64,000 bases of DNA from Candidatus Bathyarchaeota archaeon (GTDB taxonomy: Archaea > Thermoproteota > Bathyarchaeia > TCS64), in NCBI GenBank assembly GCA_018396695.1, contig JAGTQU010000004.1, positions 12,357-76,356 on the forward strand. The letters run 5' to 3'. The notes beneath the pieces were generated by a model. That model ran no database searches and was not told the origin of the DNA. It saw only the letters and a program-made list of their open reading frames with translations. How positions within the stretch are numbered: the first letter of the stretch is position 1; each line of letters starts with the position of its first letter. The position numbers and the translations under genes are program-made. Below, piece by piece: positions 1-64,000 of the stretch.

Positions 1-3
1 GCC

Positions 4-540
4 ATGGGCTTCGGAGTAGCCGTAGGGGCGAACGCCATGTTAACCATGATCGGCGAGAGAAATATCCTTCTACCACAGGTAGCGATGACTGAGCTAGCGC
101 TGGTAGGGTTTGTTTTCGCAATCCGGTGGCTCGTGCTCAGCGCCCAGATATTTGACAGCTTCGACGACATCAGAGATGAGTTCAAGAATCGATCCGAGAA
201 AGCAGACGGTGAGGCGGTAACGGAGCTCATCGTCCAAAACATGGCATTCTACAGGGATAACAAGTCGACCATCGAAAAGCTAAAGCTGGGAAGCAGGATC
301 ACGGGGGCTTTCTTCCTGCTGTTAGGTTCTATAGTTGCATTCAATCTTTTAAGCATGGGCTCAATCGCGCTCTTGAACTTGCTGACAGGAACATCTGGGG
401 CCATCCTATGCGTAATCATCGGCATAGTGGGCGTCTACTCCCCTTCCTTTTTCGAACAATACATAAAGATTTGGGACCATCGGCTCATGTATTCCGCTGA
501 AGCCGAGAAGAAGCTAGACAGGATTCTCGAAGGAGAATGA
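4..540 (+). CDS. Hypothetical multi-pass membrane protein (may begin before the window)
   Basis: 178 aa ORF with about 4 hydrophobic segments; tightly coupled to the downstream wHTH gene. Confidence 0.6.
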   Translation: MGFGVAVGANAMLTMIGERNILLPQVAMTELALVGFVFAIRWLVLSAQIFDSFDDIRDEFKNRSEKADGEAVTELIVQNMAFYRDNKSTIEKLKLGSRITGAFFLLLGSIVAFNLLSMGSIALLNLLTGTSGAILCVIIGIVGVYSPSFFEQYIKIWDHRLMYSAEAEKKLDRILEGE

Positions 541-541
541 G

Positions 542-817
542 ATGAAGGGTAAGAGGACACTCTACGAGATCTACTGGGAGATCCTAACCTTCTGCAGGAG
601 CCCAAGAACTTTCACAAGCATAATCCATAGATGCAGCTTGAACTCAAAGATAGGGGAGGAGCACATCGATTTCCTGCTATTCAAAGGATATCTGAGGCGG
701 TTTGAAGAGGAGGAGAGAAGCCTCTACAGGACAACAGATAAGGCTGACGCATTTCTCAACGCATTCAAGGAGATATACCTTGAACTATACAACAAGGCCC
801 CGAGGTTCAAGCTCTAG
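542..817 (+). CDS. Small winged helix-turn-helix protein (archaeal DUF4364/HTH_45-like regulator)
   Basis: RTLYEIYWEIL...TSIIHRCSLN...YRTTDKA pattern typical of small archaeal wHTH proteins. Confidence 0.7.
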   Translation: MKGKRTLYEIYWEILTFCRSPRTFTSIIHRCSLNSKIGEEHIDFLLFKGYLRRFEEEERSLYRTTDKADAFLNAFKEIYLELYNKAPRFKL

Positions 818-881
818 GAGAGTAAGTGAAAACATCTTGATCCATGTTTTGAGGAAACTGTCCGGAAAATCTTTATAGATG

Positions 882-1180
882 GTCGGTGTGCCGGCCGTAA
901 CCCATCTTCTGTTCTAGGCGGCATTCAGCTGAACGGGCTACCCGCGCCTCAGGCGGGAGTTCACAGGCGCTTATTTGCCCTTTCACCCCGCTGGGTCGGT
1001 CGTCTCAACCGATCCCTCGCGTCTTCAACGCTTCAGGCGTATCATCACATCTGCGAGAGGAGGTCTCGTTTCTGTCCGGAGCCAGGGCTCTCACCCTACG
1101 CCTTGCAGCGTCGCGGCCCCACCTGGTGGATGGAGTTTCCTCAAGCCTTAAGCTCGGAAGCCGCCCACCGGCTCACCGAC
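882..1180 (-). ncRNA. rnpB: RNase P RNA, archaeal type A
   Basis: Minus strand has GAGGAAACTCCATC and AACAGAAGATGGGTTAC (P4 strands pair); P1 GTCGGTG.GCCGG/CCGGC.CACCGAC; P2 TGGGCGGC/GCCGCCTA; P8 ACGCT-GCAA-GGCGT is present, so type A. Confidence 0.93.
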
Positions 1181-1330
1181 GTTAAAATATAAACAGTCTC
1201 CTTAGGTATATTGCTTACGCCTTTCCTTCTAAGTGTACCTATTTTTGAAGGATATAACGGTTAACGATCTCTAAATTCGAGATGCTGTAAAGATATAAGG
1301 AAGGGGATGGTTAACCTATAAAGATGGCTA

Positions 1331-2299
1331 TTGTATCAGAAGCCAACGTTTAGGGATATTCTGAGAGCTAGGAAGAGGATCGCTCCATACTTGGCTAAGA
1401 CCCCTCTCCACTACTACGCGAGCCTATCGAAGATCCTGGGATTCGAAGCATATGTGAAGCATGAGAACTTCCAGCCTACAGGCTCTTTCAAGGTCAGGGG
1501 AGGCATAAATCTGATATCTCAATTGACTCCGGAGGAGGGGTCCAGAGGCGTGATAACAGCCTCAACCGGTAACCATGGTCAATCTATCGCTTATGCCGCC
1601 CGGCTCTTCGGAGTGAAGGCGTACATATGCGTCTCAGAGAATGCGAATCCAGATAAAGTTGAATCGATAAAAAATCTAGGGGGTGAGATAATAGCTAAAG
1701 GGAGGGATTTTGAAGACGCCCGGCTCAATGCTGAGAAGCTTGCGAAGGATTACGGTTACCGTTATATTCACAGTGGAAATGAGCCCCATCTGATCTCTGG
1801 GGTTGGAACCATCGCTCTTGAGATCATTGAAGATCTCCCAGATTTGGATGCCATAATAGCTCCGGTTGGAGGGGGCTCACAAGTCGCGGGGATAAGCACC
1901 GTCGTCGAGTCTATAGCCCCTAGCATTGAGGTTATCGCGGTCCAGGCTGAAAAGGCTCCAAGCGTATATCTCAGCTGGAAGGAGGGAAGGATAATCGAAA
2001 CAGACTCCGCTAACACTATTGCGGATGGTTTAGCGACTAGGCGGGCGTTCGAGCTCCCTCTAGAGATCATGCGCGGAAAAGTAGACGACTTCGTCCTCGT
2101 CTCAGAGGAGGAGATTAAAAACGCTATCCGCATGTATGTCGAGAAGGCGCATACTATCGCTGAAGGAGCGGGAGCAGCCCCCCTCGCTGCCGGTCTCAAG
2201 ATCCGGGATAGGCTTCAAGGAAAAAAGGTGGCTCTAATACTTAGCGGAGGAAACTTGACAGCGAACATGCTTCGGGAAATCCTATCAGGCAGGGTCTAA
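1331..2299 (+). CDS. PLP-dependent threonine/serine dehydratase
   Basis: KHENFQPTGSFKVRGG (PLP lysine), STGNHG, PVGGG, AEGAGAA and LSGGN motifs. Confidence 0.9.
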   Translation: MYQKPTFRDILRARKRIAPYLAKTPLHYYASLSKILGFEAYVKHENFQPTGSFKVRGGINLISQLTPEEGSRGVITASTGNHGQSIAYAARLFGVKAYICVSENANPDKVESIKNLGGEIIAKGRDFEDARLNAEKLAKDYGYRYIHSGNEPHLISGVGTIALEIIEDLPDLDAIIAPVGGGSQVAGISTVVESIAPSIEVIAVQAEKAPSVYLSWKEGRIIETDSANTIADGLATRRAFELPLEIMRGKVDDFVLVSEEEIKNAIRMYVEKAHTIAEGAGAAPLAAGLKIRDRLQGKKVALILSGGNLTANMLREILSGRV

Positions 2300-2300
2300 A

Positions 2301-2936
2301 TTGCTCGAGGAGCTGGTGAAGAGGGCTATAGAAGAGTTCAGAGAATACGAAAAGGTTCGTGAAGAGGCGGCTTCAAAGTCGAATAAGGCGAGGATCCTGT
2401 CAAAGCAGGCTATTCTCCTGATCCATAAAGGCGATGTCTCAAAAGCTAGGCAAATGGTAAATGAAGCTAAGAGATTATTAGACGAAGTTTCTTCCTTAGA
2501 CGCACGGTTCGAAATGAATGGATTAGGCGATGTTCAATCCGCTTGGGAGGAGTATGCTGAAGCCTCCATACTCCATCATCTCAAGGGCTCCTCGACCTAT
2601 CCTTCTCCGGAAGAGATCGGGGTCTCGTTTAAAAACTACCTTCTAGGTCTCGGCGACGTCGTCGGAGAGCTCCGAAGAAGCGTGTTAGATAGCCTCCGAG
2701 TTGGTGATCATGTTAAAGCCGAATTCGAATTCGAACTCATGGAGGAGATATACCTCAACCTATTATCGATGGAGGAAGCACAGTTAATGTTGAAGGGGTT
2801 AAGGAGAAAAATGGATGTAGCCAGATCAGTTATAGAAAACACGAGGGGAGAACTTACTGCCGAGATTGGGAGGCAGCGTCTCAGTAAGCATATAGAGCGA
2901 ATTTCTCGTAATCTGATTCATCAGCCGTCGGAATGA
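2301..2936 (+). CDS. Translin/TRAX family RNA-binding endonuclease (archaeal C3PO-like)
   Basis: EEYAEA and GLGDVVGELRR acidic catalytic motifs; all-helical, about 210 aa. Confidence 0.85.
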   Translation: MLEELVKRAIEEFREYEKVREEAASKSNKARILSKQAILLIHKGDVSKARQMVNEAKRLLDEVSSLDARFEMNGLGDVQSAWEEYAEASILHHLKGSSTYPSPEEIGVSFKNYLLGLGDVVGELRRSVLDSLRVGDHVKAEFEFELMEEIYLNLLSMEEAQLMLKGLRRKMDVARSVIENTRGELTAEIGRQRLSKHIERISRNLIHQPSE

Positions 2937-2986
2937 AACATTTACCAGTCTAAAATGGTTCAACCTAGCTTTAGGAGGGGATACTC

Positions 2987-3826
2987 ATGGAGTTTAAGAG
3001 GCTGGATGATGGTGTAGAGATACCTGTCCTCGGATTAGGAACTTGGACGATGGGGGGAAGTCATTCAGCTGATAGGTCATTAGATAATTTATGGGTCTCA
3101 GTGATTAGATCAGCGATAGAATTAGGGTTTACACATATAGATACGGCTGAGATGTATGGTGGAGGTCACTGCGAGGAGATTGTAGGCGAAGCGGTGGAAC
3201 CCTTCAGGAGGAGAGACCTCTTCATTACGACGAAAGTCTGGAAGGACCATCTGAAGCATGACGATCTCAAAAATGCTCTTAGAGGAAGCCTAAGACGCTT
3301 AGGCGTTGAATACGTTGACCTTTATCTTATCCACTGGCCGAATCCTGCCATTCCCCTGAAGGAGACTATGACAGCGCTTGAAGAATCTGCTAGGGAAGGG
3401 TTAACCCGATTCATAGGCGTGAGTAATTTCTCAGCTGCTCTAATGGATGAAGCTCAATCCTATTTGAAGGATGAGCGATTAATAGCTAACCAGGTCGAAT
3501 ACAGTTTAAAGCATCAGTCTCCTAGAGGAGAACTCCTGCCATACTGTATTAGGAACAATGTCACCCTTATCGCTTACACGCCGTTAGCTAAAGGCGACTT
3601 AGCTAGGTGGGGGCATAATGTTCTAGATGAGATGGCTGAGAAATATGGAAAAACTCCTAGCCAAGTATCTCTAAACTGGCTGATCTCGCAAGATAGGGTG
3701 GTCGCTATTCCGAAGGCGTCCAAGCTTGAACACTTAAAGGATAATCTTGGAGCGATTGGTTGGAGGCTTAGCAGGGAAGACCATGAAAAGTTGACTAAGG
3801 CATTTAAAAAGTCTACAACTGAATGA
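2987..3826 (+). CDS. Aldo/keto reductase
   Basis: LGLGTW, IDTAEMYG, LFITTKV, YVDLYLIHWP, IGVSNF and NQVEYS motifs. Confidence 0.93.
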   Translation: MEFKRLDDGVEIPVLGLGTWTMGGSHSADRSLDNLWVSVIRSAIELGFTHIDTAEMYGGGHCEEIVGEAVEPFRRRDLFITTKVWKDHLKHDDLKNALRGSLRRLGVEYVDLYLIHWPNPAIPLKETMTALEESAREGLTRFIGVSNFSAALMDEAQSYLKDERLIANQVEYSLKHQSPRGELLPYCIRNNVTLIAYTPLAKGDLARWGHNVLDEMAEKYGKTPSQVSLNWLISQDRVVAIPKASKLEHLKDNLGAIGWRLSREDHEKLTKAFKKSTTE

Positions 3827-3884
3827 AACGATTGTTCTAAACTGTAGTATTATAGGATTTGACTGCTGAGTTGAATAGACGGCT

Positions 3885-4367
3885 ATGAAAAGAAAATTCA
3901 TCATCCTGGTTATTGCAGTCTTGATAATCGGAGTAACTTACAGTATAACGGTTTATTTTCAGCCTAAACCCATCACTCTCAGTGGCTCCATGTTTGTGAG
4001 TGACGCGGGCAGATCACATGGAGGCTTCGAGTATAATGCGGAATGGAATGCTACTCTAAATATTCAAGGATCAAGGGGAAGCCTAGACCTCGTCCTAAAT
4101 ATTGGTCTTGGAGATGCTTTAACGAAACATCATTACGATGTCACCGAGTTTAAAATGGATGAGAAAAAGATAACTATGAAGATCGAGGGAGAAATGGTGA
4201 CCCTGATTCTGGTTGAGGTGGATGAAATATGGGATCACGCCTTCGATGGTTTTTACATCGCATCTTGGGGGGGAGATGCTCCACCTGAGGAAATAAGGGG
4301 AACCATCAAACCTTTAATCTTCCAAGGATTAGTGGACCACTATTACATAGAACTTCGGCTCCGATAA
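3885..4367 (+). CDS. Hypothetical membrane-anchored/secreted protein
   Basis: N-terminal KRK followed by a hydrophobic anchor; beta-rich body; no recognised family. Confidence 0.65.
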   Translation: MKRKFIILVIAVLIIGVTYSITVYFQPKPITLSGSMFVSDAGRSHGGFEYNAEWNATLNIQGSRGSLDLVLNIGLGDALTKHHYDVTEFKMDEKKITMKIEGEMVTLILVEVDEIWDHAFDGFYIASWGGDAPPEEIRGTIKPLIFQGLVDHYYIELRLR

Positions 4368-4402
4368 TCTTCAATTTCAAGTTTTTCTATTATTAGATCA
4401 TC

Positions 4403-5134
4403 ATGTTAATTGATGCTCATATGCACCTTGGAAAATACGGAGAACGAGATTTTGAAGAACGGCTGGTCGGCATATCAGCCGAACAGATCCTTGAAGTCCT
4501 TGAGCATAATGGGGTAGATAAGGCTGTCGTGGTGCCTATGTCTTCAAGCCTTAAATATATGCCATGTATCGGAAAGGCGGTTGAGAGACACTCTAATTTG
4601 ATAGGACTCATCTGGATAGATCCTCGAAAGTTTAGGAGAATAGACAACATTCTAAAACTATTTAGCTGTGGACAGTTCCACGGATTTAAACTAAGGCCAG
4701 AGAGTGAAAAATATAATATTGGTAATATTAACCTCCTTGAGCCTTTGATGAAGGCTGCTGAAAAGCTAGACGCGCCTGTATACATCCACTCTTCTCAAGA
4801 AAGCCCTCTATCCTCTCCGCTCCTTATTGCAAGACTGGCTGATTTTTTCCCTAGAGTAACTATAATTATGGGCCATATGGGAGGATGCTCTCTAGAAGCG
4901 TTCCTGGTAGCCGAAAAACACCCGAACATTTTTCTCGAGACTTCTGGAGTGAGAGACCCTAGACTAATCCAATATGCTGTTAATAGACTGGGGGCTGAAA
5001 GAGTGCTTTTCGGCTCAGATTATCCTTATCTAAGCCTCAAAAAGGAGAAGGCTAAGATTGAGTGCCTTAAATTGCCAGAAGAGGATAAACGACTAATCAT
5101 GGGAAGGAACGCTACAAGAATATTTGAGCTTTAA
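4403..5134 (+). CDS. Amidohydrolase family 2 (TIM-barrel metallohydrolase)
   Basis: IDAHMH, VYIH, GHMG, FLETS and LFGSDYP motifs. Confidence 0.9.
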   Translation: MLIDAHMHLGKYGERDFEERLVGISAEQILEVLEHNGVDKAVVVPMSSSLKYMPCIGKAVERHSNLIGLIWIDPRKFRRIDNILKLFSCGQFHGFKLRPESEKYNIGNINLLEPLMKAAEKLDAPVYIHSSQESPLSSPLLIARLADFFPRVTIIMGHMGGCSLEAFLVAEKHPNIFLETSGVRDPRLIQYAVNRLGAERVLFGSDYPYLSLKKEKAKIECLKLPEEDKRLIMGRNATRIFEL

Positions 5135-5165
5135 AAACAGTCTAGATAGAGACGTCTACGCATGT

Positions 5166-5705
5166 TTAAGTTTTTCTAAATTTCCTAAATATTAATGCAA
5201 TCAGTTTTGAGAGGAGACTAGGCTTAATCTCAACCGAATATACGTGTTTGATGAGGGCTTCTGCAAGATCTTCCGCCTTATCATACTCTTTATCTATGTA
5301 AAGCTTCGAGGGAGTAAGGGTAGCTACGGTTCTACCGTGTTTTACGAACTCTAGCCCCGCTTCTACAAACATATCTGGCTTGTAATGGGGAATCCTTGGA
5401 GCATCTCTAACTTCTTCGATGTCAAACATACGGTAAGCCACATCCTCAATCTTTTTGAATGTCTCAGAATCAAATCTTATCCTTGGAAGGTTTGAGATAA
5501 TGAAATCTTCCTCAGAGACGGAAGCATGAAGAAACGATCCCCTAAATAATTTAGGCAGCTCATCAGACTTCTCTGAAAGGCTTAAGGTTATAGGTCTCCT
5601 CCGAAACTCTGTTTCTAAGACAGTAAAAGGGATGCTACGATGCCTCTTCTCTAGTTCCGATATCCTCCTCTTCATTTCGCGAATTAGAGAGGCCAATGGT
5701 CTCAA
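5166..5705 (-). CDS. Hypothetical protein
   Basis: 179 aa ORF filling the gap between genes, natural amino-acid composition. Confidence 0.6.
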   Translation of the reverse strand: MRPLASLIREMKRRISELEKRHRSIPFTVLETEFRRRPITLSLSEKSDELPKLFRGSFLHASVSEEDFIISNLPRIRFDSETFKKIEDVAYRMFDIEEVRDAPRIPHYKPDMFVEAGLEFVKHGRTVATLTPSKLYIDKEYDKAEDLAEALIKHVYSVEIKPSLLSKLIALIFRKFRKT

Positions 5706-5819
5706 TTTAAAACTCTGAGAAAGGCCCTTATATTGTCTATTGCAATTTGGATTCTCAGATAACCTAAATCATAAGTTGAAAATTAATTCTTTGATGGCAT
5801 AATTAACGATGTTAAAAGT

Positions 5820-7097
5820 TTACAAAACTTCTTCTTCGTATCTCCTAGGCTTGAAATGCCACTCGAAGAAGCTTGCAGCAGATAATAGAAAGAAGGACGA
5901 GAGGAGAAACGTTAAAGAATAACTGAAATAGAATGAAACGCCCCCAGAGAGGATAGAGCCTAGGAACATTGCGACGCTGTTAAGAGAACTATAGACGCCT
6001 AGAGTGCTACCATGTTTCCCTGAAGGGAGGCATCTATAGAGTAAAGCGTTCAATCCGATCGTGAAATTCGTGTAGGCTATTCCTAAGAGTAAGTAGATGA
6101 GTATGGTGACATATAAGATACTTCTACCGGTGAAATAGGTGCTAGCTATAGCTCCAAAAAGGAAGGCAATAGCTCTGAGGGTAAGGAATTCTACGATAAC
6201 TCCAGGATCCCCTCTTTTACTGATCTCTTTAAAGGGATTTGAAGAAGCCAATCCATTGATAACTGTGATGAAAAGGTCTAGCCCGACAATCTCGAAGTAA
6301 GAGAGGTTATTCAACTTTAGAAATGGAGTATAGGAAGTGAAGAATAGATTCGCCCCAAGGAAGAAGAAAGTGCTGACTAACATGATTATTGGAACATCCC
6401 TTGTGAGTCCATGCTTCAGCTCCTTTATTAGATGTCTGAAATCCAGGGTTCTTGGGATCCTGAAAATGATGACTGGTAATTGGATCAAACGATTTATGAA
6501 TGCTTCAGGGCTGAACACTATAGCCCGCCTCTCCAAAGTTATTTGAGGGTTTCTAGTTAAAGCAAGACTCAAGATAAGTGTTGTGATCGAGAATAATACT
6601 GGCAAGAAACCCATGGTCCTCAGAGGTAGAAAAAGGAGTGTCGCAACGCTTAATGTAAGCCCCGTTACAGACCCGTAGATCATGTATCTGAACGAGTATG
6701 CGCTTCCATCGCCCCAACTCTCCTTTGGATACGTCTCCATTAAGAGGAGGCTGAAGATAGGTGGGGCGAAAGAGTAAAAGAATGAGAAAGTAGCAAATAG
6801 AATAGTTATTACTGGAATGCTCGTAGAGAAGAATAAGGGGATTAGTGAAAGCAGTTGTCCGAGGGAGCAAAAAATTAGGATAGGTTTTCTCTTCCCAAGA
6901 TAGTCTGCGAATCTTCCTCCTATGTATGCTGAAGGTATAAGAGCTATATTGTATGCGGATACGGCTAAACTAACATCGATAACGCTTCCGCCTAAATCGA
7001 GGATAAGGAGGCGTATAAAACTGCCCGCCGAACTGTTTATGGCATAGAAGGGGATAATTGTGTAGAGCCATTTCGGTTTCTCTATCTTCCCGCTCAA
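5820..7097 (-). CDS. MFS transporter
   Basis: About 12 TM segments; GGRFADYLGKRK motif A in the TM2-3 loop. Confidence 0.88.
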   Translation of the reverse strand: MSGKIEKPKWLYTIIPFYAINSSAGSFIRLLILDLGGSVIDVSLAVSAYNIALIPSAYIGGRFADYLGKRKPILIFCSLGQLLSLIPLFFSTSIPVITILFATFSFFYSFAPPIFSLLLMETYPKESWGDGSAYSFRYMIYGSVTGLTLSVATLLFLPLRTMGFLPVLFSITTLILSLALTRNPQITLERRAIVFSPEAFINRLIQLPVIIFRIPRTLDFRHLIKELKHGLTRDVPIIMLVSTFFFLGANLFFTSYTPFLKLNNLSYFEIVGLDLFITVINGLASSNPFKEISKRGDPGVIVEFLTLRAIAFLFGAIASTYFTGRSILYVTILIYLLLGIAYTNFTIGLNALLYRCLPSGKHGSTLGVYSSLNSVAMFLGSILSGGVSFYFSYSLTFLLSSFFLLSAASFFEWHFKPRRYEEEVL

Positions 7098-7163
7098 TCT
7101 TTAAATTACCCCTTCTTTAGTATTCGCTTATGATGCTCATTGATTTATAAGGGTTGATGAAGT

Positions 7164-8825
7164 CTGAAACGCTCCAGCTTTTTCTGGTGGCTAACTCCCA
7201 TAACTGGAGGAATAATAACAGGGGTTGCAGCCTCCGTCATAAACCATGTAATATTTAGAGGGTGGAGCGCCTTCAGCGAAGACGCTATTAAAACACCCAC
7301 TTTATACTTCATCTTCTCAATAACCGGATTAGCTCTCTCATATTTTCTCATTCACCTCCTAGCTTGGTATCGAACCCCGAAAAGCAGTTTCCATACTATT
7401 CTAGAATCCTACCATCTCACCCCCTATGGAATAACCTTGAAAGAATCCCTCGTAAAAACTGCTTCCGCAGTATCGACCGCGGTCTTCGGAGGTTCATCTG
7501 GTCCTGAAGGGGCTTCAGCGATTCTAGGTGGAGGTCTACTCGTTTGGGCTTCCAAGATCTTTAAATCAAAGATCGAGCCTCGCAAGGCTTTATTAATTGG
7601 AGTAGCTGCAGGGATATCCGCCACTTTTAAGACTCCTCTAGCGGGAGCTTTGTTCGCGTTAGAGCTTCCTTATAGGAGAGACATAGAGATCGAACCATTC
7701 ATAAACGCGGTCCTAGCTTCTTCTTCTGCCTATCTAGTCTCCGTGGTGCTCAATTCCCCTCCCCTTCTAAATATACATCTCGAGGTAATCGAGCCTCCTT
7801 TATTTATCCTTCCCGTCTCAATGGTTTTCGGCTTCGTTACCGGAGGCGTTGTTTATCTGTTTACCAATGCATACAGGTTAGGCGAGACTTCCTCCAAGAA
7901 GATGCTTTCGAGGGGCGGATACCCCTTCATGATTTTAATCGGAGGAACTATCTTAGGCGTCATAGGCTTTCTCGATCCCAATTCGATGGGTCCAGGACAC
8001 CAACTAATAACGTTTTTAGGTAATGCTTCGTTCACGTCTCTAATTCTGATCCTCCTCTTAAAACCTATCTGTACAATAGTCACGATGAACTTTGGAGGTT
8101 CCGGAGGGCTATTATACCAGACAATAATTATTGGCGGAGCATGGGGTGCCTTAGTAAGCTCGATTTTTGCACCTCAACTTCTTCCATTGTTCATATTGAT
8201 GGGTATGTCTTCTTTCTCCTCAGGCGTCCATAAAACCATATTGGCACCCATAATATTCATTGCTGAAGCCTTTGGAACAGAGTCCATGATACCCGTTATC
8301 CTTGCCACCGTAATCTGCTACTTTATAGTAAGCTCAACAATATTCTATCCTGTCCAGCCTTTAACGAAGACTGTTGAGGAGGAACTTGCTTTAGAGCGGT
8401 TCTATTATAAAGTGATACGAGCAAAACCAAAAGAGCTTGACAAAATCAAAGTCTCAGATGTTATGACTCCAAATCCTATTCGCCTTAGATCCGAGATCAC
8501 CGTAAAGGAAGCTTTTGAGGAGTTTTCAAAGACATCTTTCAGAATTATGCCAGTTGTTGATGAATATAGCAAACTTATAGGGTATGTGAAGCTCGAGGAG
8601 TTAGCACACCTTTCAATGGTATCTTTTGATAAACGCATAGATGAAGTCAGCCTCCATAAGCCTTTGACTTTAGAAAAGGATGAAAAAATTAGAGGAGTGA
8701 TTGAAAAAATGATAGAAAACTCTATTGATCACGCTTTCGTTATAGATGATCAGCATCAACTCATTGGAATAGTCTCAGACATAGACTTAGTCAGGATTCT
8801 GCTACGATACTATACTAACTTATAA
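7164..8825 (+). CDS. ClC-family chloride channel/transporter with C-terminal CBS pair; start extended upstream of the ORF track call (7437)
   Basis: GPEGA gating motif, FKTPLAGALFALE and two CBS domains; frame is open from 7161 and encodes ClC-like helices B-C, but has no ATG/GTG/TTG before 7437 (CTG at 7164). Confidence 0.85.
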   Translation: MKRSSFFWWLTPITGGIITGVAASVINHVIFRGWSAFSEDAIKTPTLYFIFSITGLALSYFLIHLLAWYRTPKSSFHTILESYHLTPYGITLKESLVKTASAVSTAVFGGSSGPEGASAILGGGLLVWASKIFKSKIEPRKALLIGVAAGISATFKTPLAGALFALELPYRRDIEIEPFINAVLASSSAYLVSVVLNSPPLLNIHLEVIEPPLFILPVSMVFGFVTGGVVYLFTNAYRLGETSSKKMLSRGGYPFMILIGGTILGVIGFLDPNSMGPGHQLITFLGNASFTSLILILLLKPICTIVTMNFGGSGGLLYQTIIIGGAWGALVSSIFAPQLLPLFILMGMSSFSSGVHKTILAPIIFIAEAFGTESMIPVILATVICYFIVSSTIFYPVQPLTKTVEEELALERFYYKVIRAKPKELDKIKVSDVMTPNPIRLRSEITVKEAFEEFSKTSFRIMPVVDEYSKLIGYVKLEELAHLSMVSFDKRIDEVSLHKPLTLEKDEKIRGVIEKMIENSIDHAFVIDDQHQLIGIVSDIDLVRILLRYYTNL

Positions 8826-8836
8826 AAAGGATTTAA

Positions 8837-9863
8837 CTCGTCACATTCAGAAAAGACCATCCTGAACCAGTTGAAGCAGGGCTAAAATATTTTGTGATGG
8901 GCGCCTAGCTTAACGATCATCTTCTTCGGAATGGCGTTTCTCTATGGAATGGCTGGAACCGTTAACTTCGCATAAGTATCAGCCGTAATCCGCGGTCAAC
9001 CGTTAAATCTCTGGCTACTCTTAGTCTTCACAACATTTTTGATAGGTTTCGGAATAAAAACCGCGGTCGTCTCATTACATATTTGGTTGCCTGATGCGCA
9101 TCCTGAGGCTCCAAGCTCTATCAGCGCCATGCTTTCAGGTTTGCTGATAGAAACTGGTCTCTACGCTTTAACGAGGGTTTTCTTCATAACCTTTGAACCC
9201 TCAATATTCCAGTCAACTATCGCTATTTTAGCAGCTTTAACCATGACCTTTACGAATATACTGGCTATTCTACAGAAAGATATTAAAAGAATGCTTGCCT
9301 ACTCCAGCATCTCTCAAATCGGTTACATGCTTGTGGGTCTCTCTTCTGGAAGAGTTTACGGGATCTTAGGAATGCTTTTACATGTTTTTAATCACTCTCT
9401 TATGAAGAGGCTTGCCTTCCTGAGCTCGGGTTCCATAGTCCACATGACTGGGACGAGGGACATAAATAAGCTGAAAGGTATAGGGCAGATGATGCCGTAT
9501 ACAACTTTAAGCCTCTTCATATCTTTCCTAGGGCTCGGAGGGGTACCTACGACTAACGGGTTTGTAAGTAATTCATACTCTTCGGATCATCCGCCGAGGT
9601 TCGTAACTGGTGGCTTCTAATCCTAGGTGTTCTGAATAGCGCGTTCTCGATGGGTTACTATCTCCGCTTCATGAAAACCCTTATCACCGAGTCATCTGAT
9701 GAGGTTAAAAATGTTAAGGAAGCTTCCAAGTTGATGGTCTTGGTATCCCTTATCATGGCTACTCTTCGGAATCTGGCCTGAACCGATATTGATTCATGCT
9801 GAACGCGCGTCTAATGCCCTTGTAAATGGGTTAAAAAGTTATGTTCGAGAGGCATTTTCTTGA
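8837..9863 (+). pseudogene. nuoN: Decayed complex I subunit NuoN-like gene, 5'-truncated
   Basis: EAGLKYFVMGA, HIWLPDAHPEAP, KRMLAYSSISQIGY and NSAFSMGYYLR motifs; TAG at 8906, frameshift near 8910, TAA at 8973, frameshifts near 9570 and 9765. Confidence 0.88.
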
Positions 9864-9880
9864 ACTTTAAACGTAAATCC

Positions 9881-9888
9881 TTTATATG
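9881..9888 (+). promoter_or_regulatory. Candidate TATA box for nuoL-M-M
   Basis: TTTATATG about 45 nt upstream of the nuoL TTG, followed by purine-rich GAGAGG before the start. Confidence 0.4.
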
Positions 9889-9928
9889 AATTAGAAAAGT
9901 TAAAGGAGATATCTGAGAGGTCGATCTG

Positions 9929-12229
9929 TTGACACCCCTAGAAGTCATTCTCGAGGCTCCAGGAGCATGGTTCAGCTGGATTATACCAATCATCGGTGCA
10001 CTGCTCATGCCTCTTTTAGGACGGATAAGTAACAGGGTTCGAGACTATGCTGCTGTTTTATTCGCCCTTGGAGCAGTAGTTTCAACAGCTACCCTGATCC
10101 CCAACCTCTTCTCAGGAGAGTATCCAGGTGATATTAAGATAGCGACTTGGATTGAGCTCCCTGGAGGGCATCCTATAGAAGTGGGCGTTCTAGTCGATCC
10201 TCTAAGCATATTAATATGCAATGTTGTAGCCTTCATTGCATTTTTGATCGTGGTTTACTCTATAGGCTACATGCATGGAGACCCCAATCTTACAAGATAC
10301 TGGTTCTTCTTCCTATTCTTTATAGGGAATATGCTTCTCCTAGTTCTATCCGACAACCTCCTTCAACTTCTTGTAGGCTGGGAAGGGGTGGGATTATGCA
10401 GCTATGGTCTTATAGGATATTACTACAGGGATGAGAAAGAGAGATGGCTCGGAGGGCCTCCGCCAACGAAGATGTACCCTCCCTCCCATGCTGGCATGAA
10501 AGCCTTCGTTGTGACGGGGATAGGCGACGTATTCCTCCTAGCTGCCATATTCATAATCTTCAACTATGCTGGAACCTTGAATTTTGTTGAGCTCATAGAG
10601 AAGGCGCCAGAATGGGTTGGGGCTATCTCAGCTATCCCAGGACTCTTATCAATGACGGCGATCTTTTTCCTAGGCGGTCCGATAGGTAAATCCGCTCAAT
10701 TTCCGCTCCATGAATGGTTACCTGAAGCCATGGCTGGCCCAACCTCAGTTTCTGCCTTGATACATGCTGCAACGATGGTTAAGGCAGGAGTCTATCTAGT
10801 TGCTAGAATATCCCCAATATTCTACATTGGAGCCTATAGTCTTCATATCGAGGAGGCAACAGTCTACTTCATAGCCATCGCAAGCATAGGGGCTTTCACA
10901 TCTTTTCTAGCAGCCTCACAGGCTATGGTCGCCTTGGAGCTCAAGAAGGTCTTGGCCTACTCAACCGTCAGCCAAATAGGCTACATGATGCTTGGCTTAG
11001 GCGTGTCAGGGCTCAGCGAAGGAGCTTACGTAGCCGGTCTCACTGGAGGAGTATTCCACCTGGTCAGCCACGCCCTGTTCAAGGCCGCCCTTTTCCTCTG
11101 CGCTGGCTCAGTCATACACACCGTTGAGACTATCTACATGTCGAATATGGGCGGACTGAAGAGGTACATGCCTATAACCCACATCTTAATGCTATTGGCG
11201 ACGCTCTCGCTAGCGGGCATCCCACCCCTGAGCGGCTTCTGGAGCAAGGACTCCATCTTCTTGGCATCCCTAACTGCAGGGACACCGTTGGCTCTAACGC
11301 TCCTCGCAGTGGCAGTCATAACAGCCGCTATGACCTTGTTTTACAGCATACGTTACATTAGCATGACCTTCTATGGGCCTTCGAGTAAATTCATCCAGAA
11401 TCTAGAACATGGAGGGCACGAAGAAAAAGAGCCTGGTGAGAGAAGCATCACTGGTCAGCACGGGCCCTCAACCTCAGGAGGTGATCATGGAGGATCTTTA
11501 ATAAAAAAGGAAATACAAGATGCTGAAAGTGTAGAACACCATGCACATCCAGTTCACCATATCCACGAAGCCAGTCCCGTTATGTGGGTTCCCTACGCGA
11601 TATTAGTCATTCTAGTGTTGGCTGTGGGCATCCTAGGGCTTGTAGGATTGTTCGCTCCTCGCTTCTCTCCCGAGATGTTTATCGAGAAGCAGTTTGAGAT
11701 GATGCTTGAGCATATGGAGATCCCAGTCCATATGGAGCATGTCGAGGTCTCAACTAAAATTATGGCTGTTAGCCTCTCTGCGGCCGCGTTGCTCATGGGC
11801 GGCATCTTCGGCTGGGTTTTCTACATAGCGCGAAAGATTGACTCCTGGTTATTCGTATCCAGGTCTCCTATCTTGAAAGGCGTTCACACTTTCTTATGGA
11901 ACAGGTGGTACATGAACCCCTCATACTACCGAGTGTTTGTGGATGGGTTGCTCTGGATGAAACAGCTGCTGTTTAATTGGGTTGAGACGAAGGTTATTGA
12001 TAGGATTAGCGGAGCGGTGGCAAGCGCCTTCGAAGCCGCGAGCAATCTACTATACGGAGTATTTGAAATACATGGCATGGAAAGCATCATTAATCAAGGT
12101 GTCCCCTCTGCGGTCACTGCCATTTATCATAAGGTTAAAAGAGTTCAGACAGGTTTGCTATCTTACAACATCGTTTATCTGGTCATACTCATGATCATAC
12201 TCCTGATTGGAATGTTATGGATGATGTGA
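9929..12229 (+). CDS. nuoL: NuoL/MrpA-like antiporter subunit with extended lateral helix
   Basis: GWEGVGLCSY, GKSAQFPLHEWLPEAMAGPTSVSALIHAATMV, HALFKA, GFWSKD and C-terminal QTG-TM16. Confidence 0.93.
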   Translation: MTPLEVILEAPGAWFSWIIPIIGALLMPLLGRISNRVRDYAAVLFALGAVVSTATLIPNLFSGEYPGDIKIATWIELPGGHPIEVGVLVDPLSILICNVVAFIAFLIVVYSIGYMHGDPNLTRYWFFFLFFIGNMLLLVLSDNLLQLLVGWEGVGLCSYGLIGYYYRDEKERWLGGPPPTKMYPPSHAGMKAFVVTGIGDVFLLAAIFIIFNYAGTLNFVELIEKAPEWVGAISAIPGLLSMTAIFFLGGPIGKSAQFPLHEWLPEAMAGPTSVSALIHAATMVKAGVYLVARISPIFYIGAYSLHIEEATVYFIAIASIGAFTSFLAASQAMVALELKKVLAYSTVSQIGYMMLGLGVSGLSEGAYVAGLTGGVFHLVSHALFKAALFLCAGSVIHTVETIYMSNMGGLKRYMPITHILMLLATLSLAGIPPLSGFWSKDSIFLASLTAGTPLALTLLAVAVITAAMTLFYSIRYISMTFYGPSSKFIQNLEHGGHEEKEPGERSITGQHGPSTSGGDHGGSLIKKEIQDAESVEHHAHPVHHIHEASPVMWVPYAILVILVLAVGILGLVGLFAPRFSPEMFIEKQFEMMLEHMEIPVHMEHVEVSTKIMAVSLSAAALLMGGIFGWVFYIARKIDSWLFVSRSPILKGVHTFLWNRWYMNPSYYRVFVDGLLWMKQLLFNWVETKVIDRISGAVASAFEAASNLLYGVFEIHGMESIINQGVPSAVTAIYHKVKRVQTGLLSYNIVYLVILMIILLIGMLWMM

Positions 12230-12235
12230 TGAAAT

Positions 12236-13717
12236 ATGTACGGACTAACTTGGTTAGCTCTCTTGGCTCCGGCCATATCAATGCCTATTGTCTACACCCT
12301 CGGACGTAAGCTTGGGAAAAACGTGGGATGGGTGGCGCTCATTCCCCTTTCCCTAAGTTCCCTCTTCTTCATTTACCTGATACCGGGTATTAGTAATACC
12401 TTTCTTGAGGAGTATATCGAGTGGCTGCCGGAGATCAGGTTCGGGCTTTTAGTAGATAGCCTCAGCCTACCTATCGTACTAACAGTAGCCCTCCTCTCCA
12501 CGATAATAGTCGTCTACTCCATTCCTTACATGGAGCACTCGATCCATGAACAGTATCATGGCGAGAACAAGAAAGCGCATGCAACATACTACGCTCTTTA
12601 CCTCGCTTACGCTACCAGTATGATGGGTGTTGTACTCTCGACAAATCTTTTCCAATTCTATCTCTTTTTCGAGCTTATGATAGTCCCCTCTTGGGCCATG
12701 ATAAACATATACGGGACGGGAGAGCGGGAGAAGATAGCTCTAATGTACCTGCTCTGGTCGATAGTTGGTGCCGTGCTCTTTGTCACGGGAGTTTTTACAG
12801 CTTACGCGACGGTGCACAGCTTTGAGATCTCGGATCTCGTCAAGCTTCAGGGAACACCAACAGCTGGCTTTATAGTTGTTATGATGCTCCTTGGCTTCTC
12901 CGTCAAACTGGCGACCTTTGGTCTACACATATGGTTGCCCTACGCTCACGCCGAGGCCCCCACGCCTATAAGTGCCCTCCTTAGCCCCGCGATGATAGGT
13001 CTGGCAGCCTACGGGATAGTTCGGTTTCTCGTCCCCATCCGCGGTGTCCTAGAAAGCGCAACGGTCTTGACCATGTCTTGGGGGCTAGTGACTATGCTCT
13101 ATGGCGGACTGATGGTGATGGCGCAGAATGATATTAAGCGTATGCTCGCGTATTCCAGCATTAGCCAGATGGGATACATATTCATTGGCATCGCGAGCGT
13201 CACCCCGCTAGGAGTTGCAGGGTCAATGCTCCACTACATTAGCCACGGGCTAGGGAAGGCTGTTCTATTCCTTACAGCTGGTACTATAATGCATCAAAGT
13301 GGTCACAGAGATATAAGCTCCATGGGTGGTCTTGCTGCCAAGATGCCGATATCAGCGATAGCTTTTCTAATAGGTGCCATGAACATATCCGGTATTCCCC
13401 CTACCATTGGATTTGTATCCAAGTTTTTCATCTACACCGGGGCATTTAGCCGAGGCCTACTTTCACCATCCATTGAGCTAGTGATAGCTATGGTAGCCAT
13501 CGTTTCGACAGCCCTCACAGTAGGATATACCATGTGGAACATGCGACGCATCTTCTATGGTCCCTTTCCTGAGCACTTGAAGGGGGTGAAAGAGGCCCCT
13601 GCGCTGATGACAGTACCAATGATGATCCTCTGTTTCCTCTCGATCTTACTAGGAATTTACCCTGGGCAGGTTCTAGACCCTTTAATAGAGGCGGTTAAGC
13701 AAATGATCAGTATTTAA
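12236..13717 (+). CDS. nuoM: NuoM-like antiporter subunit (copy 1)
   Basis: FYLFFEL, VKLATFGLHIWLPYAHAEAPTP and KRMLAYSSISQMGY motifs. Confidence 0.88.
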   Translation: MYGLTWLALLAPAISMPIVYTLGRKLGKNVGWVALIPLSLSSLFFIYLIPGISNTFLEEYIEWLPEIRFGLLVDSLSLPIVLTVALLSTIIVVYSIPYMEHSIHEQYHGENKKAHATYYALYLAYATSMMGVVLSTNLFQFYLFFELMIVPSWAMINIYGTGEREKIALMYLLWSIVGAVLFVTGVFTAYATVHSFEISDLVKLQGTPTAGFIVVMMLLGFSVKLATFGLHIWLPYAHAEAPTPISALLSPAMIGLAAYGIVRFLVPIRGVLESATVLTMSWGLVTMLYGGLMVMAQNDIKRMLAYSSISQMGYIFIGIASVTPLGVAGSMLHYISHGLGKAVLFLTAGTIMHQSGHRDISSMGGLAAKMPISAIAFLIGAMNISGIPPTIGFVSKFFIYTGAFSRGLLSPSIELVIAMVAIVSTALTVGYTMWNMRRIFYGPFPEHLKGVKEAPALMTVPMMILCFLSILLGIYPGQVLDPLIEAVKQMISI

Positions 13718-13718
13718 C

Positions 13719-15224
13719 ATGGTGAAAAATATGACCGGTAATATTCTGCTCTTGATGATCATGGTAACGATGGGGTCTTCCCCCATAATATACCTTTTAG
13801 GCAGAAGGATCGGAAAGATGGTCGGATGGCTATCAGTGGCGATCTTGATGTCCGTGACCGTTATATCCATCTTCTTAATGCCCATGGTGATGGAGCAAAG
13901 GATTATCGAAGAATACATGTGGACACTCCCCCCTGTAGAGTTCAAGTTCGGCCTTCTAGGTGACGGGTTGAGCCTCCCTATGCTCTTCACTTTGATATTT
14001 GTATTCTCCTTCGCCGCTGTTTACTCACTTACGTATATGGAACGGAGGATGAGAGAAAAGGACATCGAGGAAAGTAATGGGAAGTACGCCATGTTTTACA
14101 CCTTCTTCGTTCTCTATTCGGGTAGCGTAGCAGGTGCCATACTATCCACAAACATGATCCAGTACTACCTGTTCTTCGAGCTGTCCCTTGTATTCTCATG
14201 GCTACTTGTTCTGATATTTGGATATGGGAATCGTGAGAGGACATCCCTTTTGTACTTCCTGTGGACTCATGTCGGCGGGGGGTTCCTGCTGATAGGGATC
14301 CTAAGCTCCTTTTGGTCTATAGGAAGCTTCGAGATCGCTGACTTATCGAAGATAACAAACAGTTCCACAGGGTTCTGGATAGGCATAGCCATCACCCTTG
14401 GCCTCCTCGTTAAGATAGGAGGCCTCGGTTTTCATGGCTGGCTTCCAGACACATATTCCGAATCGCCAGCCCCCGTGAGTGCAGTGCTGGGGGCGACCTC
14501 GGTTCTACTCGTTACCTACTCGCTAGCTAGATTGGTCCTCCCCTTTAAGGAAGTATTGTATGGAGTTAGCTGCTGGCTTGAGCTCTGGGCGCTCCTCACA
14601 ATCCTATACGCTGGAATTATGGCGCTTGTTCAGCGAGATACGAAGCGCCTTGTCGCCTATCTTAGTATGAGCCAGATGAATTACTGTGTTCTTGGAGTCT
14701 TCACCTACGTCGAATATGGCGTTCTAGGTGCGCTCTCGTATAGCATAAGTCACGGGCTTGCAATAGCCCTCCTGTTTCTCGTAGCTGGTGCAATTCTCTA
14801 CGGAACTGGAACAAGGGACATGGGCAAGCTGGGAGGATTAGCTGAAAAGATGCCTGCTGCGATAATTGCAAGTTTGGTGGGCTTCCTAACTATAGGAGGC
14901 GTACCGCCTGCCGTCGGATTCAAGTCCAAATTCATCCTTCTCACAGGTGCCTTCTTGAGGGGTTTTCAAAACTTTGGCCTCGAGCTAATAATAGCTATTA
15001 TAGCCGGGACCCTTGCAACCGTAATAACTCTGGCCTATGAGTTTCGAGCAATATGGCGAGTCTACTACGGTAAACTACCCTCGGACATTCAGAAGATAAA
15101 AAATATTCCAGCCACTATAGCGATATCTCTTTTAATGCTGAGCGCCTTGTCGATAATATTCGGAATTTGGCCCGCTCTAATAACCAATCCACTAGAAGAG
15201 TTCATTAGACACGTATTTCATTAA
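13719..15224 (+). CDS. nuoM: NuoM-like antiporter subunit (copy 2)
   Basis: YYLFFEL, VKIGGLGFHGWLPD and KRLVAYLSMSQMNY motifs; paralog of the upstream copy. Confidence 0.85.
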   Translation: MVKNMTGNILLLMIMVTMGSSPIIYLLGRRIGKMVGWLSVAILMSVTVISIFLMPMVMEQRIIEEYMWTLPPVEFKFGLLGDGLSLPMLFTLIFVFSFAAVYSLTYMERRMREKDIEESNGKYAMFYTFFVLYSGSVAGAILSTNMIQYYLFFELSLVFSWLLVLIFGYGNRERTSLLYFLWTHVGGGFLLIGILSSFWSIGSFEIADLSKITNSSTGFWIGIAITLGLLVKIGGLGFHGWLPDTYSESPAPVSAVLGATSVLLVTYSLARLVLPFKEVLYGVSCWLELWALLTILYAGIMALVQRDTKRLVAYLSMSQMNYCVLGVFTYVEYGVLGALSYSISHGLAIALLFLVAGAILYGTGTRDMGKLGGLAEKMPAAIIASLVGFLTIGGVPPAVGFKSKFILLTGAFLRGFQNFGLELIIAIIAGTLATVITLAYEFRAIWRVYYGKLPSDIQKIKNIPATIAISLLMLSALSIIFGIWPALITNPLEEFIRHVFH

Positions 15225-15454
15225 AAATATGTTTGGATAATGATTAGAACTCTTCAGGGGGACGCTAAATTTCCAAGATTGTAAAGGTTAAGAGTATATA
15301 CAATGCTTATCAGATACTCATGGCCATTTAAAACCTTTCGCACTTCCACTATCAAGGCATATGTAGTAGACATAGAATATAGAGAGTTGATATTAGTTCC
15401 TTCATTGTAAATCTACACAAGTTTTTTAAAATCGAGGATATGAAGTTTTAGGAA

Positions 15455-15772
15455 ATGAGTATTGCAGTTATAGGTTCGCCACCATTTGTATCATGTTTCG
15501 AGATGATCGGAGCTGTTAGCTTCGAAGCCAACGGCTCGGAAGCTGTCACTAGAACCCTAAAACGTTTAATCGAGGAAGAAAACTTTAAGCTCATCATTAT
15601 TCCAGAGAGGTTTGCTAAGGAGACCCTGCCCTTGAGGGAGCAGGTGATGAGGAAGGGAGATATAACCCCTGTATTCACATTAATCCCTGATCTCACGATG
15701 GAGACTGGGATGCGGATAGAGGAGCTCCAAGAGATCGTTTCTCTTGCGATTGGAGCAAAATTAGAGTTGTGA
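15455..15772 (+). CDS. atpF: A/V-type ATP synthase subunit F
   Basis: IAVIG...GFxxIG-like N-terminus, about 105 aa, first gene of the operon. Confidence 0.8.
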   Translation: MSIAVIGSPPFVSCFEMIGAVSFEANGSEAVTRTLKRLIEEENFKLIIIPERFAKETLPLREQVMRKGDITPVFTLIPDLTMETGMRIEELQEIVSLAIGAKLEL

Positions 15773-15782
15773 AGGATGAGAT

Positions 15783-16109
15783 ATGGAGAGAGTGTTATCT
15801 ATCGGGGAACGGCTTCAGAGGCTACTTGAAGAAGCGGAAACGGAGTCGAAGAGGAAGATCGCTGAAGCTAGAAGAAAAGCAGACGAGATGGTCGCCAGAG
15901 CTAGGGATGATGCAGAGAACAGGCGGATCATGGCTCAAAGAGGAGATGGAATCGAGGATCTCATTAAAACTGAAGAGTATAAGGCTAAACAAGAGGCGGC
16001 TAGGATCCTTGAGAAATACAAAGAGAGGGCGGAGGCTGTAAAGAATGTTCCAAGAGAAAAAATTGAGGAGGCGATCAGCTTCGTACTAAGTGAGGTGCTT
16101 CCGAAATGA
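15783..16109 (+). CDS. atpH: A/V-type ATP synthase subunit H/G (peripheral stalk)
   Basis: Charged coiled coil EAETESKRKIAEARRKADEMVARA; operon position. Confidence 0.72.
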   Translation: MERVLSIGERLQRLLEEAETESKRKIAEARRKADEMVARARDDAENRRIMAQRGDGIEDLIKTEEYKAKQEAARILEKYKERAEAVKNVPREKIEEAISFVLSEVLPK

Positions 16110-16750
16110 GTTCCCCCTCTATAGAGTTAGAAGCTCAGCTCATAGAGAGAACTGTGGCGAAGAGGAATGAAACCTTATTGAGTGCGGAAGAGACTGCCAA
16201 GAAGATCTTGCAAGCTGCTGAAAGAGAGCGCGAGAGGATTAAAGCGGAATCAGAGAAACAGATTCTCAGCATTGTCTCATCCGAACTTCGAGCCGTTAGA
16301 GACAGGATTATTGGTAAAGCGAATCTTGAAGGAAGAAGAACCCTGATGAGTGCTAGAGAAGAAGTCCTCTCAGCCTTATACGATGAGGCGATGTTTCGCC
16401 TAGAGGCTATAGCTGAAGGACGAGATACGAAAATAAGATATGGAGAGGTCCTGAAGAAGCTGCTTATCGAAGCCATCTCAGCTATAGGCGGAGAAGAATT
16501 CATTGTATCTGTAAATAAAAGAGACTATGCTTTCCTAAAGGAGAACTTGGCTGATATCAAGGAAGAGATGAAAGAATACGTAGGGGATGTAATCATCAGG
16601 CTTGACGCTAAAACCATCGACGCTATCGGAGGCGTAATCATACGAAACCCTGAAGAGACAAAAATATATTACAACACCCTTGACGCTAGGCTTTTGAAAG
16701 CTAGGAGAAAGACCGAGTCCGAAGTCGCTAAAATTTTGGGAGTGATTTAA
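16106..16750 (+). CDS. atpE: A/V-type ATP synthase subunit E
   Basis: N-terminal coiled coil plus DAIGGVII...YNTLDARL C-terminal domain. Confidence 0.88.
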   Translation: MSSPSIELEAQLIERTVAKRNETLLSAEETAKKILQAAERERERIKAESEKQILSIVSSELRAVRDRIIGKANLEGRRTLMSAREEVLSALYDEAMFRLEAIAEGRDTKIRYGEVLKKLLIEAISAIGGEEFIVSVNKRDYAFLKENLADIKEEMKEYVGDVIIRLDAKTIDAIGGVIIRNPEETKIYYNTLDARLLKARRKTESEVAKILGVI

Positions 16751-16752
16751 AG

Positions 16753-18519
16753 ATGTCGCTGAAAGGATCAATAGATAGAATCAACGGGTCCCTCGTCGTT
16801 GCTAAATTCGAAGCAGAGCCGAAGATCGGGGACCTCGTTGAGATCGGTAGCCTTAGACTTATGGGGGAGATAGTTCGCTTAAGCGAAGATAAAGCGTATA
16901 TTCAATGCTACGAAGCTACGAGCAGCCTGAAGCCAGGTGAGCCTGTCTTAGATTCGGGGAAGCCGCTAGTCGCTGAGCTAGGTCCTGGAGTAATGGGTAC
17001 TATAGTCGACGGCATCGAACGTTCAGAATCGAAGCTATGGGAGTTGACAGGCCCCTTCGTTTCAAGAGGCACGAATATCGTTCCACTCGACAGGACAAAA
17101 AAATGGGCGTTTGAGCCTAAGGTCATGGTAGGGGGCAAGGTGCGTGGAGGAGACATCATAGGCGTCGTCCAAGAGACAGAGTCTTTCCAGCATAGGGTTC
17201 TAGTGCCCCCTGAACTTGAGGGTACTATAACTTCTATTGAAAAGGGAGACTTCACAGTTGAAGATGTTGTCGGCACCGTTGAGACTAGAACAGGATCCAT
17301 AGGCCTCCGAATGATGCAGACTTGGCCCGTGAGGCGTCCTAGACCTGTTAAGGAGAGGCTTCCATTAATGATGCCTCTGATGACTGGGCAGAGAGTCATA
17401 GACACGTTCTTCCCTGTTGCGAAAGGAGGGGCAGCCTGCATTCCAGGAGGCTTCGGCACTGGAAAAACCGTGATGCTGCAGCAGGTTAGCAAATGGGCCG
17501 ATGCTGACATAATAATCCTCATAGGATGCGGAGAAAGGGGTAACGAGATGGCTGATGTTGTCGCGCATTTCCCTGAGATATCTGATCCTAGGAGTGGACG
17601 CCTCTTGATAGAGAGGACAATTATTGTCGCTAACGTAAGTAATATGCCTGTCTCAGCTAGGGAGGCGAGCATCTACATGGGGATCACTCTTGGAGAATAT
17701 TACCGCGACATGGGATACGATGTTGCCGTGATGGCTGACTCGACATCGAGATGGGCTGAAGCCCTCAGAGACATGTCTGGTCGCCTTGAGGAGATCCCAG
17801 CTGAAAGCGGCTATCCTGCCTACCTTGCAGATAGGATTGCGGAGATCTATGAGCGGGCGGGTAGGGTTGTAACTCTCGGATCAGATCAACGTATCGGAAG
17901 TCTAACCCTTCTTGGAGCCGTTTCTCCTCCCGGCGGAGACTTCAGTGAGCCTGTTACGACGCACACTCTGAGGTTCGTCGGAACCTTCTGGGCTCTTGAC
18001 AGCGAGCTGGCTTTCAGGAGGCACTTTCCGGCAATAAACTGGCTCAGAAGCTTCACCCGGTATATGACTGTCGCATCGAAATGGTGGTCGAAGTATGAAC
18101 GTAACTGGGAGCAGATTAGGGCTAAAGCACTTGAGCTTTTGGAGGAAGCTGCCGAGATAGAGGAGACTGCCAGAATCATAGGAGAGAAGGCTATGCCTGA
18201 TGAGCAGAGGCTCATCCTGCTTCTGGCGGAGCTTTTGAGGGAAGGCTTCCTAGTTCAGAGCGCATTCCACGAGGTTGACAGGTACTGTGAGGCTGAGAAG
18301 CAGGCTGCCCTCCTCAAAGTCATCATCGACTTCTATAACCTCGCTGAGCCTATAATAAGGCAAGGGATACCTATTGAGAAGATTAGAGAGCTTGGCATAG
18401 TCTCAGAGCTTATGAGGCTTAAGGAGAGGAAAGGTTTGCAACCTATTGATGCGGCTAGAATAGAGATGAGGAAGCAGATTAGTCAACTCGCAGAGACTTA
18501 CGAGGTGAAGGTTAGATGA
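16753..18519 (+). CDS. atpA: A/V-type ATP synthase catalytic subunit A
   Basis: P-loop [16 protein letters not shown] and [11 protein letters not shown]; no intein. Confidence 0.97.
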
Positions 18520-19913
18520 CGATTGAAGAAGCAGGGGTAGTCTATAAGACGACTACCGAGATTAGAGGACCAATCCTATTTATAGAGAACATAAAAGATG
18601 TTGCCTACGACGAAGTCGTAAGGATAACTACCCCTACAGGTTATGAAATATCCGGCTCGGTACTAGATGTCTCTAAGGATTACGCTATGGTCCAGGTTTT
18701 TGGTGAAACTAGTGGCATGGATCTTAATGTTAGCGTTCGTTTCACAGGCGAGACTTTGAGGATTCCAGTATCAGATGAGTTGATAGGCCGGGTGTTCAGC
18801 GGCAGCCTTGCCCCTCTGGATGGGCTTCCACGCCCTCTAAGCACCGATCAGAGGGATGTTAACGGGGGGACTATTAATCCAGCTGCTAGGGATGTTCCAA
18901 GCGAGTTCATCCAGACGGGATTGTCGGCAATCGACGGTATGAATAGCCTTGTGAGGGGTCAGAAACTCCCGATCTTCAGCGAGTCGGGTCTGCCGCACAA
19001 CCAAGTCGCCGCTCAGATAGCCAGACAGGCGACAATCCCAGGAAAGGAAGAGGAGTTCGCCCTAGTCTTCGCTGCAATGGGGATAAAAAACGAGGAGGCT
19101 GAATTCTTCAAAGAGGAGTTCGAGAAGACAGGTGCAATCAGCAAGTCTGTTATGATACTTAACCTAGCTGACGATCCTCCGATAGAGCGCATAGTCACTC
19201 CTCGGATAGCCCAGACGATAGCAGAGTATTTGGCTTTCGACCTGGATATGCACGTCCTCACGATTATGACAGACATGACAAACTATGCTGAGGCTTTACG
19301 AAGCATTTCCATAGCCCGCGAGGAGATACCTACGAGGAAGGGTTACCCGGGATACCTATATAGTGACTTAGCCACAATCTACGAACGGGCTGGAAGAATA
19401 AAGGGTAAAAAAGGCTCAGTCACTCTAATGCCTATTCTTTCGATGCCTGGAGGAGACATCACGCATCCAGTACCAGATCTCACAGGATACATAACTGAGG
19501 GTCAGCTCATCTTACAAAGGGAGCTTGCTCTCAGAGGCATCTATCCTCCGATGAATGTTCTGCCGAGCCTCTCTAGGCTTATGAAGGACGGCATAGGGGA
19601 GAAGACTACTAGAAAGGATCATAGCGACGTCTCGAACCAGCTATACATGGCTTATGCTGAGGGTACGCGAGCCAGAGGACTTGTACGGATTGTAGGTGTT
19701 GTCGGTCTAAGTGAGAGGGAGAGGACTTGGCTCGAGTTCGCAGACCAGTTTGAGCAGAAGTTTGTGAACCAGGGGGTTTACGAAAACAGGACAATTGAGC
19801 AGACTCTGGATATTGCGTGGGATCTCCTAGCTATGCTTCCTGAGGAGGATCTTATCAGGGTTAGAGAAGCCTACATCAAAGAGTTTCATCCAAAGTATAG
19901 ACGAGCAGGATAA
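18516..19913 (+). CDS. atpB: A/V-type ATP synthase subunit B
   Basis: [20 protein letters not shown] and [14 protein letters not shown] motifs. Confidence 0.97.
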
Positions 19914-19915
19914 AA

Positions 19916-20536
19916 TTGTCCTCTATGAGCGGTGTCAGACCCACAAAGGGCTACCTCATGGATCTCAAGCGGAGGATAAGCTTCATAGAGAGGGGTACCG
20001 AGTTTCTCAAGCTCAAAAGGGATCATCTAGCTAAGGAGCTGAGCACCTCGCTTGAAGTTTTGAGAGGGAGGCGTAAGTTGCTTTTACAGAATCTGAGGGA
20101 TGCCTATGGGGCGTTGACGGCAGCATATCTCTCTCTAGGACCAACCGAGGTTAAGAGCCAGGTGAGAGCTGTTAAAAAAAGGCTTGAACTTGAGGTTCTG
20201 CCAAGGAGTGTCATGGGTGTTAGATATCCTTATGTCAAGTTTCTGTCTAAACCTCAAGTCGGCGCTGAGCTTGATGTAACGTTGAGCCATGCGGCAAAGA
20301 AGGTTCAAGAGATCCTTGAGGAGCTGATCCAGACTGCAGAGTTTGAGGCTAGAGTGGAAAGGATTGCTGATGAGCTTGGGAAGACTAATCGAAAAGTAAA
20401 CGCGCTTGAGAACACAATCATTCCAAGCTATAAGCAAGTCATAAAATTCATTGAAGATAAGCTTGATGAGGAGAGCCTTGAGGAGCTCGTGAGGGTGAAA
20501 CTCATAGGAGGTGCGTTGGCACGGCGGCGAGCGTAA
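19916..20536 (+). CDS. atpD: A/V-type ATP synthase subunit D
   Basis: RPTKGYL...LKLKRD and KTNRKVNALE motifs. Confidence 0.93.
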   Translation: MSSMSGVRPTKGYLMDLKRRISFIERGTEFLKLKRDHLAKELSTSLEVLRGRRKLLLQNLRDAYGALTAAYLSLGPTEVKSQVRAVKKRLELEVLPRSVMGVRYPYVKFLSKPQVGAELDVTLSHAAKKVQEILEELIQTAEFEARVERIADELGKTNRKVNALENTIIPSYKQVIKFIEDKLDEESLEELVRVKLIGGALARRRA

Positions 20537-20538
20537 GA

Positions 20539-21567
20539 TTGAAGTATGCCTCAGCGGTGGTGAGATGTCATGCTTTAATCTCCGAGCTTCTATCCCCTGA
20601 ACAGATGCGTCGACTAGCCGAGACTGAGAATCTCAACGCGTTTATAGCCCGGATATCTGAGACGCCTTACGGGGAGATCTCTATAGAGATTTCTGGAGAT
20701 GCTTCAATTGCTCTCGAGAAGGTGTTTTATCGCAAGTTCATAGAGAGAATCTCGAGAATCATCGATATAACCCCGAAGAAAATCGCTAGTTTTCTACAGG
20801 CCTATTACTACATGAGGTTTGAGGTTCTCAATCTTAAGCGTACACTCCGAGGAAGCTTCGGCGGCACCCCCTCTCAACAGATCCTTGAATCTCTCATACC
20901 GATTGAACCCTACCATGTAAAGGATTTCAAGGATCTTGTAGAACAGGAGACGATTGAGGAGATAATGAAACATCTCCATGGCACACCATATTCAAACCTT
21001 TCTGAAAGCCTCCCATTATATAAAGAGACGGAGGAGTTATGGCCCTTTGAGCTCAGTCTTAACAATATCTATGCCTTGACTATCCTCAAGTTGGTTGAAA
21101 GGCTCCCGTCTCCAGATAGGGCTCTCGTAAAACGGATAGTAGAGCTTGAGACCGATATCGAGAATCTTCTTATAGCTTTGAAGCAGCGAGAAATGGTTCA
21201 AGACACTCGAAGGATTCAGAGTCTATTTCCTACGACTTTCAAATTTAACATTGAAAAGATGAAGGAGTTCATCGAGTCTAAGGATATTAGACAATTTATC
21301 ATCGGATTAGGCGAACCATACACAGAGATTCTGTCCCCGATATATGAGGAGGATGTCTCTTTTGTTCGAAGCCGATTAAGACAACAGATATATAGAACGA
21401 TGAAGCGAGGGCGCTCAATGAACGACTTTGGATTTAACGTGATAATGGCCTACCTCGTTTTCTGCGAGATCGAGAAGGATGACCTAGTCGGGATGTCTTG
21501 GAGCAAAGCTCAAGGAATATCTCCTGAGAACATTCTCAAATATCTTGTTATACCCCATTTCATATGA
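20539..21567 (+). CDS. atpC: A/V-type ATP synthase subunit C (d/AC39)
   Basis: 342 aa helical protein with ETPYG, FEVLNLKRTLR and EIEKDDL motifs. Confidence 0.85.
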   Translation: MKYASAVVRCHALISELLSPEQMRRLAETENLNAFIARISETPYGEISIEISGDASIALEKVFYRKFIERISRIIDITPKKIASFLQAYYYMRFEVLNLKRTLRGSFGGTPSQQILESLIPIEPYHVKDFKDLVEQETIEEIMKHLHGTPYSNLSESLPLYKETEELWPFELSLNNIYALTILKLVERLPSPDRALVKRIVELETDIENLLIALKQREMVQDTRRIQSLFPTTFKFNIEKMKEFIESKDIRQFIIGLGEPYTEILSPIYEEDVSFVRSRLRQQIYRTMKRGRSMNDFGFNVIMAYLVFCEIEKDDLVGMSWSKAQGISPENILKYLVIPHFI

Positions 21568-21664
21568 TTCTATTCTTATAAAGGAGTCTTCGAATCTCTA
21601 AATTATTATGTATTCTAATTTTGTTTTAAAAATCAAAAATGGGTAAGGTTTTTATGGAGAGGGA

Positions 21665-22096
21665 TTATCCACTCACCATCAATATAGCTACAATCAACCC
21701 GTAGATGGCGAGTCCTTCTCCAAGAGCTACGAAAAGTAGAGACCAGATCGAGAGTTCAGGCTTCTGAGTTAACATCTCTGAGCCTGCCTTCGCCGCCACC
21801 ATGATGCACAGGGCGGCTGCGAAGCCTGCACCGATCATGGTCAATGCTCCTACCAAAGGACGCCATGCTTCGGTTGGAATCACTTCCGCTTCACCTCCGG
21901 CTACTAATAATATAATGAAAAAGATATTCAGAACCAGCATGAAAGAACCGATAACGTTGAGGAGTACCCCCCATATCGTGCTCCTTTTTTCAACCTCTGC
22001 TGAAGCATTGATTGTTGATCCATGGATGACAAGCCAAGCTGATGCTATTATGCTTGCAGTAATGGCTATTGCTCCAGGTATAAAGTCGACAGCCAT
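21665..22096 (-). CDS. atpK: A/V-type ATP synthase proteolipid subunit K/c with two extra N-terminal TM helices
   Basis: KPELSIWSLLFVALGEGLAIYGLIVAIL contains the ion-binding Glu. Confidence 0.88.
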   Translation of the reverse strand: MAVDFIPGAIAITASIIASAWLVIHGSTINASAEVEKRSTIWGVLLNVIGSFMLVLNIFFIILLVAGGEAEVIPTEAWRPLVGALTMIGAGFAAALCIMVAAKAGSEMLTQKPELSIWSLLFVALGEGLAIYGLIVAILMVSG

Positions 22097-22236
22097 GTCA
22101 ATTACCTCCTATGATTTTATTAGATTTGAAAATCTTTGTCAATGTTCATTTGCCTCCTTGTTCTCCTTAGATGCATTTCTTTGAGCATATATATTTTTCT
22201 AAATTTAAAATTTGGATATTGGATAAATGCACCAAT

Positions 22237-24429
22237 TTATTTCTGTCTCCTGATAGTGAAAGGTCTGAAGGGTACGCCTCCTCCATGGAAGAATTTGCCC
22301 ATGAACTCATAGTAAAGAAGTCTCAGAGACTGCACTGAGCTCGAGATCAATTCAAATGTCATTGCAATGACATTCATAATTACGAGACCACCTGCTCCTA
22401 GGATACCGTGTGACATTATATGCGCAGCTAAGGCTAGACTTGCATGGGCTAGAGAGAAAGCTGCGATTCGAAGGAAAGAAAAGAGGTTTGCTAGGCCTTC
22501 GACAAAGGTCATGAGAAGTCCTCCGATACCTTGACCGAAGACTTCCATGCCAAATCTTCCATGAGATATTGAAGCAATTATCGGTTCTATCATGGATAAA
22601 ATCAGTCCAGAGAGCATGATGTAAAATGTCCAATAGCTTAGAACTCCCATAAAGTTTCCATATACTGGAGATTTACTGTCAACTATGAAAGCGTATGCCG
22701 ATAAGTAAAGTCCTATGATGTACAGGATCATCCCTAGACCGTGCTCTCCTATTGCACCCCATTTATGACCTGATCTAAGCTCATTTATCGCTCCTAATGC
22801 TAATCCAACAATCATCTCTATAACAGCTATCTGAAATACTAGAAACATAAGTCTAGTCGTTTTCTCTACAGGATTTGGCATGATCGCATGGTAAGGTAGA
22901 AATTCTTCGATTAGAAAGAACGAATTATATAGTACTCCGAAAAGTATTGCGGAGATTCCCATAGGTATGAAAAGGGTGCCGAGCTTAGACATCATTCCTC
23001 GATTATATTTTTGAGTAAGTATTAAGCCTAAAACCAGTAGTATCGCTCCTTGACCGATATCTCCAAACATAAGACCGAACTGGAAGCTGAAGAAGAAGAT
23101 AGAAATGTAGGCAGGGTTGACCTCACGGGCTGAAGGCCATCCCCTTAACGTCGTCAGAGTCCACGCCGGCTTCAGAAATTTAGGCTTTATATCTGGCGGG
23201 GGGGTTGGCACGTTATGATCTTCATGTGATATGTCTTCAAATTGTACAAAAAGCTTCTCCCCTATCTTAGATTCTACTTCTATTATTATTTTCTGCAAGG
23301 TAGGGATATTGTATTCAGGCACCCACCCTTGTAAAATACTTATTACTTTGGTTCTTAAAACGATGGCTTGAGGATTAGATAAAATTCTGAGAATCTCGTG
23401 CATATAGCTAATCCTGGATAAAACCTTACTTTGGTGCTCCTTTAATTCATCGAGTTTCTCGTTATATTTAGCCTCTGTCTTCTTCAACTGTTCATCGTAA
23501 CTTTGTTTTAGCTTCTCTATAGCTCTCTTATGCTCCTCCTCTAGGTGTAAGATTTCTTCATCAAACTCATCTATTTTAGAATAGAGGGCTTTATCGGCCT
23601 CTTTTCTAGCTTGTTCCTCCTTTAATCTGTTTAGCTCTTCCTGATACTTCTTTATAGTTTCTCTCCTCTTCTCAGGATCCAGAACTAGCAAGATGTCGCT
23701 AGGATTCAGAACATCGAAGATATCCTTCACTTCGAAGACTAAGAAAAGAGCATCAACCCACTTCTTACCCTTTTCTGATCCAAAAACAAATATAATATTT
23801 TCATTGCTCGATATTTCAACCGTTTTTGAGAATATGTCAGGGTTCCTCGCCAAATATTCTTGGAGTCGTTCAGTACTCTCCTTCTTGGCTACACCTGCTG
23901 CGAAACAACTCTTTAACTGTTCAGGTTCTAACGCTCTAACGGATTCGAGCCTTGCCTTCAATCCTTCATATCTTTCAGCTAACCTCGTTTTCTCTCCTAG
24001 TATATCTTGTTTCTCTTTTTCAAGAGCCGATGTTTGCTCCTCGACGGCTTTTTGAAGTTCTTCAATTATCAGTTTAGTCTCTCTGTCATAACTATCTTTA
24101 ACCTCTTTGAACTGCGCGATGAGATGGTTCAATTCATTAATGGAATGCTCTACTTCTTCTCTAGGATTCAACGAAAATCTCTTTAGATCCTCGACAATTA
24201 CAGATGATGGTTTAAAATCCTCTCCTATTAATTCTACAAGTTTTTGATAACGTGTTTGAAGCTCGTTGAAAAGTGCACCATAATTCTCTATTTTTTCCTC
24301 CCCCTTCCTAAGATTATCGAATTCTGGATCGCTCACCTCTTTCAACTGAGTGATGCTGGCTTTGCCTAAACTCTCTAAAAGGATGCTTTCATATTCGGGA
24401 GGGGTAATTATTGTAACTTTTTTCATCAA
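22237..24429 (-). CDS. atpI: A/V-type ATP synthase subunit I/a
   Basis: FGLMFGDIGQG, SFLRIAAFSLAH (essential Arg) and LRLLYYEFMGKFF motifs. Confidence 0.93.
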   Translation of the reverse strand: MMKKVTIITPPEYESILLESLGKASITQLKEVSDPEFDNLRKGEEKIENYGALFNELQTRYQKLVELIGEDFKPSSVIVEDLKRFSLNPREEVEHSINELNHLIAQFKEVKDSYDRETKLIIEELQKAVEEQTSALEKEKQDILGEKTRLAERYEGLKARLESVRALEPEQLKSCFAAGVAKKESTERLQEYLARNPDIFSKTVEISSNENIIFVFGSEKGKKWVDALFLVFEVKDIFDVLNPSDILLVLDPEKRRETIKKYQEELNRLKEEQARKEADKALYSKIDEFDEEILHLEEEHKRAIEKLKQSYDEQLKKTEAKYNEKLDELKEHQSKVLSRISYMHEILRILSNPQAIVLRTKVISILQGWVPEYNIPTLQKIIIEVESKIGEKLFVQFEDISHEDHNVPTPPPDIKPKFLKPAWTLTTLRGWPSAREVNPAYISIFFFSFQFGLMFGDIGQGAILLVLGLILTQKYNRGMMSKLGTLFIPMGISAILFGVLYNSFFLIEEFLPYHAIMPNPVEKTTRLMFLVFQIAVIEMIVGLALGAINELRSGHKWGAIGEHGLGMILYIIGLYLSAYAFIVDSKSPVYGNFMGVLSYWTFYIMLSGLILSMIEPIIASISHGRFGMEVFGQGIGGLLMTFVEGLANLFSFLRIAAFSLAHASLALAAHIMSHGILGAGGLVIMNVIAMTFELISSSVQSLRLLYYEFMGKFFHGGGVPFRPFTIRRQK

Positions 24430-24516
24430 AGTGGCTCAATTTATTGGAGCGCTTTTTAATTAAAAGCTTTCGGAAATATTAAACAGAATCTAACCAAGAT
24501 TTTAATATCATAGTCT

Positions 24517-24942
24517 TCATTTTTTTCTCAAAATAGTTGTAAACGATGTGAGTGAAGCAATATTCATTGCGCGTATGACATCTCTCTCCGTAATAATGCC
24601 TAACAACCTGTCATTCTCTTTGACTACGAGTCTGCTTATATTATGCTCCCTCATCTTTCTCATAGCTTCGAGTATTCCCACCTTCGGAGGAACGGAGATG
24701 AGAGGAGATGACATGATCTCTTTCATCCTTGTAGTGCAAACATCTCGGCAAGGTGCCACAACCCTCTCAAGCATATCTCTTTTAGTCACTATTCCAACAG
24801 CCTCTCCTCTCTCGATTACTATTATACTGCCAATATGTCTATCTGCCATAATTAATGCGGCGTCTCTCACCATGGATTCACTGTCTATTGTTATAATTGG
24901 ACTGCTCATTACGTCCTCTACTATGGAGGGAAACTTCTCCAA
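24517..24942 (-). CDS. CBS domain pair protein
   Basis: VEDVMSSPIITI...GIVTKRD and IMSSPLISV...GIITERD repeats. Confidence 0.9.
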   Translation of the reverse strand: MEKFPSIVEDVMSSPIITIDSESMVRDAALIMADRHIGSIIVIERGEAVGIVTKRDMLERVVAPCRDVCTTRMKEIMSSPLISVPPKVGILEAMRKMREHNISRLVVKENDRLLGIITERDVIRAMNIASLTSFTTILRKK

Positions 24943-24946
24943 GATA

Positions 24947-25198
24947 TTATCCCACCCTCTTAAATTTAGGTCTAGCCTCTATCAGGGTAGTAGTTACAGC
25001 CACGCCCTCCGTCGCTCTAAGCTTATTGAATACAAAATTGTCCAATTCTTCCAACGTGTTTAGCTCTGTTTTTATGATGATGTCATACTCTCCATATGTC
25101 TGAATAATCTCCTTAACCTCTGGAAATGATTTTATGATGTTGTAAACTTCTTCATCCTTTGCTGGGAGAACCCTTATCATAGTGTAACTTGTTACCAT
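24947..25198 (-). CDS. Stand-alone Lrp/AsnC ligand-binding (RAM) domain protein
   Basis: EVKEIIQTYGEYDIIIK motif; 83 aa with no HTH. Confidence 0.85.
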   Translation of the reverse strand: MVTSYTMIRVLPAKDEEVYNIIKSFPEVKEIIQTYGEYDIIIKTELNTLEELDNFVFNKLRATEGVAVTTTLIEARPKFKRVG

Positions 25199-25293
25199 TC
25201 TAAGTGATAATAATTAGTCCTAATTTATATTGTTGTTGATTAGAGGCTTAGAAAAATTTAGTTAAAAAAAGGAGTTAGGAGATCGATGGTTTA

Positions 25294-25575
25294 CTAGAAG
25301 TTTTCGAGCATAATTGCTAATTCTTTTAAACCATGTTCTTCAAGAAGCTTAACAGTCGATTGAACGTCAACCAGCTGGGCTGCTTCCAGGAGGGTTTTTA
25401 TACCCGCGTTAGAGGCTAACTGGTCTTGACGCCACAGATAGATTATTTTCTTAGCTAAATCAGCTGGCACTGCATCTCTGTCTTTAGTTCCAAGCACGAT
25501 ATCGACTAACTTTTTCGAGAGATCCCGGTAAAGGGATGAAGGTATTCTATCAATTGCACTCTCCATACGATACAC
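25294..25575 (-). CDS. Hypothetical small helical protein
   Basis: 93 aa ORF, co-oriented with downstream genes. Confidence 0.6.
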   Translation of the reverse strand: MYRMESAIDRIPSSLYRDLSKKLVDIVLGTKDRDAVPADLAKKIIYLWRQDQLASNAGIKTLLEAAQLVDVQSTVKLLEEHGLKELAIMLENF

Positions 25576-25895
25576 CTGTGATAAAGTATTCTTCTTTAAT
25601 ATTTTAAAAATTCTATAATCTTTTTTTAAATTTGCATCAAGTTATATGGTTTTTCTTCAGCTTTATCGCCATATTTTGATGGTAATGCTGAAGAAAAATT
25701 TTCTTATTGTTTATAAATATAAATTTCATATTTATCAATAATTTATTTTTAACTAAATTCTGTTAATTACATTATCATATGAAAAATTTGTTAAAAAAGA
25801 TTAAAGATATTAAAATTTTATATTTAAAATCTTTAGTCCAATTAAAAATAATGAAAACGCTTTTAAAGATGGTATATTTAATTCTCTTAATTAGA

Positions 25896-26342
25896 ATGTC
25901 GATAGACACCCTGGACATGAAGATAATAAAATGTCTAGTCGATGATGCTAGAAGAACATATAGGTCAATTGCTGAAGAAACAGGGGTCAGTGAAGCTACA
26001 ATCAAGAATAGAATTGATAGTTTAATGGATAAAGGTGTTATCCAAAGGTTCACCATCATCCTTGACTATCATAAGCTTGGTCGAGCAATCAAATCCTTTA
26101 TTGGGCTTAAGGTTCAGCCATCAAAGCTCCAAGATATAATTGAACATATGAAAAAAATACCTGATGTCCAGGTCCTTTATAGAACCAGTGGAGATGTTGA
26201 TCTGATGTTCGAGGTTATCTTCGAGAAGATGGAGGATCTAAACTCTTTCCTTGAAAAGGAACTTACCTTAGAAGGCATTTTAGGAACAGTGGTTACTGTT
26301 GTTATTGGACCCTACAAACGATGCCCCTGGTCAGGCCTTTAA
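25896..26342 (+). CDS. Lrp/AsnC family transcriptional regulator
   Basis: DTLDMKIIKCLVDDARRTYRSIAEETGVSEATIKNRI HTH plus RAM domain; start reset to ATG 25896 because the upstream extension is AT-rich and non-coding-like. Confidence 0.92.
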   Translation: MSIDTLDMKIIKCLVDDARRTYRSIAEETGVSEATIKNRIDSLMDKGVIQRFTIILDYHKLGRAIKSFIGLKVQPSKLQDIIEHMKKIPDVQVLYRTSGDVDLMFEVIFEKMEDLNSFLEKELTLEGILGTVVTVVIGPYKRCPWSGL

Positions 26343-26879
26343 TCATCTCCACTCTTCTTTTCTTTGTTTTTGAGCGATCAGAACCGTCAGTCCTTCGATT
26401 TGTGTTTTATGCTCTTCAAGTTTGACTTTGAACATCGATTCCAAGTAGCCTCGAAGATACTGAATAGGGACTGCACAGTTTTCAATCTTTATTTCATTCT
26501 CAACCCTGCTAAATGTGCCCCATCCAAAATTTTCAAGTTCCTTGAGAACTATAAGCCAGTTGGAGGGTTTTGTGAGATCAATATCCCTAAATTCTGGTTT
26601 AAGGATCTTTCTTTTTAAAGCTGTCATTGAACCCGCGCGATATAACTCAAATTCGGTTAAAAGCTCAAATATGTCTAAAAGCATGCCTCGATCTATTAGT
26701 AATATGCGGCTTTCTCCAATCCTGTACACGTCATTTAGCCAATCATGCATGGAAAGCTTCTTGAAAAGTATAAGAGATCTATGGAGCGCCTCTTCCTTAT
26801 TTCTAATGAATCTCATCCTCTCGAGGAATTCGAGATAATTGTAAGTATCGTCATCGAGCTCTACTGTGATGTTTTTCAA
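26343..26879 (-). CDS. Putative regulator: N-terminal ribbon-helix-helix plus V4R-like ligand-binding domain
   Basis: MKNITVELDDDTYNYLE RHH-like start; LENFGWGTF...IENC...YLRGYLE resembles the V4R fold. Confidence 0.6.
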   Translation of the reverse strand: MKNITVELDDDTYNYLEFLERMRFIRNKEEALHRSLILFKKLSMHDWLNDVYRIGESRILLIDRGMLLDIFELLTEFELYRAGSMTALKRKILKPEFRDIDLTKPSNWLIVLKELENFGWGTFSRVENEIKIENCAVPIQYLRGYLESMFKVKLEEHKTQIEGLTVLIAQKQRKEEWR

Positions 26880-26962
26880 TTTTCTCTCAACAATAGAATC
26901 TTATCATCAATTAAAAACTTCTCTAAGATCTGTTTTTCAGTTGATGCCGTGTATCTTTCAGA

Positions 26963-27190
26963 TCAAGAATATTTGAGAAGCTTGATAAATCTATGCATTA
27001 TTAGTAAGACTGTCATAGTATACTGAATGAGAAGTACCATTATTAAGCTTAAGGGTATGAGGTTCATCGGCATCTTCTTAAAAATTAAGATTAATGCCGT
27101 TATCATTCCTATCACCGGGAATAAAAGCACTGCTAAGAATAGATGTCGCTTTCGCCAAATCATCTCTTTAGTTTTTTCACGATCGATCAT
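26963..27190 (-). CDS. Small two-TM hypothetical membrane protein
   Basis: 75 aa with two hydrophobic helices. Confidence 0.5.
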   Translation of the reverse strand: MIDREKTKEMIWRKRHLFLAVLLFPVIGMITALILIFKKMPMNLIPLSLIMVLLIQYTMTVLLIMHRFIKLLKYS

Positions 27191-27380
27191 TATGATTAAT
27201 CAACGATTCTTCGAATAGATAAATACTATCTGGTTATTAACCCATCATTATTTTTAGATGTAGCTTAGATCTTTTTCATCTGAATTAAAAGCAGACCTTT
27301 ACCTTACCCATTGACATTATTGTTTTCAGGAGTTTCTGGCCGAAAAGGTTTTCAGCTGAGACAACTTATAATCCTCAAAG

Positions 27381-27560
27381 TTGTCGGAGAAAGTGTGTTG
27401 CGTCTGTGGAAGAAAGTTGAAAGAATCCGAGATCAAGATAAATGAAATAAGTAAGCGAAAGTCGTTGAAGAGTATTAGATATCTTTGCTCTATCTGTAGG
27501 AAAGCGGAATACGAACAATATATAAAATCGGTTAAAGAGCTAATTAAAAAAAGTGATTGA
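27381..27560 (+). CDS. Small zinc-finger protein (59 aa, below the ORF-track cutoff)
   Basis: TTG start; MSEKVCCVCGRKLKESEIKINEISKRKSLKSIRYLCSICRKAEYEQYIKSVKELIKKSD* with CxxC...CxxC. Confidence 0.7.
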   Translation: MSEKVCCVCGRKLKESEIKINEISKRKSLKSIRYLCSICRKAEYEQYIKSVKELIKKSD

Positions 27561-27561
27561 G

Positions 27562-28500
27562 TCATTCAAACTCGATATTAATCTTTTCAGGGTTTTGAAC
27601 GGTTTTGAGAAGATGCTCTAATCCTCTGAGCCTATTTCTCAATGTGACTTCCGTAGTTCCAGCGGCTGAAGCAACATCCTTCTGTACCCGTTTATCATTA
27701 TTTTCGATGCAGGCCATGTATAAGGCTGCTGCGGCGAGACCCCTTGGATCCTTACCTGAAAGACCTTGAAACTTTTTCGCCTTATGAAGTATGTTGATGG
27801 CTTCCCTTTCAGTATCGTGTCTAACCTTAAGCTTAGCGGCTATGCTTGGTATGAACTTCATTGGGTCATCAATGGGCATTCGTAAATTTAGCTCTTTGAG
27901 GAGCAACCTATAAGATCTCGCGATCTCGGAATGTTCCCGTGTACTCGCTTGGCTTATCCGTTTAAGCGTTCTTGGTAGATTATTTAGTCGGCAAGCAGCG
28001 TAGATGCTAGCTGCGACGAAGGCATCGATGGAGCGTCCCCTTATAAGATCGCGTTGGAGGGCTTTCCTGTATATGAGGGCTGCATGTTCCTTTACGTTGA
28101 TCGGAATGTGCAATAATGCTGATAGCCTGTCGAGTTCAGACATGGCGATGCTCAGATTTCTCGCCCAAGAATCATCCATTTTACTTCTAGTATCGTAAAG
28201 CCTAAGCTTATTCATCCGATCCTTTTCTTCTATAGTTAAACGTCTTCCATGAGCATCTCTGGTCACGTCGAATCTTGTTGTGAGCCCTTTATCATATAGA
28301 GTTAGGGATTCGACCGAGCCTCCTCTTGGTCTTTTTTCCCTTTCAGAATCTGTAAATGCTCTCCAATCTGGTCCCCTATTTAACATATAATCCAAAACTA
28401 CGAGTCCGCATCTGCTGCATATTTCCTCTCCTTTTTCGGTGTCAACTACTAGATCTTGGCTCCCGCATTTTGGGCAGATGTTATATTTCGAGTTTTCCAT
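27562..28500 (-). CDS. tfb: Transcription initiation factor IIB
   Basis: Zn ribbon CPKCG...CSRCG, PDWRAF and two cyclin repeats (GRSIDAFVAA, GKDPRGLAAA, TEVTLRNR). Confidence 0.96.
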   Translation of the reverse strand: MENSKYNICPKCGSQDLVVDTEKGEEICSRCGLVVLDYMLNRGPDWRAFTDSEREKRPRGGSVESLTLYDKGLTTRFDVTRDAHGRRLTIEEKDRMNKLRLYDTRSKMDDSWARNLSIAMSELDRLSALLHIPINVKEHAALIYRKALQRDLIRGRSIDAFVAASIYAACRLNNLPRTLKRISQASTREHSEIARSYRLLLKELNLRMPIDDPMKFIPSIAAKLKVRHDTEREAINILHKAKKFQGLSGKDPRGLAAAALYMACIENNDKRVQKDVASAAGTTEVTLRNRLRGLEHLLKTVQNPEKINIEFE

Positions 28501-28613
28501 CCCTTTTTCACTTTATCTTTTTTCTTCCAGGTGTGTTTAACCATCTAGTTAGATGGTATTTTACCCATAGATAAAATATATATATATGGATCTTATAAAT
28601 ATTTCGAGATTCG

Positions 28614-28934
28614 ATGCCGAAGCCTAAGGGATCAACAGGAGCTACAAAGATGAAGATTCTTGCCATCATTTGTCATAATGGAGAATGCGGTCGAGAATCC
28701 TATGGTTATGGAATATGGCAGGATCTAAAAAAGAATTTTCACACATATCTCAACCACAACGAAGTCCGAAACGTCTACCATCATTTACGAGATCTATGTG
28801 AAACCGATTTGCTACTGAGAATCGAGGGAAACAACGACATTTTGAATAGATGCAAATACAAACTCACGGAGAAAGGGGAAAATTTAAAGGAGAAATATAG
28901 ACCGTATCTTGAAATTCTCGAGCAGAACAGTTAG
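28614..28934 (+). CDS. PadR-like winged-helix regulator
   Basis: SYGYGIWQDL...NVYHHLRDL...KYKLTEKG pattern. Confidence 0.75.
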   Translation: MPKPKGSTGATKMKILAIICHNGECGRESYGYGIWQDLKKNFHTYLNHNEVRNVYHHLRDLCETDLLLRIEGNNDILNRCKYKLTEKGENLKEKYRPYLEILEQNS

Positions 28935-29491
28935 TTTGAATGGGGTTCTGTGTCTTTGAGTTCTATAAAATTGATTATCGATGTTAATTTAATTATGACT
29001 TGAGAATTCTTAATCAATCTCTTCTCTTCTAGAACCTTCTTTGATAATCTTAGCTTCATAATGGAGCCAGCCTTCAGCTTCACTACTACTTCCAACTCTG
29101 AATCTAAATCGTATAAATCTTCGATAGCCCCTTCCATGATATTCTCGTATTTTACATCCGTAAGTTGTAACCCGCTTTTTAAAACGTCCGTAATTATCTC
29201 TTGAATTTTAGCAAACTCTTCCAGAAACCTAGAACCCGTATCAGTGACTTCGGTTCTTCCTCCTCCATATCGTCCCCCTTTATGAGCTATCAGCAACTGT
29301 TCTCCTAATCTCGCCTCAGTCTTTTTTATTAATCCCCAAGCAAATCTATATGACATCCCTAAAGAATCAGCAGCCTGCCTAAGCGTTCCCGTTTCCTTAA
29401 CACTCTTCAAGAGTCTATATACTCCAGGACCGAAAATACACCCTTCTTCTGTTTGAAGCCAAGCTTTGAAAGCAACTCTAGGTTTACTCAA
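28931..29491 (-). CDS. ModE-type HTH regulator with C-terminal TOBE-like domain
   Basis: FGPGVYRLLKSVKETGTLRQAADSLGMSYRFAW...GGRYGGGRTEVT motif. Confidence 0.85.
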   Translation of the reverse strand: MSKPRVAFKAWLQTEEGCIFGPGVYRLLKSVKETGTLRQAADSLGMSYRFAWGLIKKTEARLGEQLLIAHKGGRYGGGRTEVTDTGSRFLEEFAKIQEIITDVLKSGLQLTDVKYENIMEGAIEDLYDLDSELEVVVKLKAGSIMKLRLSKKVLEEKRLIKNSQVIIKLTSIINFIELKDTEPHSN

Positions 29492-29591
29492 ATACCTCTC
29501 CTTTTCTCTAATAGTTTAACAGTTCTTAATCATTAATTCAATATAAGGGTTCGATGATTCTTTTAGGCTAATATTTGAATAATTTTGAGTT

Positions 29592-31427
29592 TCAATGATC
29601 GGCTTCAGCGTATAAGTCTTCAACTTTCATCGTATCTTTAAACTGAGTTTCATAGAGTCTTCTATATAATCCTCCTGATTCAAGAAGCTCCTTATGCGTT
29701 CCTTTCTCAACGATCCTACCTTCATCGATCACTACTATCAAGTCAGCATTCATGACTGTAGAAAGCCTATGCGCTATCACTATAGAGGTCCGGTTTTTCA
29801 GAATCTTCTCTAACGCTTGCTTGATAATAAGCTCTGTATAAGCGTCTATGCTTGATGTAGCCTCATCCATTATTAATATCTTGGGATCTGCTATAAGCGC
29901 TCTTGCAAGTGTTATCAGCTGCCTCTGACCGAGGCTCAACCTGCTTCCCCTTTCCCCGACCTCAGTTTCGTAACCTTTAGGGAAAGAGGCTATGAAATCA
30001 TGTGCTCCAACGGCTTTTGCTACTGCGATGATTTCATCATCGGTTGCGTCAAGCCTGCCGTATTTGATATTCATCTTTACGGATCCAGTGAACAGGAACG
30101 GGTCTTGAAGAACTATAGCCATTTGGCTCCTTAGGCTCTCCAACTTGACATCTCTCAAATCATAGCCGTCAATTGTGATTCTTCCGCTGTCAGGGTCATA
30201 AAACCTATAGAGCAAGTTGATCATGGTCGTTTTTCCAGCGCCTGTGGGTCCTACTAAGGCGACTGTCTTCTTTGGCTCTATCATAAGATTGATCTCTTTA
30301 AGGACAGGTTGACCTTGTTCGTAGCTAAACGTCACATTCTCATAGGAGATCGCACCCTTTATCGGTGGAAGAGTAACGGCGTCAGTTTTCTCTTTAACCT
30401 CAATCTTAGAGTCGAGTAGAAGGAAGACTCTCTCAGCCGCAGCCATCGCCGACTGCACAGAGTTCCAGAACATACTTAGGTCTTGAATAGGCATAAAGAA
30501 CCTATTTATATACGCCATAAAGCCGAAAAGGATACCTATCGTTAAAGTTCCGGACATGACTGCTGATCCTCCGAACCATAGCACCAGGCTGTTCCCTATT
30601 GCTCCAAAGATGCCGACTGCAGGCCAGAAAGCAGACATCACTCTCCCAGCTTCTATGTTGGCTTGCATATTCGATACATTAGCTTTCTGAAACTCTTTTT
30701 GAGTCTCTCTCTCCTTTGAGAAGGCTTGAATTTCCTTTATACCGCTGACGCTCTCTTCTATCCTGGCAGAGACGCTGGCTATGGTTTTTCTCGTTTCTCG
30801 GTATACTTTTCTGACTCGTCGTCCCCAGAAATACATGAAAGCTACAACCATTGGGATGACGGTAAACGTTATGATTGAAAGCCAGAGGTTCATCAAGAGC
30901 ATAATAACGATTATGCCCGCTAAGGTTATTATATCGGCTAGTGCCGTGGTCACCCCCGAAGAAATTAACTCCGTGATCTTTTCCACATCATTCGTAACTC
31001 TAGAGACTATACTGCCGACCTCTTTGTCCGAATAATATCCAATTGATAGTCTCTGTAGGTGACGGAACATGTTCATTCGGATTTCATATTCCATTCTATG
31101 CCCAAGCCATTCTATTAGGTAATTCTGAAAGTATTGGGCTAGGAAGATCGAGAAGATTAGACCGATAAAAGCGATGCTCAATAGGCTTAGACCTTGAAGG
31201 TCAAAGGCTGAGATGTATCGATCAACCGCGATAGTGAATAGGACTGGTGGTAAAAGGTTAAGGCCTGTAGCTGCAATTAGTGTAGCTAACAACACAACGA
31301 TTTTACCTTTGAAATTTAGAGTGTATTTCATCAGTCGCTTAATTAGGACTGTATCCGAGATTCGTCTGCTATACTCTTCCTCTTCACTCATCAGTCTGTG
31401 AAAATGCCCGCCTCCACCCATTCCCAA
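29592..31427 (-). CDS. Heterodimeric ABC exporter subunit (TMD+NBD; TM288-like)
   Basis: GPTGAGKT, degenerate signature LSLGQ, canonical DEA Walker B and IAHR. Confidence 0.93.
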   Translation of the reverse strand: MGMGGGGHFHRLMSEEEEYSRRISDTVLIKRLMKYTLNFKGKIVVLLATLIAATGLNLLPPVLFTIAVDRYISAFDLQGLSLLSIAFIGLIFSIFLAQYFQNYLIEWLGHRMEYEIRMNMFRHLQRLSIGYYSDKEVGSIVSRVTNDVEKITELISSGVTTALADIITLAGIIVIMLLMNLWLSIITFTVIPMVVAFMYFWGRRVRKVYRETRKTIASVSARIEESVSGIKEIQAFSKERETQKEFQKANVSNMQANIEAGRVMSAFWPAVGIFGAIGNSLVLWFGGSAVMSGTLTIGILFGFMAYINRFFMPIQDLSMFWNSVQSAMAAAERVFLLLDSKIEVKEKTDAVTLPPIKGAISYENVTFSYEQGQPVLKEINLMIEPKKTVALVGPTGAGKTTMINLLYRFYDPDSGRITIDGYDLRDVKLESLRSQMAIVLQDPFLFTGSVKMNIKYGRLDATDDEIIAVAKAVGAHDFIASFPKGYETEVGERGSRLSLGQRQLITLARALIADPKILIMDEATSSIDAYTELIIKQALEKILKNRTSIVIAHRLSTVMNADLIVVIDEGRIVEKGTHKELLESGGLYRRLYETQFKDTMKVEDLYAEADH

Positions 31428-31429
31428 AG

Positions 31430-33328
31430 CTATGATGCCCTCCTACGCTCCTCTTTCACATTCGCTGCGAGTTGGGTTTGGTAGAGCCTATAGTATATAC
31501 CCTTCTTGGCGATGAGTTCTTCATGAGTGCCTTCTTCAACAATCTCTCCTTTGTCTAGAACCACGATATACTTCGCTTTGCGGATCGAAGAAAGTCTCTG
31601 CGTTATGATGAAGGTCGTCCTATTCACGAAAAGTTCTTCGAGGGCGGATTGGATCTCGTATTCTGTCTCCACATCGACGCTCGATGTTGAATCGTCAAGG
31701 ATCAAGATCTTGGGGTTCTTTAGTAGTACTCTCGCTATGGCGATCCTCTGTTTCTGCCCTCCTGAAAGAGTAACTCCTCTCTCACCTACCAAAGTATCAT
31801 AGCCTTTAGGAAGAGAAGCAATGAAATCGTGAATCTGTGCCCTTTTTGCGGCTGCTTCAATATCTTCTTGCCGAGCATTTTCAATTCCGTAAGCTATATT
31901 TTCTTTTATTGTCTTCGAGAAGATGAACGGGTCTTGTCTAACTGTGCCGATATGACGCCTCAAAGATTCCACTGCCACGTCTCTGATATCGATCCCGTCT
32001 ATTGTTATACTTCCATGAGTTACATCGTAAAATCTTGGGATGAGATTGATGATGGAGCTTTTACCTGAACCCGCCGCACCGAGGATGGCTACCGTGTCTC
32101 CTGGCTTAGCCTCCAAGTTAATATTTTTCAGCACCATGTTCTTTCCATCGTAGCTGAACCAGACATTTTTGAAGATGATTTTCCCCTCAACAGACTCTAG
32201 TTCTAATGCTCCCTCCTTGTCTTCAATGTCTTGTCTCGCATCCATGACTTCGAAGATGCGGTCTGCAGCAGCGGTTGCGCGTTGGAACATAGCTGTAATG
32301 AATCCTACCATCCTTACCGGTCCAGTTAACCGTGCAACGTAATAATAAAATGCGACTAGACTTCCTATTGTTAAAGCTCTGCTTATTACTTGACTTCCGC
32401 CATAAAGGATTATGAAGACTACACTTAGAGATGAGATAAAGGTGGCTAATGGTAGATAGAACGCTCTTTTTTTGACCGCTTCAATATTTATACTAAAATA
32501 TTTTTCACATTCTTTTCTGAACTTTTCCTCCTCATACCTTTCTCGAGCGAATCCTCTAACAACCCTTACTCCCATGAGATTTTCTTGAACTTCTGAAGTT
32601 AAGACTCCGAATTGGTTTCGAATCTTCGCAATGATTATTCCTATTTCCGATGCGAACTTGAATGTTGTGTAGAGTATCATAGGTAGGAAGATTAGTGTTA
32701 TTAATGTCAGTCTGACCTCTATGGAAAACATAGATAAGAACACTAAAGCGAACAGTAGGGTTGAAGCGATCACCTGGTTTAATCCGAAACCGAAGAACCT
32801 CTGTATTTCATCTACATCACCTGTAACCCTAGCCATCAGCTGTCCCGTTCGCTCACGATCGTAAAAGCTGAATGATTGCTCTAGTAGACTATTGTAGAGA
32901 TCATTTCTAATCTCGAAGGATCCTTTCTGCGAAACATATGCGAGCAGATACCTCTGAAGATAGTTCAGGACACCTATTAATGAGGCTACTGAAACTATAG
33001 CCACCGATAGAACCCCGAGGAGGGCGAAGGTTACATCTACCCTAAAGATTGAAGATAAAGAGTATGCTAATGGTGTGAATATGTTATAGATGAATGCCTC
33101 TAAACCCTCCACTTTAGGCACGCTTCCGCCCGATTTAACTGAACTGACAAGATCTATTACCCCTCCAATTATCGATGGGGAGATTATCTCAAGTAGTGTT
33201 GATATTATGATCAACCCAATCGTCACTTTAAGTTGCCAATAGGGTGTTATGTAGCCGAGGAGACGTTTTATGTTTCTAAAGGTCTTCCGCCAAGACATCT
33301 TAGGATTCCTCTTTTCAAGATCATCCAT
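31430..33328 (-). CDS. Heterodimeric ABC exporter subunit (TMD+NBD; TM287-like)
   Basis: GAAGSGKS, LSGGQ, degenerate Walker B LDDS and ITQR switch. Confidence 0.93.
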   Translation of the reverse strand: MDDLEKRNPKMSWRKTFRNIKRLLGYITPYWQLKVTIGLIIISTLLEIISPSIIGGVIDLVSSVKSGGSVPKVEGLEAFIYNIFTPLAYSLSSIFRVDVTFALLGVLSVAIVSVASLIGVLNYLQRYLLAYVSQKGSFEIRNDLYNSLLEQSFSFYDRERTGQLMARVTGDVDEIQRFFGFGLNQVIASTLLFALVFLSMFSIEVRLTLITLIFLPMILYTTFKFASEIGIIIAKIRNQFGVLTSEVQENLMGVRVVRGFARERYEEEKFRKECEKYFSINIEAVKKRAFYLPLATFISSLSVVFIILYGGSQVISRALTIGSLVAFYYYVARLTGPVRMVGFITAMFQRATAAADRIFEVMDARQDIEDKEGALELESVEGKIIFKNVWFSYDGKNMVLKNINLEAKPGDTVAILGAAGSGKSSIINLIPRFYDVTHGSITIDGIDIRDVAVESLRRHIGTVRQDPFIFSKTIKENIAYGIENARQEDIEAAAKRAQIHDFIASLPKGYDTLVGERGVTLSGGQKQRIAIARVLLKNPKILILDDSTSSVDVETEYEIQSALEELFVNRTTFIITQRLSSIRKAKYIVVLDKGEIVEEGTHEELIAKKGIYYRLYQTQLAANVKEERRRAS

Positions 33329-33938
33329 CTTTGACTCCCTCTACCGATGGATTCGGATGCAGTAGCTCGTCAAGATCTCTCAGAATTTTGATATATTCCT
33401 CATCTCGGATAATTTTGAGATGGGTGAGGAGCTTGACGGCTTCTATTTGGACCGGCTTCTCAAACTTGATAGCCCCTCTCTGCCGCTCTATAATTTCCTC
33501 TAAAGCTTTCTGTTCTCTTAAATGGTACTCGGCTAACAATTCGAGAACTTTTTCTTTATCTTCTGGCTTGACCTTTATTCCAAAGACTTCGATTGCTTCC
33601 ATTATTTTCTTATGGAGCTCCTTCTGCCAAGTGGAGAATTCTGTAGCTTCCAAACTATCCGAAAGCGAATACGAGATAAGGAACCTCTTGGCAGTGCTCC
33701 TGTAGTAGCTTTGCACGAGATTTCTCTTCTTCTCGACTCTAGTCTCTTCAACCAGTCCTGCATTTTGGAGGAGCTTAAGATGATGGATTATGCTTGAGTG
33801 GGGCTTTCTAAGGATCTTAGCCAAGTCTGCAGTTGAAAGTTCATGATGTCTAAGATTGTGCAGTATCTCACGTCTAGTTTCGTCAGCGAAAAGCTTCGCG
33901 ACTTCAGGGTCTTTAATTATGATTATATCGCGGCGCAA
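33321..33938 (-). CDS. ArsR-family HTH regulator heading the ABC exporter operon
   Basis: ETRREILHNL...LSTADLAKIL...IIHHLKLLQNAGLV; overlaps the exporter start. Confidence 0.85.
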   Translation of the reverse strand: MRRDIIIIKDPEVAKLFADETRREILHNLRHHELSTADLAKILRKPHSSIIHHLKLLQNAGLVEETRVEKKRNLVQSYYRSTAKRFLISYSLSDSLEATEFSTWQKELHKKIMEAIEVFGIKVKPEDKEKVLELLAEYHLREQKALEEIIERQRGAIKFEKPVQIEAVKLLTHLKIIRDEEYIKILRDLDELLHPNPSVEGVKDG

Positions 33939-34194
33939 GTTATTTAACAGAAAAATGTAACGCTACATAAAAATGTATCTATTTATGGATTCGATCTAGT
34001 ATAATTTTTCCCTTTCATTAGTTTTTCTTGGCTCATCTCGCGCAATCTTTCCAAAATTGAAGAGTATCAATGACCTGCATGCTACGTAATCTTTTAGAGG
34101 AAGCTATTTCAGATATTCTACTTCAAGTTTTTCGAATCATGTAGTCATCGTATTCGTTTTTTCATGTTCTAAAGTTCATAGTGAAGTCAAGAAA

Positions 34195-34466
34195 ATCTAT
34201 TCTCGTCCTTCATAGCGAACGTCTTGGTCGAAATGACGACCCCTCCGTCGGGAGCAGCTTCAGAGCCGAGGCGACGTGAGGGTGGCTTCCATAATCATTG
34301 GATGTATCCCAGTAATTTATCCCCAGCTCGTAGGCTTTCCTCAGATTCAGCCGCCCTCCTCAGCACGAATATGGGGGAAGGGATCCCCGAAATCGAATGG
34401 CCCAAACCCCAGCCTCGAAACCCTCAATCCTGTGACTTCGAGATCGACCTTGGGGACATCGATCAT
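34195..34466 (-). pseudogene. 5' remnant of an aldo/keto reductase gene
   Basis: MIDVPKVDLEVTGLRVSRLGFG..., TGA at 34349 plus frameshift, then LRKAYELGINYWDTSNDYGS, a second frameshift, then VVISTKT; the rest of the gene is absent. Confidence 0.8.
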
Positions 34467-34534
34467 CGTCTTTCCCTTATGATCGGTTTCTCCGAAATTG
34501 TTAGCCACATAATGCTTACCCTGTCTAGCGACAA

Positions 34535-35411
34535 TTAGATTTTTCGATTTTCTATACGTTTGCTCTTCATATCAACGTTATATAGAATATTTGAATCTAA
34601 AGTACTCTCTTTATTAGCATTATAAATAATACTGCCATCTCTTTCTCTTATTTTCTCTATGTAATTAATATCTTTAAGTCTCTTAAGATGTTTATAAACT
34701 GTATTTCTATGAAGGCCGGTCATTTTAATAAGCTCAGATTGTTTTATCGCATTTTCTATTGATAGAGCCTCAAGAATTTTCTTAGTGCTTCCGTTTTGGT
34801 TAAGGAGTTTGGATTTTAGTTCGTTAATATTTGGTTCGTTGGATTCTTTGTTTGGATAATATAAAACATGATTTTTCACTCGGAAGCTTTGTATATAGTT
34901 GTGAAGTTCAAGAGTTGCTAAATGGTATTGAGTTTGATTGGGGCTAAAACCATGGTTCCTCATGATTTGAGGGAGATATGCTCCAGGATTTAAGATTAAT
35001 GAATTCATAGATTTTTCTTCTAGTACGATTTTCTAGAATGTCTTTTCCATCAAGTTTTCCTCCGACTACGCTGATTATAATGATTAGTCGATATAGTACT
35101 CCATCTTTCTCTTCAATTACCTCGATCTTTAATTGTTCGTTTGTTTTAAATCTAAGATCGGCTCTGTTTATAATAATACTCCAATCAATTTCTGAGAACA
35201 GTAGCTCCTTAAAGTCAAATTCTGAAATGTTCCATGCGGAATCGTCTTCATCGATGCATCCTATGAATAAAATCTTTGAACCATTCAAGTTTGGATAATA
35301 TGGCGAGGATTGTGCCTCTAGAATCCCATAAGAGTTTACCTTGAAATTCAACGCCTCGGGTTCGATAAACATTTGAAATATGGGAGAAGTCATCAGAAAT
35401 AGAAAGACCAC
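34535..35411 (-). pseudogene. Membrane-anchored double winged-helix regulator (COG3398-like) split by a 1-nt frameshift
   Basis: ENRTRRKIYEFINL continues in another frame as NPGAYLPQIMR...second HTH GLHRNTVYKHLKRL; extra A in CTTAAATCCT (+ strand T-run 34989-34991). Confidence 0.78.
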
Positions 35412-35512
35412 GCCCAGAGTCTTACGCGCTTTTGATTCTTCCCCCTATAGAAATACCTTTGCACATGGATTGTACCAAAAATTTGATAATAAACTTTTTG
35501 TCAATTTTTTGC

Positions 35513-36106
35513 ATGATTCTAGTCAAGCAGCTAAGATCTATTGTAAAAAACGGAGTCTTGTTGTCACTTATAATACCTCTATTCGTAACAATGGCAATCT
35601 TCCAAACCTTCAGCCAAACCGCGCAGGAAAAAGAAGTGTCAGTACCATTCTTTTTGATTAAAGAATTAAAAGATCCTGCAATAGCTTTGAGCTACGGGAT
35701 CCGGGGCATTATCGAGGTCACAAGCCCAAATACACCGAGATACTTGAAAGTAGAACCAGGCAAAATAATTGAGATCCCTCTTGTACTCACTTTCATTAGC
35801 TATGACCATGAAATCAATAGCACTGAGGTACTTATCGATCCTCAGAACATTAGAGATTATACCATGGAAGTAGGCCTTGGCGAGGGCAGATTTATCGTGA
35901 TGAACAATTATGTAAAATATTCTATTAATGGGACAGTGATCCTAGAGGCGTCAAAGCCGCTTTCAATCACCATGACATGGAAGATACCTCAGGGTCTTTC
36001 ACAAAGACCTCAAGGTCTCCCACCAAGGAAGATCTATATTAGCATTATGGGAATATCTGCCAAAGTACCTATAATAGAGTCGATGGTGGTTTGTTTAGTT
36101 GTATAA
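35513..36106 (+). CDS. Secreted/membrane-anchored beta-rich hypothetical protein
   Basis: Basic n-region plus hydrophobic GVLLSLIIPLFVTMAIF, followed by a beta-strand-rich body; start uncertain (ATG 35513 preferred over 35432). Confidence 0.6.
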   Translation: MILVKQLRSIVKNGVLLSLIIPLFVTMAIFQTFSQTAQEKEVSVPFFLIKELKDPAIALSYGIRGIIEVTSPNTPRYLKVEPGKIIEIPLVLTFISYDHEINSTEVLIDPQNIRDYTMEVGLGEGRFIVMNNYVKYSINGTVILEASKPLSITMTWKIPQGLSQRPQGLPPRKIYISIMGISAKVPIIESMVVCLVV

Positions 36107-36974
36107 GAAAACCCGATTCTATTTAATTTTTATAGCCCATTTAATAACCTTCTCCACCCTACCATCTGTTTTAGCTGGCTAACCATATATGGGAGCCTAC
36201 TTTGACCAAAATAAAGCAACTACAACTCGTGTAATCTTCCACTGCGCATTCCCACTCACAGATGGAAACAACTTTGACTCAGGCAATTGGTTAGGAGGTG
36301 TTATAAGCGTAGCAGGCGGGGACGGCACGGCTCCAACTGGTTACTTCTACCAGAACAGTTTTGCTCTTATGGATAATGATGATGTCATTTGGGCACCCGT
36401 GTATTTGTACGGTTCTTCGGTTGAGGATTATGGGCCACAAGTGACAGTCGGTAACAGCGATTACATATTCTTTTTTTTGGGTCGGATAGACTATGATAGT
36501 GCAAACAACAGAATTCTATACCGATCATATGAATATGAAACTGATTACGATGTTGAACACGATATACCTACAATTCATTCCTGGTATCATAATATTCCAT
36601 CTAGCAATTATAACTTCATCGTCGGTAAGGAGAACTATAATAATAAGCTTTACAAGTATGTTCAAGTAGACGTTGAAGGAAATTATGTCATAGATGAGTG
36701 TTATTGGATGGTACAAAATGGTCATTTCTGTGCGTGGGTGTCTAACAATTGGTACTATTACGCTGGTAAATCAACTAGAGGTGTTAACGCGTATATAACT
36801 AGAATAGGTTCCACTGCCTACAAAGTAGGCGGAGCAACTTATACAGATTGCGACAAGTATAGTAGCGGTGCTGCAAGCGTCACATGGGAAAAAGATACCA
36901 CTTTGGCTGAAGGAACCTCTTTATGGACGGGCTCGGGCATAATTTATCCAACCGTTAATACCCCTTTCAACTAG
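36099..36974 (+). pseudogene. Secreted Tyr/Asn/Gly-rich beta protein interrupted by a TAA just after its signal peptide
   Basis: TTG 36099 with GGTGGT SD gives MYKKTRFYLIFIAHLITFSTLPSVLAG*PYMGAYF...; the stop at 36180-36182 is in frame with ORF 36189-36974. Confidence 0.72.
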
Positions 36975-37042
36975 ATGTTAAAATTTTCCATTCCTTTTTA
37001 AAATCAAATTTCTTATCGAATGTGTCATAAATCAAAATAGCT

Positions 37043-37501
37043 TCAAACGTTCACTTTTTCAGCTGCTGTCTTCATCGCCTTTGCTGACGTAGCCCGTGCA
37101 TCGGCAGTAGTTTCTCTTGAGGTATTACCTGATTTCCTCTTCCGTCGGCATGGGGTTCTCTTCGAGCAGAGCCTTAGCAGTGACTACGAAGCCTGAGGTG
37201 CAGAAGCCGCACTGCACCGCACCTCCTCCAGAAAGGCCTGCTGCAACGGGTCCAGCTTCTCCCACTGCGAGATGCCCTCTATCGTCACGATATCTTTTCC
37301 GGTCGCGTCCACTGTGAGCGTTAGACATGATAGAGCGGGCTCATTGTCCATGAGTACCGTGCAGGCTCCACACATCCCCGTCCCGCATCCGTAATTCGAG
37401 CCGGCCAGGTATATCTTGTCCCTGAGCATGTTGAGTAGCAGCTCGTTCGGCTCGACTTCGAGCCGCCTCCTGGAGCCGTTCATCTTGAGTTCAAACTGCA
37501 T
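37043..37501 (-). pseudogene. CoxS/XdhC-like 2Fe-2S subunit, disrupted
   Basis: GCGTGMCGACTV and ALSC; frameshift near 37240; QCGFCTSG; TAA at 37125-37127; then YLKRNYCRCTGY. Confidence 0.88.
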
Positions 37502-37505
37502 GCAC

Positions 37506-37983
37506 TCAGCCTCCCCTGGCTCTTTCGAAAACTATCTTTAGGGCGTCCCTTGTCAACGCCCTCGATGCTTGCCTCTTGTACTCCGCAGCTGCCCTGACGT
37601 CGTTAATAGGGTTGATGGATTCCGAGACAATTCGGGTTGCGCAGTCGATCTCCCTGCTCGTAAGGATCTTTCCCCTCAGGAATTCCTCGACCTTATGAAC
37701 CCTCCTGGGGGTTGGAGCGACAGACCCTAGCGCAATCGCGCAGTCCGTCACGAAGGAATCAGCCACATCAAGAACAACGGCTGCATTTATCGTTGAGACA
37801 TTCATGCTTGTCCTGCTTATCTTCAGGAAAGAGGGTCTGACGTCTCGCGGAAGATTGGGCACGGCGATGCCCAAAAGCAGCTCATTGGGCTCCAGGACCG
37901 TCTTTCCGGGGCTCTTGAAGAACTCCTCGAGGGGGCAATTCTTTTACCCCTGTGACTCACGATCTTGGCTCTGGCGCCGAGGG
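37506..37983 (-). pseudogene. 3' fragment of a CoxM/XdhB-like FAD-binding subunit
   Basis: LGARAKIVSHRGKRI, frameshift, then PLEEFFKSPGKTVLEPNELL...IALGSVAPTP...PINDVRAAAEYK. Confidence 0.85.
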
Positions 37984-38221
37984 TGACCTTGTGAACCAGG
38001 ATCTTTCTCGCCTTGATGTCGAAGATTTCGTTCAGGAGAATCCTCGTGTTGTGTATGGTCTGCGAGGTGCTCTAGAGGCTGACCCCACCATCAGGCTCTG
38101 GATTAACCAGCACCGACTTGTTCTCCAGCTGGTTGTGGTAGCGCCTGCTGGTCCTGAGCTCTCTCTCAACTACGACATTCGACTCCGCGAAGCCCCTTTC
38201 AACATTGCCCTCGAGCTGCAC
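37977..38221 (-). pseudogene. Internal fragment of a CoxL/XdhA-like molybdopterin subunit
   Basis: GNVERGFAESNVVVERELRTSRRYHNQLE...VSL*STSQTIHNTR...KVTLG; TAG at 38074 replaces a conserved Trp. Confidence 0.8.
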
Positions 38222-38222
38222 G

Positions 38223-38387
38223 CTGAAGGTAACAATCAAAGTAGGTGGAGTTGTGAAATGGTCCGGTGAATTAGGCGCGGGACAATCTTCTCTAACAATT
38301 ACTGCTAACGGTGCTGCAACGTATATCAGGGTACTTAACCAGAACGACGTATCGATCCACTATACATGTACAATTACTTTGATCTAA
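38223..38387 (+). pseudogene. Orphan 3' end of a beta-sandwich (probably secreted) protein gene
   Basis: LKVTIKVGGVVKWSGELGAGQSSLTITANGAATYIRVLNQNDVSIHYTCTITLI*; begins right at the GC-rich cox junction with no start of its own. Confidence 0.5.
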
Positions 38388-38859
38388 AACTGATTTTCTC
38401 CTTTTTATTTAAATATATTAGAAGGATAATTAATAGTATTTTCTAGTATAGTAATAGGTAAAAGAAAAATAAGAAAATTGTTATTCTTCATCATATTTCC
38501 TCGCCACGAACACTCGTGCTGGTCTTCCCACATTTTACGTCATTTTGTTTATAACTTTCCTATTCTGCATGACGAGGGCTTCAGTGCTAGTCGTCGTAGC
38601 CTTGCTCGTCGGTATAGCTGCTACAATAAGAGCGGCAAGAGAGGCATAGCCTGAACATAGCCTCCTATTCTTTCTTATTTTTTCTGTTCTCTGTCCTTAA
38701 CCACTCTACGGACTCCTGCAGCAAACTAATAGAATAGATAAAATAGAACTGGATCTATTATATTAATACCGAAATATTATTTCTCAAAATGCAGGATATT
38801 ATATTCCATTCAATATCTGACAATAAATCAATAAATTATAGAACTCTCCATTTATTTGG

Positions 38860-39450
38860 ATGAATGAAAATTTAAAGCAACAGTTTATGAACAAAATCCT
38901 AGAAAAGATCAAAACATGTATGGAATGTTCTCTCTGTGAAGGTCGATGCAAACCAGTCCTTGGAGAAGGAAATCTAAACTCGGAGTTAGTTTTTATAGGA
39001 GAAGCCCCTGGAAGAAAAGAAGACGAAGTCGGAAGACCATTTGTCGGATCCGCAGGGCAGTTATTAGACCGTTTATTATTTGGGATTGGGCTCAGTCGTA
39101 AGGCTGTCTATATCAGCAATGTTGTAAAATGCCGTCCACCTGATAATAGGCGTCCAACCATAGAAGAGATGGAAGCATGCACTCCCTTTCTAGAAGAACA
39201 GCTTGAGATCATTAAACCAAAGATTATCGTGGCTATGGGTAACTCTGCCATCTCCTTTTTCAGTAAAAAATTTGGATTTAAGGTCATTGGGATGTGGAGG
39301 ATCCATGGAAAAATCTTTCAAGTGGAAGCCCCATGGGGCAAAGTTATACTTTTTGCAACATTTCACCCGGCAGCGGCGCTGTATAATAAAGACTTAGAAA
39401 AAATCTTAGAAGACGACTTTAAAAAACTCTCAACCTTGCTTAAAAGTTAA
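38860..39450 (+). CDS. udg: Family 4 uracil-DNA glycosylase (4Fe-4S)
   Basis: CMECSLC, FIGEAPG, SNVVKCRPPDNR and TFHPAA motifs. Confidence 0.93.
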   Translation: MNENLKQQFMNKILEKIKTCMECSLCEGRCKPVLGEGNLNSELVFIGEAPGRKEDEVGRPFVGSAGQLLDRLLFGIGLSRKAVYISNVVKCRPPDNRRPTIEEMEACTPFLEEQLEIIKPKIIVAMGNSAISFFSKKFGFKVIGMWRIHGKIFQVEAPWGKVILFATFHPAAALYNKDLEKILEDDFKKLSTLLKS

Positions 39451-39613
39451 GTGAAGTTAGCTAACTTTTCCTGCTGCGCTAATTTTATTTGAAATATATA
39501 TAGCAGTATAGCTGCATACCATTCAAGACTATGAACATCATAGTTGATGCGATGAGCAGGTTTAATGTTAAAGACTTGATGAACTTGCTTAAATGAAAAA
39601 GGGTTCTTGATTA

Positions 39614-41557
39614 TCACATTCTTTCAGGCGCCTCTATCCCTAGTATTTCTAACGAGTTCTTGAGAACAACTTTAATCGCTTTCACTAGCATCAGTCTTGC
39701 ACCTGCTAAACTTGAAGGTTCAGCTTTGATTACAGGCTGGGAAGCATAAAAACTATTAAACTTGTCTGCAAGGATGTTTGTGAATGTTGAGATGTCAGAG
39801 GGTTTTAATGATTCAGATGCGTTTTCGAATATCTCAGGGAACTGGGCTATCATCATAACGAGGCTTCGTTCACTTCCACTGGCGAGAAGGTTGTAATCGG
39901 GTTCAGGCATCTTCTCAGCTCTTTTTAGAATGTTACATGCTCTAGCATACGAGTATTGGATGAAGGGAGCACTATTTATCTCAAAGTTCAAAGCTCTATT
40001 CCAATCGAATATGACTACTTTTATGGGGTCGATGTTGAGGAGTGTAAACTTCAACGCGCCATAGCCTACGATCTTTGCAATCTCTTTCTTTTTCTCTTCA
40101 GTAAGCTCGGGCGTTCTCTTCGAAACCTCTTCATAAGCCAGGAGAATCGATTTATCCATGACCTCCTCAAGAGTCACATATCTCCCAAGCCTACCACTCA
40201 TCTTAACATCTGGGAGTCTGACGAATTCGTATGCAAAATGGGTTTGACGGTCTGCGAGGTCAATCTTCCCCATAGCTGCCAGAGCTATCTTCAACTGAAG
40301 CTGGGCAAGGCTCTGCTCATTTCCAATAACATTGATCACCCGGTCTACTCGCTCAAATTTTTTCAAAGAGTATGCAATGTCTCGCGGAGTATATAGCGTG
40401 GTCCCGTCAGATCTGATAAGGACTAGTCGAGGGATCTCATAAGAGGGGTTAATCCCCCACTTCTCCTTTAGTCCCATATCCTTCGCAACTGCTTCGCAGT
40501 CAAGGACTAAAGCCCCTTCTTCGTAAAACGTGTATGGCGTTTTTCTTAAAGCATCCATCGCTTCGTCAACGGCTCCACTCCATACTAGATCACCTTCATA
40601 ATCCCATCGGTCAAACTTTATATCGAGCTTTTTCAGAATCCTCTCGAACCCATGGACACAGTGGTTCGCTAAAGTCCGTACATCTTTCTTCGCGGTCGGT
40701 TCTTGGCGCTCATACTCCATATTGAGCTTCTGGATAGAGGCGTCGGGATCAGGATCGTTCTCCATGGCTTCAGCTATGGCATTGAACACCTCTTTATTCC
40801 GCTCAGTCAACTCTTGAGCAGCTTTAGCGTATTTCGACAACTCCGCATTGATTTCTCGGACCCTTACATAGTCCCCAGTGTCAGAGGCTTCCTCAAGCTC
40901 TCTCTTAAGTCGCCGAACCTCTTTCAAGATGTTTACTGAAGCGTAGATATCTCCAAACCACTTCTCCGGCTCACTTGGAGGCTCAGGTTTGTTGAGGAGT
41001 CTCCAACCATAGGTAGCCATAGCAACTTGGCGTCCCATGTCGTCGACATAGAAGTGTACTTCAACCGCATGCCCTCTACGTTTAAGCATCCTCGCCAAAG
41101 TATCTCCCAAGATAGAGTTGCGCGCTGTGCCGATGTGTAAAGGCCGTATAGGATTAGCGCTCGTATGTTCAACAATGATCTTCTCGGAAGTCTTTGTCTT
41201 CAGAAATCCATAATCCTTGTTCTCCGCAGCTGTTTCGAGGACTAGCCTAAAGAAACTTCCTATATTCACGTAAAAATTGATATAACCGTTCAAAGCCTCA
41301 ACTCTGGAAACTAAACCATCTGATGGAATAGTCGACTCTTCCACTATTCTACTAGCTATGTCTACAGGGTTGGCTCTTATCTTCGAAGCAAGTTGGAATG
41401 AAACTGAAGAGCTTAGCTCCCCCATTTCAGGATTAGGAGGCTGCGAAAACTTTACATCAAATAACTGAACCTCAGGATAGATCCTTCTCAAAGATCCCTT
41501 TACTAACTCAAGACATTCCATTTTTAGTAGGCCAAGAGGATTCTCCACTTTGATCAC
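39614..41557 (-). CDS. argS: Arginyl-tRNA synthetase
   Basis: VEHTSANPIRPLHIGTARN (HIGH), KMSGRLG and NSAPFIQYSYAR motifs. Confidence 0.96.
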   Translation of the reverse strand: MIKVENPLGLLKMECLELVKGSLRRIYPEVQLFDVKFSQPPNPEMGELSSSVSFQLASKIRANPVDIASRIVEESTIPSDGLVSRVEALNGYINFYVNIGSFFRLVLETAAENKDYGFLKTKTSEKIIVEHTSANPIRPLHIGTARNSILGDTLARMLKRRGHAVEVHFYVDDMGRQVAMATYGWRLLNKPEPPSEPEKWFGDIYASVNILKEVRRLKRELEEASDTGDYVRVREINAELSKYAKAAQELTERNKEVFNAIAEAMENDPDPDASIQKLNMEYERQEPTAKKDVRTLANHCVHGFERILKKLDIKFDRWDYEGDLVWSGAVDEAMDALRKTPYTFYEEGALVLDCEAVAKDMGLKEKWGINPSYEIPRLVLIRSDGTTLYTPRDIAYSLKKFERVDRVINVIGNEQSLAQLQLKIALAAMGKIDLADRQTHFAYEFVRLPDVKMSGRLGRYVTLEEVMDKSILLAYEEVSKRTPELTEEKKKEIAKIVGYGALKFTLLNIDPIKVVIFDWNRALNFEINSAPFIQYSYARACNILKRAEKMPEPDYNLLASGSERSLVMMIAQFPEIFENASESLKPSDISTFTNILADKFNSFYASQPVIKAEPSSLAGARLMLVKAIKVVLKNSLEILGIEAPERM

Positions 41558-41563
41558 TTCCAG

Positions 41564-41656
41564 CGGGCCCGGAGGGACTCGAACCCACGTTCTCCGGCTC
41601 TCTTCCAGCTAGACTGTCCGGAGGCCGGCGCCTTATCCAAACTCGGCTACGGGCCC
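41564..41656 (-). tRNA. tRNA-Arg(CCG) with 18-nt intron at 37/38; CCA not encoded
   Basis: GGGCCCG/CGGGCCC acceptor stem, CCGGC/GCCGG anticodon stem, CT-CCG-G loop, intron ACAGTCTAGCTGGAAGAG, TTCGAGT T-loop. Confidence 0.92.
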
Positions 41657-41676
41657 TTCAACCCAAAAAGATTATC

Positions 41677-41682
41677 CTTAAA
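41677..41682 (-). promoter_or_regulatory. Candidate TATA box for tRNA-Arg/argS
   Basis: TTTAAG at about -26 to -21 from the tRNA 5' end. Confidence 0.45.
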
Positions 41683-41701
41683 CATTAAAGGATTTGGATT
41701 T

Positions 41702-42442
41702 CTATCCGAGATTCTTAAGATCGTTGAAGGATTCGGTGAGCAATTTTTTAGCAGCCTCGACAATAGATGGGCCTATGCCTTCAACTTCTTCCAAGGGTCC
41801 GAGGAGCTTCTTGGTTTTACCGCTTTTTGATGATTTAATCTCGGATTTAACTATCTCCTCAAATACTCTCATGGGGGTGTCGAAGGTTTTTAGAAGCTCT
41901 TCAGCCAGGGTCGGTCCAATCTTGGGTACTCCAGATAAGAGGAACATCTGCTGTGCGTGTAGTGGCACATCTCTTTTCACTGCTCTAATCTGTACCCGCC
42001 GCTTGTTTTCAGTCTGCTCCCTATAGGCTAGGCGGTTGATTAGTATGGCTGTATGTTCAGCGTTCAAGGATGGGATTATCGAGAAGTTGAAGTTAAGGGT
42101 TAGGCTTGATAAGGCGCCGTATATGGATGAAAGCTTGATCATGGAGCGCTTCAGCACCCTATTTAAATCGCCTTCAAGAACTAGTATTGGGCGCTCATAG
42201 CAGGATGAGATCTCTTTTGCCTGATTAAATAGGCGGAGATCCTTGATGCTGCTGATGAAGTCGACAACGTTTTTCCGTTCGATCCCGCATCGATCCGAAA
42301 TTACGTAATCGCATATCGGCAGTTTTCTAACATCGACTTCACAACCTGCTATCCTAAGATAGTTTAAGATTGTTGGCTGAGTTGAGGCTTCATTGCTATC
42401 TATACATATTTTCAAATAGTCACTCATGGAGTAGGTCTCCAT
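41702..42442 (-). CDS. xpf: Short XPF/ERCC4 structure-specific endonuclease
   Basis: CDYVI...IERKNVVDF nuclease motif plus two HhH motifs; no helicase domain. Confidence 0.9.
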   Translation of the reverse strand: METYSMSDYLKICIDSNEASTQPTILNYLRIAGCEVDVRKLPICDYVISDRCGIERKNVVDFISSIKDLRLFNQAKEISSCYERPILVLEGDLNRVLKRSMIKLSSIYGALSSLTLNFNFSIIPSLNAEHTAILINRLAYREQTENKRRVQIRAVKRDVPLHAQQMFLLSGVPKIGPTLAEELLKTFDTPMRVFEEIVKSEIKSSKSGKTKKLLGPLEEVEGIGPSIVEAAKKLLTESFNDLKNLG

Positions 42443-43193
42443 TTTTAATGAGAAGCTCGATCCTTTTCGGCTCTTCTACTCCTTTAAGAGAACTAACCAT
42501 GCCTAGAACTGTTCTAGCTATGAAATCTTGTACGAATCCTTTTATCGGTATTTCTTTTCCATTCACAATTAATTTGACATTCTCTTCGTTCATATAGACG
42601 CATTTAGAGGCTTTCTCCGCCCCTCTAACTATTGCCTGAGCCATTTCGGCGCAACTCCTATATCCACATGACCCGCAGTCAAATCCGTTTAAAAATGGAA
42701 ATGCTTTAGACTCCACTAGATCTGCTAACTTCTCAACTTCATCTATTCGGATTTTAGGAGCATCTGTTTTAATAGAAACCGGATCAATGGTTGGAGGGAT
42801 TAAGACAGCTATCTCAGCCCCATTTGATAGAGACTTTACCTCCTCAGCATCTTTAAGCACGATAATCCTTGCAACTGTGTCAAGGGATTTGAACCCTTCG
42901 AGTATGATGAAATCCCTCTCACCCAAAAAGGCTATAGCATCTCTGACGCTTAGAGGCTTTGTAATGAAGAATGCGCTCTCTGTCGGGGTTAAAATGGCTG
43001 AAGCCTTTGAACCAGCCTGCATGTGGCGCCATGTATCTTTTCTAGGAGTATCGACTGCGTGCTTCTCTGAACCATGTTTCACTGTTCCAATCGCATAACC
43101 TCTCTTGGTCAGCTCCTTTGTAAGGCTTTCAATCACCATGGTTTTACCAGACTTCTTAAATCCCACAACAGACACAATCTTCGTCTTCAACAT
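42420..43193 (-). CDS. mobB: Molybdopterin-guanine dinucleotide biosynthesis protein B with C-terminal FeS domain
   Basis: GFKKSGKT, TVKHG, DTPRKDTWRH and ILEGFK; DCGSCGYRSC...C FeS motif. Confidence 0.9.
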   Translation of the reverse strand: MLKTKIVSVVGFKKSGKTMVIESLTKELTKRGYAIGTVKHGSEKHAVDTPRKDTWRHMQAGSKASAILTPTESAFFITKPLSVRDAIAFLGERDFIILEGFKSLDTVARIIVLKDAEEVKSLSNGAEIAVLIPPTIDPVSIKTDAPKIRIDEVEKLADLVESKAFPFLNGFDCGSCGYRSCAEMAQAIVRGAEKASKCVYMNEENVKLIVNGKEIPIKGFVQDFIARTVLGMVSSLKGVEEPKRIELLIKNGDLLHE

Positions 43194-43300
43194 TTCCGTC
43201 TATATAGGTGAAAACTTCGATATAATGTTGACCTTATATGAGAAACCTAGGTTAACCCTCTTTAACAATAAATAGCTTTGCTAACTAATCTCCTAGTGAA

Positions 43301-44665
43301 ATGACTTTCCTCCAGTTCTATGGTGGAGTAGGAGAAGTAGGCGGAAATAAAATACTTCTAGAGGACGAAGGTGTAAAAATCTGGCTGGATTTCGGTCAAT
43401 CATTCAAAATGGGGGGAGATTACTTTACGGGATGGCTTCAACCGAGAAGCCAAAACGGTCTTGGAGACTACTTCGAGTTCGACCTCCTCCCTAAATTGAA
43501 GGGTCTCTATGCCGAACATTTACTAGAGGGGACATCTCTCAAGTATGAGGAGCCAAGGTTCGACGCAGTATTCATCAGCCATGCCCACTTTGATCATGTT
43601 AGCCACATGTGCTTCATCGATCCTATAATTCCTACTTATTGCGGGTCTGGAACTAAATTATTCTTAGAGGCATCGGAAGAGGCTGGGCTCGGCACCGATT
43701 ACGGGGCTCACAACTATAGAACATTTCGTACGGGATTTAAAATCAAGCTTGATGGTCTCGAATTGACGCCAATCCATGTGGACCACTCTATTCCAGCATC
43801 ATATGGCTTCATCATAGAGACCTCTTCAGGGATGGTCGTCTACACTGGAGACCTTAGGGCGCATGGTCCCAAGCACGAGATGACTGAGGATTTTATTAAA
43901 GCTGCTGTTGAGGCTGAACCTGTCGCTCTTATATCAGAGGGGACTCGAATGGATGTTAATGAGAAGCGTAAGAACCTGTCTGAGAATGAGGTTCTTAAAG
44001 GAGTGGAAGAGATTCTGGACAGGATAGAAGCCTCCAGCCTCTCCGTACTCTATACACATAACTCCAGAGATACAGATCGTTTCTCCACTTTCTATAAGGC
44101 TGCTGAGAGCTATGGTAGATGTCTAGTTATCTCGCCAAGGTTTGCTTATCTACTTCTCAAATTAGTTAAAGACGAGCATCTGAATCTACCTGATCCCTTC
44201 TCTGATGATTTAATACGGGTTTACTATCGGCGTAAGAAGAGTGGCAAATATTCCGAGACGGACTACTACGAATGGGAGAGGATATTCTGGGAGAAGAAGA
44301 TAACTGCGAAAGAGATTAGAAAACATCCTGGAAAATATATGATGGATTTAGGCTTCTACAATTTCACGGAGCTGATAGACATCAGACCCAAGCCGGGGAG
44401 CCCTTTCATTTACAGTATGAGTGAGCCCTTCGACGAAAGTAATATTGAAGATCAGATCTTGCATAACTGGCTTGATCATTTTGGTCTCAGATATTATCAA
44501 CTCCACGCTTCAGGACATATGAGCAGGAAAGAGCTGGAAGAGATGATACTCAGAATAAATCCGAAAACAGTCTATCCGGTCCACACGGAAAATCCAGAGC
44601 TTTTCAGAAGATTCTACGATAATATCGTCATCCCTAAGAAAGGGAGGAAGTATACTCTGATTTAA
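43301..44665 (+). CDS. MBL/beta-CASP hydrolase, RNase J-like
   Basis: GGVGEVGGN, SHAHFDH, VDHS, YTGDLR and HASGH motifs. Confidence 0.85.
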   Translation: MTFLQFYGGVGEVGGNKILLEDEGVKIWLDFGQSFKMGGDYFTGWLQPRSQNGLGDYFEFDLLPKLKGLYAEHLLEGTSLKYEEPRFDAVFISHAHFDHVSHMCFIDPIIPTYCGSGTKLFLEASEEAGLGTDYGAHNYRTFRTGFKIKLDGLELTPIHVDHSIPASYGFIIETSSGMVVYTGDLRAHGPKHEMTEDFIKAAVEAEPVALISEGTRMDVNEKRKNLSENEVLKGVEEILDRIEASSLSVLYTHNSRDTDRFSTFYKAAESYGRCLVISPRFAYLLLKLVKDEHLNLPDPFSDDLIRVYYRRKKSGKYSETDYYEWERIFWEKKITAKEIRKHPGKYMMDLGFYNFTELIDIRPKPGSPFIYSMSEPFDESNIEDQILHNWLDHFGLRYYQLHASGHMSRKELEEMILRINPKTVYPVHTENPELFRRFYDNIVIPKKGRKYTLI

Positions 44666-44750
44666 GAAAGGAATTTATTTGCTATCAAGACCTTCGCCGA
44701 CATTTATCGTTTAAATATCTGGTCTTTGTTCACTGAAATAGTGCGGGAAG

Positions 44751-46523
44751 TTGAGGGTAGCTGTCGTCGATAAAGAACGGTGCAGATCAGACAAATGCGA
44801 TCTAGTTTGCATAAGGTTTTGTCCTATGGTGCGGAGCAGACGTGAGGCGATAAGACTTGAAGATGCAAAAGCCTACGTGTCTGAGGATTTATGTAGTGGG
44901 TGTGGCATCTGTGTTCGAAAATGCCCATTCGATGCTCTAAGAATAGTTAATATCCCAGACGAACTTGAGACCGATCACATTCACCGATTCGGACCCAACG
45001 CATTCACCCTATATAGGCTACCGGTTCCAAGGAAAGGTGCCGTGATAGGTCTTCTAGGCAGGAATGGGATCGGAAAGACCACTGTTTTGAAGATTTTGTC
45101 TGGAGAATTAATTCCTAATCTAGGTAACTGGGAGGCTCCCCCAAGCAAAGAAAATGTGATTGAAAGGTTCTCAGGCATCGCCCTCCATGAGTATTTCACC
45201 GGTCTTTATGATAAAAGCTTACGGGTTGTCTATAAGCCTCAATACGTCGACAAGATCCCCAAAGCCGTTTCTGGAAAAGTAGGGGAAGTGCTAGAATCAT
45301 TAGACGAGAGAGACATGGTCAGAAAGCTCTCTGAATCCCTTGAGATAGAGCAGGTTCTCGATAGAGACTTTGGGATTTTGAGCGGAGGTGAGCTCCAGAG
45401 AGTCGCTATAGTGGCTGCAATATGTAAAGATGCTGACGTATATCTCTTAGACGAACCTTCAAGTCACCTAGATATATATCAAAGGATGAAGACGGCGAAA
45501 GTTGTACGGAGTCTTCTCGAAGAGGAAAAGATGATTATTGTTGCTGAGCACGACCTCGCTGTCCTGGATTATCTCTCAGATGATATCTTTCTACTGTACG
45601 GGGAGCCTGATGTCTACGGAATAGTATCGAAGATCCATTCCGTTAGAGAGGGGATCAACCTTTACATCAACGGCTATATCCCAGATGAGAACGTCAGGTT
45701 TAGAGAATCTCCCATAATCTTTCATGTGAAGCCTCCAACTGTTTCGCATGGTAAAATCCACCCGTTGTTAGAGTGGTCGGAGTTAACTAAGAGTTTTGGA
45801 GAATTCTATCTAACCGTGGAAAGTGGTCACATAGGAGAGGGTGAAGTCATAGGAATCCTAGGCAAAAATGGCGTCGGCAAAACGACTTTCGTTAAAATAC
45901 TGGCTGGACTTGAGAAGCCGGATAGTGGAGAGATACGCGCTGGAGAGATCAAAATCAGCTATAAACCCCAATATCTCACGGGTTTATACAATGGCATAGT
46001 CGAGGAGATCCTGAAAAAAGCGGCTGGAGAGAAGTATGAGGAGAACTGGTTTAGAACTGAAATCATCGAGCCACTTCACTTAAAAAAACTCTTAGAAAGA
46101 GATGCTACAATCCTGAGCGGGGGGGAGCTCCAGCGCGTTGCAATCGCTGAATGCCTATCTAAACAAGCAGACATCTACCTCCTAGATGAGCCGAGCGCAT
46201 ATCTTGATGTGGAGGAGCGTTTAGCCATGGCTAGGTCTATAAGAAAGATTACCAAGATGAGTGGTGTAACCGCTTTCGTGATTGAACATGATATAGTTGC
46301 CCAAGACTTCATAGCGGATAGGCTCATGGTCTTCGTTGGAGAGGCTGGGGAGAGAGGTCTCGGTAGAAGTCCAATTAAACTCGAAGAGGGCATGAATAGC
46401 TTTCTCAGGGATATGAGCGTAACCTTCAGGCGAGACCCAGATACGAAGAGACCTAGAGTGAATAAAGAAGGCTCTAGGCTTGACAGGGAACAGAAGATGA
46501 CTGGAAGATATTACTATGCTTGA
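44751..46523 (+). CDS. rli1: ABCE1/Rli1 ribosome recycling ATPase
   Basis: N-terminal two 4Fe-4S Cys motifs; two NBDs (GRNGIGKT, GKNGVGKT, LSGGELQR); TFRRD...RPRVNK. Confidence 0.96.
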   Translation: MRVAVVDKERCRSDKCDLVCIRFCPMVRSRREAIRLEDAKAYVSEDLCSGCGICVRKCPFDALRIVNIPDELETDHIHRFGPNAFTLYRLPVPRKGAVIGLLGRNGIGKTTVLKILSGELIPNLGNWEAPPSKENVIERFSGIALHEYFTGLYDKSLRVVYKPQYVDKIPKAVSGKVGEVLESLDERDMVRKLSESLEIEQVLDRDFGILSGGELQRVAIVAAICKDADVYLLDEPSSHLDIYQRMKTAKVVRSLLEEEKMIIVAEHDLAVLDYLSDDIFLLYGEPDVYGIVSKIHSVREGINLYINGYIPDENVRFRESPIIFHVKPPTVSHGKIHPLLEWSELTKSFGEFYLTVESGHIGEGEVIGILGKNGVGKTTFVKILAGLEKPDSGEIRAGEIKISYKPQYLTGLYNGIVEEILKKAAGEKYEENWFRTEIIEPLHLKKLLERDATILSGGELQRVAIAECLSKQADIYLLDEPSAYLDVEERLAMARSIRKITKMSGVTAFVIEHDIVAQDFIADRLMVFVGEAGERGLGRSPIKLEEGMNSFLRDMSVTFRRDPDTKRPRVNKEGSRLDREQKMTGRYYYA

Positions 46524-46567
46524 ATAGTTAGGCTGCAATGGGTTAATGGATGGTTTTTTCAATACTT

Positions 46568-47758
46568 TTAGCTAGCCAATTCCTTTTTCCATCTCTCTAT
46601 ACCATAAGCAAGTGTGAAAGGTACAATCATCGTTGTTATCGTGGAGACTGCTATAAAAGCAGAGAAAACCGTTTGATCGATGACTCCAGCAGAGAATAAT
46701 ATCTGAACAGGGATGATCCCCATAGAGAACTTTGCACTTGATCCAAGTCCTATAAGTATCACTTCTTTTAAGTTTAAACTATCTATTCTCCCAGCAATCA
46801 AAGCCGAAGCGAATTTGCCAACGAAGTTCACAGCTAATAAAAGCAGAAACAATGAGATAATCGTCAAAATATCAGAGAAACTCGTGTTAAGTCCGATTTC
46901 GAAAAAGAAGATTGGTCCCAGAAACCCGTAAGCAACTGCCTTTATAATCGTAAGCGTTTTCGCTTCCCTGTTTAGAGTCTTGATGAGTTGTTGAGAAACT
47001 ATTCCTGAAACTAGGGATCCTAGCAGCAGTCCCAATCGGAAATTAAGTGAAATAAAAGTGAAAAAAAACGTAGTAAACATTATTAGTAATAGAAAATGGG
47101 AGTCTTTAGGATTTTTATCCTTCCGAATCACTATTGGAAACAAGATTCTTTGAAAGATAAGCACCATAGCTAGAAAAACGAAGAATCCAAAGATTAGCGT
47201 AAATGGGTTAGCTGAAGCTTCCCTAGTTCCTACTATAAAGGAGGCTAGAGAAGCTAAAACAACCTCAACAATATCATCAACAATCCCTGGAATCAATATC
47301 AGGTTTGCCATCCTCGTTTTAATAACGCCTAATTCGTCAAGTATAGGCGCTATAGTTGTTTCGGCTACAGTCGCTAAGGCAGTTGCAACTATGAAGGAGA
47401 CCATAAGCGGATAACCAAAACCTACTAGGACGATTGAGCCTAAAAACATTGAAATGATGATATTCGAAACTGATATGACTGCAATCTGACTCGAGAGACT
47501 TCTGAGTTCTCTAAGATCTAACTGTAATCCCACTAGAAAGAGGAGGAATGTTATTCCTAGTTGGGAGAGGATGTAGAAGCCTTCTCCTAAAGCTATGTTC
47601 ATGAAAGGTGACGGAATCAACTTGAAGAAGAAACCCGCTAAAAGGGGCGCAAGTAGACTCGGCATCCGAAGTTTATCTAGAATAAAGTGTAGCAGATAGG
47701 AGGCTAAGAGCATCAAGGAGAGCATGAGGAATAAAGAAATAAGTGATTCTTCATGCAT
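46568..47758 (-). CDS. Cation:proton antiporter (CPA2/Kef-like, no TrkA domain)
   Basis: LLFLVGLQLD, IVDDIV and GPIFFFEIGL motifs; about 13 TM. Confidence 0.85.
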   Translation of the reverse strand: MHEESLISLFLMLSLMLLASYLLHFILDKLRMPSLLAPLLAGFFFKLIPSPFMNIALGEGFYILSQLGITFLLFLVGLQLDLRELRSLSSQIAVISVSNIIISMFLGSIVLVGFGYPLMVSFIVATALATVAETTIAPILDELGVIKTRMANLILIPGIVDDIVEVVLASLASFIVGTREASANPFTLIFGFFVFLAMVLIFQRILFPIVIRKDKNPKDSHFLLLIMFTTFFFTFISLNFRLGLLLGSLVSGIVSQQLIKTLNREAKTLTIIKAVAYGFLGPIFFFEIGLNTSFSDILTIISLFLLLLAVNFVGKFASALIAGRIDSLNLKEVILIGLGSSAKFSMGIIPVQILFSAGVIDQTVFSAFIAVSTITTMIVPFTLAYGIERWKKELAS

Positions 47759-48062
47759 TTCTTATATCCGTCCTTTAAATTTGTTTGAGTTAGATAGCTC
47801 GGTTAAGCAATAAAAGAATTAGTATTATACTTCTTTTCATTGGTGATTTTTGAGCCTCAATATAGGCCTTGATTGTCAAAATTCTTCCTCCTAATCTTCC
47901 AATCTTCTCGGATTCTCGTCATATGTTTAGCCAGCTCATGAATCGATTCAGTCAACGCTCCTGAATGGATTTCCGTCATCCCACTTTGCATCCGAGAGCC
48001 CTAAAAGCGCCGAACATAACCCTCAATATACTCATAATTAGACAAGTTTACATATTCCAGAG

Positions 48063-48704
48063 TCATGCCTCGAACCCTCCGTGTATCAATAACGCTAAAC
48101 CAGCCACGATAATCCCTGCTATTATCATTTTCAATCCAGAGTAAACAGCGTTTCTTTTGCTTATCCTTCCGAGAAAGACTCCTAGAAGAAAAAGAATTGT
48201 TAAATCTATCATGACGGATGCAAAGTATGCAAAATAGACTGGAATAAAACCAAAAATACTTAAGATAAAGGGTAACAGGCTTGGAAGAGAAGCTAAAAAA
48301 GGCGCTGAACCATCTATTAAAGCCGCAAAAAAGGACATGTAACGTGAGGCATCCCCATGTATGGAATCAAATAGGTCGGTTAACATGGAGTCTTCGAGCT
48401 CGTTGAGCGTGTTGGCGCGCTCTGCACTTTCAGTCATATACGTACCTGTGAATCCTGAGATAGCCATAGCGATTCCGCCAACAATCTTAACGCTAACAAT
48501 TACCTCTGGATGAGAGATATGAGAGATATATGCGCCTATTATTATGCCTAGACTAGTCATTGTTCCGTCAAAGGCGTTCATAACGAAGTATCTACGTAGA
48601 AGACTCTTCGACTTCGTGATATCAACATATGTTCTCAATCTCTCTATGGTTTTCAGAATATATTTATGCCATGCATCATGGTCTTCATTGGAGCTGTCGT
48701 TCAA
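48063..48704 (-). CDS. VIT1/CCC1-family membrane protein
   Basis: RRYFVMNAFDG...GFTGTYMTESAER motif. Confidence 0.85.
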   Translation of the reverse strand: MNDSSNEDHDAWHKYILKTIERLRTYVDITKSKSLLRRYFVMNAFDGTMTSLGIIIGAYISHISHPEVIVSVKIVGGIAMAISGFTGTYMTESAERANTLNELEDSMLTDLFDSIHGDASRYMSFFAALIDGSAPFLASLPSLLPFILSIFGFIPVYFAYFASVMIDLTILFLLGVFLGRISKRNAVYSGLKMIIAGIIVAGLALLIHGGFEA

Positions 48705-48839
48705 CTCTTTATACTCCTAAAGATTTCCTCTTAAAAGATCTTATTTGGGTTTAAACTCAAATTTTTAATATAAGGAAATTATTAAGTTTTATGAACCGAG
48801 AAGAATTGTATTAGATAGATGTTTGGAGGGTAAAATTTA

Positions 48840-49106
48840 GTGAATATTACGCATCTCGTGCTAGACGTGTTGAAGCCTCATGAACCCTCCTTACCAGAGT
48901 TTGCGTCCTCAATGGCTAATCTTAAAGGAATAACAAGGGTTGATGTTAGCCTAATCGAAATGGATGAGAAGACGGAGAGTCTAAAGGTCATCCTTGAAGG
49001 GATAGGGATCTATTTCGATGAGATTAAGCAGCATATGAGCAAACTAGGGGCGGTCATCCACAGCGTGGATCAAGTCATCATTGAAAAACAGAGTAGACGC
49101 CAGTAA
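48840..49106 (+). CDS. DUF211 family protein
   Basis: LVLDVLKPHEP...GAVIHSVDQV signature; commonly linked to VIT1 genes. Confidence 0.88.
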   Translation: MNITHLVLDVLKPHEPSLPEFASSMANLKGITRVDVSLIEMDEKTESLKVILEGIGIYFDEIKQHMSKLGAVIHSVDQVIIEKQSRRQ

Positions 49107-49136
49107 TTTCAAGTAAAATGATTTAGAGATGAGAAT

Positions 49137-49586
49137 ATGAGTAACTTAAGCCTGGTTGGTAGATGTGGTCTATATTGTGGAACTTGTGGGGTCTATCGGG
49201 GATACAGGGATGGAGGAGAACTACTTGAACAGTTGGCTGAGAAGTGGAACATACCTAAAGAAAAGTTTCGCTGCGAAGGCTGCGGATCTTTAACCCAAAA
49301 ATGCTGGGGATTTGGCTGTGAGATAGTCAAATGTCTTAATTATAAAGGTTACCAGCTTTGTCATGAATGTGAAGCCTTTGATGATAAGCGCTGTGATAGG
49401 TATGAAAGTATAGCTGAACGTTACCTGAAACGGGGTGAAGACATTAGAAAATCCTTGATGCGTATAAAAAACGGGGAAACATTACAATGGCTTGATGAAC
49501 AGGATAGATTGTGGAGATGCCCGAGTTGTGGAAGCCCAATCTCTATACATGCTGAGAAATGCTATAGATGCGGTGTTCCACGATGA
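49137..49586 (+). CDS. DUF3795 Cys-rich protein
   Basis: CGLYCGTC, CEGC, C-x-IVKC, CHEC and C-terminal CPSCG...CYRCG. Confidence 0.85.
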   Translation: MSNLSLVGRCGLYCGTCGVYRGYRDGGELLEQLAEKWNIPKEKFRCEGCGSLTQKCWGFGCEIVKCLNYKGYQLCHECEAFDDKRCDRYESIAERYLKRGEDIRKSLMRIKNGETLQWLDEQDRLWRCPSCGSPISIHAEKCYRCGVPR

Positions 49587-49698
49587 GCGAACGTACAAAA
49601 TCCCTATATGATGAAGAATTGAATCATATTAATCATAAAAGAATAGAAGAAATGTTAGGATATTGTTAAATAGGATAATAGGATGAAAAATCGATGAC

Positions 49699-50595
49699 TT
49701 GATCCTTCAAGAGCTATTAAACCCGATCTTGCAGCCTTTCATGGACTCGACAACAGACTATGATTCTGCTGAGTTTGTTTTATTCGGAGCCCCCTTAGAT
49801 TTTACTGCTTCTCATCGAAGCGGTTCAAGATTTGCCCCAAATGTGATAAGACAAGAAAGTCAATATTTAGAGTCCTATGATTTAAGAACTGGTCTAGACT
49901 GGAATAATGTTTCCGTGGCAGACCTCGGTGACATAAATAGACTCGAGGATGTCGAGGAGGCGCTCAGCGCCATAGAATCGGTTATAGGGCTAGTCAAGAA
50001 TTCTGGGAAAATCCCTTTAATGATGGGGGGAGAGCATACTGTTACACTCGGGTCGTTAAGGGCTCTCAAACCAGAACTGGTTATCGCATTCGACGCCCAC
50101 CTAGATCTGAGAGACGAATTATTTGATCGAAAGCTCTCTCATGGAACGTTCATGAAACGAGCCTTTGAAGAGCTAGATAATAGAGTCATATTTATCGGGG
50201 GGAGAGCCTTTTCCAAGGAAGAGATTGAGATCCTCAAGGCACATCCCGAAAACTTCATTTTGATCCCTCCGCGTGAATTGCGGAATAATCGAAACACGGT
50301 TTTCAATGACTTGAAGAACGAAGTGGCGAACGCATCGTCTGTTTATATCAGCATCGATATGGATGTGTTAGATCCTACCTATGCTCCAGCTGTCGGAAAC
50401 CCTTCACCAAACGGAATATCTCTGAGATTGCTATCAGACCTTTTAGACTCTGTGTTGGGGGAGAATACTTTCGGGGTTGATATCACCGAGATAACCCCAT
50501 ATTATGATTCAGGGCGTACAGCAATCGTTGGCGCATATCTCATCATTCAAATAATCTATGGGCTTAAGTACGCACGTTCGAAGTCGAGAAGATAA
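49699..50595 (+). CDS. speB: Agmatinase (ureohydrolase family)
   Basis: GGEHTVT, FDAHLD and SIDMDVLDP...AVGNP motifs. Confidence 0.9.
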   Translation: MILQELLNPILQPFMDSTTDYDSAEFVLFGAPLDFTASHRSGSRFAPNVIRQESQYLESYDLRTGLDWNNVSVADLGDINRLEDVEEALSAIESVIGLVKNSGKIPLMMGGEHTVTLGSLRALKPELVIAFDAHLDLRDELFDRKLSHGTFMKRAFEELDNRVIFIGGRAFSKEEIEILKAHPENFILIPPRELRNNRNTVFNDLKNEVANASSVYISIDMDVLDPTYAPAVGNPSPNGISLRLLSDLLDSVLGENTFGVDITEITPYYDSGRTAIVGAYLIIQIIYGLKYARSKSRR

Positions 50596-50620
50596 TATAT
50601 GTCTTAATATTCTAATTTAC

Positions 50621-53191
50621 ATGATGGAGACTGAACAGCCTCAGGATTTTCTAGAAGAGGAAGAAGTGCTAGCGCCGACAGGAAGACTCGCTCCAAATAA
50701 TCTCTCAACATCATACCTCCTTTCAGCTGGATATGATGGCAAGTTAGAGAAGGCCTTTCTCCGACTCTATGAGCCCCTCTCGCAGCAGATATATATTTGG
50801 TACGATAACACGGGTCATCTTCCATACTGTATTTCAAAGGAAACTCCCGAAGAGTTAAGGAAGAATAATAAGCTACTCAACTATCCGGGTTTTCTAACTC
50901 TCGAACAGGTAGAGAAGTTCGATGCCTTAAAAGATGAAAAAATAAAGGTAACAAAGGTTGTAGCGTCTAATCCTCTCGCGATAGGTGGACAAGGGAAGAC
51001 AGGCATAAGATATATAATCGGTGATAGCTGGGAAAGCCACATCAGATACTATCAAAACTACATTTATGATAGAGGCTTAATCCCTGGCATGCCTTACAGA
51101 ATCGAAAGTGGGTCTCTCGCGGAAGAGGAATATGCTCTCCCTAAAGCAGCAGCCGAGGGGTTGAACGCTATTCTCGAGAAGGAGGAACAGGAATTTAGGG
51201 AGAACATGAAAGAGTGGGCGAGGCTCCTCCAGTGTCCTATACCTTCCTTTAGACGGGTAGCGGTAGACATTGAAGTTCACATGTCTGTAGCTAACAGGGT
51301 TCCCAACCCTGAGGAAGCTATAGAACCAATAATTGCAGTAGCCTTCGTCTCCTCGGATGAGTTGAGAAGAGTCTTCCTTCTAAACGAGGATGAAGATGCT
51401 GAGTTACCGAAAATTAATGGGGCTGAAGTGGTCTTCTTCAAGGATGAAAGGGATCTGATTAGAGAAACCTTTCGAATTCTTGATGAATATCCCCTTGTGT
51501 TAACTTTTAACGGAGACGATTTCGACCTTAGATACCTGAAGCGGAGGGCGCAGAATCTAGCCTTCACAAATGAAGAGATACCGATAACTCTCGGCAGACT
51601 ATTCGCGTATCTGAGGAATGGTGTTCACATTGATCTGTATCGGTTCTTTCTAAACCGTGCAATCCAGATTTATGCATTCGGCAATCGGTATAGGGAGAAC
51701 ACATTGAACGATGTAGCGTCAGCTCTTCTTGGAAAGCTTAAGCTGGAGTATTCTGATTTCTCGAAACTCTCCTTTGACGAGTTGGCGAGATACTGTTTGA
51801 ACGATGCTGAGTTAACTTATGAGCTGACAGCGTTCAACGACGATCTTACGATGAAGCTCCTCACAATGCTTTCTCGCATAAGCAAGATGACTATGGAGGA
51901 TGTGAGCAGACAGGGGGTAAGCCGGTGGGTTTTGACTTTGCTCGAGTTCGAGCATAGACGTAGGAACTGGCTAATCCCAAACGAGCCTGATATCTTGGAA
52001 ATGAAAGGCGAGACTTCGACTACAGCCATCATTAAAGGGAAAAAATACTTGGGTGCCATCGTCCGATCCCCGAAGATTGGGGTTCATTTCGGGGTAACCG
52101 TCTTAGACTTTGCTTCCCTTTATCCTTCAGCTATCAGAAACTGGAATCTCAGCTATGAAACAGTTCGATGCTTACATCCCGAGGACAGAAACAACATCGT
52201 CCCTGGGACTAGCCACTGGGTTTGCAAGAAGAATCGTGGTATGATGAGCCTTATAATCGGAAGCCTCCGAGACCTAAGAGTAAGCTGGTATAAACCGCTT
52301 TCAAAAGATAAAAGCCTTACAAAAGAAGAGAGAGTCTTCTACGATGTAGTCCAGAGCGCCTTGAAGGTCTTCCTCAACGCTTCGTATGGAGTATTCGGCT
52401 CCGAGGCGTTTCAACTCTTCTGTCCACCTCTCGCTGAGAGCACAGCGGCTATTGGTCGATGGGCTATGACACAGACTGTTGATGCCGCCTCTAAACTCGG
52501 GATAGAAGTGATATATGGCGACACGGATAGCATCTTTCTCGAGCAACCCTCGATAGAAAAAACCAACGAGCTAGTCGCATGGTCTAGTAGTGAGCTAGGC
52601 ATCGAACTTGACATCGATAAAGTCTATAGATACGCCGTCTTCTCTAAGAGAAAGAAAAACTACTTGGGCGTTTATCCTGATGGTTCAGTAGACATCAAGG
52701 GTCTCACAGGTAAGAAGAGACATGTGCCAAAGATGATTAAAGAAGCATTCTTCAACATGACCAAAATTCTAAGCTCTGTGGAGACTCCTGAAGACGTCGA
52801 AAAGGCTAAGGAAGATATTAAGACTCTAGTTGCGTCCGTCTACGACCGCCTTAAGAGGAGGGACTTCGATATGAGTGAAGTAGCATTCAACGTGATGCTC
52901 GGGAGACGCCTGTCAAGTTATGAGACTAATCCACAACATGTTAAGGCTGCGAAGATGCTTCAGCAGCAGGGAATCAGTCTAGGCATCGGCGACCTGATAA
53001 GCTACGTAGTTACGGTGGGTGGAGGGGTGAAACCGATACAATTAGCTTCTAAAAGAGATGTTGACGTAGAGAAATACGTAGGCTACCTAGAATCAATGTT
53101 TGAACAGGTTCTTGAAGCCTTTGACATGGACTTCGACCAGTTGGTAGGCCGCATGAGAAAGCCTACTCTCGACAGCTTTTTCTCCAACTAA
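50621..53191 (+). CDS. polB1: Family B DNA polymerase, PolB1 type
   Basis: DIE exonuclease motif, LDFASLYPS, KVFLNASYGVFG, YGDTDS and KKNY; start reset to ATG 50621. Confidence 0.94.
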   Translation: MMETEQPQDFLEEEEVLAPTGRLAPNNLSTSYLLSAGYDGKLEKAFLRLYEPLSQQIYIWYDNTGHLPYCISKETPEELRKNNKLLNYPGFLTLEQVEKFDALKDEKIKVTKVVASNPLAIGGQGKTGIRYIIGDSWESHIRYYQNYIYDRGLIPGMPYRIESGSLAEEEYALPKAAAEGLNAILEKEEQEFRENMKEWARLLQCPIPSFRRVAVDIEVHMSVANRVPNPEEAIEPIIAVAFVSSDELRRVFLLNEDEDAELPKINGAEVVFFKDERDLIRETFRILDEYPLVLTFNGDDFDLRYLKRRAQNLAFTNEEIPITLGRLFAYLRNGVHIDLYRFFLNRAIQIYAFGNRYRENTLNDVASALLGKLKLEYSDFSKLSFDELARYCLNDAELTYELTAFNDDLTMKLLTMLSRISKMTMEDVSRQGVSRWVLTLLEFEHRRRNWLIPNEPDILEMKGETSTTAIIKGKKYLGAIVRSPKIGVHFGVTVLDFASLYPSAIRNWNLSYETVRCLHPEDRNNIVPGTSHWVCKKNRGMMSLIIGSLRDLRVSWYKPLSKDKSLTKEERVFYDVVQSALKVFLNASYGVFGSEAFQLFCPPLAESTAAIGRWAMTQTVDAASKLGIEVIYGDTDSIFLEQPSIEKTNELVAWSSSELGIELDIDKVYRYAVFSKRKKNYLGVYPDGSVDIKGLTGKKRHVPKMIKEAFFNMTKILSSVETPEDVEKAKEDIKTLVASVYDRLKRRDFDMSEVAFNVMLGRRLSSYETNPQHVKAAKMLQQQGISLGIGDLISYVVTVGGGVKPIQLASKRDVDVEKYVGYLESMFEQVLEAFDMDFDQLVGRMRKPTLDSFFSN

Positions 53192-53292
53192 AATTTTTCC
53201 ACTCTTTTCATAACCCTCCAATAGGGATTATACCGACTTTAGCGTGAAACCTATATATTACCTAGTTTGCCTAAAGGTTTAGGTCTATATCA

Positions 53293-54600
53293 ATGTCTCA
53301 ATTCGTTGATATTGCCAAGATCATCGAAGGAAAACATGATGGAGAATCCGTGAGTATCCGCGGCTGGGTTTATAATAAACGTAGCAGCGGGGGTATCCAG
53401 TTCCTAATGGTTAGAGATGGCACTGGAGTAATCCAGTGCACTTTGAATAAGAATAACGTGGATGAGACCTTTTTCAATAAAGTTGAAAAGTTACCGATTG
53501 AGTCTGTTCTCGAGGCTACGGGTCTCGTAAACTTGGAGAAGAGGGCACCTGATGGTAGAGAAGTCTCGATAAAAAGCATCGGAAATATTATCGAGTCTCA
53601 GCCGAACTTTCCCATAACTAGGAAAAAGCACGGTGTCGAGTTCCTCCTGGATAACCGTCATTTATACATCCGTGATCCGAAGATGCAGACGATCTTCAGG
53701 CTTAGAGCTATGATGATGAGGGTTGCTCGAGAATGGTTTAATGAGAGAGGATACACGGAAGCACATTCGCCAATCTTTACTTCCGCAGCGTGTGAGGGCG
53801 GCTCAACATTATTTGAGGTCAATTACTTTGAGAGGGAGGGGATATACCTGTCGCAAAGCTGGCAGCTCTACGCTGAGGCCATGATAAGCTCCCTAGGCAA
53901 AATCTACACCATCTCGCCTAGTTTTCGAGCTGAGGAGAGCAGGACTAGGAGGCATATAGCTGAGTTTTGGCATCTAGAAGTGGAGGAGCCCTTCACGGAT
54001 TTGGATGGGATCATGAAGGTAGGGGATGAGCTAGTAACCCATATTTGCCAACAACTGGCTGAGAAGATGCCAAGAGAGCTTAAACGCCTAGGTCGGGATC
54101 CAAAAAGCCTTCTAAAGATAGAGCCACCGTTTCCACGAATTACTTACGATGAGGCTTCAGAGATCCTCAGGGGAGATGGCATAGAAATATTGTGGGGTGA
54201 TGACTTCGGATGGCAGCAGGAGGAGCCTCTGACCAAACACTTCGAATCACCTTTCTGGGTCACCCACTTCCCAATCGGAATAAAAGCCTTCTACCATAAA
54301 CCGGATCCTAAGAGACCTGACGTAACTCTCTCAGGGGATCTTCTTGCACCCGAAGGCTATGGCGAGATCATTGGAGGAGGTCAAAGGATCCACGACTATG
54401 ATGAGCTTTTAAAAAGGATCAATGACGAGAACCTCGATCCTTCAAATTATAGCTGGTATCTCGATCTCAGGAAGTGGGGAACTGTACCCCACAGCGGTTT
54501 TGGCCTCGGCATAGAAAGGGTTCTCATGTGGATCTGTAAACTAGAAACCATCAGAGATACGATACCCTTCCCCAGGGATATCAGAAGAGTCTACCCTTAA
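53293..54600 (+). CDS. asnS: Asparaginyl-tRNA synthetase
   Basis: OB-fold N-terminus, YLSQSWQLY, FRAEESRTRRHIAEFWHLE, GEIIGGGQR and HSGFGLGIER. Confidence 0.9.
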   Translation: MSQFVDIAKIIEGKHDGESVSIRGWVYNKRSSGGIQFLMVRDGTGVIQCTLNKNNVDETFFNKVEKLPIESVLEATGLVNLEKRAPDGREVSIKSIGNIIESQPNFPITRKKHGVEFLLDNRHLYIRDPKMQTIFRLRAMMMRVAREWFNERGYTEAHSPIFTSAACEGGSTLFEVNYFEREGIYLSQSWQLYAEAMISSLGKIYTISPSFRAEESRTRRHIAEFWHLEVEEPFTDLDGIMKVGDELVTHICQQLAEKMPRELKRLGRDPKSLLKIEPPFPRITYDEASEILRGDGIEILWGDDFGWQQEEPLTKHFESPFWVTHFPIGIKAFYHKPDPKRPDVTLSGDLLAPEGYGEIIGGGQRIHDYDELLKRINDENLDPSNYSWYLDLRKWGTVPHSGFGLGIERVLMWICKLETIRDTIPFPRDIRRVYP

Positions 54601-55178
54601 TTCGATGATTCCTTTCGAATTTTCATCATTCTTAATCCTAGGGCGGAAGACCAGAAGCTTGCAGCCAGACTTGAGACGGCTTCAGGGATCGCTACACCTT
54701 CCCATGGGAGAGACCAGACGAAGATTCCTATGATTCCAACTATCAAGGATAGGCTGCTGAAGAAAATGCTCTTTTCATTTAGGAAGTAGAATCCGAAAAC
54801 TAGTAAAGAAATGATGAGGCTAACGAAGAATCCAACCGAGACATAGAAATGGATTATACCAAATCGCTCATTGAAGACCCCTACGAATAAGAGGAAAAGA
54901 GAGCTGATCAGGAAAATGTAGGAGCCTAGTTTTCCTATCTTACGATTCGTGTACTCCAGCAGCCCTAAAGAAAATATGATTAAAAGCATGCTTGTTACCA
55001 CAAGTCCAGAATTAAAGATTAAAGCGCTTAGACCACTAACTCCGAGGTCGCTCAGCGCATTCCGCGACCAATTGAACCACGGAGAAACTCTTATAGCATA
55101 GAAGACTGTGGAGAAACCTACTAAGGGGGATAGAATCCCAAAGAGTCCGGTAAAAGTCGTGATTTTGATGGGTCTCAG
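54597..55178 (-). CDS. DUF998 membrane protein; start extended upstream of the ORF track call (55001)
   Basis: The in-frame upstream region encodes the family signature PWFNWSRNALSDLG; no ATG/GTG/TTG there; CTG at 55178 follows GGTGTGA. Confidence 0.8.
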   Translation of the reverse strand: MRPIKITTFTGLFGILSPLVGFSTVFYAIRVSPWFNWSRNALSDLGVSGLSALIFNSGLVVTSMLLIIFSLGLLEYTNRKIGKLGSYIFLISSLFLLFVGVFNERFGIIHFYVSVGFFVSLIISLLVFGFYFLNEKSIFFSSLSLIVGIIGIFVWSLPWEGVAIPEAVSSLAASFWSSALGLRMMKIRKESSN

Positions 55179-55182
55179 ATCT

Positions 55183-55455
55183 TCACACCTTTATATCAAA
55201 TGATTTAAACTCGCCCGTCACAGGCTCAACCCTCACCTCAAAGTCCTCAACTCTCGCCATTACAGGTCCAATCCTACACCATTCAATGAATTTTTTCAAC
55301 TTATCCTCTTCCCCCTCGGCGACTATCTCAACCCTACCATCTTCTAGGTTTTTTACCCATCCGGTTATGCTTAACTCTCTAGCCTTTTTCTGAGTACTAC
55401 TCCGGTAGAAGACTCCCTGAACTCTTCCTGAAACATAGATATGGACTCGCATCAT
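55183..55455 (-). CDS. acyP: Acylphosphatase
   Basis: SGRVQGVFYR and GWVKNLEDGRVE motifs. Confidence 0.94.
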   Translation of the reverse strand: MMRVHIYVSGRVQGVFYRSSTQKKARELSITGWVKNLEDGRVEIVAEGEEDKLKKFIEWCRIGPVMARVEDFEVRVEPVTGEFKSFDIKV

Positions 55456-56546
55456 CCGTGTTTCTTCCCGAAGGCTCCGTATCGGGCTGAGATGTAGCAG
55501 CTTCCTTCATGCGATACCATGCAGGGTCCTATAGGGTTATCTGGAGTGCATGACGAATTGTATAGGGGGCAATCCCACGGGTAGATGACTGCTTTAAGCA
55601 CTTCACCGCAACGGCAACCTTTTGGCATTGTGTAATCTTCTTCAGCCTCGATATGAAATCTTTTTGAAGCGTCGCATTCTTCAAACTCTCTTTTCAAGGC
55701 TAAACCAGAATTCTTTATTACGCCTATCCCTCTCCATGCCCCGTCAACTTTGTCGAAAACCTGAGCCATCATCCTTTGAGCTTTAGGGTTTCCCTTCTCC
55801 CTGACCGCGCGACTGTATTCATTCTCCACTTCTCCACGCCCCTCGAGAGACTGTTGAAGTATCATAGAGATAGCGAATAAGACATCAAGAGGCTCAAAAC
55901 CCGCGACTACTTGAGGGATCTTGAAACGTTCAGCCACTTCACAGTAACCCGCGGATCCTATAATCGTGCTTACATGCCCGGGAAGAATAAAACCATGGAT
56001 CGAGGATTCTCCTGACTCTAGAAGATATATCATCGCAGGTGGGATGAGAAGGTGGGCGGAGTATATACTGAAGTTTTTTGGAGGATTAGCGAGTATCTCT
56101 GCAGCAGTAGTAGGAGCCGTTGTTTCAAATCCAACTGCAAAGTGAACAACCTGTTTTTCCGTTCTCTCAGCGATCCTTACAGAATCGTGGATACTATATA
56201 CTACCCGAATATCAGCTCCTCTTGCGTTCGCATCGGCGAGGGAGCCATGCCCTGAAGGGACTCTCAACATGTCGCCGAATGTTGTCAGGATCGCTTTCTT
56301 CTCAGCGATCCTTATAGCAACATCAATCTTGTTTGGAGGAACTGTGCATATTGGGCACCCTGGACCCATAAGAACCCCAACATTCTCAGGAAGCATATCT
56401 CTTATCCCATATTTGGTGATAGTATCTTCATGCGTGCCGCACACATGGACTATTCGAAATAACTCTCCTCCCGCCAAATTTTCGATACGATGAATAACTT
56501 TCTTGGCTAGATCGCTATTGCGAAAGCTTCGGATTAGAGGTAACAT
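55452..56546 (-). CDS. hypD: [NiFe]-hydrogenase maturation protein HypD
   Basis: CGTH, GPGCPIC, GFETT, PGHVS and C-terminal CRCG...CPLY...GPCMVSHEGSC. Confidence 0.95.
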   Translation of the reverse strand: MLPLIRSFRNSDLAKKVIHRIENLAGGELFRIVHVCGTHEDTITKYGIRDMLPENVGVLMGPGCPICTVPPNKIDVAIRIAEKKAILTTFGDMLRVPSGHGSLADANARGADIRVVYSIHDSVRIAERTEKQVVHFAVGFETTAPTTAAEILANPPKNFSIYSAHLLIPPAMIYLLESGESSIHGFILPGHVSTIIGSAGYCEVAERFKIPQVVAGFEPLDVLFAISMILQQSLEGRGEVENEYSRAVREKGNPKAQRMMAQVFDKVDGAWRGIGVIKNSGLALKREFEECDASKRFHIEAEEDYTMPKGCRCGEVLKAVIYPWDCPLYNSSCTPDNPIGPCMVSHEGSCYISARYGAFGKKHG

Positions 56547-56655
56547 CTCTGAATAACTCTGAGAGGAGGTTAATAAATAATTTAAACAATCTTTAGCGTT
56601 AGCATTAAAAAGAGATGGAATTCAAGAAAATGTGTTTTGAATAAACTTAGAAAAA

Positions 56656-56661
56656 TTTAAA
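56656..56661 (+). promoter_or_regulatory. Candidate BRE/TATA for the thermosome operon
   Basis: GAAAAA-TTTAAA upstream of the AGGTGA SD and ATG 56699. Confidence 0.45.
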
Positions 56662-56698
56662 TTATTCCGTCTTCGCTTCTTTCGAATTAGGTGAAAAA

Positions 56699-58357
56699 AT
56701 GTCAGCTGCTCCTCAGATGACCGGAACACCGGTTCTAATTTTGAAAGAAGGTTCCTCTCGAGAGAGGGGTAGGGGTGCCCAGAGGAATAATATCGAAGCC
56801 GCTCTTGCCATTGCCGAGGCCTTGAAAACGTCTCTTGGACCTAAGGGAATGGATAAAATGCTTGTAGATAGCTTTGGAGACGTAACTATAACAAGTGATG
56901 GACGTACTATACTTGACGAGATGGATGTGCAACATCCAGCTGCGAAGATGATGGTTGAGGTTTCGAAGACTCAGGACCAGGAGGTAGGTGATGGTACAAC
57001 ATCGGTAGTTATCATAGCTGGAGAACTTCTCAATCTGGCTCAGGATTTGATGGATAAGCAGATACATCCTACCGTTATCATCGATGGTTATAAGGAAGCT
57101 GCTGAAAAGGCTTTAGAGCATTTAGAAAAGATAGCCATCAAGGTCAACCCCAAGGATAAGCAGTATTTGCGAAAAATCGCTATGACATCTATGGCGAGTA
57201 AACTGGTGACGGGGAATAAAGAGCAGCTTGCTGATATAACGGTTGATGCGATACTCCATGTTGTGCAAGAGGATGAGGGGAAACTCAAAGTCGATCTCGA
57301 CGATATAATGATCGAGAAAAAGCCAGGCGAATCGTTAACAGAAACGAAGCTTATCAAGGGAATCATCATTGATAAAGAGATTATTCATCCTAAGATGCCG
57401 CGTAGGGTTGAAAACGCTAAGATCGCCCTCATCAACAGGGCCTTCGAGGTAAAGAAAACCGAGTTTGACGCGAAAATAAACATAGAGTCTCCTGAAGAGA
57501 TCGAAGCCTATCTACAGCAGGAGGAAGAGATGTTGAAGTCGATGGTCGATAAAGTAAAGAATGTTGGGGCAACAATAGTCTTCTGCCAGAAAGGAATTGA
57601 TGATGTGGCTGCACACTTCTTGGCTAGAGAGGGTATACTCGCAGTTAAACAGGTTAAAGAATCTGACATGGAGAAGCTCGCTAAAGCGACTGAGGGAAAG
57701 ATAAGCACCAACTTCGAGGATTTGAAGCCTTCTGATCTTGGTGAGGCTGGTCTCGTCGAGGAGAGGAAGATCGGCGACGACAAGATGGTCTTCGTGGAGA
57801 ACTGCAAGAACCCGAAGGCTGTGGCGATTTTGATTAGGGGTGGAACTGAACGAATCGTCGACGAGGCTGAAAGATCTATACACGATGCTCTATCCGTGGT
57901 GAAAGATGTGGTTCTTGAGCCAAAAATAGTTGCAGGCGGAGGAGCGCCTGAAATCGAAGTAGCAAAGGCGGTTAGAGGCAAGGCTATAGGTCAGCCTGGT
58001 AGAGGTCAGCTAGCCCTCGAGAAATTTGCAGACGCGATCGAAGTGATACCGACAACCCTTGCGGAAAACGCTGGTCTGGATCCGATAGATATCTTGTCGG
58101 AGATTAAGGCTCGGCATGAGAAGGGAGAAATCTGGGTAGGCGTTGACGTCATAGGAGGGAGGGTCGAAGATTTGCAGAAGCTTGATGTCCTTGAACCTTT
58201 AGCTGTTAAGAAGCAGATCATCAAATCTGCGACGGAAGCCGCTACAATGCTACTTAAGATCGATGATGTGATAGCTGCTGCAAAAATGAAGGAGCCTAAG
58301 CCTCCAAGTGGCGGACCAGGTGGTCCTGAAGGAATGGGAGGGATGCCTCCCTATTAG
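56699..58357 (+). CDS. ths: Thermosome (group II chaperonin) subunit 1
   Basis: [16 protein letters not shown] and IVAGGGAPE; GGM-type tail. Confidence 0.97.
57716..57808 (+). repeat. 93-bp tract identical to 59393-59485 (thermosome paralogs)
   Basis: GAGGATTTGAAGCCTTCT...GAGAACTGCAAG compared base by base in both genes. Confidence 0.92.
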
Positions 58358-58363
58358 CTCGAG

Positions 58364-60028
58364 GTGATGGGAATGGCTTATCTAGCTAGTGGACCAGGTG
58401 GTCAACCGATCCTCATCCTTAAAGAGGGTACTCAGAGGAGTCGTGGTTCAGAGGCTCGAAGCAGAAACATTGAGGTGGCTGTAATCATTGCTGATGCATT
58501 GAAGTCGGCTCTGGGTCCAAGAGGAATGGATAAGATGCTCGTTGACTCTCTCGGGGATTTGACGATCACAAACGACGGCGCCAAGATACTCGAAGAGATG
58601 GAGCTTGAGCATCCTATTGGAAAAATGATTAAAGAGGCTGCTAAGACTCAGGAGAACACTGTAGGGGACGGATGCACGACGGCTACGCTTCTCACGGGAG
58701 AGCTTTTACAAAAATCGGTGGCACTCCTCGACCAGAAGATCCATCCCACCGTCATCATAAGCGGCTTCAGGAATGCTGAGAGGCATGTTCTCAAGAAGCT
58801 AGAGGAGTTAGCTATCAAAGTCGATCTCAAAGATAAAGAAACCTTAAGAAAGGTAGCTTTGACTTCGATGAGCAGCAAGACGCTAGGGGCTGTCGCAAAA
58901 CTATTTGCAGATATAGCTATCGAAGCGGTTATACAGGTTGCAGAGAAGAGGGGAGATACATACTACGTTGACAAAGACAATATACAGATAATTAAAAAAG
59001 AAGGGAAAAGCCTAGGAGAGACCGAGCTAGTTAAAGGTATTATTCTCGATAAGGAGGTTGTTCACCCAGGAATGCCTAAAAGGGTTGAAAACGCTAAGAT
59101 CGCCTTGGTAAACTCGGCTTTAGAGGTTGAGAAGACCGAGATAGATGCGGAGATCAGGATACGTACACCGTCGAATGTGAAGGCATTCCTTGACCAGGAA
59201 GCTAAACTAATCGAGAAGATGGTTGAAAGAGTGAAGAGCTCTGGAGCTAACGTTTTGATCTGCCAGAAAGGTATAGACGATATTGCCCAATACCAGTTGG
59301 CGAAGGCAGGGATACTCGCCGTGAGGAGAGCCAAAGAATCTGACATGGAGAAGCTCGCTAAAGCAACTGGAGCCGAGATTGTCACTAGCCTTGAGGATTT
59401 GAAGCCTTCTGATCTTGGTGAGGCTGGTCTCGTCGAGGAGAGGAAGATCGGCGACGACAAGATGGTCTTCGTGGAGAACTGCAAGTCTCCAACTGCTGTC
59501 TCGATTCTCATTAGAGCGGGTTTAGAGAGGATGGTCGAGGAGGCTGAGAGGGCTATGAACGATGCCATATCTGTTGTAGCCGATGTCATCCAGACGCCCA
59601 TGATTGTAGCTGGAGGAGGCGCAATCGAGCTAGAATTGGCTCGAAGTTTGAAGACCGTCGCGGCGAAGACGGGCGGCAGAGAGCAGCTTGCCATTGAAGC
59701 CTTCAGCGACGCCTTAGAGGTTATTCCAAGGACTCTGGCAGAGAACGCTGGTCATGATCCGCTTGACGTGATGGTTGCCCTGAGATCCGTTCATGAGAAA
59801 GAGGATGGGGTCTATACTGGCATAGACATAGCCTCTGGTAAGCCTGTTGACATGAGGAGCCTAGGGATCTACGACCCACTCAAAGTAAAAGAGCAGGCAA
59901 TCAAAACCGCTACCGAGCTTGCGTCAATGATACTAAGGATCGATGATGTAATAGCAGCCTCCAAACCGAAGGAAGAAGAGAAGCCAAAACCCCCGAGCCC
60001 TGAAGGGTCAGGCGAGGAAGAATTTTAG
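58364..60028 (+). CDS. ths: Thermosome (group II chaperonin) subunit 2
   Basis: [16 protein letters not shown] and IVAGGGAIE; acidic tail. Confidence 0.97.
59393..59485 (+). repeat. Second copy of the 93-bp identical tract
   Basis: Identical to 57716-57808. Confidence 0.92.
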
Positions 60029-60037
60029 ACACTTCCC

Positions 60038-60045
60038 TTTTTTTT
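60038..60045 (+). terminator. Oligo-T archaeal terminator after the thermosome operon
   Basis: T8 run about 10 nt after the stop codon. Confidence 0.55.
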
Positions 60046-60090
60046 AAACCACTTTCTCGATAAGATTATCTTTTTTAGAAACTAATTAAA

Positions 60091-60666
60091 TTGTATATGA
60101 ATGAGACTCGTATTTTCGGGTTTGGAGGGAGTCTCAGAAAAGATAGCTTTAACTGGGCTCTACTGGAGGCAGCTGTAAAGTTAACCCCTACTAACGCAAG
60201 ACTAGAGGTGTTTAGCAGGAATGATCTAGAACAAGTTCCATTATTCAATCAAGATATGGAGCATAACCCGCCTGATGTTGTTAGAATCTTCAAGAATATG
60301 GCTAAAAAATCAGATTCTATTTTAATCTCTACTCCTGAGTATAATTTCTCTTTTCCAGGCCTTCTTAAGAACCTAATCGACTGGGCTTCGAGACCTGATG
60401 AAGATAATGTCTTCAATGGTAAGCCGGTGGCTATTATGAGTGCATCAACAGGAATATTCGGAGGAATCAGAGCCCAGTTTCAACTTAGGCAGACTTTGCT
60501 GGCGTTGAATATGCATCCGTTAAACAGACCAATTGTTGCCATCGGGAATGCTGCTACAAAGATCGATGAGAATGGGTGTATTAGAGACGAGAAAACGAAA
60601 AAGAGGATAGAAGAACTACTGAAGGCTCTCATCGAGTGGACAAAGAGGTTGAAAGCGAATGGCTAA
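60091..60666 (+). CDS. NAD(P)H-dependent FMN reductase
   Basis: GSLRKDSFN, STPEYN...LKNLIDWASR and GGIRAQFQLR motifs. Confidence 0.92.
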   Translation: MYMNETRIFGFGGSLRKDSFNWALLEAAVKLTPTNARLEVFSRNDLEQVPLFNQDMEHNPPDVVRIFKNMAKKSDSILISTPEYNFSFPGLLKNLIDWASRPDEDNVFNGKPVAIMSASTGIFGGIRAQFQLRQTLLALNMHPLNRPIVAIGNAATKIDENGCIRDEKTKKRIEELLKALIEWTKRLKANG

Positions 60667-60855
60667 ACTCTTATCAAACTCCCTTTTTATCTCGGAAAGG
60701 AGAATAAATCATAATATCTCAACAAGAGCCTTTAAGATAATAAACTTCTTTAACAGAGCTCTTCACTTCATTAAAGGCATTTATAAGCCTTGTCACAGCC
60801 CCAAGAGGACAAATTAACCCACAGGTTATTTTGAAATTTATTCATTTATATTTAG

Positions 60856-63111
60856 TTATACTGCAATTCTATATCTGTCTTTTAGTTCCTGCTTTTTACC
60901 TTCATTCCATGCTGTTACGTCGGTATAATACCCTGTTATCCTGCTCCACCATCGGACCTCTTTGCTGCCACAGTTAGGGCAGATCTCCAGTAATCCTGCA
61001 GTCGTATGCTGGCAATTACTGCAAACCGTCAGATCCTTTGTATAGCTGAAGTATCCGATCTGGCTGTTCCTCGCAATCCTCTGCGTCAGCTTGTACAAGG
61101 CCTCAGGATCCGAAGCAGCTTCGCCTAGCCAGACATGGAAGATGTTTCCTCCGCTCAGAATTGGGAAGAACTTATGCTCAATGTCGATCTTCTGCCCGAG
61201 AGGGATCTTTGCACCAACATAGGTATGCGTTCCATTACTATAGTAGACTGGGAGATCCCTTTTTCCCTTAGCGAGCGCTGAAGCTTGTTCCAAGTCCCCT
61301 TTAATAACCTGTCTAGCATACTTGCGATACTCTGGAGAAACCAGATCAGCTATGGCAAACGTTTGGGCAGTACTCTCCGCAGGCGTCCTCGCAAGCATGA
61401 TCTTCATCCCAGTCTGCATCTCCAGCCCCTTTCTATACCTCTCCATATCCAGAAGAAGCCTTAGAGCAAGCCGAACAGCATCAGAGTCTTCATGGAGCTG
61501 CTTCCCTGTGAAGAACTGGACCATCTCATTTATGCCAACTACACCTATGACGTAAACAAGTTCGCTGAAGTCGACTGCGGGTGGAGCTTTATTTCCCGTC
61601 TTTGGGTCTCTGGGAGTTTGCGTTGCGAAAGGTATCAGATCTCCCTTGATAGCCCTATCCATCCAGAGCTTCTTCGCCTTAAAAACTTCTACAGCCAATC
61701 TCATATTCCTTTTAGCAGTTTCGAGAAGCTTCTCATAGTTCCCGTTAGCCTGATAAGCTAGCCTCGGCATGTTTATGCTAACAACTTGCCAGCCACCCAT
61801 GCTAAAGTGGGCACCATCCTCGAACATCAGCTTCTCCTTGAAGAGTGGATCGCTCTCAGGAGTTGCCGCGAATTGATATGCACAGCACTGGTAGCATGAG
61901 ATTCCATGACCGTAGCCTCGATAAGCTGGAAGCATGTTATCGAAATATGGTGCCCCAAACTTACTTACAGACTTGTGAACTAACATCCATAAATCATCAT
62001 ACTCGGATTTGAAAAACTCGGGCGAAACATAATTCTCATTTTTTGGGAAGTTGAACGGTTTTCCCCAATAGTCACCTTCGCTGGCAACTTCTGTTATCGC
62101 TCTAAAGAATGTTTGGACCTCATCTTCGTAATTGCCATAGACATCAGGTCCAACCTTCCCTTTCATTACAACTGGAACATTCTTCCAAATGTCTGGAACC
62201 CCCATAGGAAGCTGAATATTACTAAAGACGAGCTGCCCCCCCCTCGTCACATAAGTCTGTGTCAGCTCGTAGAACATCATTTGGGCTAGTTGCTTCACTT
62301 CTTTGTACGAGAGCCCCCGCATGAACGGTGCCAGAAACATCGTATAGTACATGAATCCTTGACCTCCGCTGAAATTCGTCTGACCTGCAGCTAGAACTTT
62401 AACACTATGTAATATTGCAACTTCAGGCTGCTTAGCAGGTCCAGCTACGCTGCTTCTGAATCCTGTACCATCAGGAAGGAGCCCATAGTACAGGAAGTAG
62501 CGGAGGTCCCAGTCTTGACAGAATGGGCGACTTCCAAAATATTCAAGGGTATGGATGTGGATGTCGCCTTGGTGGTGGGCGACTGCTAGTTCAGGCGGGA
62601 GTAATAGAAGATACTCCTCTTTACTCAGGCGGTCAGCCTTCTTCTTGTGCACCGTCTCAGGATTAGGTTGCAAATTTGCGTTTTCTCTAGCTTCCCAACC
62701 TGAACCTGTATCGATCTGGTATGCGTCATAGATTGGAGCACCAACACGTGTCAGTACATTCCTGTAGATTTGGAACTCTGGTTTCTCTTCAGACCATTCT
62801 ATCAAAAGATTGTTTACCGTCTCTCGGATAAGAGGGCCGCTAACGAATTTAGGTTTCATTACTCTTATACGGCGTTCAATCTCGTCTGCTATCTTCTCAG
62901 CATAACCGCCATTTATAGGGTCAAGGTCGAACATTATCTTCGCTAGTTGCGTCTCTTCATGAAGTTGTTCAACTATTCTCCTCTTATCCCATGGTACAAG
63001 GTATCCGTCGGTGGTCCGAACCATTGGCATGCCTTTGTAAACTCTTTCAGACTTGTAGAACTCTTCTAAAACCTTCTGTTTTTCGGAGTGGAAAATACGC
63101 TTCTTAACCAT
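60856..63111 (-). CDS. nrdD: Anaerobic (class III) ribonucleoside-triphosphate reductase with ATP cone
   Basis: ATP cone, GDIHIH, FC, finger loop YQCC, Zn site CSNC/CPNC and glycyl-radical motif SRITGY. Confidence 0.95.
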   Translation of the reverse strand: MVKKRIFHSEKQKVLEEFYKSERVYKGMPMVRTTDGYLVPWDKRRIVEQLHEETQLAKIMFDLDPINGGYAEKIADEIERRIRVMKPKFVSGPLIRETVNNLLIEWSEEKPEFQIYRNVLTRVGAPIYDAYQIDTGSGWEARENANLQPNPETVHKKKADRLSKEEYLLLLPPELAVAHHQGDIHIHTLEYFGSRPFCQDWDLRYFLYYGLLPDGTGFRSSVAGPAKQPEVAILHSVKVLAAGQTNFSGGQGFMYYTMFLAPFMRGLSYKEVKQLAQMMFYELTQTYVTRGGQLVFSNIQLPMGVPDIWKNVPVVMKGKVGPDVYGNYEDEVQTFFRAITEVASEGDYWGKPFNFPKNENYVSPEFFKSEYDDLWMLVHKSVSKFGAPYFDNMLPAYRGYGHGISCYQCCAYQFAATPESDPLFKEKLMFEDGAHFSMGGWQVVSINMPRLAYQANGNYEKLLETAKRNMRLAVEVFKAKKLWMDRAIKGDLIPFATQTPRDPKTGNKAPPAVDFSELVYVIGVVGINEMVQFFTGKQLHEDSDAVRLALRLLLDMERYRKGLEMQTGMKIMLARTPAESTAQTFAIADLVSPEYRKYARQVIKGDLEQASALAKGKRDLPVYYSNGTHTYVGAKIPLGQKIDIEHKFFPILSGGNIFHVWLGEAASDPEALYKLTQRIARNSQIGYFSYTKDLTVCSNCQHTTAGLLEICPNCGSKEVRWWSRITGYYTDVTAWNEGKKQELKDRYRIAV

Positions 63112-63367
63112 CTATAGCCCCCTTAAGCTTCTCCTCATTGAGCACATCATTATGAAAAAGGTCTTCGGAAGAAAATATTTTAGATCCAACCTCGAGAATT
63201 GGAGGGTTCCCAAAAACATTTTTCATGATTAACTCTACTTGGGTTTCGGTATTGAACACTTTTTCCTCAAATGACTTTCCTAACTCTTTTATGTGCTTCT
63301 TCAACGTATCACAACGACTACAGTTGGGAATGGTATAGACCCTCGGAATCTGTTTAGGTGAACTCAT
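63104..63367 (-). CDS. nrdH: Glutaredoxin-like NrdH protein
   Basis: YTIPNCSRC CxxC and a PPIL cis-Pro motif; overlaps the nrdD start. Confidence 0.8.
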   Translation of the reverse strand: MSSPKQIPRVYTIPNCSRCDTLKKHIKELGKSFEEKVFNTETQVELIMKNVFGNPPILEVGSKIFSSEDLFHNDVLNEEKLKGAIDG

Positions 63368-63498
63368 CTAAATCAACTGCCTGGCAAAGAATCTAAGCGC
63401 AGATTATTATTTAGAAAAGTTGTTTAAAAATATGCCTTATTTTTTCATAATATTTTCAAATATTATTAATAATCATATATTTCTAATAGAAAAGGATA

Positions 63499-63522
63499 TT
63501 TGTCATAAAAATATGTGACAAA
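63499..63522. promoter_or_regulatory. Inverted repeat TTTGTCA-N10-TGACAAA, candidate operator
   Basis: Perfect 7-bp arms with ATAT flanks, located between the divergent nrdH and CARF promoters. Confidence 0.5.
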
Positions 63523-63574
63523 ATATTATTCAAAGCACACGTTAATAATTTATATATTTGTTCAGAAAAATCAA

Positions 63575-63580
63575 TTATAA
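63575..63580 (+). promoter_or_regulatory. BRE/TATA for the CARF gene (probably leaderless)
   Basis: GAAAAA...TTATAA about 25 nt upstream of ATG 63602. Confidence 0.5.
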
Positions 63581-63601
63581 GAAAAATCAGGATTAACAAA
63601 A

Positions 63602-64000
63602 ATGACTGTTATTATCTGTTTAGTTGGAACCCATCTAAGGCGTCCATTTGATGGGATAAGATTCTGGAGCAAGAGGCAGGGAATAACTAAGCTTTACCTT
63701 CTCTACAGCAATGTTGAGGCAGAGGATGAGACAGCCATCTTCAGCTACATGTCTAGAAGAAATGCTGAGGAGCTGAAAAAAAGGTTGGAGATTATGGATC
63801 CAGTAATGATAGGCTTCGATCCGATGAATCAGAGAGACGTGTTTAAAAAGATTTATGGGATAATGTCTAAGGCTAGAAAAGATGGAGAAGAAGTTTTAAT
63901 CGACGTTACATCGACTACAAACCTGACTCAAGGTATAGCCCTCACCATAGCCCTCATGTTCAGGAATGCTAGAGTATACACTGTTCCATCTAAACAGCCT
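63602..64000 (+). CDS. CARF-fold (Csa3/DUF6293-like) putative regulator, truncated by the window end; absent from the ORF track
   Basis: MTVIICLVGTH...ITKLYLLYS...RNAEELKKRL...FDPMNQRDVFKKIYGIM...EEVLIDVTSTT...IALMFRNARVYTVP follows the CARF Rossmann-like strand/helix pattern. Confidence 0.72.
   Translation, partial: MTVIICLVGTHLRRPFDGIRFWSKRQGITKLYLLYSNVEAEDETAIFSYMSRRNAEELKKRLEIMDPVMIGFDPMNQRDVFKKIYGIMSKARKDGEEVLIDVTSTTNLTQGIALTIALMFRNARVYTVPSKQP

What the first reader, a model, noticed from the sequence alone, without database searches (positions are those of the whole stretch)
8837..15224. Orphaned but intact NuoL-M-M antiporter module: complex I arm lacking its N subunit and its electron-transfer half
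Seen: nuoL and two nuoM copies are full-length, with key residues retained (NuoL TM5 Glu, TM7 Lys, TM11 His/Lys, TM12 KD). The preceding nuoN carries at least five lesions and begins only about 12 nt after the ClC stop. No nuoA-D/H-K genes are in the window, and a TATA-like box precedes nuoL. Established: NuoN links L/M to the K/J/A/H core, and L/M/N descend from Mrp antiporter subunits. Inference: after a rearrangement removed the rest of the operon, L-M-M stayed under selection. It may act as a stand-alone Mrp-like ion antiporter beside the ATP synthase, or assemble in trans with a differently wired redox module (Fpo/Ech/Mbh-like) encoded elsewhere.
Basis: partly seen in the sequence, partly recalled or inferred. 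Interest (0 to 1): 0.75.

Follow-up and report, generated by a model that had tools for sequence, protein, structure and literature searches.

The report
Split complex I arm, not orphaned
An archaeal (Bathyarchaeia) genome keeps three intact ion-pumping subunits of a complex-I-like enzyme beside its ATP synthase genes, next to a dead copy of a fourth; the missing core genes, including an intact fourth subunit, very probably lie elsewhere in the same genome, so this is most likely a split operon rather than an orphaned machine.

Summary
There is a 5'-truncated, multiply disrupted nuoN relic at 8837-9863, starting 12 nt after a ClC/CBS gene. It is followed by intact nuoL, nuoM and nuoM and then an A-type ATP synthase operon. 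No nuoA-K gene is in the window.

The 'orphan' reading does not hold. The window comes from a hot-spring Bathyarchaeia MAG, conspecific with GCA_018397005.1. A NuoD (MBS7619095) and a full-length NuoN (MBS7619101) lie exactly six genes apart, as in the canonical D-H-I-J-J-K-N order. They fall in the same accession block as this locus's NuoL (MBS7619866), and identical copies occur in a second MAG.

Relatives show the ancestral order nuoA-K-N-L-M(-M)-atp. At least three other species carry the same split: nuoA-K-N in one place and L-M(-M)-atp in another. One of them keeps a 65-nt nuoN stub.

L, M1 and M2 show no sign of relaxed selection. The relic does.

Best reading: L-M-M is the distal membrane arm of a split, '2M'-type Fpo-like complex, expressed from its own conserved BRE/TATA element.

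Caveats: the public scaffold has a 15-N gap exactly at the ClC/nuoN junction. The DNA around the second operon could not be fetched.

The parts
7161..8825 (+). ClC chloride channel with two CBS domains; left flank of the junction. The first canonical start is TTG at 7437, but the ClC domain match begins upstream of it.
   Evidence: Pfam Voltage_CLC + CBS. Reading frame is open from 7161. The ATG at 7157 is out of frame.
8826..8836 (.). 11-nt junction between the ClC stop codon and the first base with nuoN homology. In the public scaffold L081 a 15-N gap lies at 8801-8815.
8837..9863 (+). nuoN pseudogene. It lacks residues 1-160, including the TM5 Glu. It has a frameshift at 8906, TAA at 8973-8975, a 1-nt deletion at 9570-9571 and a frameshift at 9759-9766. 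The longest surviving ORF is 9039-9620 (193 aa).
   Evidence: Three-frame translation and tblastn against intact NuoN of relatives. 6 private changes at 93 otherwise invariant columns. GC is 0.437 against 0.47-0.49 for L/M/M.
9873..9886 (+). BRE/TATA-like element GTAAATCCTTTATA, 43 nt upstream of nuoL.
   Evidence: Nearly the same motif sits in the nuoN-nuoL spacer of L001, L003 and L070, which have an intact nuoN. Similar A/T boxes occur in L002, L012, L017, L027 and L035.
9929..12229 (+). nuoL (766 aa), intact, with a long C-terminal lateral-helix region of the length class found in all two-M loci.
12236..13717 (+). nuoM copy 1 (493 aa), intact.
13719..15224 (+). nuoM copy 2 (501 aa), intact.
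15455..21567 (+). A/V-type ATP synthase genes: F, G/H-like, E, A, B, D and C(AC39). Linked to nuoL-M(-M) in nearly all relatives whose contigs extend downstream.
   Evidence: Pfam; synteny
21665..24429 (-). ATP synthase c subunit (21665-22096) and I/a subunit (22237-24429), convergent with the rest of the operon.
   Evidence: Pfam ATP-synt_C and V_ATPase_I

Best explanation
The locus is the distal half of the membrane arm (NuoL-NuoM-NuoM) of a complex-I-like, Fpo-like enzyme of the '2M' kind, in a hot-spring member of Bathyarchaeia.

Shown:
- In relatives these genes close a single cluster, nuoA-B-C-D-H-I-J-J-K-N-L-M(-M), that runs into the A-type ATP synthase operon.
- In this lineage everything upstream of residue 161 of nuoN is absent and unrelated genes (a ClC channel gene) abut the relic; I read this as a deletion. 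The rest of that nuoN has decayed.
- L-M-M have stayed intact.

Inferred, strongly:
- The same genome keeps a separate nuo...D-H-I-J-J-K-N operon on another contig, with an intact NuoN.

Inferred:
- L-M-M are made from their own BRE/TATA promoter upstream of nuoL.
- They dock in trans onto that core as K-N-M-M-L. The result is an ordinary redox-driven ion pump, probably ferredoxin-dependent, whose genes are simply split between two places.
- The pseudogene is the relic of a second, now redundant, set of proximal subunits.
For: 1. Ancestral arrangement. L003 and about 30 other loci show nuoA..K-N-L-M(-M)-atp. In NJ trees the window's NuoL, AtpA and AtpB are sister to the L001/L003/L070 group.

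2. A second operon in the same genome.
- The NuoL of GCA_018397005.1 is MBS7619866.
- NuoD P0132 is MBS7619095 and MBS7630018. NuoN P0399 (503 aa) is MBS7619101 and MBS7630024.
- The +6 offset equals D-H-I-J1-J2-K-N. It was calibrated on L001, where D is ..503, N is ..497 and L is ..496.
- The 771-number distance fits inside a MAG of about 1500 proteins.
- P0132 carries the search pattern SWGPQHPM, yet no species representative in genome contigs holds it. The same is true of the window's own species.

3. No second close NuoL. No NCBI-sourced NuoL of at least 58% identity sits on a 128,140-nt contig.

4. Selection.
- Private changes at otherwise invariant columns: L 0/158, M1 4/167, M2 2/178, against AtpA 4/271 and the relic 6/93.
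- Window branches are not longer than those of L070: L 0.84, M1 0.64, M2 0.74.
- Four internal lesions in 1027 nt of relic predict about 21 in the 5289 nt of L-M-M. None is seen (P about 1e-9).

5. The same split elsewhere.
- L026+L102, L027+L096 and L035+L103 have nuoA-K-N with no L or M after it, and L-M(-M)-atp at another site.
- L026 keeps a 65-nt 3' stub of nuoN.

6. Own promoter. The BRE/TATA-like motif is conserved in the N-L spacer of relatives with an intact N.

7. The lateral-helix region of NuoL is in the length class shared by all two-M loci.
Against: - The link between P0132/P0399 and the window's genome rests on accession numbering, on identical proteins in two MAGs, and on absence from the species collection. 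It does not rest on seeing the contig. The look-up of encoding contigs returned nothing for either protein.
- I could not see what follows NuoN in that operon. A divergent NuoL/NuoM (under 58% identity) there is not excluded.
- NuoN P0399 is only 56-62% identical to the relic. It is therefore not the partner that L-M-M originally sat next to, and docking is assumed rather than shown.
- nuoA, B, C, H, I, J and K of the second operon are inferred only from the six-gene spacing.
- The public scaffold has a gap at the junction.
- There are no expression or protein data.
Confidence: 0.68

Rival explanations
1. Shared or exchangeable distal module. L-M-M is a plug-in unit kept beside the ATP synthase genes. 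It can serve more than one 'head'. Bathyarchaeia have two kinds: the type-1 nuoA-K-N operon and a divergent type-2 nuoB-C-D-H-I set. The window shows one head (with its J-K-N) lost and the module passed to the other.
For: - Many genomes carry a type-2 head + J-K-N-L-M-M-atp and, elsewhere, a type-1 nuoA-K-N; where the contig extends past N (L096, L102, L103, L109) no L or M follows it. Examples: L028+L095, L019+L106, L042+L097, L015+L115.
- Signature positions place the relic with type-2-linked NuoN (9 v 3; 20 v 4) and P0399 with type-1 NuoN.
- L026 equals L028 minus the type-2 head and J-K-N.
Against: - The placement of the relic is on a long pseudogene branch with few informative sites.
- The window's NuoL is sister to that of L001/L003/L070, which are type-1 contiguous.
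- Several type-1 contigs end at or inside nuoN, so 'no L or M' is not always shown.
- There is no biochemical evidence that one L-M-M set serves two heads.
Confidence: 0.12
2. True orphan. L-M-M work without any complex-I core, as a stand-alone Mrp-like cation/proton antiporter next to the ATP synthase.
For: - L, M1 and M2 are intact and conserved.
- The module always sits beside the atp genes.
- From my own knowledge, isolated NuoL has been reported to conduct cations, and NuoL/NuoN can partly replace MrpA/MrpD. I did not check these reports here.
Against: - NuoD and an intact NuoN are very probably in the same genome.
- No MrpB/C/E/F/G-like genes were found among the window ORFs scanned with Pfam.
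- NuoL scores 310 bits against a 1104-bit cut-off for the best-matching MrpA model, and it passes the NuoL model.
- The NuoL lateral helix has the length needed to clamp a four-subunit arm. That has no obvious use in a free trimer.
Confidence: 0.05
3. Dying relic. The whole atp-linked complex is dispensable, and L-M-M are merely the part that has not yet picked up disabling mutations.
For: - One neighbour (nuoN) is already a pseudogene.
- The adjacent ClC gene also seems to have lost its start.
- The source paper reports genome reduction and lost fpo subunits in thermophilic MAGs (PMC8407382).
Against: - Zero lesions in 5.3 kb, against four in 1 kb next door.
- No excess of changes at invariant sites and no branch lengthening.
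- The same L-M(-M) retention is seen in three other species after loss of the upstream genes.
Confidence: 0.07
4. Assembly artefact. The ClC/nuoN adjacency is a scaffolding or gap-filling error, and the real genome has something else, perhaps the nuoA-K genes, upstream of the relic.
For: The public scaffold JAGTQW010000035 has 15 Ns at window 8801-8815. The bases just after the gap differ from the window, including the poly-A length.
Against: - Two assemblies, a 12.95-kb scaffold and an 81-kb contig that differ by SNPs and a 3-bp indel, give the same order.
- Homology to nuoN starts in mid-gene, and the internal stops and frameshifts are identical in both. They are independent of the junction.
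- The intact NuoD..N genes lie about 770 proteins away in the accession order.
Confidence: 0.06

Closest known systems
Fpo-like / 11-subunit complex-I-like enzyme of Bathyarchaeia (Nuo A,B,C,D,H,I,J,K,L,M,N without NuoEFG), described for the hot-spring MAG set that includes a conspecific MAG and, probably, this one (Qi et al. 2021, PMC8407382)
   Same: - Same subunit families and the same gene order in relatives.
- An extra fpoM copy is noted there for Family-5.
- That paper also notes clusters with rearranged or missing subunits.
   Different: Here the cluster is split. Only L-M-M remain at the ATP synthase locus, with a nuoN pseudogene. The D..N part is elsewhere. The paper does not describe this locus individually in the text or supplements I could read.
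'2M' complex I with a second NuoM and a roughly 26-residue insertion in the NuoL lateral helix (Chadwick et al. 2018, cited in PMC9040806)
   Same: - Two tandem nuoM genes.
- A NuoL C-terminal region about 28 residues longer than the short class found in some one-M relatives.
   Different: - Archaeal, probably ferredoxin-dependent, and linked to an A-type ATP synthase operon.
- Gene order is N-L-M-M rather than L-M-M-N.
- Both M copies have Lys, not Glu, in TM12 and lack the TM8 Lys.
- The length classes also occur in loci with only one M, so the link between length and subunit number is not clean.
Dispersed complex I / NDH-1 gene sets, for example cyanobacterial ndh genes scattered over several loci (my own knowledge, not checked here)
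   Same: A single membrane complex is assembled from subunits encoded at separate loci, with the distal antiporter-like subunits encoded apart from the core.
   Different: Here the split is recent enough to leave a pseudogene at the breakpoint. It has arisen repeatedly within one archaeal class.
Mrp multisubunit cation/proton antiporter (MrpA-G; structures 6z16, 7qru, 7d3u)
   Same: NuoL, NuoM1 and NuoM2 are homologous to MrpA/MrpD.
   Different: - None of the Mrp-specific small subunits was found in the window.
- NuoL lacks the MrpA C-terminal domain and fails every MrpA model cut-off.

Membership tests
Complex I / Fpo-like enzyme, subunit NuoL | Proton_antipo_N + Proton_antipo_M domains and a score above the curated NuoL model cut-off | tested here: met
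   TIGR01974 502.5 bits v 407.5. Pfam PF00662 + PF00361.
Complex I / Fpo-like enzyme, subunit NuoL | Conserved channel residues (TM5 Glu, TM7 Lys, TM8 His, TM11 His/Lys, TM12 Lys-Asp) | tested here: met
   Alignment to 6hum_F. Same residue as the majority at every position in 74 relatives.
Complex I / Fpo-like enzyme, subunit NuoL | C-terminal lateral helix plus a last transmembrane anchor | tested here: inconclusive
   The WY motif (FLWNRWYMNPSYY) and a hydrophobic C-terminus are present, with 107 residues from the motif to the end. No structure was predicted.
Complex I / Fpo-like enzyme, subunit NuoM | Score above the curated NuoM model cut-off | tested here: inconclusive
   M1 308.5 v 263.8, met. 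M2 240.5 v 263.8, just below.
Complex I / Fpo-like enzyme, whole complex | Core subunits NuoA, B, C, D, H, I, J, K and N encoded in the same genome | tested here: inconclusive
   - Absent from the window.
- NuoD and NuoN were found six accession numbers apart in the same accession block and in a second MAG.
- The other seven subunits are inferred from the spacing. The contig could not be fetched.
Complex I / Fpo-like enzyme, whole complex | Physical assembly of L-M-M with the N/K/J core, and redox-driven ion pumping | not testable with these tools
   The organism is uncultured. There are no expression or protein data.
2M complex I (Chadwick et al. 2018) | Two nuoM genes in the cluster | tested here: met
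   12236-13717 and 13719-15224. Orthologous pairs occur in 17 related loci.
2M complex I (Chadwick et al. 2018) | Insertion of about one subunit width in the NuoL lateral helix | tested here: inconclusive
   The window (107) falls in the ~109 class shared by 20 of 21 two-M loci, against ~80 in the short class. Many one-M loci also have 109, 139 or 166.
Mrp antiporter | MrpA with a C-terminal MrpB-like domain, plus MrpB, C, E, F and G | tested here: not met
   MrpA models reach at most 310 bits v 1104. No Mrp small-subunit family was found among the window ORFs scanned.
Energy-converting [NiFe] hydrogenase (Ech/Mbh/Hyf) as partner | A [NiFe] large subunit next to the antiporter-like subunits | tested here: not met
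   - None is in the window.
- P0132 and the divergent type-2 large subunit of relatives both match NuoD/FpoD best (369 and 339 bits). They match hydrogenase models only weakly.
- HycI and HypD genes do occur nearby in relatives and in the window.

The most novel reading that the evidence does not exclude
In Bathyarchaeia the NuoL-NuoM(-NuoM) module is a semi-autonomous, separately promoted unit tied to the ATP synthase operon. It can be handed between, or shared by, two different complex-I-like heads: type-1 nuoA-K-N and a divergent type-2 nuoB-C-D-H-I with its own J-K-N. The window catches one such hand-over, with the discarded nuoN still visible. If so, the number of pumping subunits, and hence the ion/electron ratio, would be set by a mobile genetic module rather than by the core operon.
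Probability: 0.2. Interest if true: 0.6.

Novelty: new member of a known kind. Interest (0 to 1): 0.3.

Why it matters
As a single locus it matters little.

It has some value as a dated snapshot. The pseudogene and its breakpoint show how a respiratory operon comes apart without loss of function. They also show that the distal antiporter module already had its own promoter before the split.

The wider pattern found along the way could inform how the stoichiometry of these pumps evolves in energy-limited archaea. That pattern has three parts: repeated loss of the proximal genes while L-M(-M) stay beside the ATP synthase genes; two kinds of head in one genome; and stepwise length classes of the NuoL lateral helix.

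For annotators there is a practical warning. Counting fpo/nuo subunits per contig will misreport such genomes as lacking complex I or as having an incomplete one.

Tried and rejected
- Synteny on the left flank. I looked for the genes upstream of nuoA in relatives (L001, L002, L003, L006, L011, L044, L048) anywhere in the window by tblastx. There were no hits, so the event is not a simple deletion relative to those genomes.
- Fetching the contigs that encode P0132 and P0399, and the window's own NuoL. All were 'not on record'.
- A metagenome scan with P0399 to get the context of the second operon. Nothing was closer than 64%.
- Per-MAG nuo/fpo tables in the supplements of the source paper. Only per-family counts are given and no accession numbers are listed.
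- Pairwise dN/dS. Not attempted, because the nearest intact relatives are about 30% diverged in protein (synonymous sites would be saturated). The conspecific assembly differs by one codon in L and none in M1 or M2. I used invariant-site and relative-rate tests instead.
- A recent duplicate of the relic as the source of the intact NuoN. Rejected: P0399 is only 56-62% identical to the relic.
- A hydrogenase identity for the divergent type-2 head. Rejected: it matches NuoD/B/H models best.
- The sigma-70 promoter and terminator scan. It is uninformative for an archaeon, and the counts were at chance level.
- A second near-match of the BRE/TATA motif at 8823-8836 on the minus strand. It is within chance expectation.

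Full report
WHAT IS IN THE SEQUENCE

The region holds four adjacent members of the antiporter-like family (Pfam Proton_antipo_M) on the + strand.
- nuoL, 9929-12229 (766 aa), passes the curated NuoL model: TIGR01974 502.5 bits against 407.5.
- nuoM1, 12236-13717 (493 aa), passes the NuoM model: 308.5 against 263.8.
- nuoM2, 13719-15224 (501 aa), falls just below it at 240.5.
- Upstream of nuoL lies a broken fourth member.

By three-frame translation and tblastn against intact NuoN of relatives, homology in the broken member starts at 8837. That is residue ~161 of ~505, 12 nt after the stop codon of a ClC/CBS channel gene (8823-8825). It continues to a stop at 9861-9863 through these lesions:
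- a frameshift at 8906;
- an in-frame TAA at 8973-8975;
- a 1-nt deletion at 9570-9571;
- another frameshift at 9759-9766.

Downstream, from 15455, comes an A-type ATP synthase operon: F, G/H-like, E, A, B, D and C. The c and I subunits lie convergent on the other strand.

tblastn with nuoA, B, C, D, H, I, J and K from a relative finds nothing in the 64 kb. The rest of the window is ordinary archaeal housekeeping: TFB, ArgRS, AspRS, PolB, two thermosome subunits, NrdD and HypD.

WHERE IT COMES FROM

NuoL is 99.9% identical to a protein of GCA_018397005.1, contig JAGTQW010000035 (12,950 nt). That contig is 99.7% identical to window 2972-15924.

The MAG belongs to the 35 hot-spring Bathyarchaeia MAGs of Qi et al. 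2021 (PMC8407382). That paper describes 'fpo-like' clusters without FpoF/O, notes an extra fpoM copy in its Family-5, and notes clusters that have lost subunits. Two Family-5 MAGs have about 43% GC and different contiguity: QZM_B1_bin_55 and QZM_B4_bin_53. They fit the window's contig (81,016 nt) and the 12.95-kb scaffold. This assignment is my inference.

The two assemblies differ by scattered SNPs and a 3-bp indel. They are identical across the whole nuoN relic.

There is one caveat. The public scaffold has 15 Ns at window 8801-8815, inside the last codons of the ClC gene, and the poly-A run after the gap differs in length. So the junction was an assembly break in one data set and is closed in the other.

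THE ANCESTRAL ARRANGEMENT

A scan of species-representative genomes gave 80 loci with a related NuoL, nearly all from Bathyarchaeia. Mapping the window's proteins and the nuo genes of L003 onto them shows a conserved super-cluster: nuoA-B-C-D-H-I-J1-J2-K-N-L-M(-M), followed by atpF-...-atpC.

Seventeen loci have two M genes.

In neighbour-joining trees of NuoL, AtpA and AtpB, the window is sister to the group L001/L003/L070. That group has the contiguous two-M form. The window therefore descends from a contiguous cluster and has lost everything upstream of residue 161 of nuoN.

IS IT ORPHANED? VERY PROBABLY NOT

A search with NuoD of L070 found P0132 (371 aa, 81% identical). It carries two NCBI accessions, MBS7619095 and MBS7630018, on two contigs, the longer of 128,140 nt.

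A search with NuoN of L070 found P0399. It is full length at 503 aa, with accessions MBS7619101 and MBS7630024 and the same two-contig and 128,140-nt signature.

In both MAGs NuoN is exactly six accession numbers after NuoD. That is the spacing of D-H-I-J1-J2-K-N. In L001 the same numbering gives D ..503, N ..497 and L ..496.

The NuoL of the 12.95-kb scaffold is MBS7619866. That is 771 numbers after this NuoD, in a MAG of roughly 1500 proteins.

Further support:
- P0132 and P0399 are each about as far from the L070 group (81% and 64%) as the window's AtpA and NuoL are (81% and 71%).
- P0132 contains one of the peptide patterns used in the genome scan, yet no species representative carries it. 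The same holds for the window's own species.
- P0399 has no change at 87 otherwise invariant NuoN columns.

I could not fetch either contig, so the identity of the five genes in between is inferred from the spacing.

No NCBI-sourced NuoL with at least 58% identity to the window's sits on a contig of that size. The second operon therefore seems to lack a close NuoL of its own.

THE SAME SPLIT IN OTHER SPECIES

Three other genomes have nuoL-M(-M)-atp with no nuo gene for 7-10 kb upstream (L026, L027, L035). On another contig each has nuoA-...-K-N followed by 2-6 kb without L or M (L102, L096, L103).

In all three, the gene just upstream of nuoL is a HycI-type maturation protease.

L028, a close relative of L026, has an F420-dependent LLM oxidoreductase and HycI. 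These are followed by a divergently transcribed second kind of head ('type 2': NuoB/C/D/H/I only 30-45% identical to type 1, but best matching Nuo/Fpo models), and then J-J-K-N-L-M-M-atp.

L026 is the same minus that head and J-K-N. It still carries the last ~22 codons of nuoN directly in front of nuoL. That is an independent deletion with a breakpoint inside nuoN, sparing L-M-M, just as in the window.

SELECTION

Private substitutions at columns invariant in all relatives:

| Protein | Private changes / invariant columns |
|---|---|
| NuoL | 0 / 158 |
| M1 | 4 / 167 (I>V, L>M, L>M, P>F) |
| M2 | 2 / 178 (F>Y, M>I) |
| AtpA | 4 / 271 |
| AtpB | 2 / 265 |
| nuoN relic | 6 / 93 |

The relic's value is the highest of 45 sequences. 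Its changes include P>S twice in the LPDAHPEAPSPIS motif, and G>R next to the TM11 lysine.

Three-point branch lengths of the window relative to L070 are 0.84 (L), 0.64 (M1) and 0.74 (M2), against 0.95 and 1.12 for AtpA and AtpB. There is no acceleration.

Four internal lesions in 1027 nt of relic would predict about 21 in the 5289 nt of L-M-M if these had been neutral for the same time. None is present (P about 1e-9).

The relic's GC (0.437) has fallen to the genome mean, while L, M1 and M2 are at 0.47-0.49. In relatives NuoN is as GC-rich as NuoL.

All family-conserved charged residues are kept.

EXPRESSION

The element GTAAATCCTTTATA lies at 9873-9886, 43 nt before the TTG start and followed by GGAG/GAGG. 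It recurs almost unchanged in the nuoN-nuoL spacer of L001, L003 and L070, where nuoN is intact. It recurs as a similar A/T box in L002, L012, L017, L027 and L035.

The distal genes thus seem to have had their own promoter before the split. That explains why losing the upstream genes need not silence them. This is inference from sequence; there are no transcript data.

WHICH nuoN DIED?

The relic is only 56-62% identical to P0399, so the intact gene is not a recent copy of it.

In an NJ tree, and at clade-diagnostic positions, the relic leans towards the NuoN of type-2-linked clusters (9 v 3, and 20 v 4). P0399 sits with type-1 NuoN.

This hints that the lineage once had two sets of proximal subunits and kept one. 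The relic is on a long branch, however, and its NuoL neighbour groups with type-1 contiguous clusters. I treat this as a lead, not a result.

HOW IT MOST LIKELY WORKS

Shown:
- the gene content;
- the lesions;
- the conserved synteny;
- the selection contrast;
- the recurrent split.

Strongly inferred:
- a nuoD...N operon elsewhere in the same genome.

Inferred:
- NuoL, M1 and M2 are made from their own promoter and join NuoN (P0399), K, J, A and H, giving a four-antiporter arm, N-M-M-L;
- the arm is clamped by the NuoL lateral helix, whose length (107 residues from the WY motif to the C-terminus) is that of all two-M loci and about 28 residues longer than the short class;
- the enzyme would couple oxidation of a low-potential donor to ion export, feeding the adjacent ATP synthase. 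The source paper suggests ferredoxin, with quinone or HdrD-type acceptors unresolved.

COMPARISON AND VERDICT

This is a member of the known Bathyarchaeial Fpo-like / complex-I-like family, in the known '2M' style (Chadwick et al. 2018, as cited in PMC9040806), with its genes split between two loci. Split complex I gene sets are ordinary.

It is not an Mrp system. Among the window ORFs scanned there are no small Mrp subunits, and the MrpA models fail.

Interest is modest for the finding as stated. The residual interest lies in the repeated, breakpoint-in-nuoN loss of the proximal genes and in the possibility that L-M(-M) is a transferable module.

Noticed in passing
window 7098-7440: The ClC gene has no canonical start where it should. 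The Pfam ClC match begins about 33 residues upstream of the TTG at 7437. The frame is open from 7161 for 92 codons with no ATG, GTG or TTG. An ATG at 7157 is one base out of frame. This suggests a 5' frameshift, a second damaged gene beside the nuoN relic, or a non-canonical start. The sequence is identical in both assemblies.
   Followed up: partly
L081 position 5827-5841 = window 8801-8815: The public scaffold JAGTQW010000035 has a 15-N gap exactly at the ClC/nuoN junction. The run of A after it is one base longer than in the window.
   Followed up: partly
NuoL of about 70 loci (e.g. L022, L025, L011, L010) and window 11900-12229: The distance from the conserved WY motif to the C-terminus of NuoL falls into discrete classes of about 80, 109, 139 and 166 residues, in steps of about 28-29. 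All but one of the two-M loci (20 of 21) are in the 109 class. Many loci with a single adjacent M are in the 109, 139 or even 166 class, as if further antiporter-like subunits were encoded elsewhere.
   Followed up: partly
L005, L014, L025, L028, L039, L043 and others, upstream of nuoJ: Bathyarchaeia have two kinds of complex-I-like head. Type 1 is co-directional nuoA-B-C-D-H-I. Type 2 is a divergently transcribed nuoB-C-D-H-I set only 30-45% identical to type 1. Many genomes carry both, with the type-1 operon ending at nuoN on a separate contig.
   Followed up: partly
L026 5988-6611, L027 8870-9409, L035 8889-9446, L028 329-1930: A HycI-type hydrogenase maturation protease (with an F420-dependent LLM oxidoreductase in L026 and L028) sits next to these clusters and directly upstream of nuoL in the split genomes. 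Yet the neighbouring large subunits look like NuoD, not [NiFe] hydrogenase.
   Followed up: partly
L026 6870-6934: About 65 nt directly upstream of nuoL still encode the last ~22 residues of NuoN (ASDASEALIENLEYVGAVLS). This is the scar of an independent deletion that removed the head and J-K-N.
   Followed up: yes
window 12236-15224 and orthologues: In both NuoM copies and all 17 orthologous pairs, the central TM8 lysine of canonical NuoM is absent (Gly in M1; Met or Leu in M2). TM12 carries Lys rather than Glu, so they resemble MrpD/NuoN more than textbook NuoM. NuoN of this family mostly has Glu at the TM8 position.
   Followed up: partly
window 11390-11600 (NuoL residues ~488-545): A His/Gly/Glu-rich low-complexity loop (…HGGHEEKEPGERSITGQHGPSTSGGDHGG…HHAHPVHHIHE…) sits between the last core helix and the C-terminal region of NuoL. 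It is poorly conserved in relatives; identity drops from 76% to 42% there in L048 and L072.
   Followed up: no
window 55452-56546 (-): HypD, a [NiFe]-hydrogenase maturation gene, is present although no hydrogenase gene is in the window. The genome presumably encodes a hydrogenase elsewhere.
   Followed up: no
window 46568-47758 (-): A single-subunit Na+/H+ exchanger (Pfam Na_H_Exchanger) is encoded in the same window. The cell therefore has a conventional cation/proton antiporter independent of L-M-M.
   Followed up: no
window 21665-24429 (-): The membrane subunits of the ATP synthase (c and I/a) are encoded convergently on the opposite strand from the other subunits, not inside the operon.
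   Followed up: no

Follow-up and report, generated by a model that had tools for sequence, protein, structure and literature searches.

A NuoL lateral helix one unit longer than standard and two NuoM genes in a Bathyarchaeia locus: probable remnant of a separately evolved 2M-type complex I

Introduction

Complexes I of the 2M type were described by Chadwick et al. 2018 (ISME J 12:2668), and we have taken our definition of them from the passages on that work in four papers that cite it (PMC9040806, PMC6606698, PMC7117926, PMC7300363). According to those passages, the NuoL subunit of a 2M complex carries a 26-aa insertion in its lateral helix, HL (PMC9040806, PMC6606698), the 2M complex of Thaumarchaeota/Nitrososphaeria is Chadwick “clade 2” (PMC7300363), and convergent origins of 2M complexes had already been proposed by Chadwick et al. 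2018. HL joins the TM7 helices of adjacent antiporter-like subunits (PMC7419157).

Two other described systems bear on what follows. One is Hfo, an Fpo-like, 11-subunit [NiFe] hydrogenase of Bathyarchaeia that has no second M (Loh, Herve & Brune 2021, PMC7886697). The other is Complex_I_3 of “Ca. Manganitrophaceae,” which has five pumping subunits; in the same bacteria, a long HL is also found in complexes without an extra gene, and the authors read these as “in transition” (PMC9040806). Our searches for literature on nuoM or nuoL of Bathyarchaeia, or on complexes with at least three M subunits, found nothing in the papers covered.

Here, we are concerned with a single locus in a 64,000-nucleotide stretch of DNA from a hot-spring member of Bathyarchaeia (the window) and with its relatives in other genomes, to which we refer by number (L001 and so on). 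What kind of complex did this locus encode, and what does the length of one helix tell us about it?

Results

The locus consists of one damaged gene, three intact ones and the operon that follows them:

8837..9860, + strand: nuoN pseudogene, 5'-truncated, found by tblastn with the intact NuoN of L003 and L004
9929..12229, + strand: nuoL, intact, 766 aa; 502.5 bits with the NuoL model TIGR01974 (cutoff 407.5)
12236..13717, + strand: nuoM1, intact, 493 aa; 308.5 bits with TIGR01972 (cutoff 263.8)
13719..15224, + strand: nuoM2, an intact but divergent second NuoM, 501 aa; best family TIGR01972, 240.5 bits
15455..21567, + strand: A-type ATP synthase operon, directly downstream; Pfam ATP-synt_F and V-ATPase_G_2, with A, B, D and C recognized by translation

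Subunits were typed with NCBIfam models and with bootstrapped neighbor-joining (NJ) trees built from identity distances. The product of nuoL, besides passing the NuoL cutoff, has a 14-TM core followed by TM15, the lateral helix and TM16, and it keeps the TM5 Glu, the TM7 Lys, the TM12 Lys and the TM8/TM11 histidines. Its best PDB matches by phmmer and Foldseek are NuoL/ND5/NdhF chains throughout (the Foldseek top 40 are all of this kind, with TM-scores of 0.75-0.81 on the target), and no chain among its PDB sequence or fold matches is described as belonging to a 2M complex. The AF2 model (pLDDT 79, pTM 0.80) has two long C-terminal helices in its secondary structure, 664-690 and 695-765.

A second NuoM-type gene, the other feature that one expects of a 2M complex, is also present. 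Although nuoM2 falls below the TIGR01972 cutoff (240.5 vs. 263.8 bits), NuoM is nonetheless its best family, and both M proteins lie in the M clade, outside the N and L clades. nuoM1 belongs to an M1 clade confined to two-M loci (100/100 NJ bootstraps) and retains the key charged residues; nuoM2, which has kept the TM5 Glu, the TM7 Lys, the TM12 Lys and the SHGL histidine, lies within a monophyletic Bathyarchaeia M2 clade (100/100). The two clades are sisters in only 40/100 bootstraps. We also considered whether the single M gene of L001 is the window's M1 in a locus from which M2 has been deleted, and this can be ruled out: the L001 gene belongs to a different clade, “Ms,” and is 52% identical to M1, and therefore, the two loci differ by cassette rather than by deletion.

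NuoN, the connection between NuoK and the M subunits, survives in the window only as a damaged remnant. What is left corresponds to N residues ~158-501 (of 505) and falls into four tblastn pieces (8837-8905, 8907-9569, 9572-9766 and 9759-9860), with three frame changes and one stop, the stop lying in frame after ..NFA within the second piece; the first ~157 codons have been lost, since a ClC channel gene extends to 8825. The remnant is 60-69% identical to the intact N of relatives, all N sequences are monophyletic (100/100 bootstraps), and a 193-aa ORF at 9039-9620 matches Pfam Proton_antipo_M over positions 89-269 of 294 only. No nuoA-K gene was found within the 64 kb by BLAST with the L003 subunits or by Pfam on the larger ORFs, so the remaining core of a 2M complex (NuoA-D, H-K and N) is missing from the window.

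That core is present in relatives. There, the whole operon runs nuoA-D, H-K, N, L, M1, M2 and then the A-ATPase genes, and complete N-L-M1-M2 operons with four antiporter-like genes are found in L003, L005, L009, L011, L022 and others (the core itself in L003, L005, L009, L011 and others). The order of nuo genes followed by ATPase genes is conserved in nearly all related loci. Some related metagenome-assembled genomes (MAGs) have two operons, and in several, the operon is split. Our search for expression of the window's locus matched the sequence only in DNA contigs of a hot-spring metagenome, with no RNA run found.

The length of HL can be measured between anchors that all of these proteins share, and we define the anchor distance as the distance from the W of RWY to the Q or E of QTG/ENG. 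In the window, RWY to QTG takes up 84 codons (11903-12154, + strand) with 78 residues between the motifs, vs. 46 in Escherichia coli and 49-51 in single-M Bathyarchaeia; the corresponding anchor distances are 80 in the window, 48 in E. coli and 51-53 in single-M relatives from Bathyarchaeia, Nezhaarchaeota and Methanomethylicia. The excess over the single-M relatives is therefore 27 residues. The first-pass annotation, made from the sequence of the window, had counted 78 residues where roughly 50 are typical; that count was right, and by shared anchors, the excess is exactly one 27-residue unit, matching the lengthening by ~26 residues in 2M complex I. The relevant parts of NuoL are as follows:

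11417..11551, + strand: His/Gly-rich disordered loop, aa 497-541, between TM14 and TM15 (AF2 pLDDT <50)
11903..11983, + strand: HL head unit, the first 27-residue unit, aa 659-685, RWYMNPSYYRVFVDGLLWMKQLLFNWV
11984..12064, + strand: extra 27-residue unit of HL, aa 686-712, ETKVIDRISGAVASAFEAASNLLYGVF, missing from relatives at 51-53
12065..12154, + strand: HL terminal unit, ending in QTG, aa 713-742, family motif E..VID.GLN.GVP....QTG
12155..12229, + strand: TM16 anchor helix and stop codon, with the hydrophobic C-terminus LLSYNIVYLVILMIILLIGMLWMM

The His/Gly-rich loop is separate from the helix extension, and the family consensus there retains just a short ELEHHGHHxHEAP. The head unit, for which AF2 places a helix at aa 664-690, is present in every NuoL compared. 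The extra unit, absent from relatives at 51-53 and present once in those at 80, is amphipathic (hydrophobic moment 0.42 vs. 0.17±0.08 for shuffles, p=0.003) and is modeled as helical except at 691-694, where the helix is broken at the E-x-x-h-h-D motif, in a single-chain model whose confidence within HL is only 54-72. The terminal unit, with E713, P726, Q740 and G742 invariant across 82 sequences, is the counterpart of the E. coli segment KRDPLNSMMNIP...ENG. HL is a series of 27-residue amphipathic units, each opened by an E-x-x-h-h-D/E motif; a standard NuoL has a head and a terminal unit (anchor distance ~50-53), and the window NuoL has one unit more.

Lengths between these steps are not seen. 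Across 120 NuoL homologues, the anchor distances are solely 53, 79/80, 104/107 and 134, and broad NuoL representatives cluster at ~51-53, 75-80, 103-106 and 130. Distances quantized in this way are far from what free insertion and deletion would give, and the length in the window is real and nonrandom.

Did the extra unit arise by internal duplication, as the first-pass annotation proposed after dividing the segment into two similar units? The division itself was sound, having caught the correct register of the 27-residue repeat, but the similarity is no better than chance: the window's units share 3/27 identities (shuffle p=0.34 for the ungapped unit-to-unit score), the family profile of the extra unit against that of the terminal unit carries no duplication signal (z=1.0, p=0.16), and neither does a register scan of the window's HL units. 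Tandem Repeats Finder, run on the window's DNA, reports no repeat in the HL region. The support for duplication comes from relatives, in which successive HL lengths lie exactly 27 residues apart (53/80/107/134) and two of which, L013 and L007, have recent 81-nt tandem repeats in their HL-coding DNA. HL units would then have been gained by 81-nt tandem duplication, a process evident in relatives only.

How closely does helix length follow the number of M genes? In one direction, perfectly. All 23 Bathyarchaeia M1+M2 loci have an anchor distance of 80 (counting L024, for which the regex read 85 and which we set manually to 80), and more broadly, the extended helix occurs in 26/26 two-M loci, whereas a second M occurs in 0/12 loci with a standard helix (Fisher p=0.0005). 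In the other direction, the relation fails. Single-M loci with a long helix number 23 (13 at 78-80, 9 at 104-107 and 1 at 134; one to three extra units), their single M being directly followed by the ATPase operon, and so, helix length alone does not predict the M gene count. L019, on the complete Bathyarchaeia chromosome CP070784.1, is an example, with a distance of 107 and one M gene in its operon. A second M implies an extended helix, but the converse does not hold for M genes in cis. The first-pass annotation had named single-M relatives with the same helix length as a finding that would refute its reading, and they do occur: single-M relatives share the length (13 loci, including the window's closest relatives, L001 and L002) or exceed it (10). 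A Promethearchaeota locus, L086, has a distance of 105 and only two M genes. There is also a clade at distance 51 with one M (L030/32/42/66) nested among lineages at 80, a position consistent with loss of the unit and the second M together.

Discussion

The best explanation of these observations, and in our view a probable one, is that an HL one unit longer than standard clamps N, two M subunits and L in a 2M complex of separate origin, of which this genome now holds a locus remnant. The geometry is simple. At a rise of 1.5 Å per residue, 27 helical residues would add ~40 Å, and an antiporter-like subunit is about that wide; the longer helix could therefore clamp four subunits (N, two M and L) rather than three. 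The extra unit would span the extra subunit, and an extra proton would be pumped. That the locus was a 2M complex, as the first-pass annotation held, is supported by the two M genes, the extra HL unit, the NuoN pseudogene and the relatives with the whole operon.

The same annotation raised an independent origin, and we favor it. A separate, monophyletic M2 clade, which only 0-3/100 NJ bootstraps place with the M genes of the thaumarchaeal type, and a different gene order (K-N-L-M1-M2) both argue that the two-M architecture of Bathyarchaeia arose apart from the thaumarchaeal one, insofar as trees and gene order can tell.

In this genome, the locus appears to be a remnant in a particular sense: nuoN is truncated and frameshifted and the 64 kb contain no nuoA-K, with L, M1 and M2 intact and seemingly constrained. 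One might suppose that these three genes are functionless too, left over from the loss of nuoA-K and nuoN and simply not yet degraded, in which case, the helix length would have no present meaning. The dead nuoN and the missing nuoA-K invite this thought, as does the closest relative, which is reduced further (43 N codons left, M2 absent). However, the three large ORFs extend over 5.3 kb without a stop or frameshift, and the N remnant has four lesions in 1.0 kb, namely a stop and three changes of frame; decay at an equal rate would predict ~20 lesions in L, M1 and M2. Their catalytic residues are intact, and NuoL has a dN/dS of ≤0.075 against L001, an upper bound only, because synonymous sites are saturated between the two. 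Moreover, several lineages (L034, L035/43/44, L025) have L-M(-M2) beside the ATPase operon and no nuo genes upstream, a recurrence suggestive of operon splitting and not of decay, and the MAGs with two operons point the same way. We regard a wholly dead locus as quite improbable; most likely, L-M1-M2 still assemble with N and an input module encoded elsewhere. An error of identity is a different matter. Antiporter-like subunits are homologous to one another, MrpA models score 228-310 bits on the window's NuoL, and Mrp structures are among its weaker PDB matches, and therefore, the protein might have been an MrpA-type subunit of an Mrp/Mbh-like cation antiporter, its long C-terminal region being the usual architecture of the MrpA family. 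This reading is effectively refuted by the model cutoffs (920-1117 for MrpA, far above those scores, whereas the NuoL model passes its own) and by the missing C-terminal domain, the protein stopping right after TM16 with no MrpB-like extension; in addition, relatives have this NuoL within nuoA-N operons, and small Mrp subunit genes were not found nearby.

The more serious challenge is to the clamp itself. Could the extra unit be a lineage-typical NuoL repeat, free to expand and unmatched to subunit number, so that history and not structure explains why it occurs together with two M genes in the window? Such a repeat may lie on the surface as a helix that is tolerated there, or its binding partner may be something besides a fourth antiporter-like subunit. 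The helices of 80, 107 and 134 in single-M loci speak for it, as does L086, with two extra units and one extra M, and 81-nt tandem duplication alone yields steps of 27. Free expansion sits badly, however, with the independent duplication of two unit types, FDKIS and YDPxLNxGIP, always by exactly 27 residues and without intermediate lengths, and with extra units in single-M loci that are conserved like the units flanking them (52% vs. 57% and 60%). Nor does it account for M1+M2 loci at 80 without exception, for the lack of any two-M locus with a standard-length helix, or for a clade back at distance 51 that also has a single M. We think it unlikely, and we prefer the clamp.

If the helix is a clamp, what does it clamp in the single-M loci? 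We offer, tentatively and as an idea more apt to be wrong than right, that HL in Bathyarchaeia is a modular ruler, made of a head unit, a terminal unit and up to three extra units of 27 residues (53, 80, 107, 134) gained by 81-nt duplications, along which one M product may fill several positions to give “3M” or “4M” arms. The E-x-x-h-h-D motif of each unit would be the contact for one subunit, and such arms would have five or six antiporter-like subunits and higher ion/electron ratios. The longest HL forms do occur in loci with a single, unspecialized M gene (the Ms clade), and the specialized M1+M2 pair always occurs with a distance of 80; the window's pair would then be a subfunctionalized version. 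L-M1-M2, intact after the death of nuoN, may similarly form a portable distal module, one that attaches to an N and an input module whose genes lie elsewhere.

Bathyarchaeia, anaerobes abundant in sediments and hot springs, live near the thermodynamic limit. If our reading is true, they add one more lineage to those in which four-pump complex-I-type enzymes evolved independently, and in part of them, a four-pump arm is joined to a [NiFe] hydrogenase-like input module; for this genome, it would mean mainly that such a complex is present as a copy in decay whose distal module is still under selection. The natural series of helices at 53, 80, 107 and 134 also makes a larger question testable through subunit stoichiometry in close relatives: is HL passive, or does it set the number of pump subunits?

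Comparison with Known Systems

The window's locus shares with the 2M complex I of Chadwick et al. a second NuoM-type gene and a ~26-27-residue HL insertion in NuoL, and its archaeal relatives lack NuoEFG. It differs in gene order, which is K-N-L-M1-M2 in Bathyarchaeia, K-M-L-M-N in Thaumarchaeota and L-M1-M2-N in Chloroflexi (PMC7117926), in the separate clade of its M2 and in being incomplete (N a pseudogene, no nuoA-K in 64 kb); moreover, in eight related two-M loci with resolved flanks, the input subunit keeps its [NiFe] motifs.

Against the thaumarchaeal-type complexes, which we compared through L076, L083 and the Promethearchaeota locus L086, the likeness is that of archaeal systems without NuoEFG and with four antiporter-like genes, their NuoL having an anchor distance of 78. 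The window's locus does not belong among them, having neither their order K-M-L-M-N (found in Nitrosopumilales, Thaumarchaeota and Promethearchaeota loci) nor an orthologue of their extra M. Of their two M proteins, the one encoded after L groups with E. coli NuoM (100/100) and the one encoded next to K forms a separate clade; their NuoLs stand elsewhere in the NuoL tree, with standard-length lineages in between, and their insert has a bacterial-like WFDxxVVDG motif.

Hfo comes from the same phylum and the same nuo/fpo-like operon, and in many related loci, the L1/L2 [NiFe] motifs of the D subunit are intact and a gene for the HycI protease lies alongside. The window, in contrast, has no D subunit, and in its nearest complete two-M relatives (L003, L009, L011 and L082), the D subunit lacks the [NiFe] motifs; among related two-M loci with resolved flanks, both L1 and L2 are found in 8 and neither in 5. 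Complex_I_3 resembles the window's locus in pairing a 26-residue HL insertion with added pump subunits, but it is bacterial, MrpD-like subunits take the place of NuoL in it, and its sequence is unrelated to the window's clade.

The Lengthened Helix of NuoL

The segment at 11903-12154 (+) runs from RWY to QTG in 84 codons toward the 3′ end of a nuoL ORF of 766 aa, within a locus whose features are as follows.

Features of the locus (window coordinates and strand)
8837-9860, +, nuoN pseudogene, searched for with the N of intact relatives as queries; includes a 193-aa ORF
9929-12229, +, nuoL, 766 aa; Pfam Proton_antipo_N and Proton_antipo_M; TIGR01974, 502.5 bits
11984-12064, +, middle unit of the NuoL lateral helix, the one present, aa 686-712, ETKVIDRISGAVASAFEAASNLLYGVF
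12236-13717, +, nuoM1, 493 aa; scores 308.5 bits on the NuoM model, above its cutoff of 263.8
13719-15224, +, nuoM2, 501 aa; best family NuoM, 240.5 bits, under the 263.8 cutoff
15455-24429, F, G/H, E, A, B, D and C on +, c and I on -, A-type ATP synthase genes, 231 nt 3′ of the nuo genes

NuoL exceeds the NCBIfam TIGR01974 cutoff (502.5 against 407.5 bits), and its top PDB matches, by sequence and by fold, are NuoL/ND5/NdhF chains; MrpA was considered and rejected, every MrpA model falling far under its own cutoff. An identical protein is labeled "Candidatus Bathyarchaeota," and the sole public run containing the window DNA is a hot-spring metagenome. Between TM14 and TM15 lies a His/Gly-rich low-complexity loop (11417-11551, aa 497-541), disordered in the AlphaFold2 model, of which a brief HHGHH motif is all that the NuoL family retains; where NuoLs of equal helix length differ in size, much of the difference appears to come from the length of this loop.

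How long is the lateral helix (HL)? Counted from the W of RWY to the Q or E of QTG/ENG, the anchor distance is 80 in the window and 48 in Escherichia coli. Among 120 homologues it is 53 (1 protein), 79 (1), 80 (51), 104 (2), 107 (23) or 134 (6), the remaining 36 falling outside the strict first-anchor pattern and so yielding no length from it; with looser anchors, and homologues pooled with the NuoLs of fetched loci, 92 lie at 80, 59 at 107, 10 at 134 and 7 at 53. The step is exactly 27 residues, and HL can be laid out in 27-residue blocks: a head unit beginning RWYMNP, zero to three middle units each starting E-x-x-hydrophobic-hydrophobic-D, and a terminal unit (E..VID.GLN.GVP....QTG). The lengthening that the first-pass annotation had reported is thus real and amounts to exactly one unit, and the two "units" it had marked are in the correct register for these blocks. 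The same length clusters (about 51-53, 75-80, 103-106 and 130) recur among 150 cluster representatives of far more distant NuoL, some of them long forms bearing a WFDxxVVDG-type motif.

With a hydrophobic moment of 0.42 (p=0.003 against shuffles), the window's middle unit is strongly amphipathic. An AlphaFold2 model of NuoL (82 homologues, pLDDT 79) gives helix at 664-690, a break at 691-694 and helix at 695-765; confidence over HL is only moderate (54-72), as is usual when a helix is modeled apart from its partner subunits.

The same annotation had attributed the extra unit to internal duplication, a claim that holds for the family but cannot be demonstrated in the window's sequence. Middle and terminal units of the window agree at 3 of 27 positions (p=0.34), their family profiles are no more alike than by chance (z=1.0), and no DNA repeat was found in the window's helix region. 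Gain of units by tandem duplication is plain in relatives: 81-nt tandem repeats stand within the helix region of loci L013 and L007 (86% and 81% identity), adjacent units are near-identical in the homologues P0021, P0015 and P0004, and the duplications involve two distinct types of unit, in different lineages. In the window itself the extra unit is an old one.

Remains of a Larger Operon

We compared contigs carrying close homologues and 80 genome loci, all through one ORF/BLAST pipeline. The usual order in Bathyarchaeia is nuoA-B-C-D-H-I-J1-J2-K-N-L-M, sometimes with M2, and after it the ATPase operon; B-C-D-H-I are encoded on the opposite strand in some lineages. The K-adjacent gene is NuoN, all N including that of E. 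coli being monophyletic (100/100 bootstraps), and relatives L003, L009 and L011 have the complete operon with four antiporter-like genes; what is left in the window is therefore the distal part of such an operon (L, M1 and M2). No nuoA-K homologue was found across its whole 64 kb. The synteny of nuo with ATP synthase, co-oriented in the window, is kept in nearly all Bathyarchaeia loci examined.

Upstream of nuoL lie MFS transporter and ClC channel genes and, between the latter and nuoL, the 193-aa ORF, whose Pfam match is confined to the central part of the antiporter domain. It belongs to a nuoN pseudogene that has lost its first ~157 codons; N residues ~158-501 remain as four fragments, broken by one in-frame stop and three changes of frame. 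In the closest relative (L001/L002; NuoL 75% identical), N is reduced to its last 43 codons. The window's remnant is still 60-69% identical to intact N, and synonymous sites between the window lineage and L001 are saturated, which suggests that N became a pseudogene in the window recently, in an event separate from the larger deletion of L001 (remnant at L001 9795-9920). L001 has one M gene, just 52% identical to the window's M1. In extended-helix, single-M loci the M genes make up a clade of their own, Ms (100/100), apart from M1 and M2, so the window and its closest relative differ by cassette (M1+M2 versus Ms) and not by simple deletion. The two also share upstream genes for a PALP enzyme, a translin-like protein and an aldo-keto reductase. 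Elsewhere the window carries housekeeping genes for NrdD (anaerobic ribonucleotide reductase; 60856-63111, -), two tandem thermosome subunits (56699-60028, +) and a family B DNA polymerase (50558-53191, +); NrdD would suit an anaerobic lifestyle.

Are the survivors themselves decaying? L, M1 and M2 contain no lesions in 5.3 kb, against four in the 1.0-kb N remnant; equal decay would have left about 20, and we infer that selection has kept the three genes since N died. All three have the TM5 Glu, TM7 Lys, TM12 Lys and conserved histidine, and NuoL dN/dS against L001 is ≤0.075, with synonymous sites saturated. Split operons or orphan distal modules recur in Bathyarchaeia. In L034, L035, L043, L044 and L025, nuoL-M(-M2) lies directly 5′ of the ATPase operon; nuoN and nuoA-K are absent, and no trace of N was found within 1.7-10 kb upstream of nuoL. 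Two MAGs hold two complex-I-type operons each (L040+L059 in CAYUTB01, L045+L050 in JAOZIG01), one with M1+M2 and the other with a single Ms, the anchor distance being 80 in both. Given selection on L, M1 and M2, the recurrent clusters and these paired operons, it is plausible that N and the input module are supplied in trans.

Helix Length and the Number of M Genes

Helix class and M gene number (loci with the region downstream of M resolved)
Standard (48-58): two M genes, 0 loci; one M gene, 12 loci
One extra unit (78-80): two M genes, 25 loci; one M gene, 13 loci
Two extra units (104-107): two M genes, 1 locus; one M gene, 9 loci
Three extra units (134): two M genes, 0 loci; one M gene, 1 locus

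The longer helix had been read as the signature of a 2M complex (complex I with an extra NuoM and a lengthened NuoL helix). A second M does go with an extended helix (Fisher p=0.0005, uncorrected for phylogeny), and the 80 class takes in every one of the 23 Bathyarchaeia loci that have the M1+M2 pair, including L024, whose distance the regex read as 85 and we set to 80 by hand. In the NuoL tree, distance-80 lineages surround a clade (L030, L032, L042 and L066) that has one M and a distance of 51, which is consistent with joint loss of the helix unit and the second M. In this direction the 2M logic is supported. The converse fails: 23 single-M loci have extended helices, with one M gene and then the ATPase operon directly, an outcome that the first-pass annotation had itself listed as counting against its reading. 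Helix length alone is an unreliable signature of M gene number.

One M followed by the ATPase operon accompanies distances of 104-107 in L008, L012, L013, L014, L019, L025, L031, L048 and L053 and of 134, three extra units, in L007, L018, L055 and L089; no published description of single-M loci with two or three extra units was found in the literature searched. Some of their extra units are recent 81-nt tandem duplications. L086 (Promethearchaeota, Asgard; JBHLMG010000005.1), K-M-L-M-N with two extra units (distance about 105) and only two M genes, is a further mismatch. In single-M loci the extra units match their neighbors in conservation and so are not relics. One M product may fill several positions, additional subunits may be encoded elsewhere, or the helix may not be a strict ruler.

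A Probable Separate Origin

The first-pass annotation had also proposed that the locus was once a 2M complex, possibly of independent origin. The N pseudogene, the intact L, M1 and M2 and the complete four-antiporter operons of relatives support the former. As to the latter, Nitrosopumilales, Thaumarchaeota and Promethearchaeota loci of our sample have the order K-M-L-M-N; the M that follows L in these loci clusters with E. coli NuoM (100/100), and the M beside K makes up a different clade. Bathyarchaeial M2 is placed with one or the other in 0-3 of 100 neighbor-joining bootstraps, its best yet weak partner being Bathyarchaeial M1 (40/100), and in the NuoL tree the NuoLs of K-M-L-M-N loci stand apart, with standard-length lineages between. 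Gene order, together with M2 grouping and NuoL placement in neighbor-joining trees, favors a separate origin in Bathyarchaeia of the second M and the helix unit. No paper linking Bathyarchaeia to 2M complexes was found in the literature searched, Chadwick et al. 2018 lying outside it.

Relation to Known Complexes

What did this arm once join? An Fpo-like, 11-subunit [NiFe] hydrogenase (Hfo) has been described in Bathyarchaeia (Loh et al. 2021; PMC7886697). In two-M loci with resolved flanks, the D subunit has both [NiFe] motifs in 8 and neither in 5; two-M arms joined to modules of hydrogenase type, as judged by motif, thus exist in the group. These motifs are missing from the complete relatives nearest to the window (L003, L009, L011 and L082), so the window's lost input module was probably of Nuo/Fpo type. 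A NuoD homologue with both L1/L2 cysteine motifs occurs in L005, L007, L017, L022, L033, L036, L040, L046, L048, L052, L055 and L063, which on sequence are Hfo-type hydrogenases (PMC7886697); a HycI protease gene adjoins the cluster in L005 and L007. Whereas the published Hfo has 11 subunits, several Hfo-type loci here combine a lengthened NuoL with a second M, giving a form of 12 subunits absent from that paper. The window locus is a new member of the known 2M kind (Chadwick et al. 2018), probably of separate origin; the more surprising material is in its relatives, where a single M gene goes with quantized helices extended by as many as three units.
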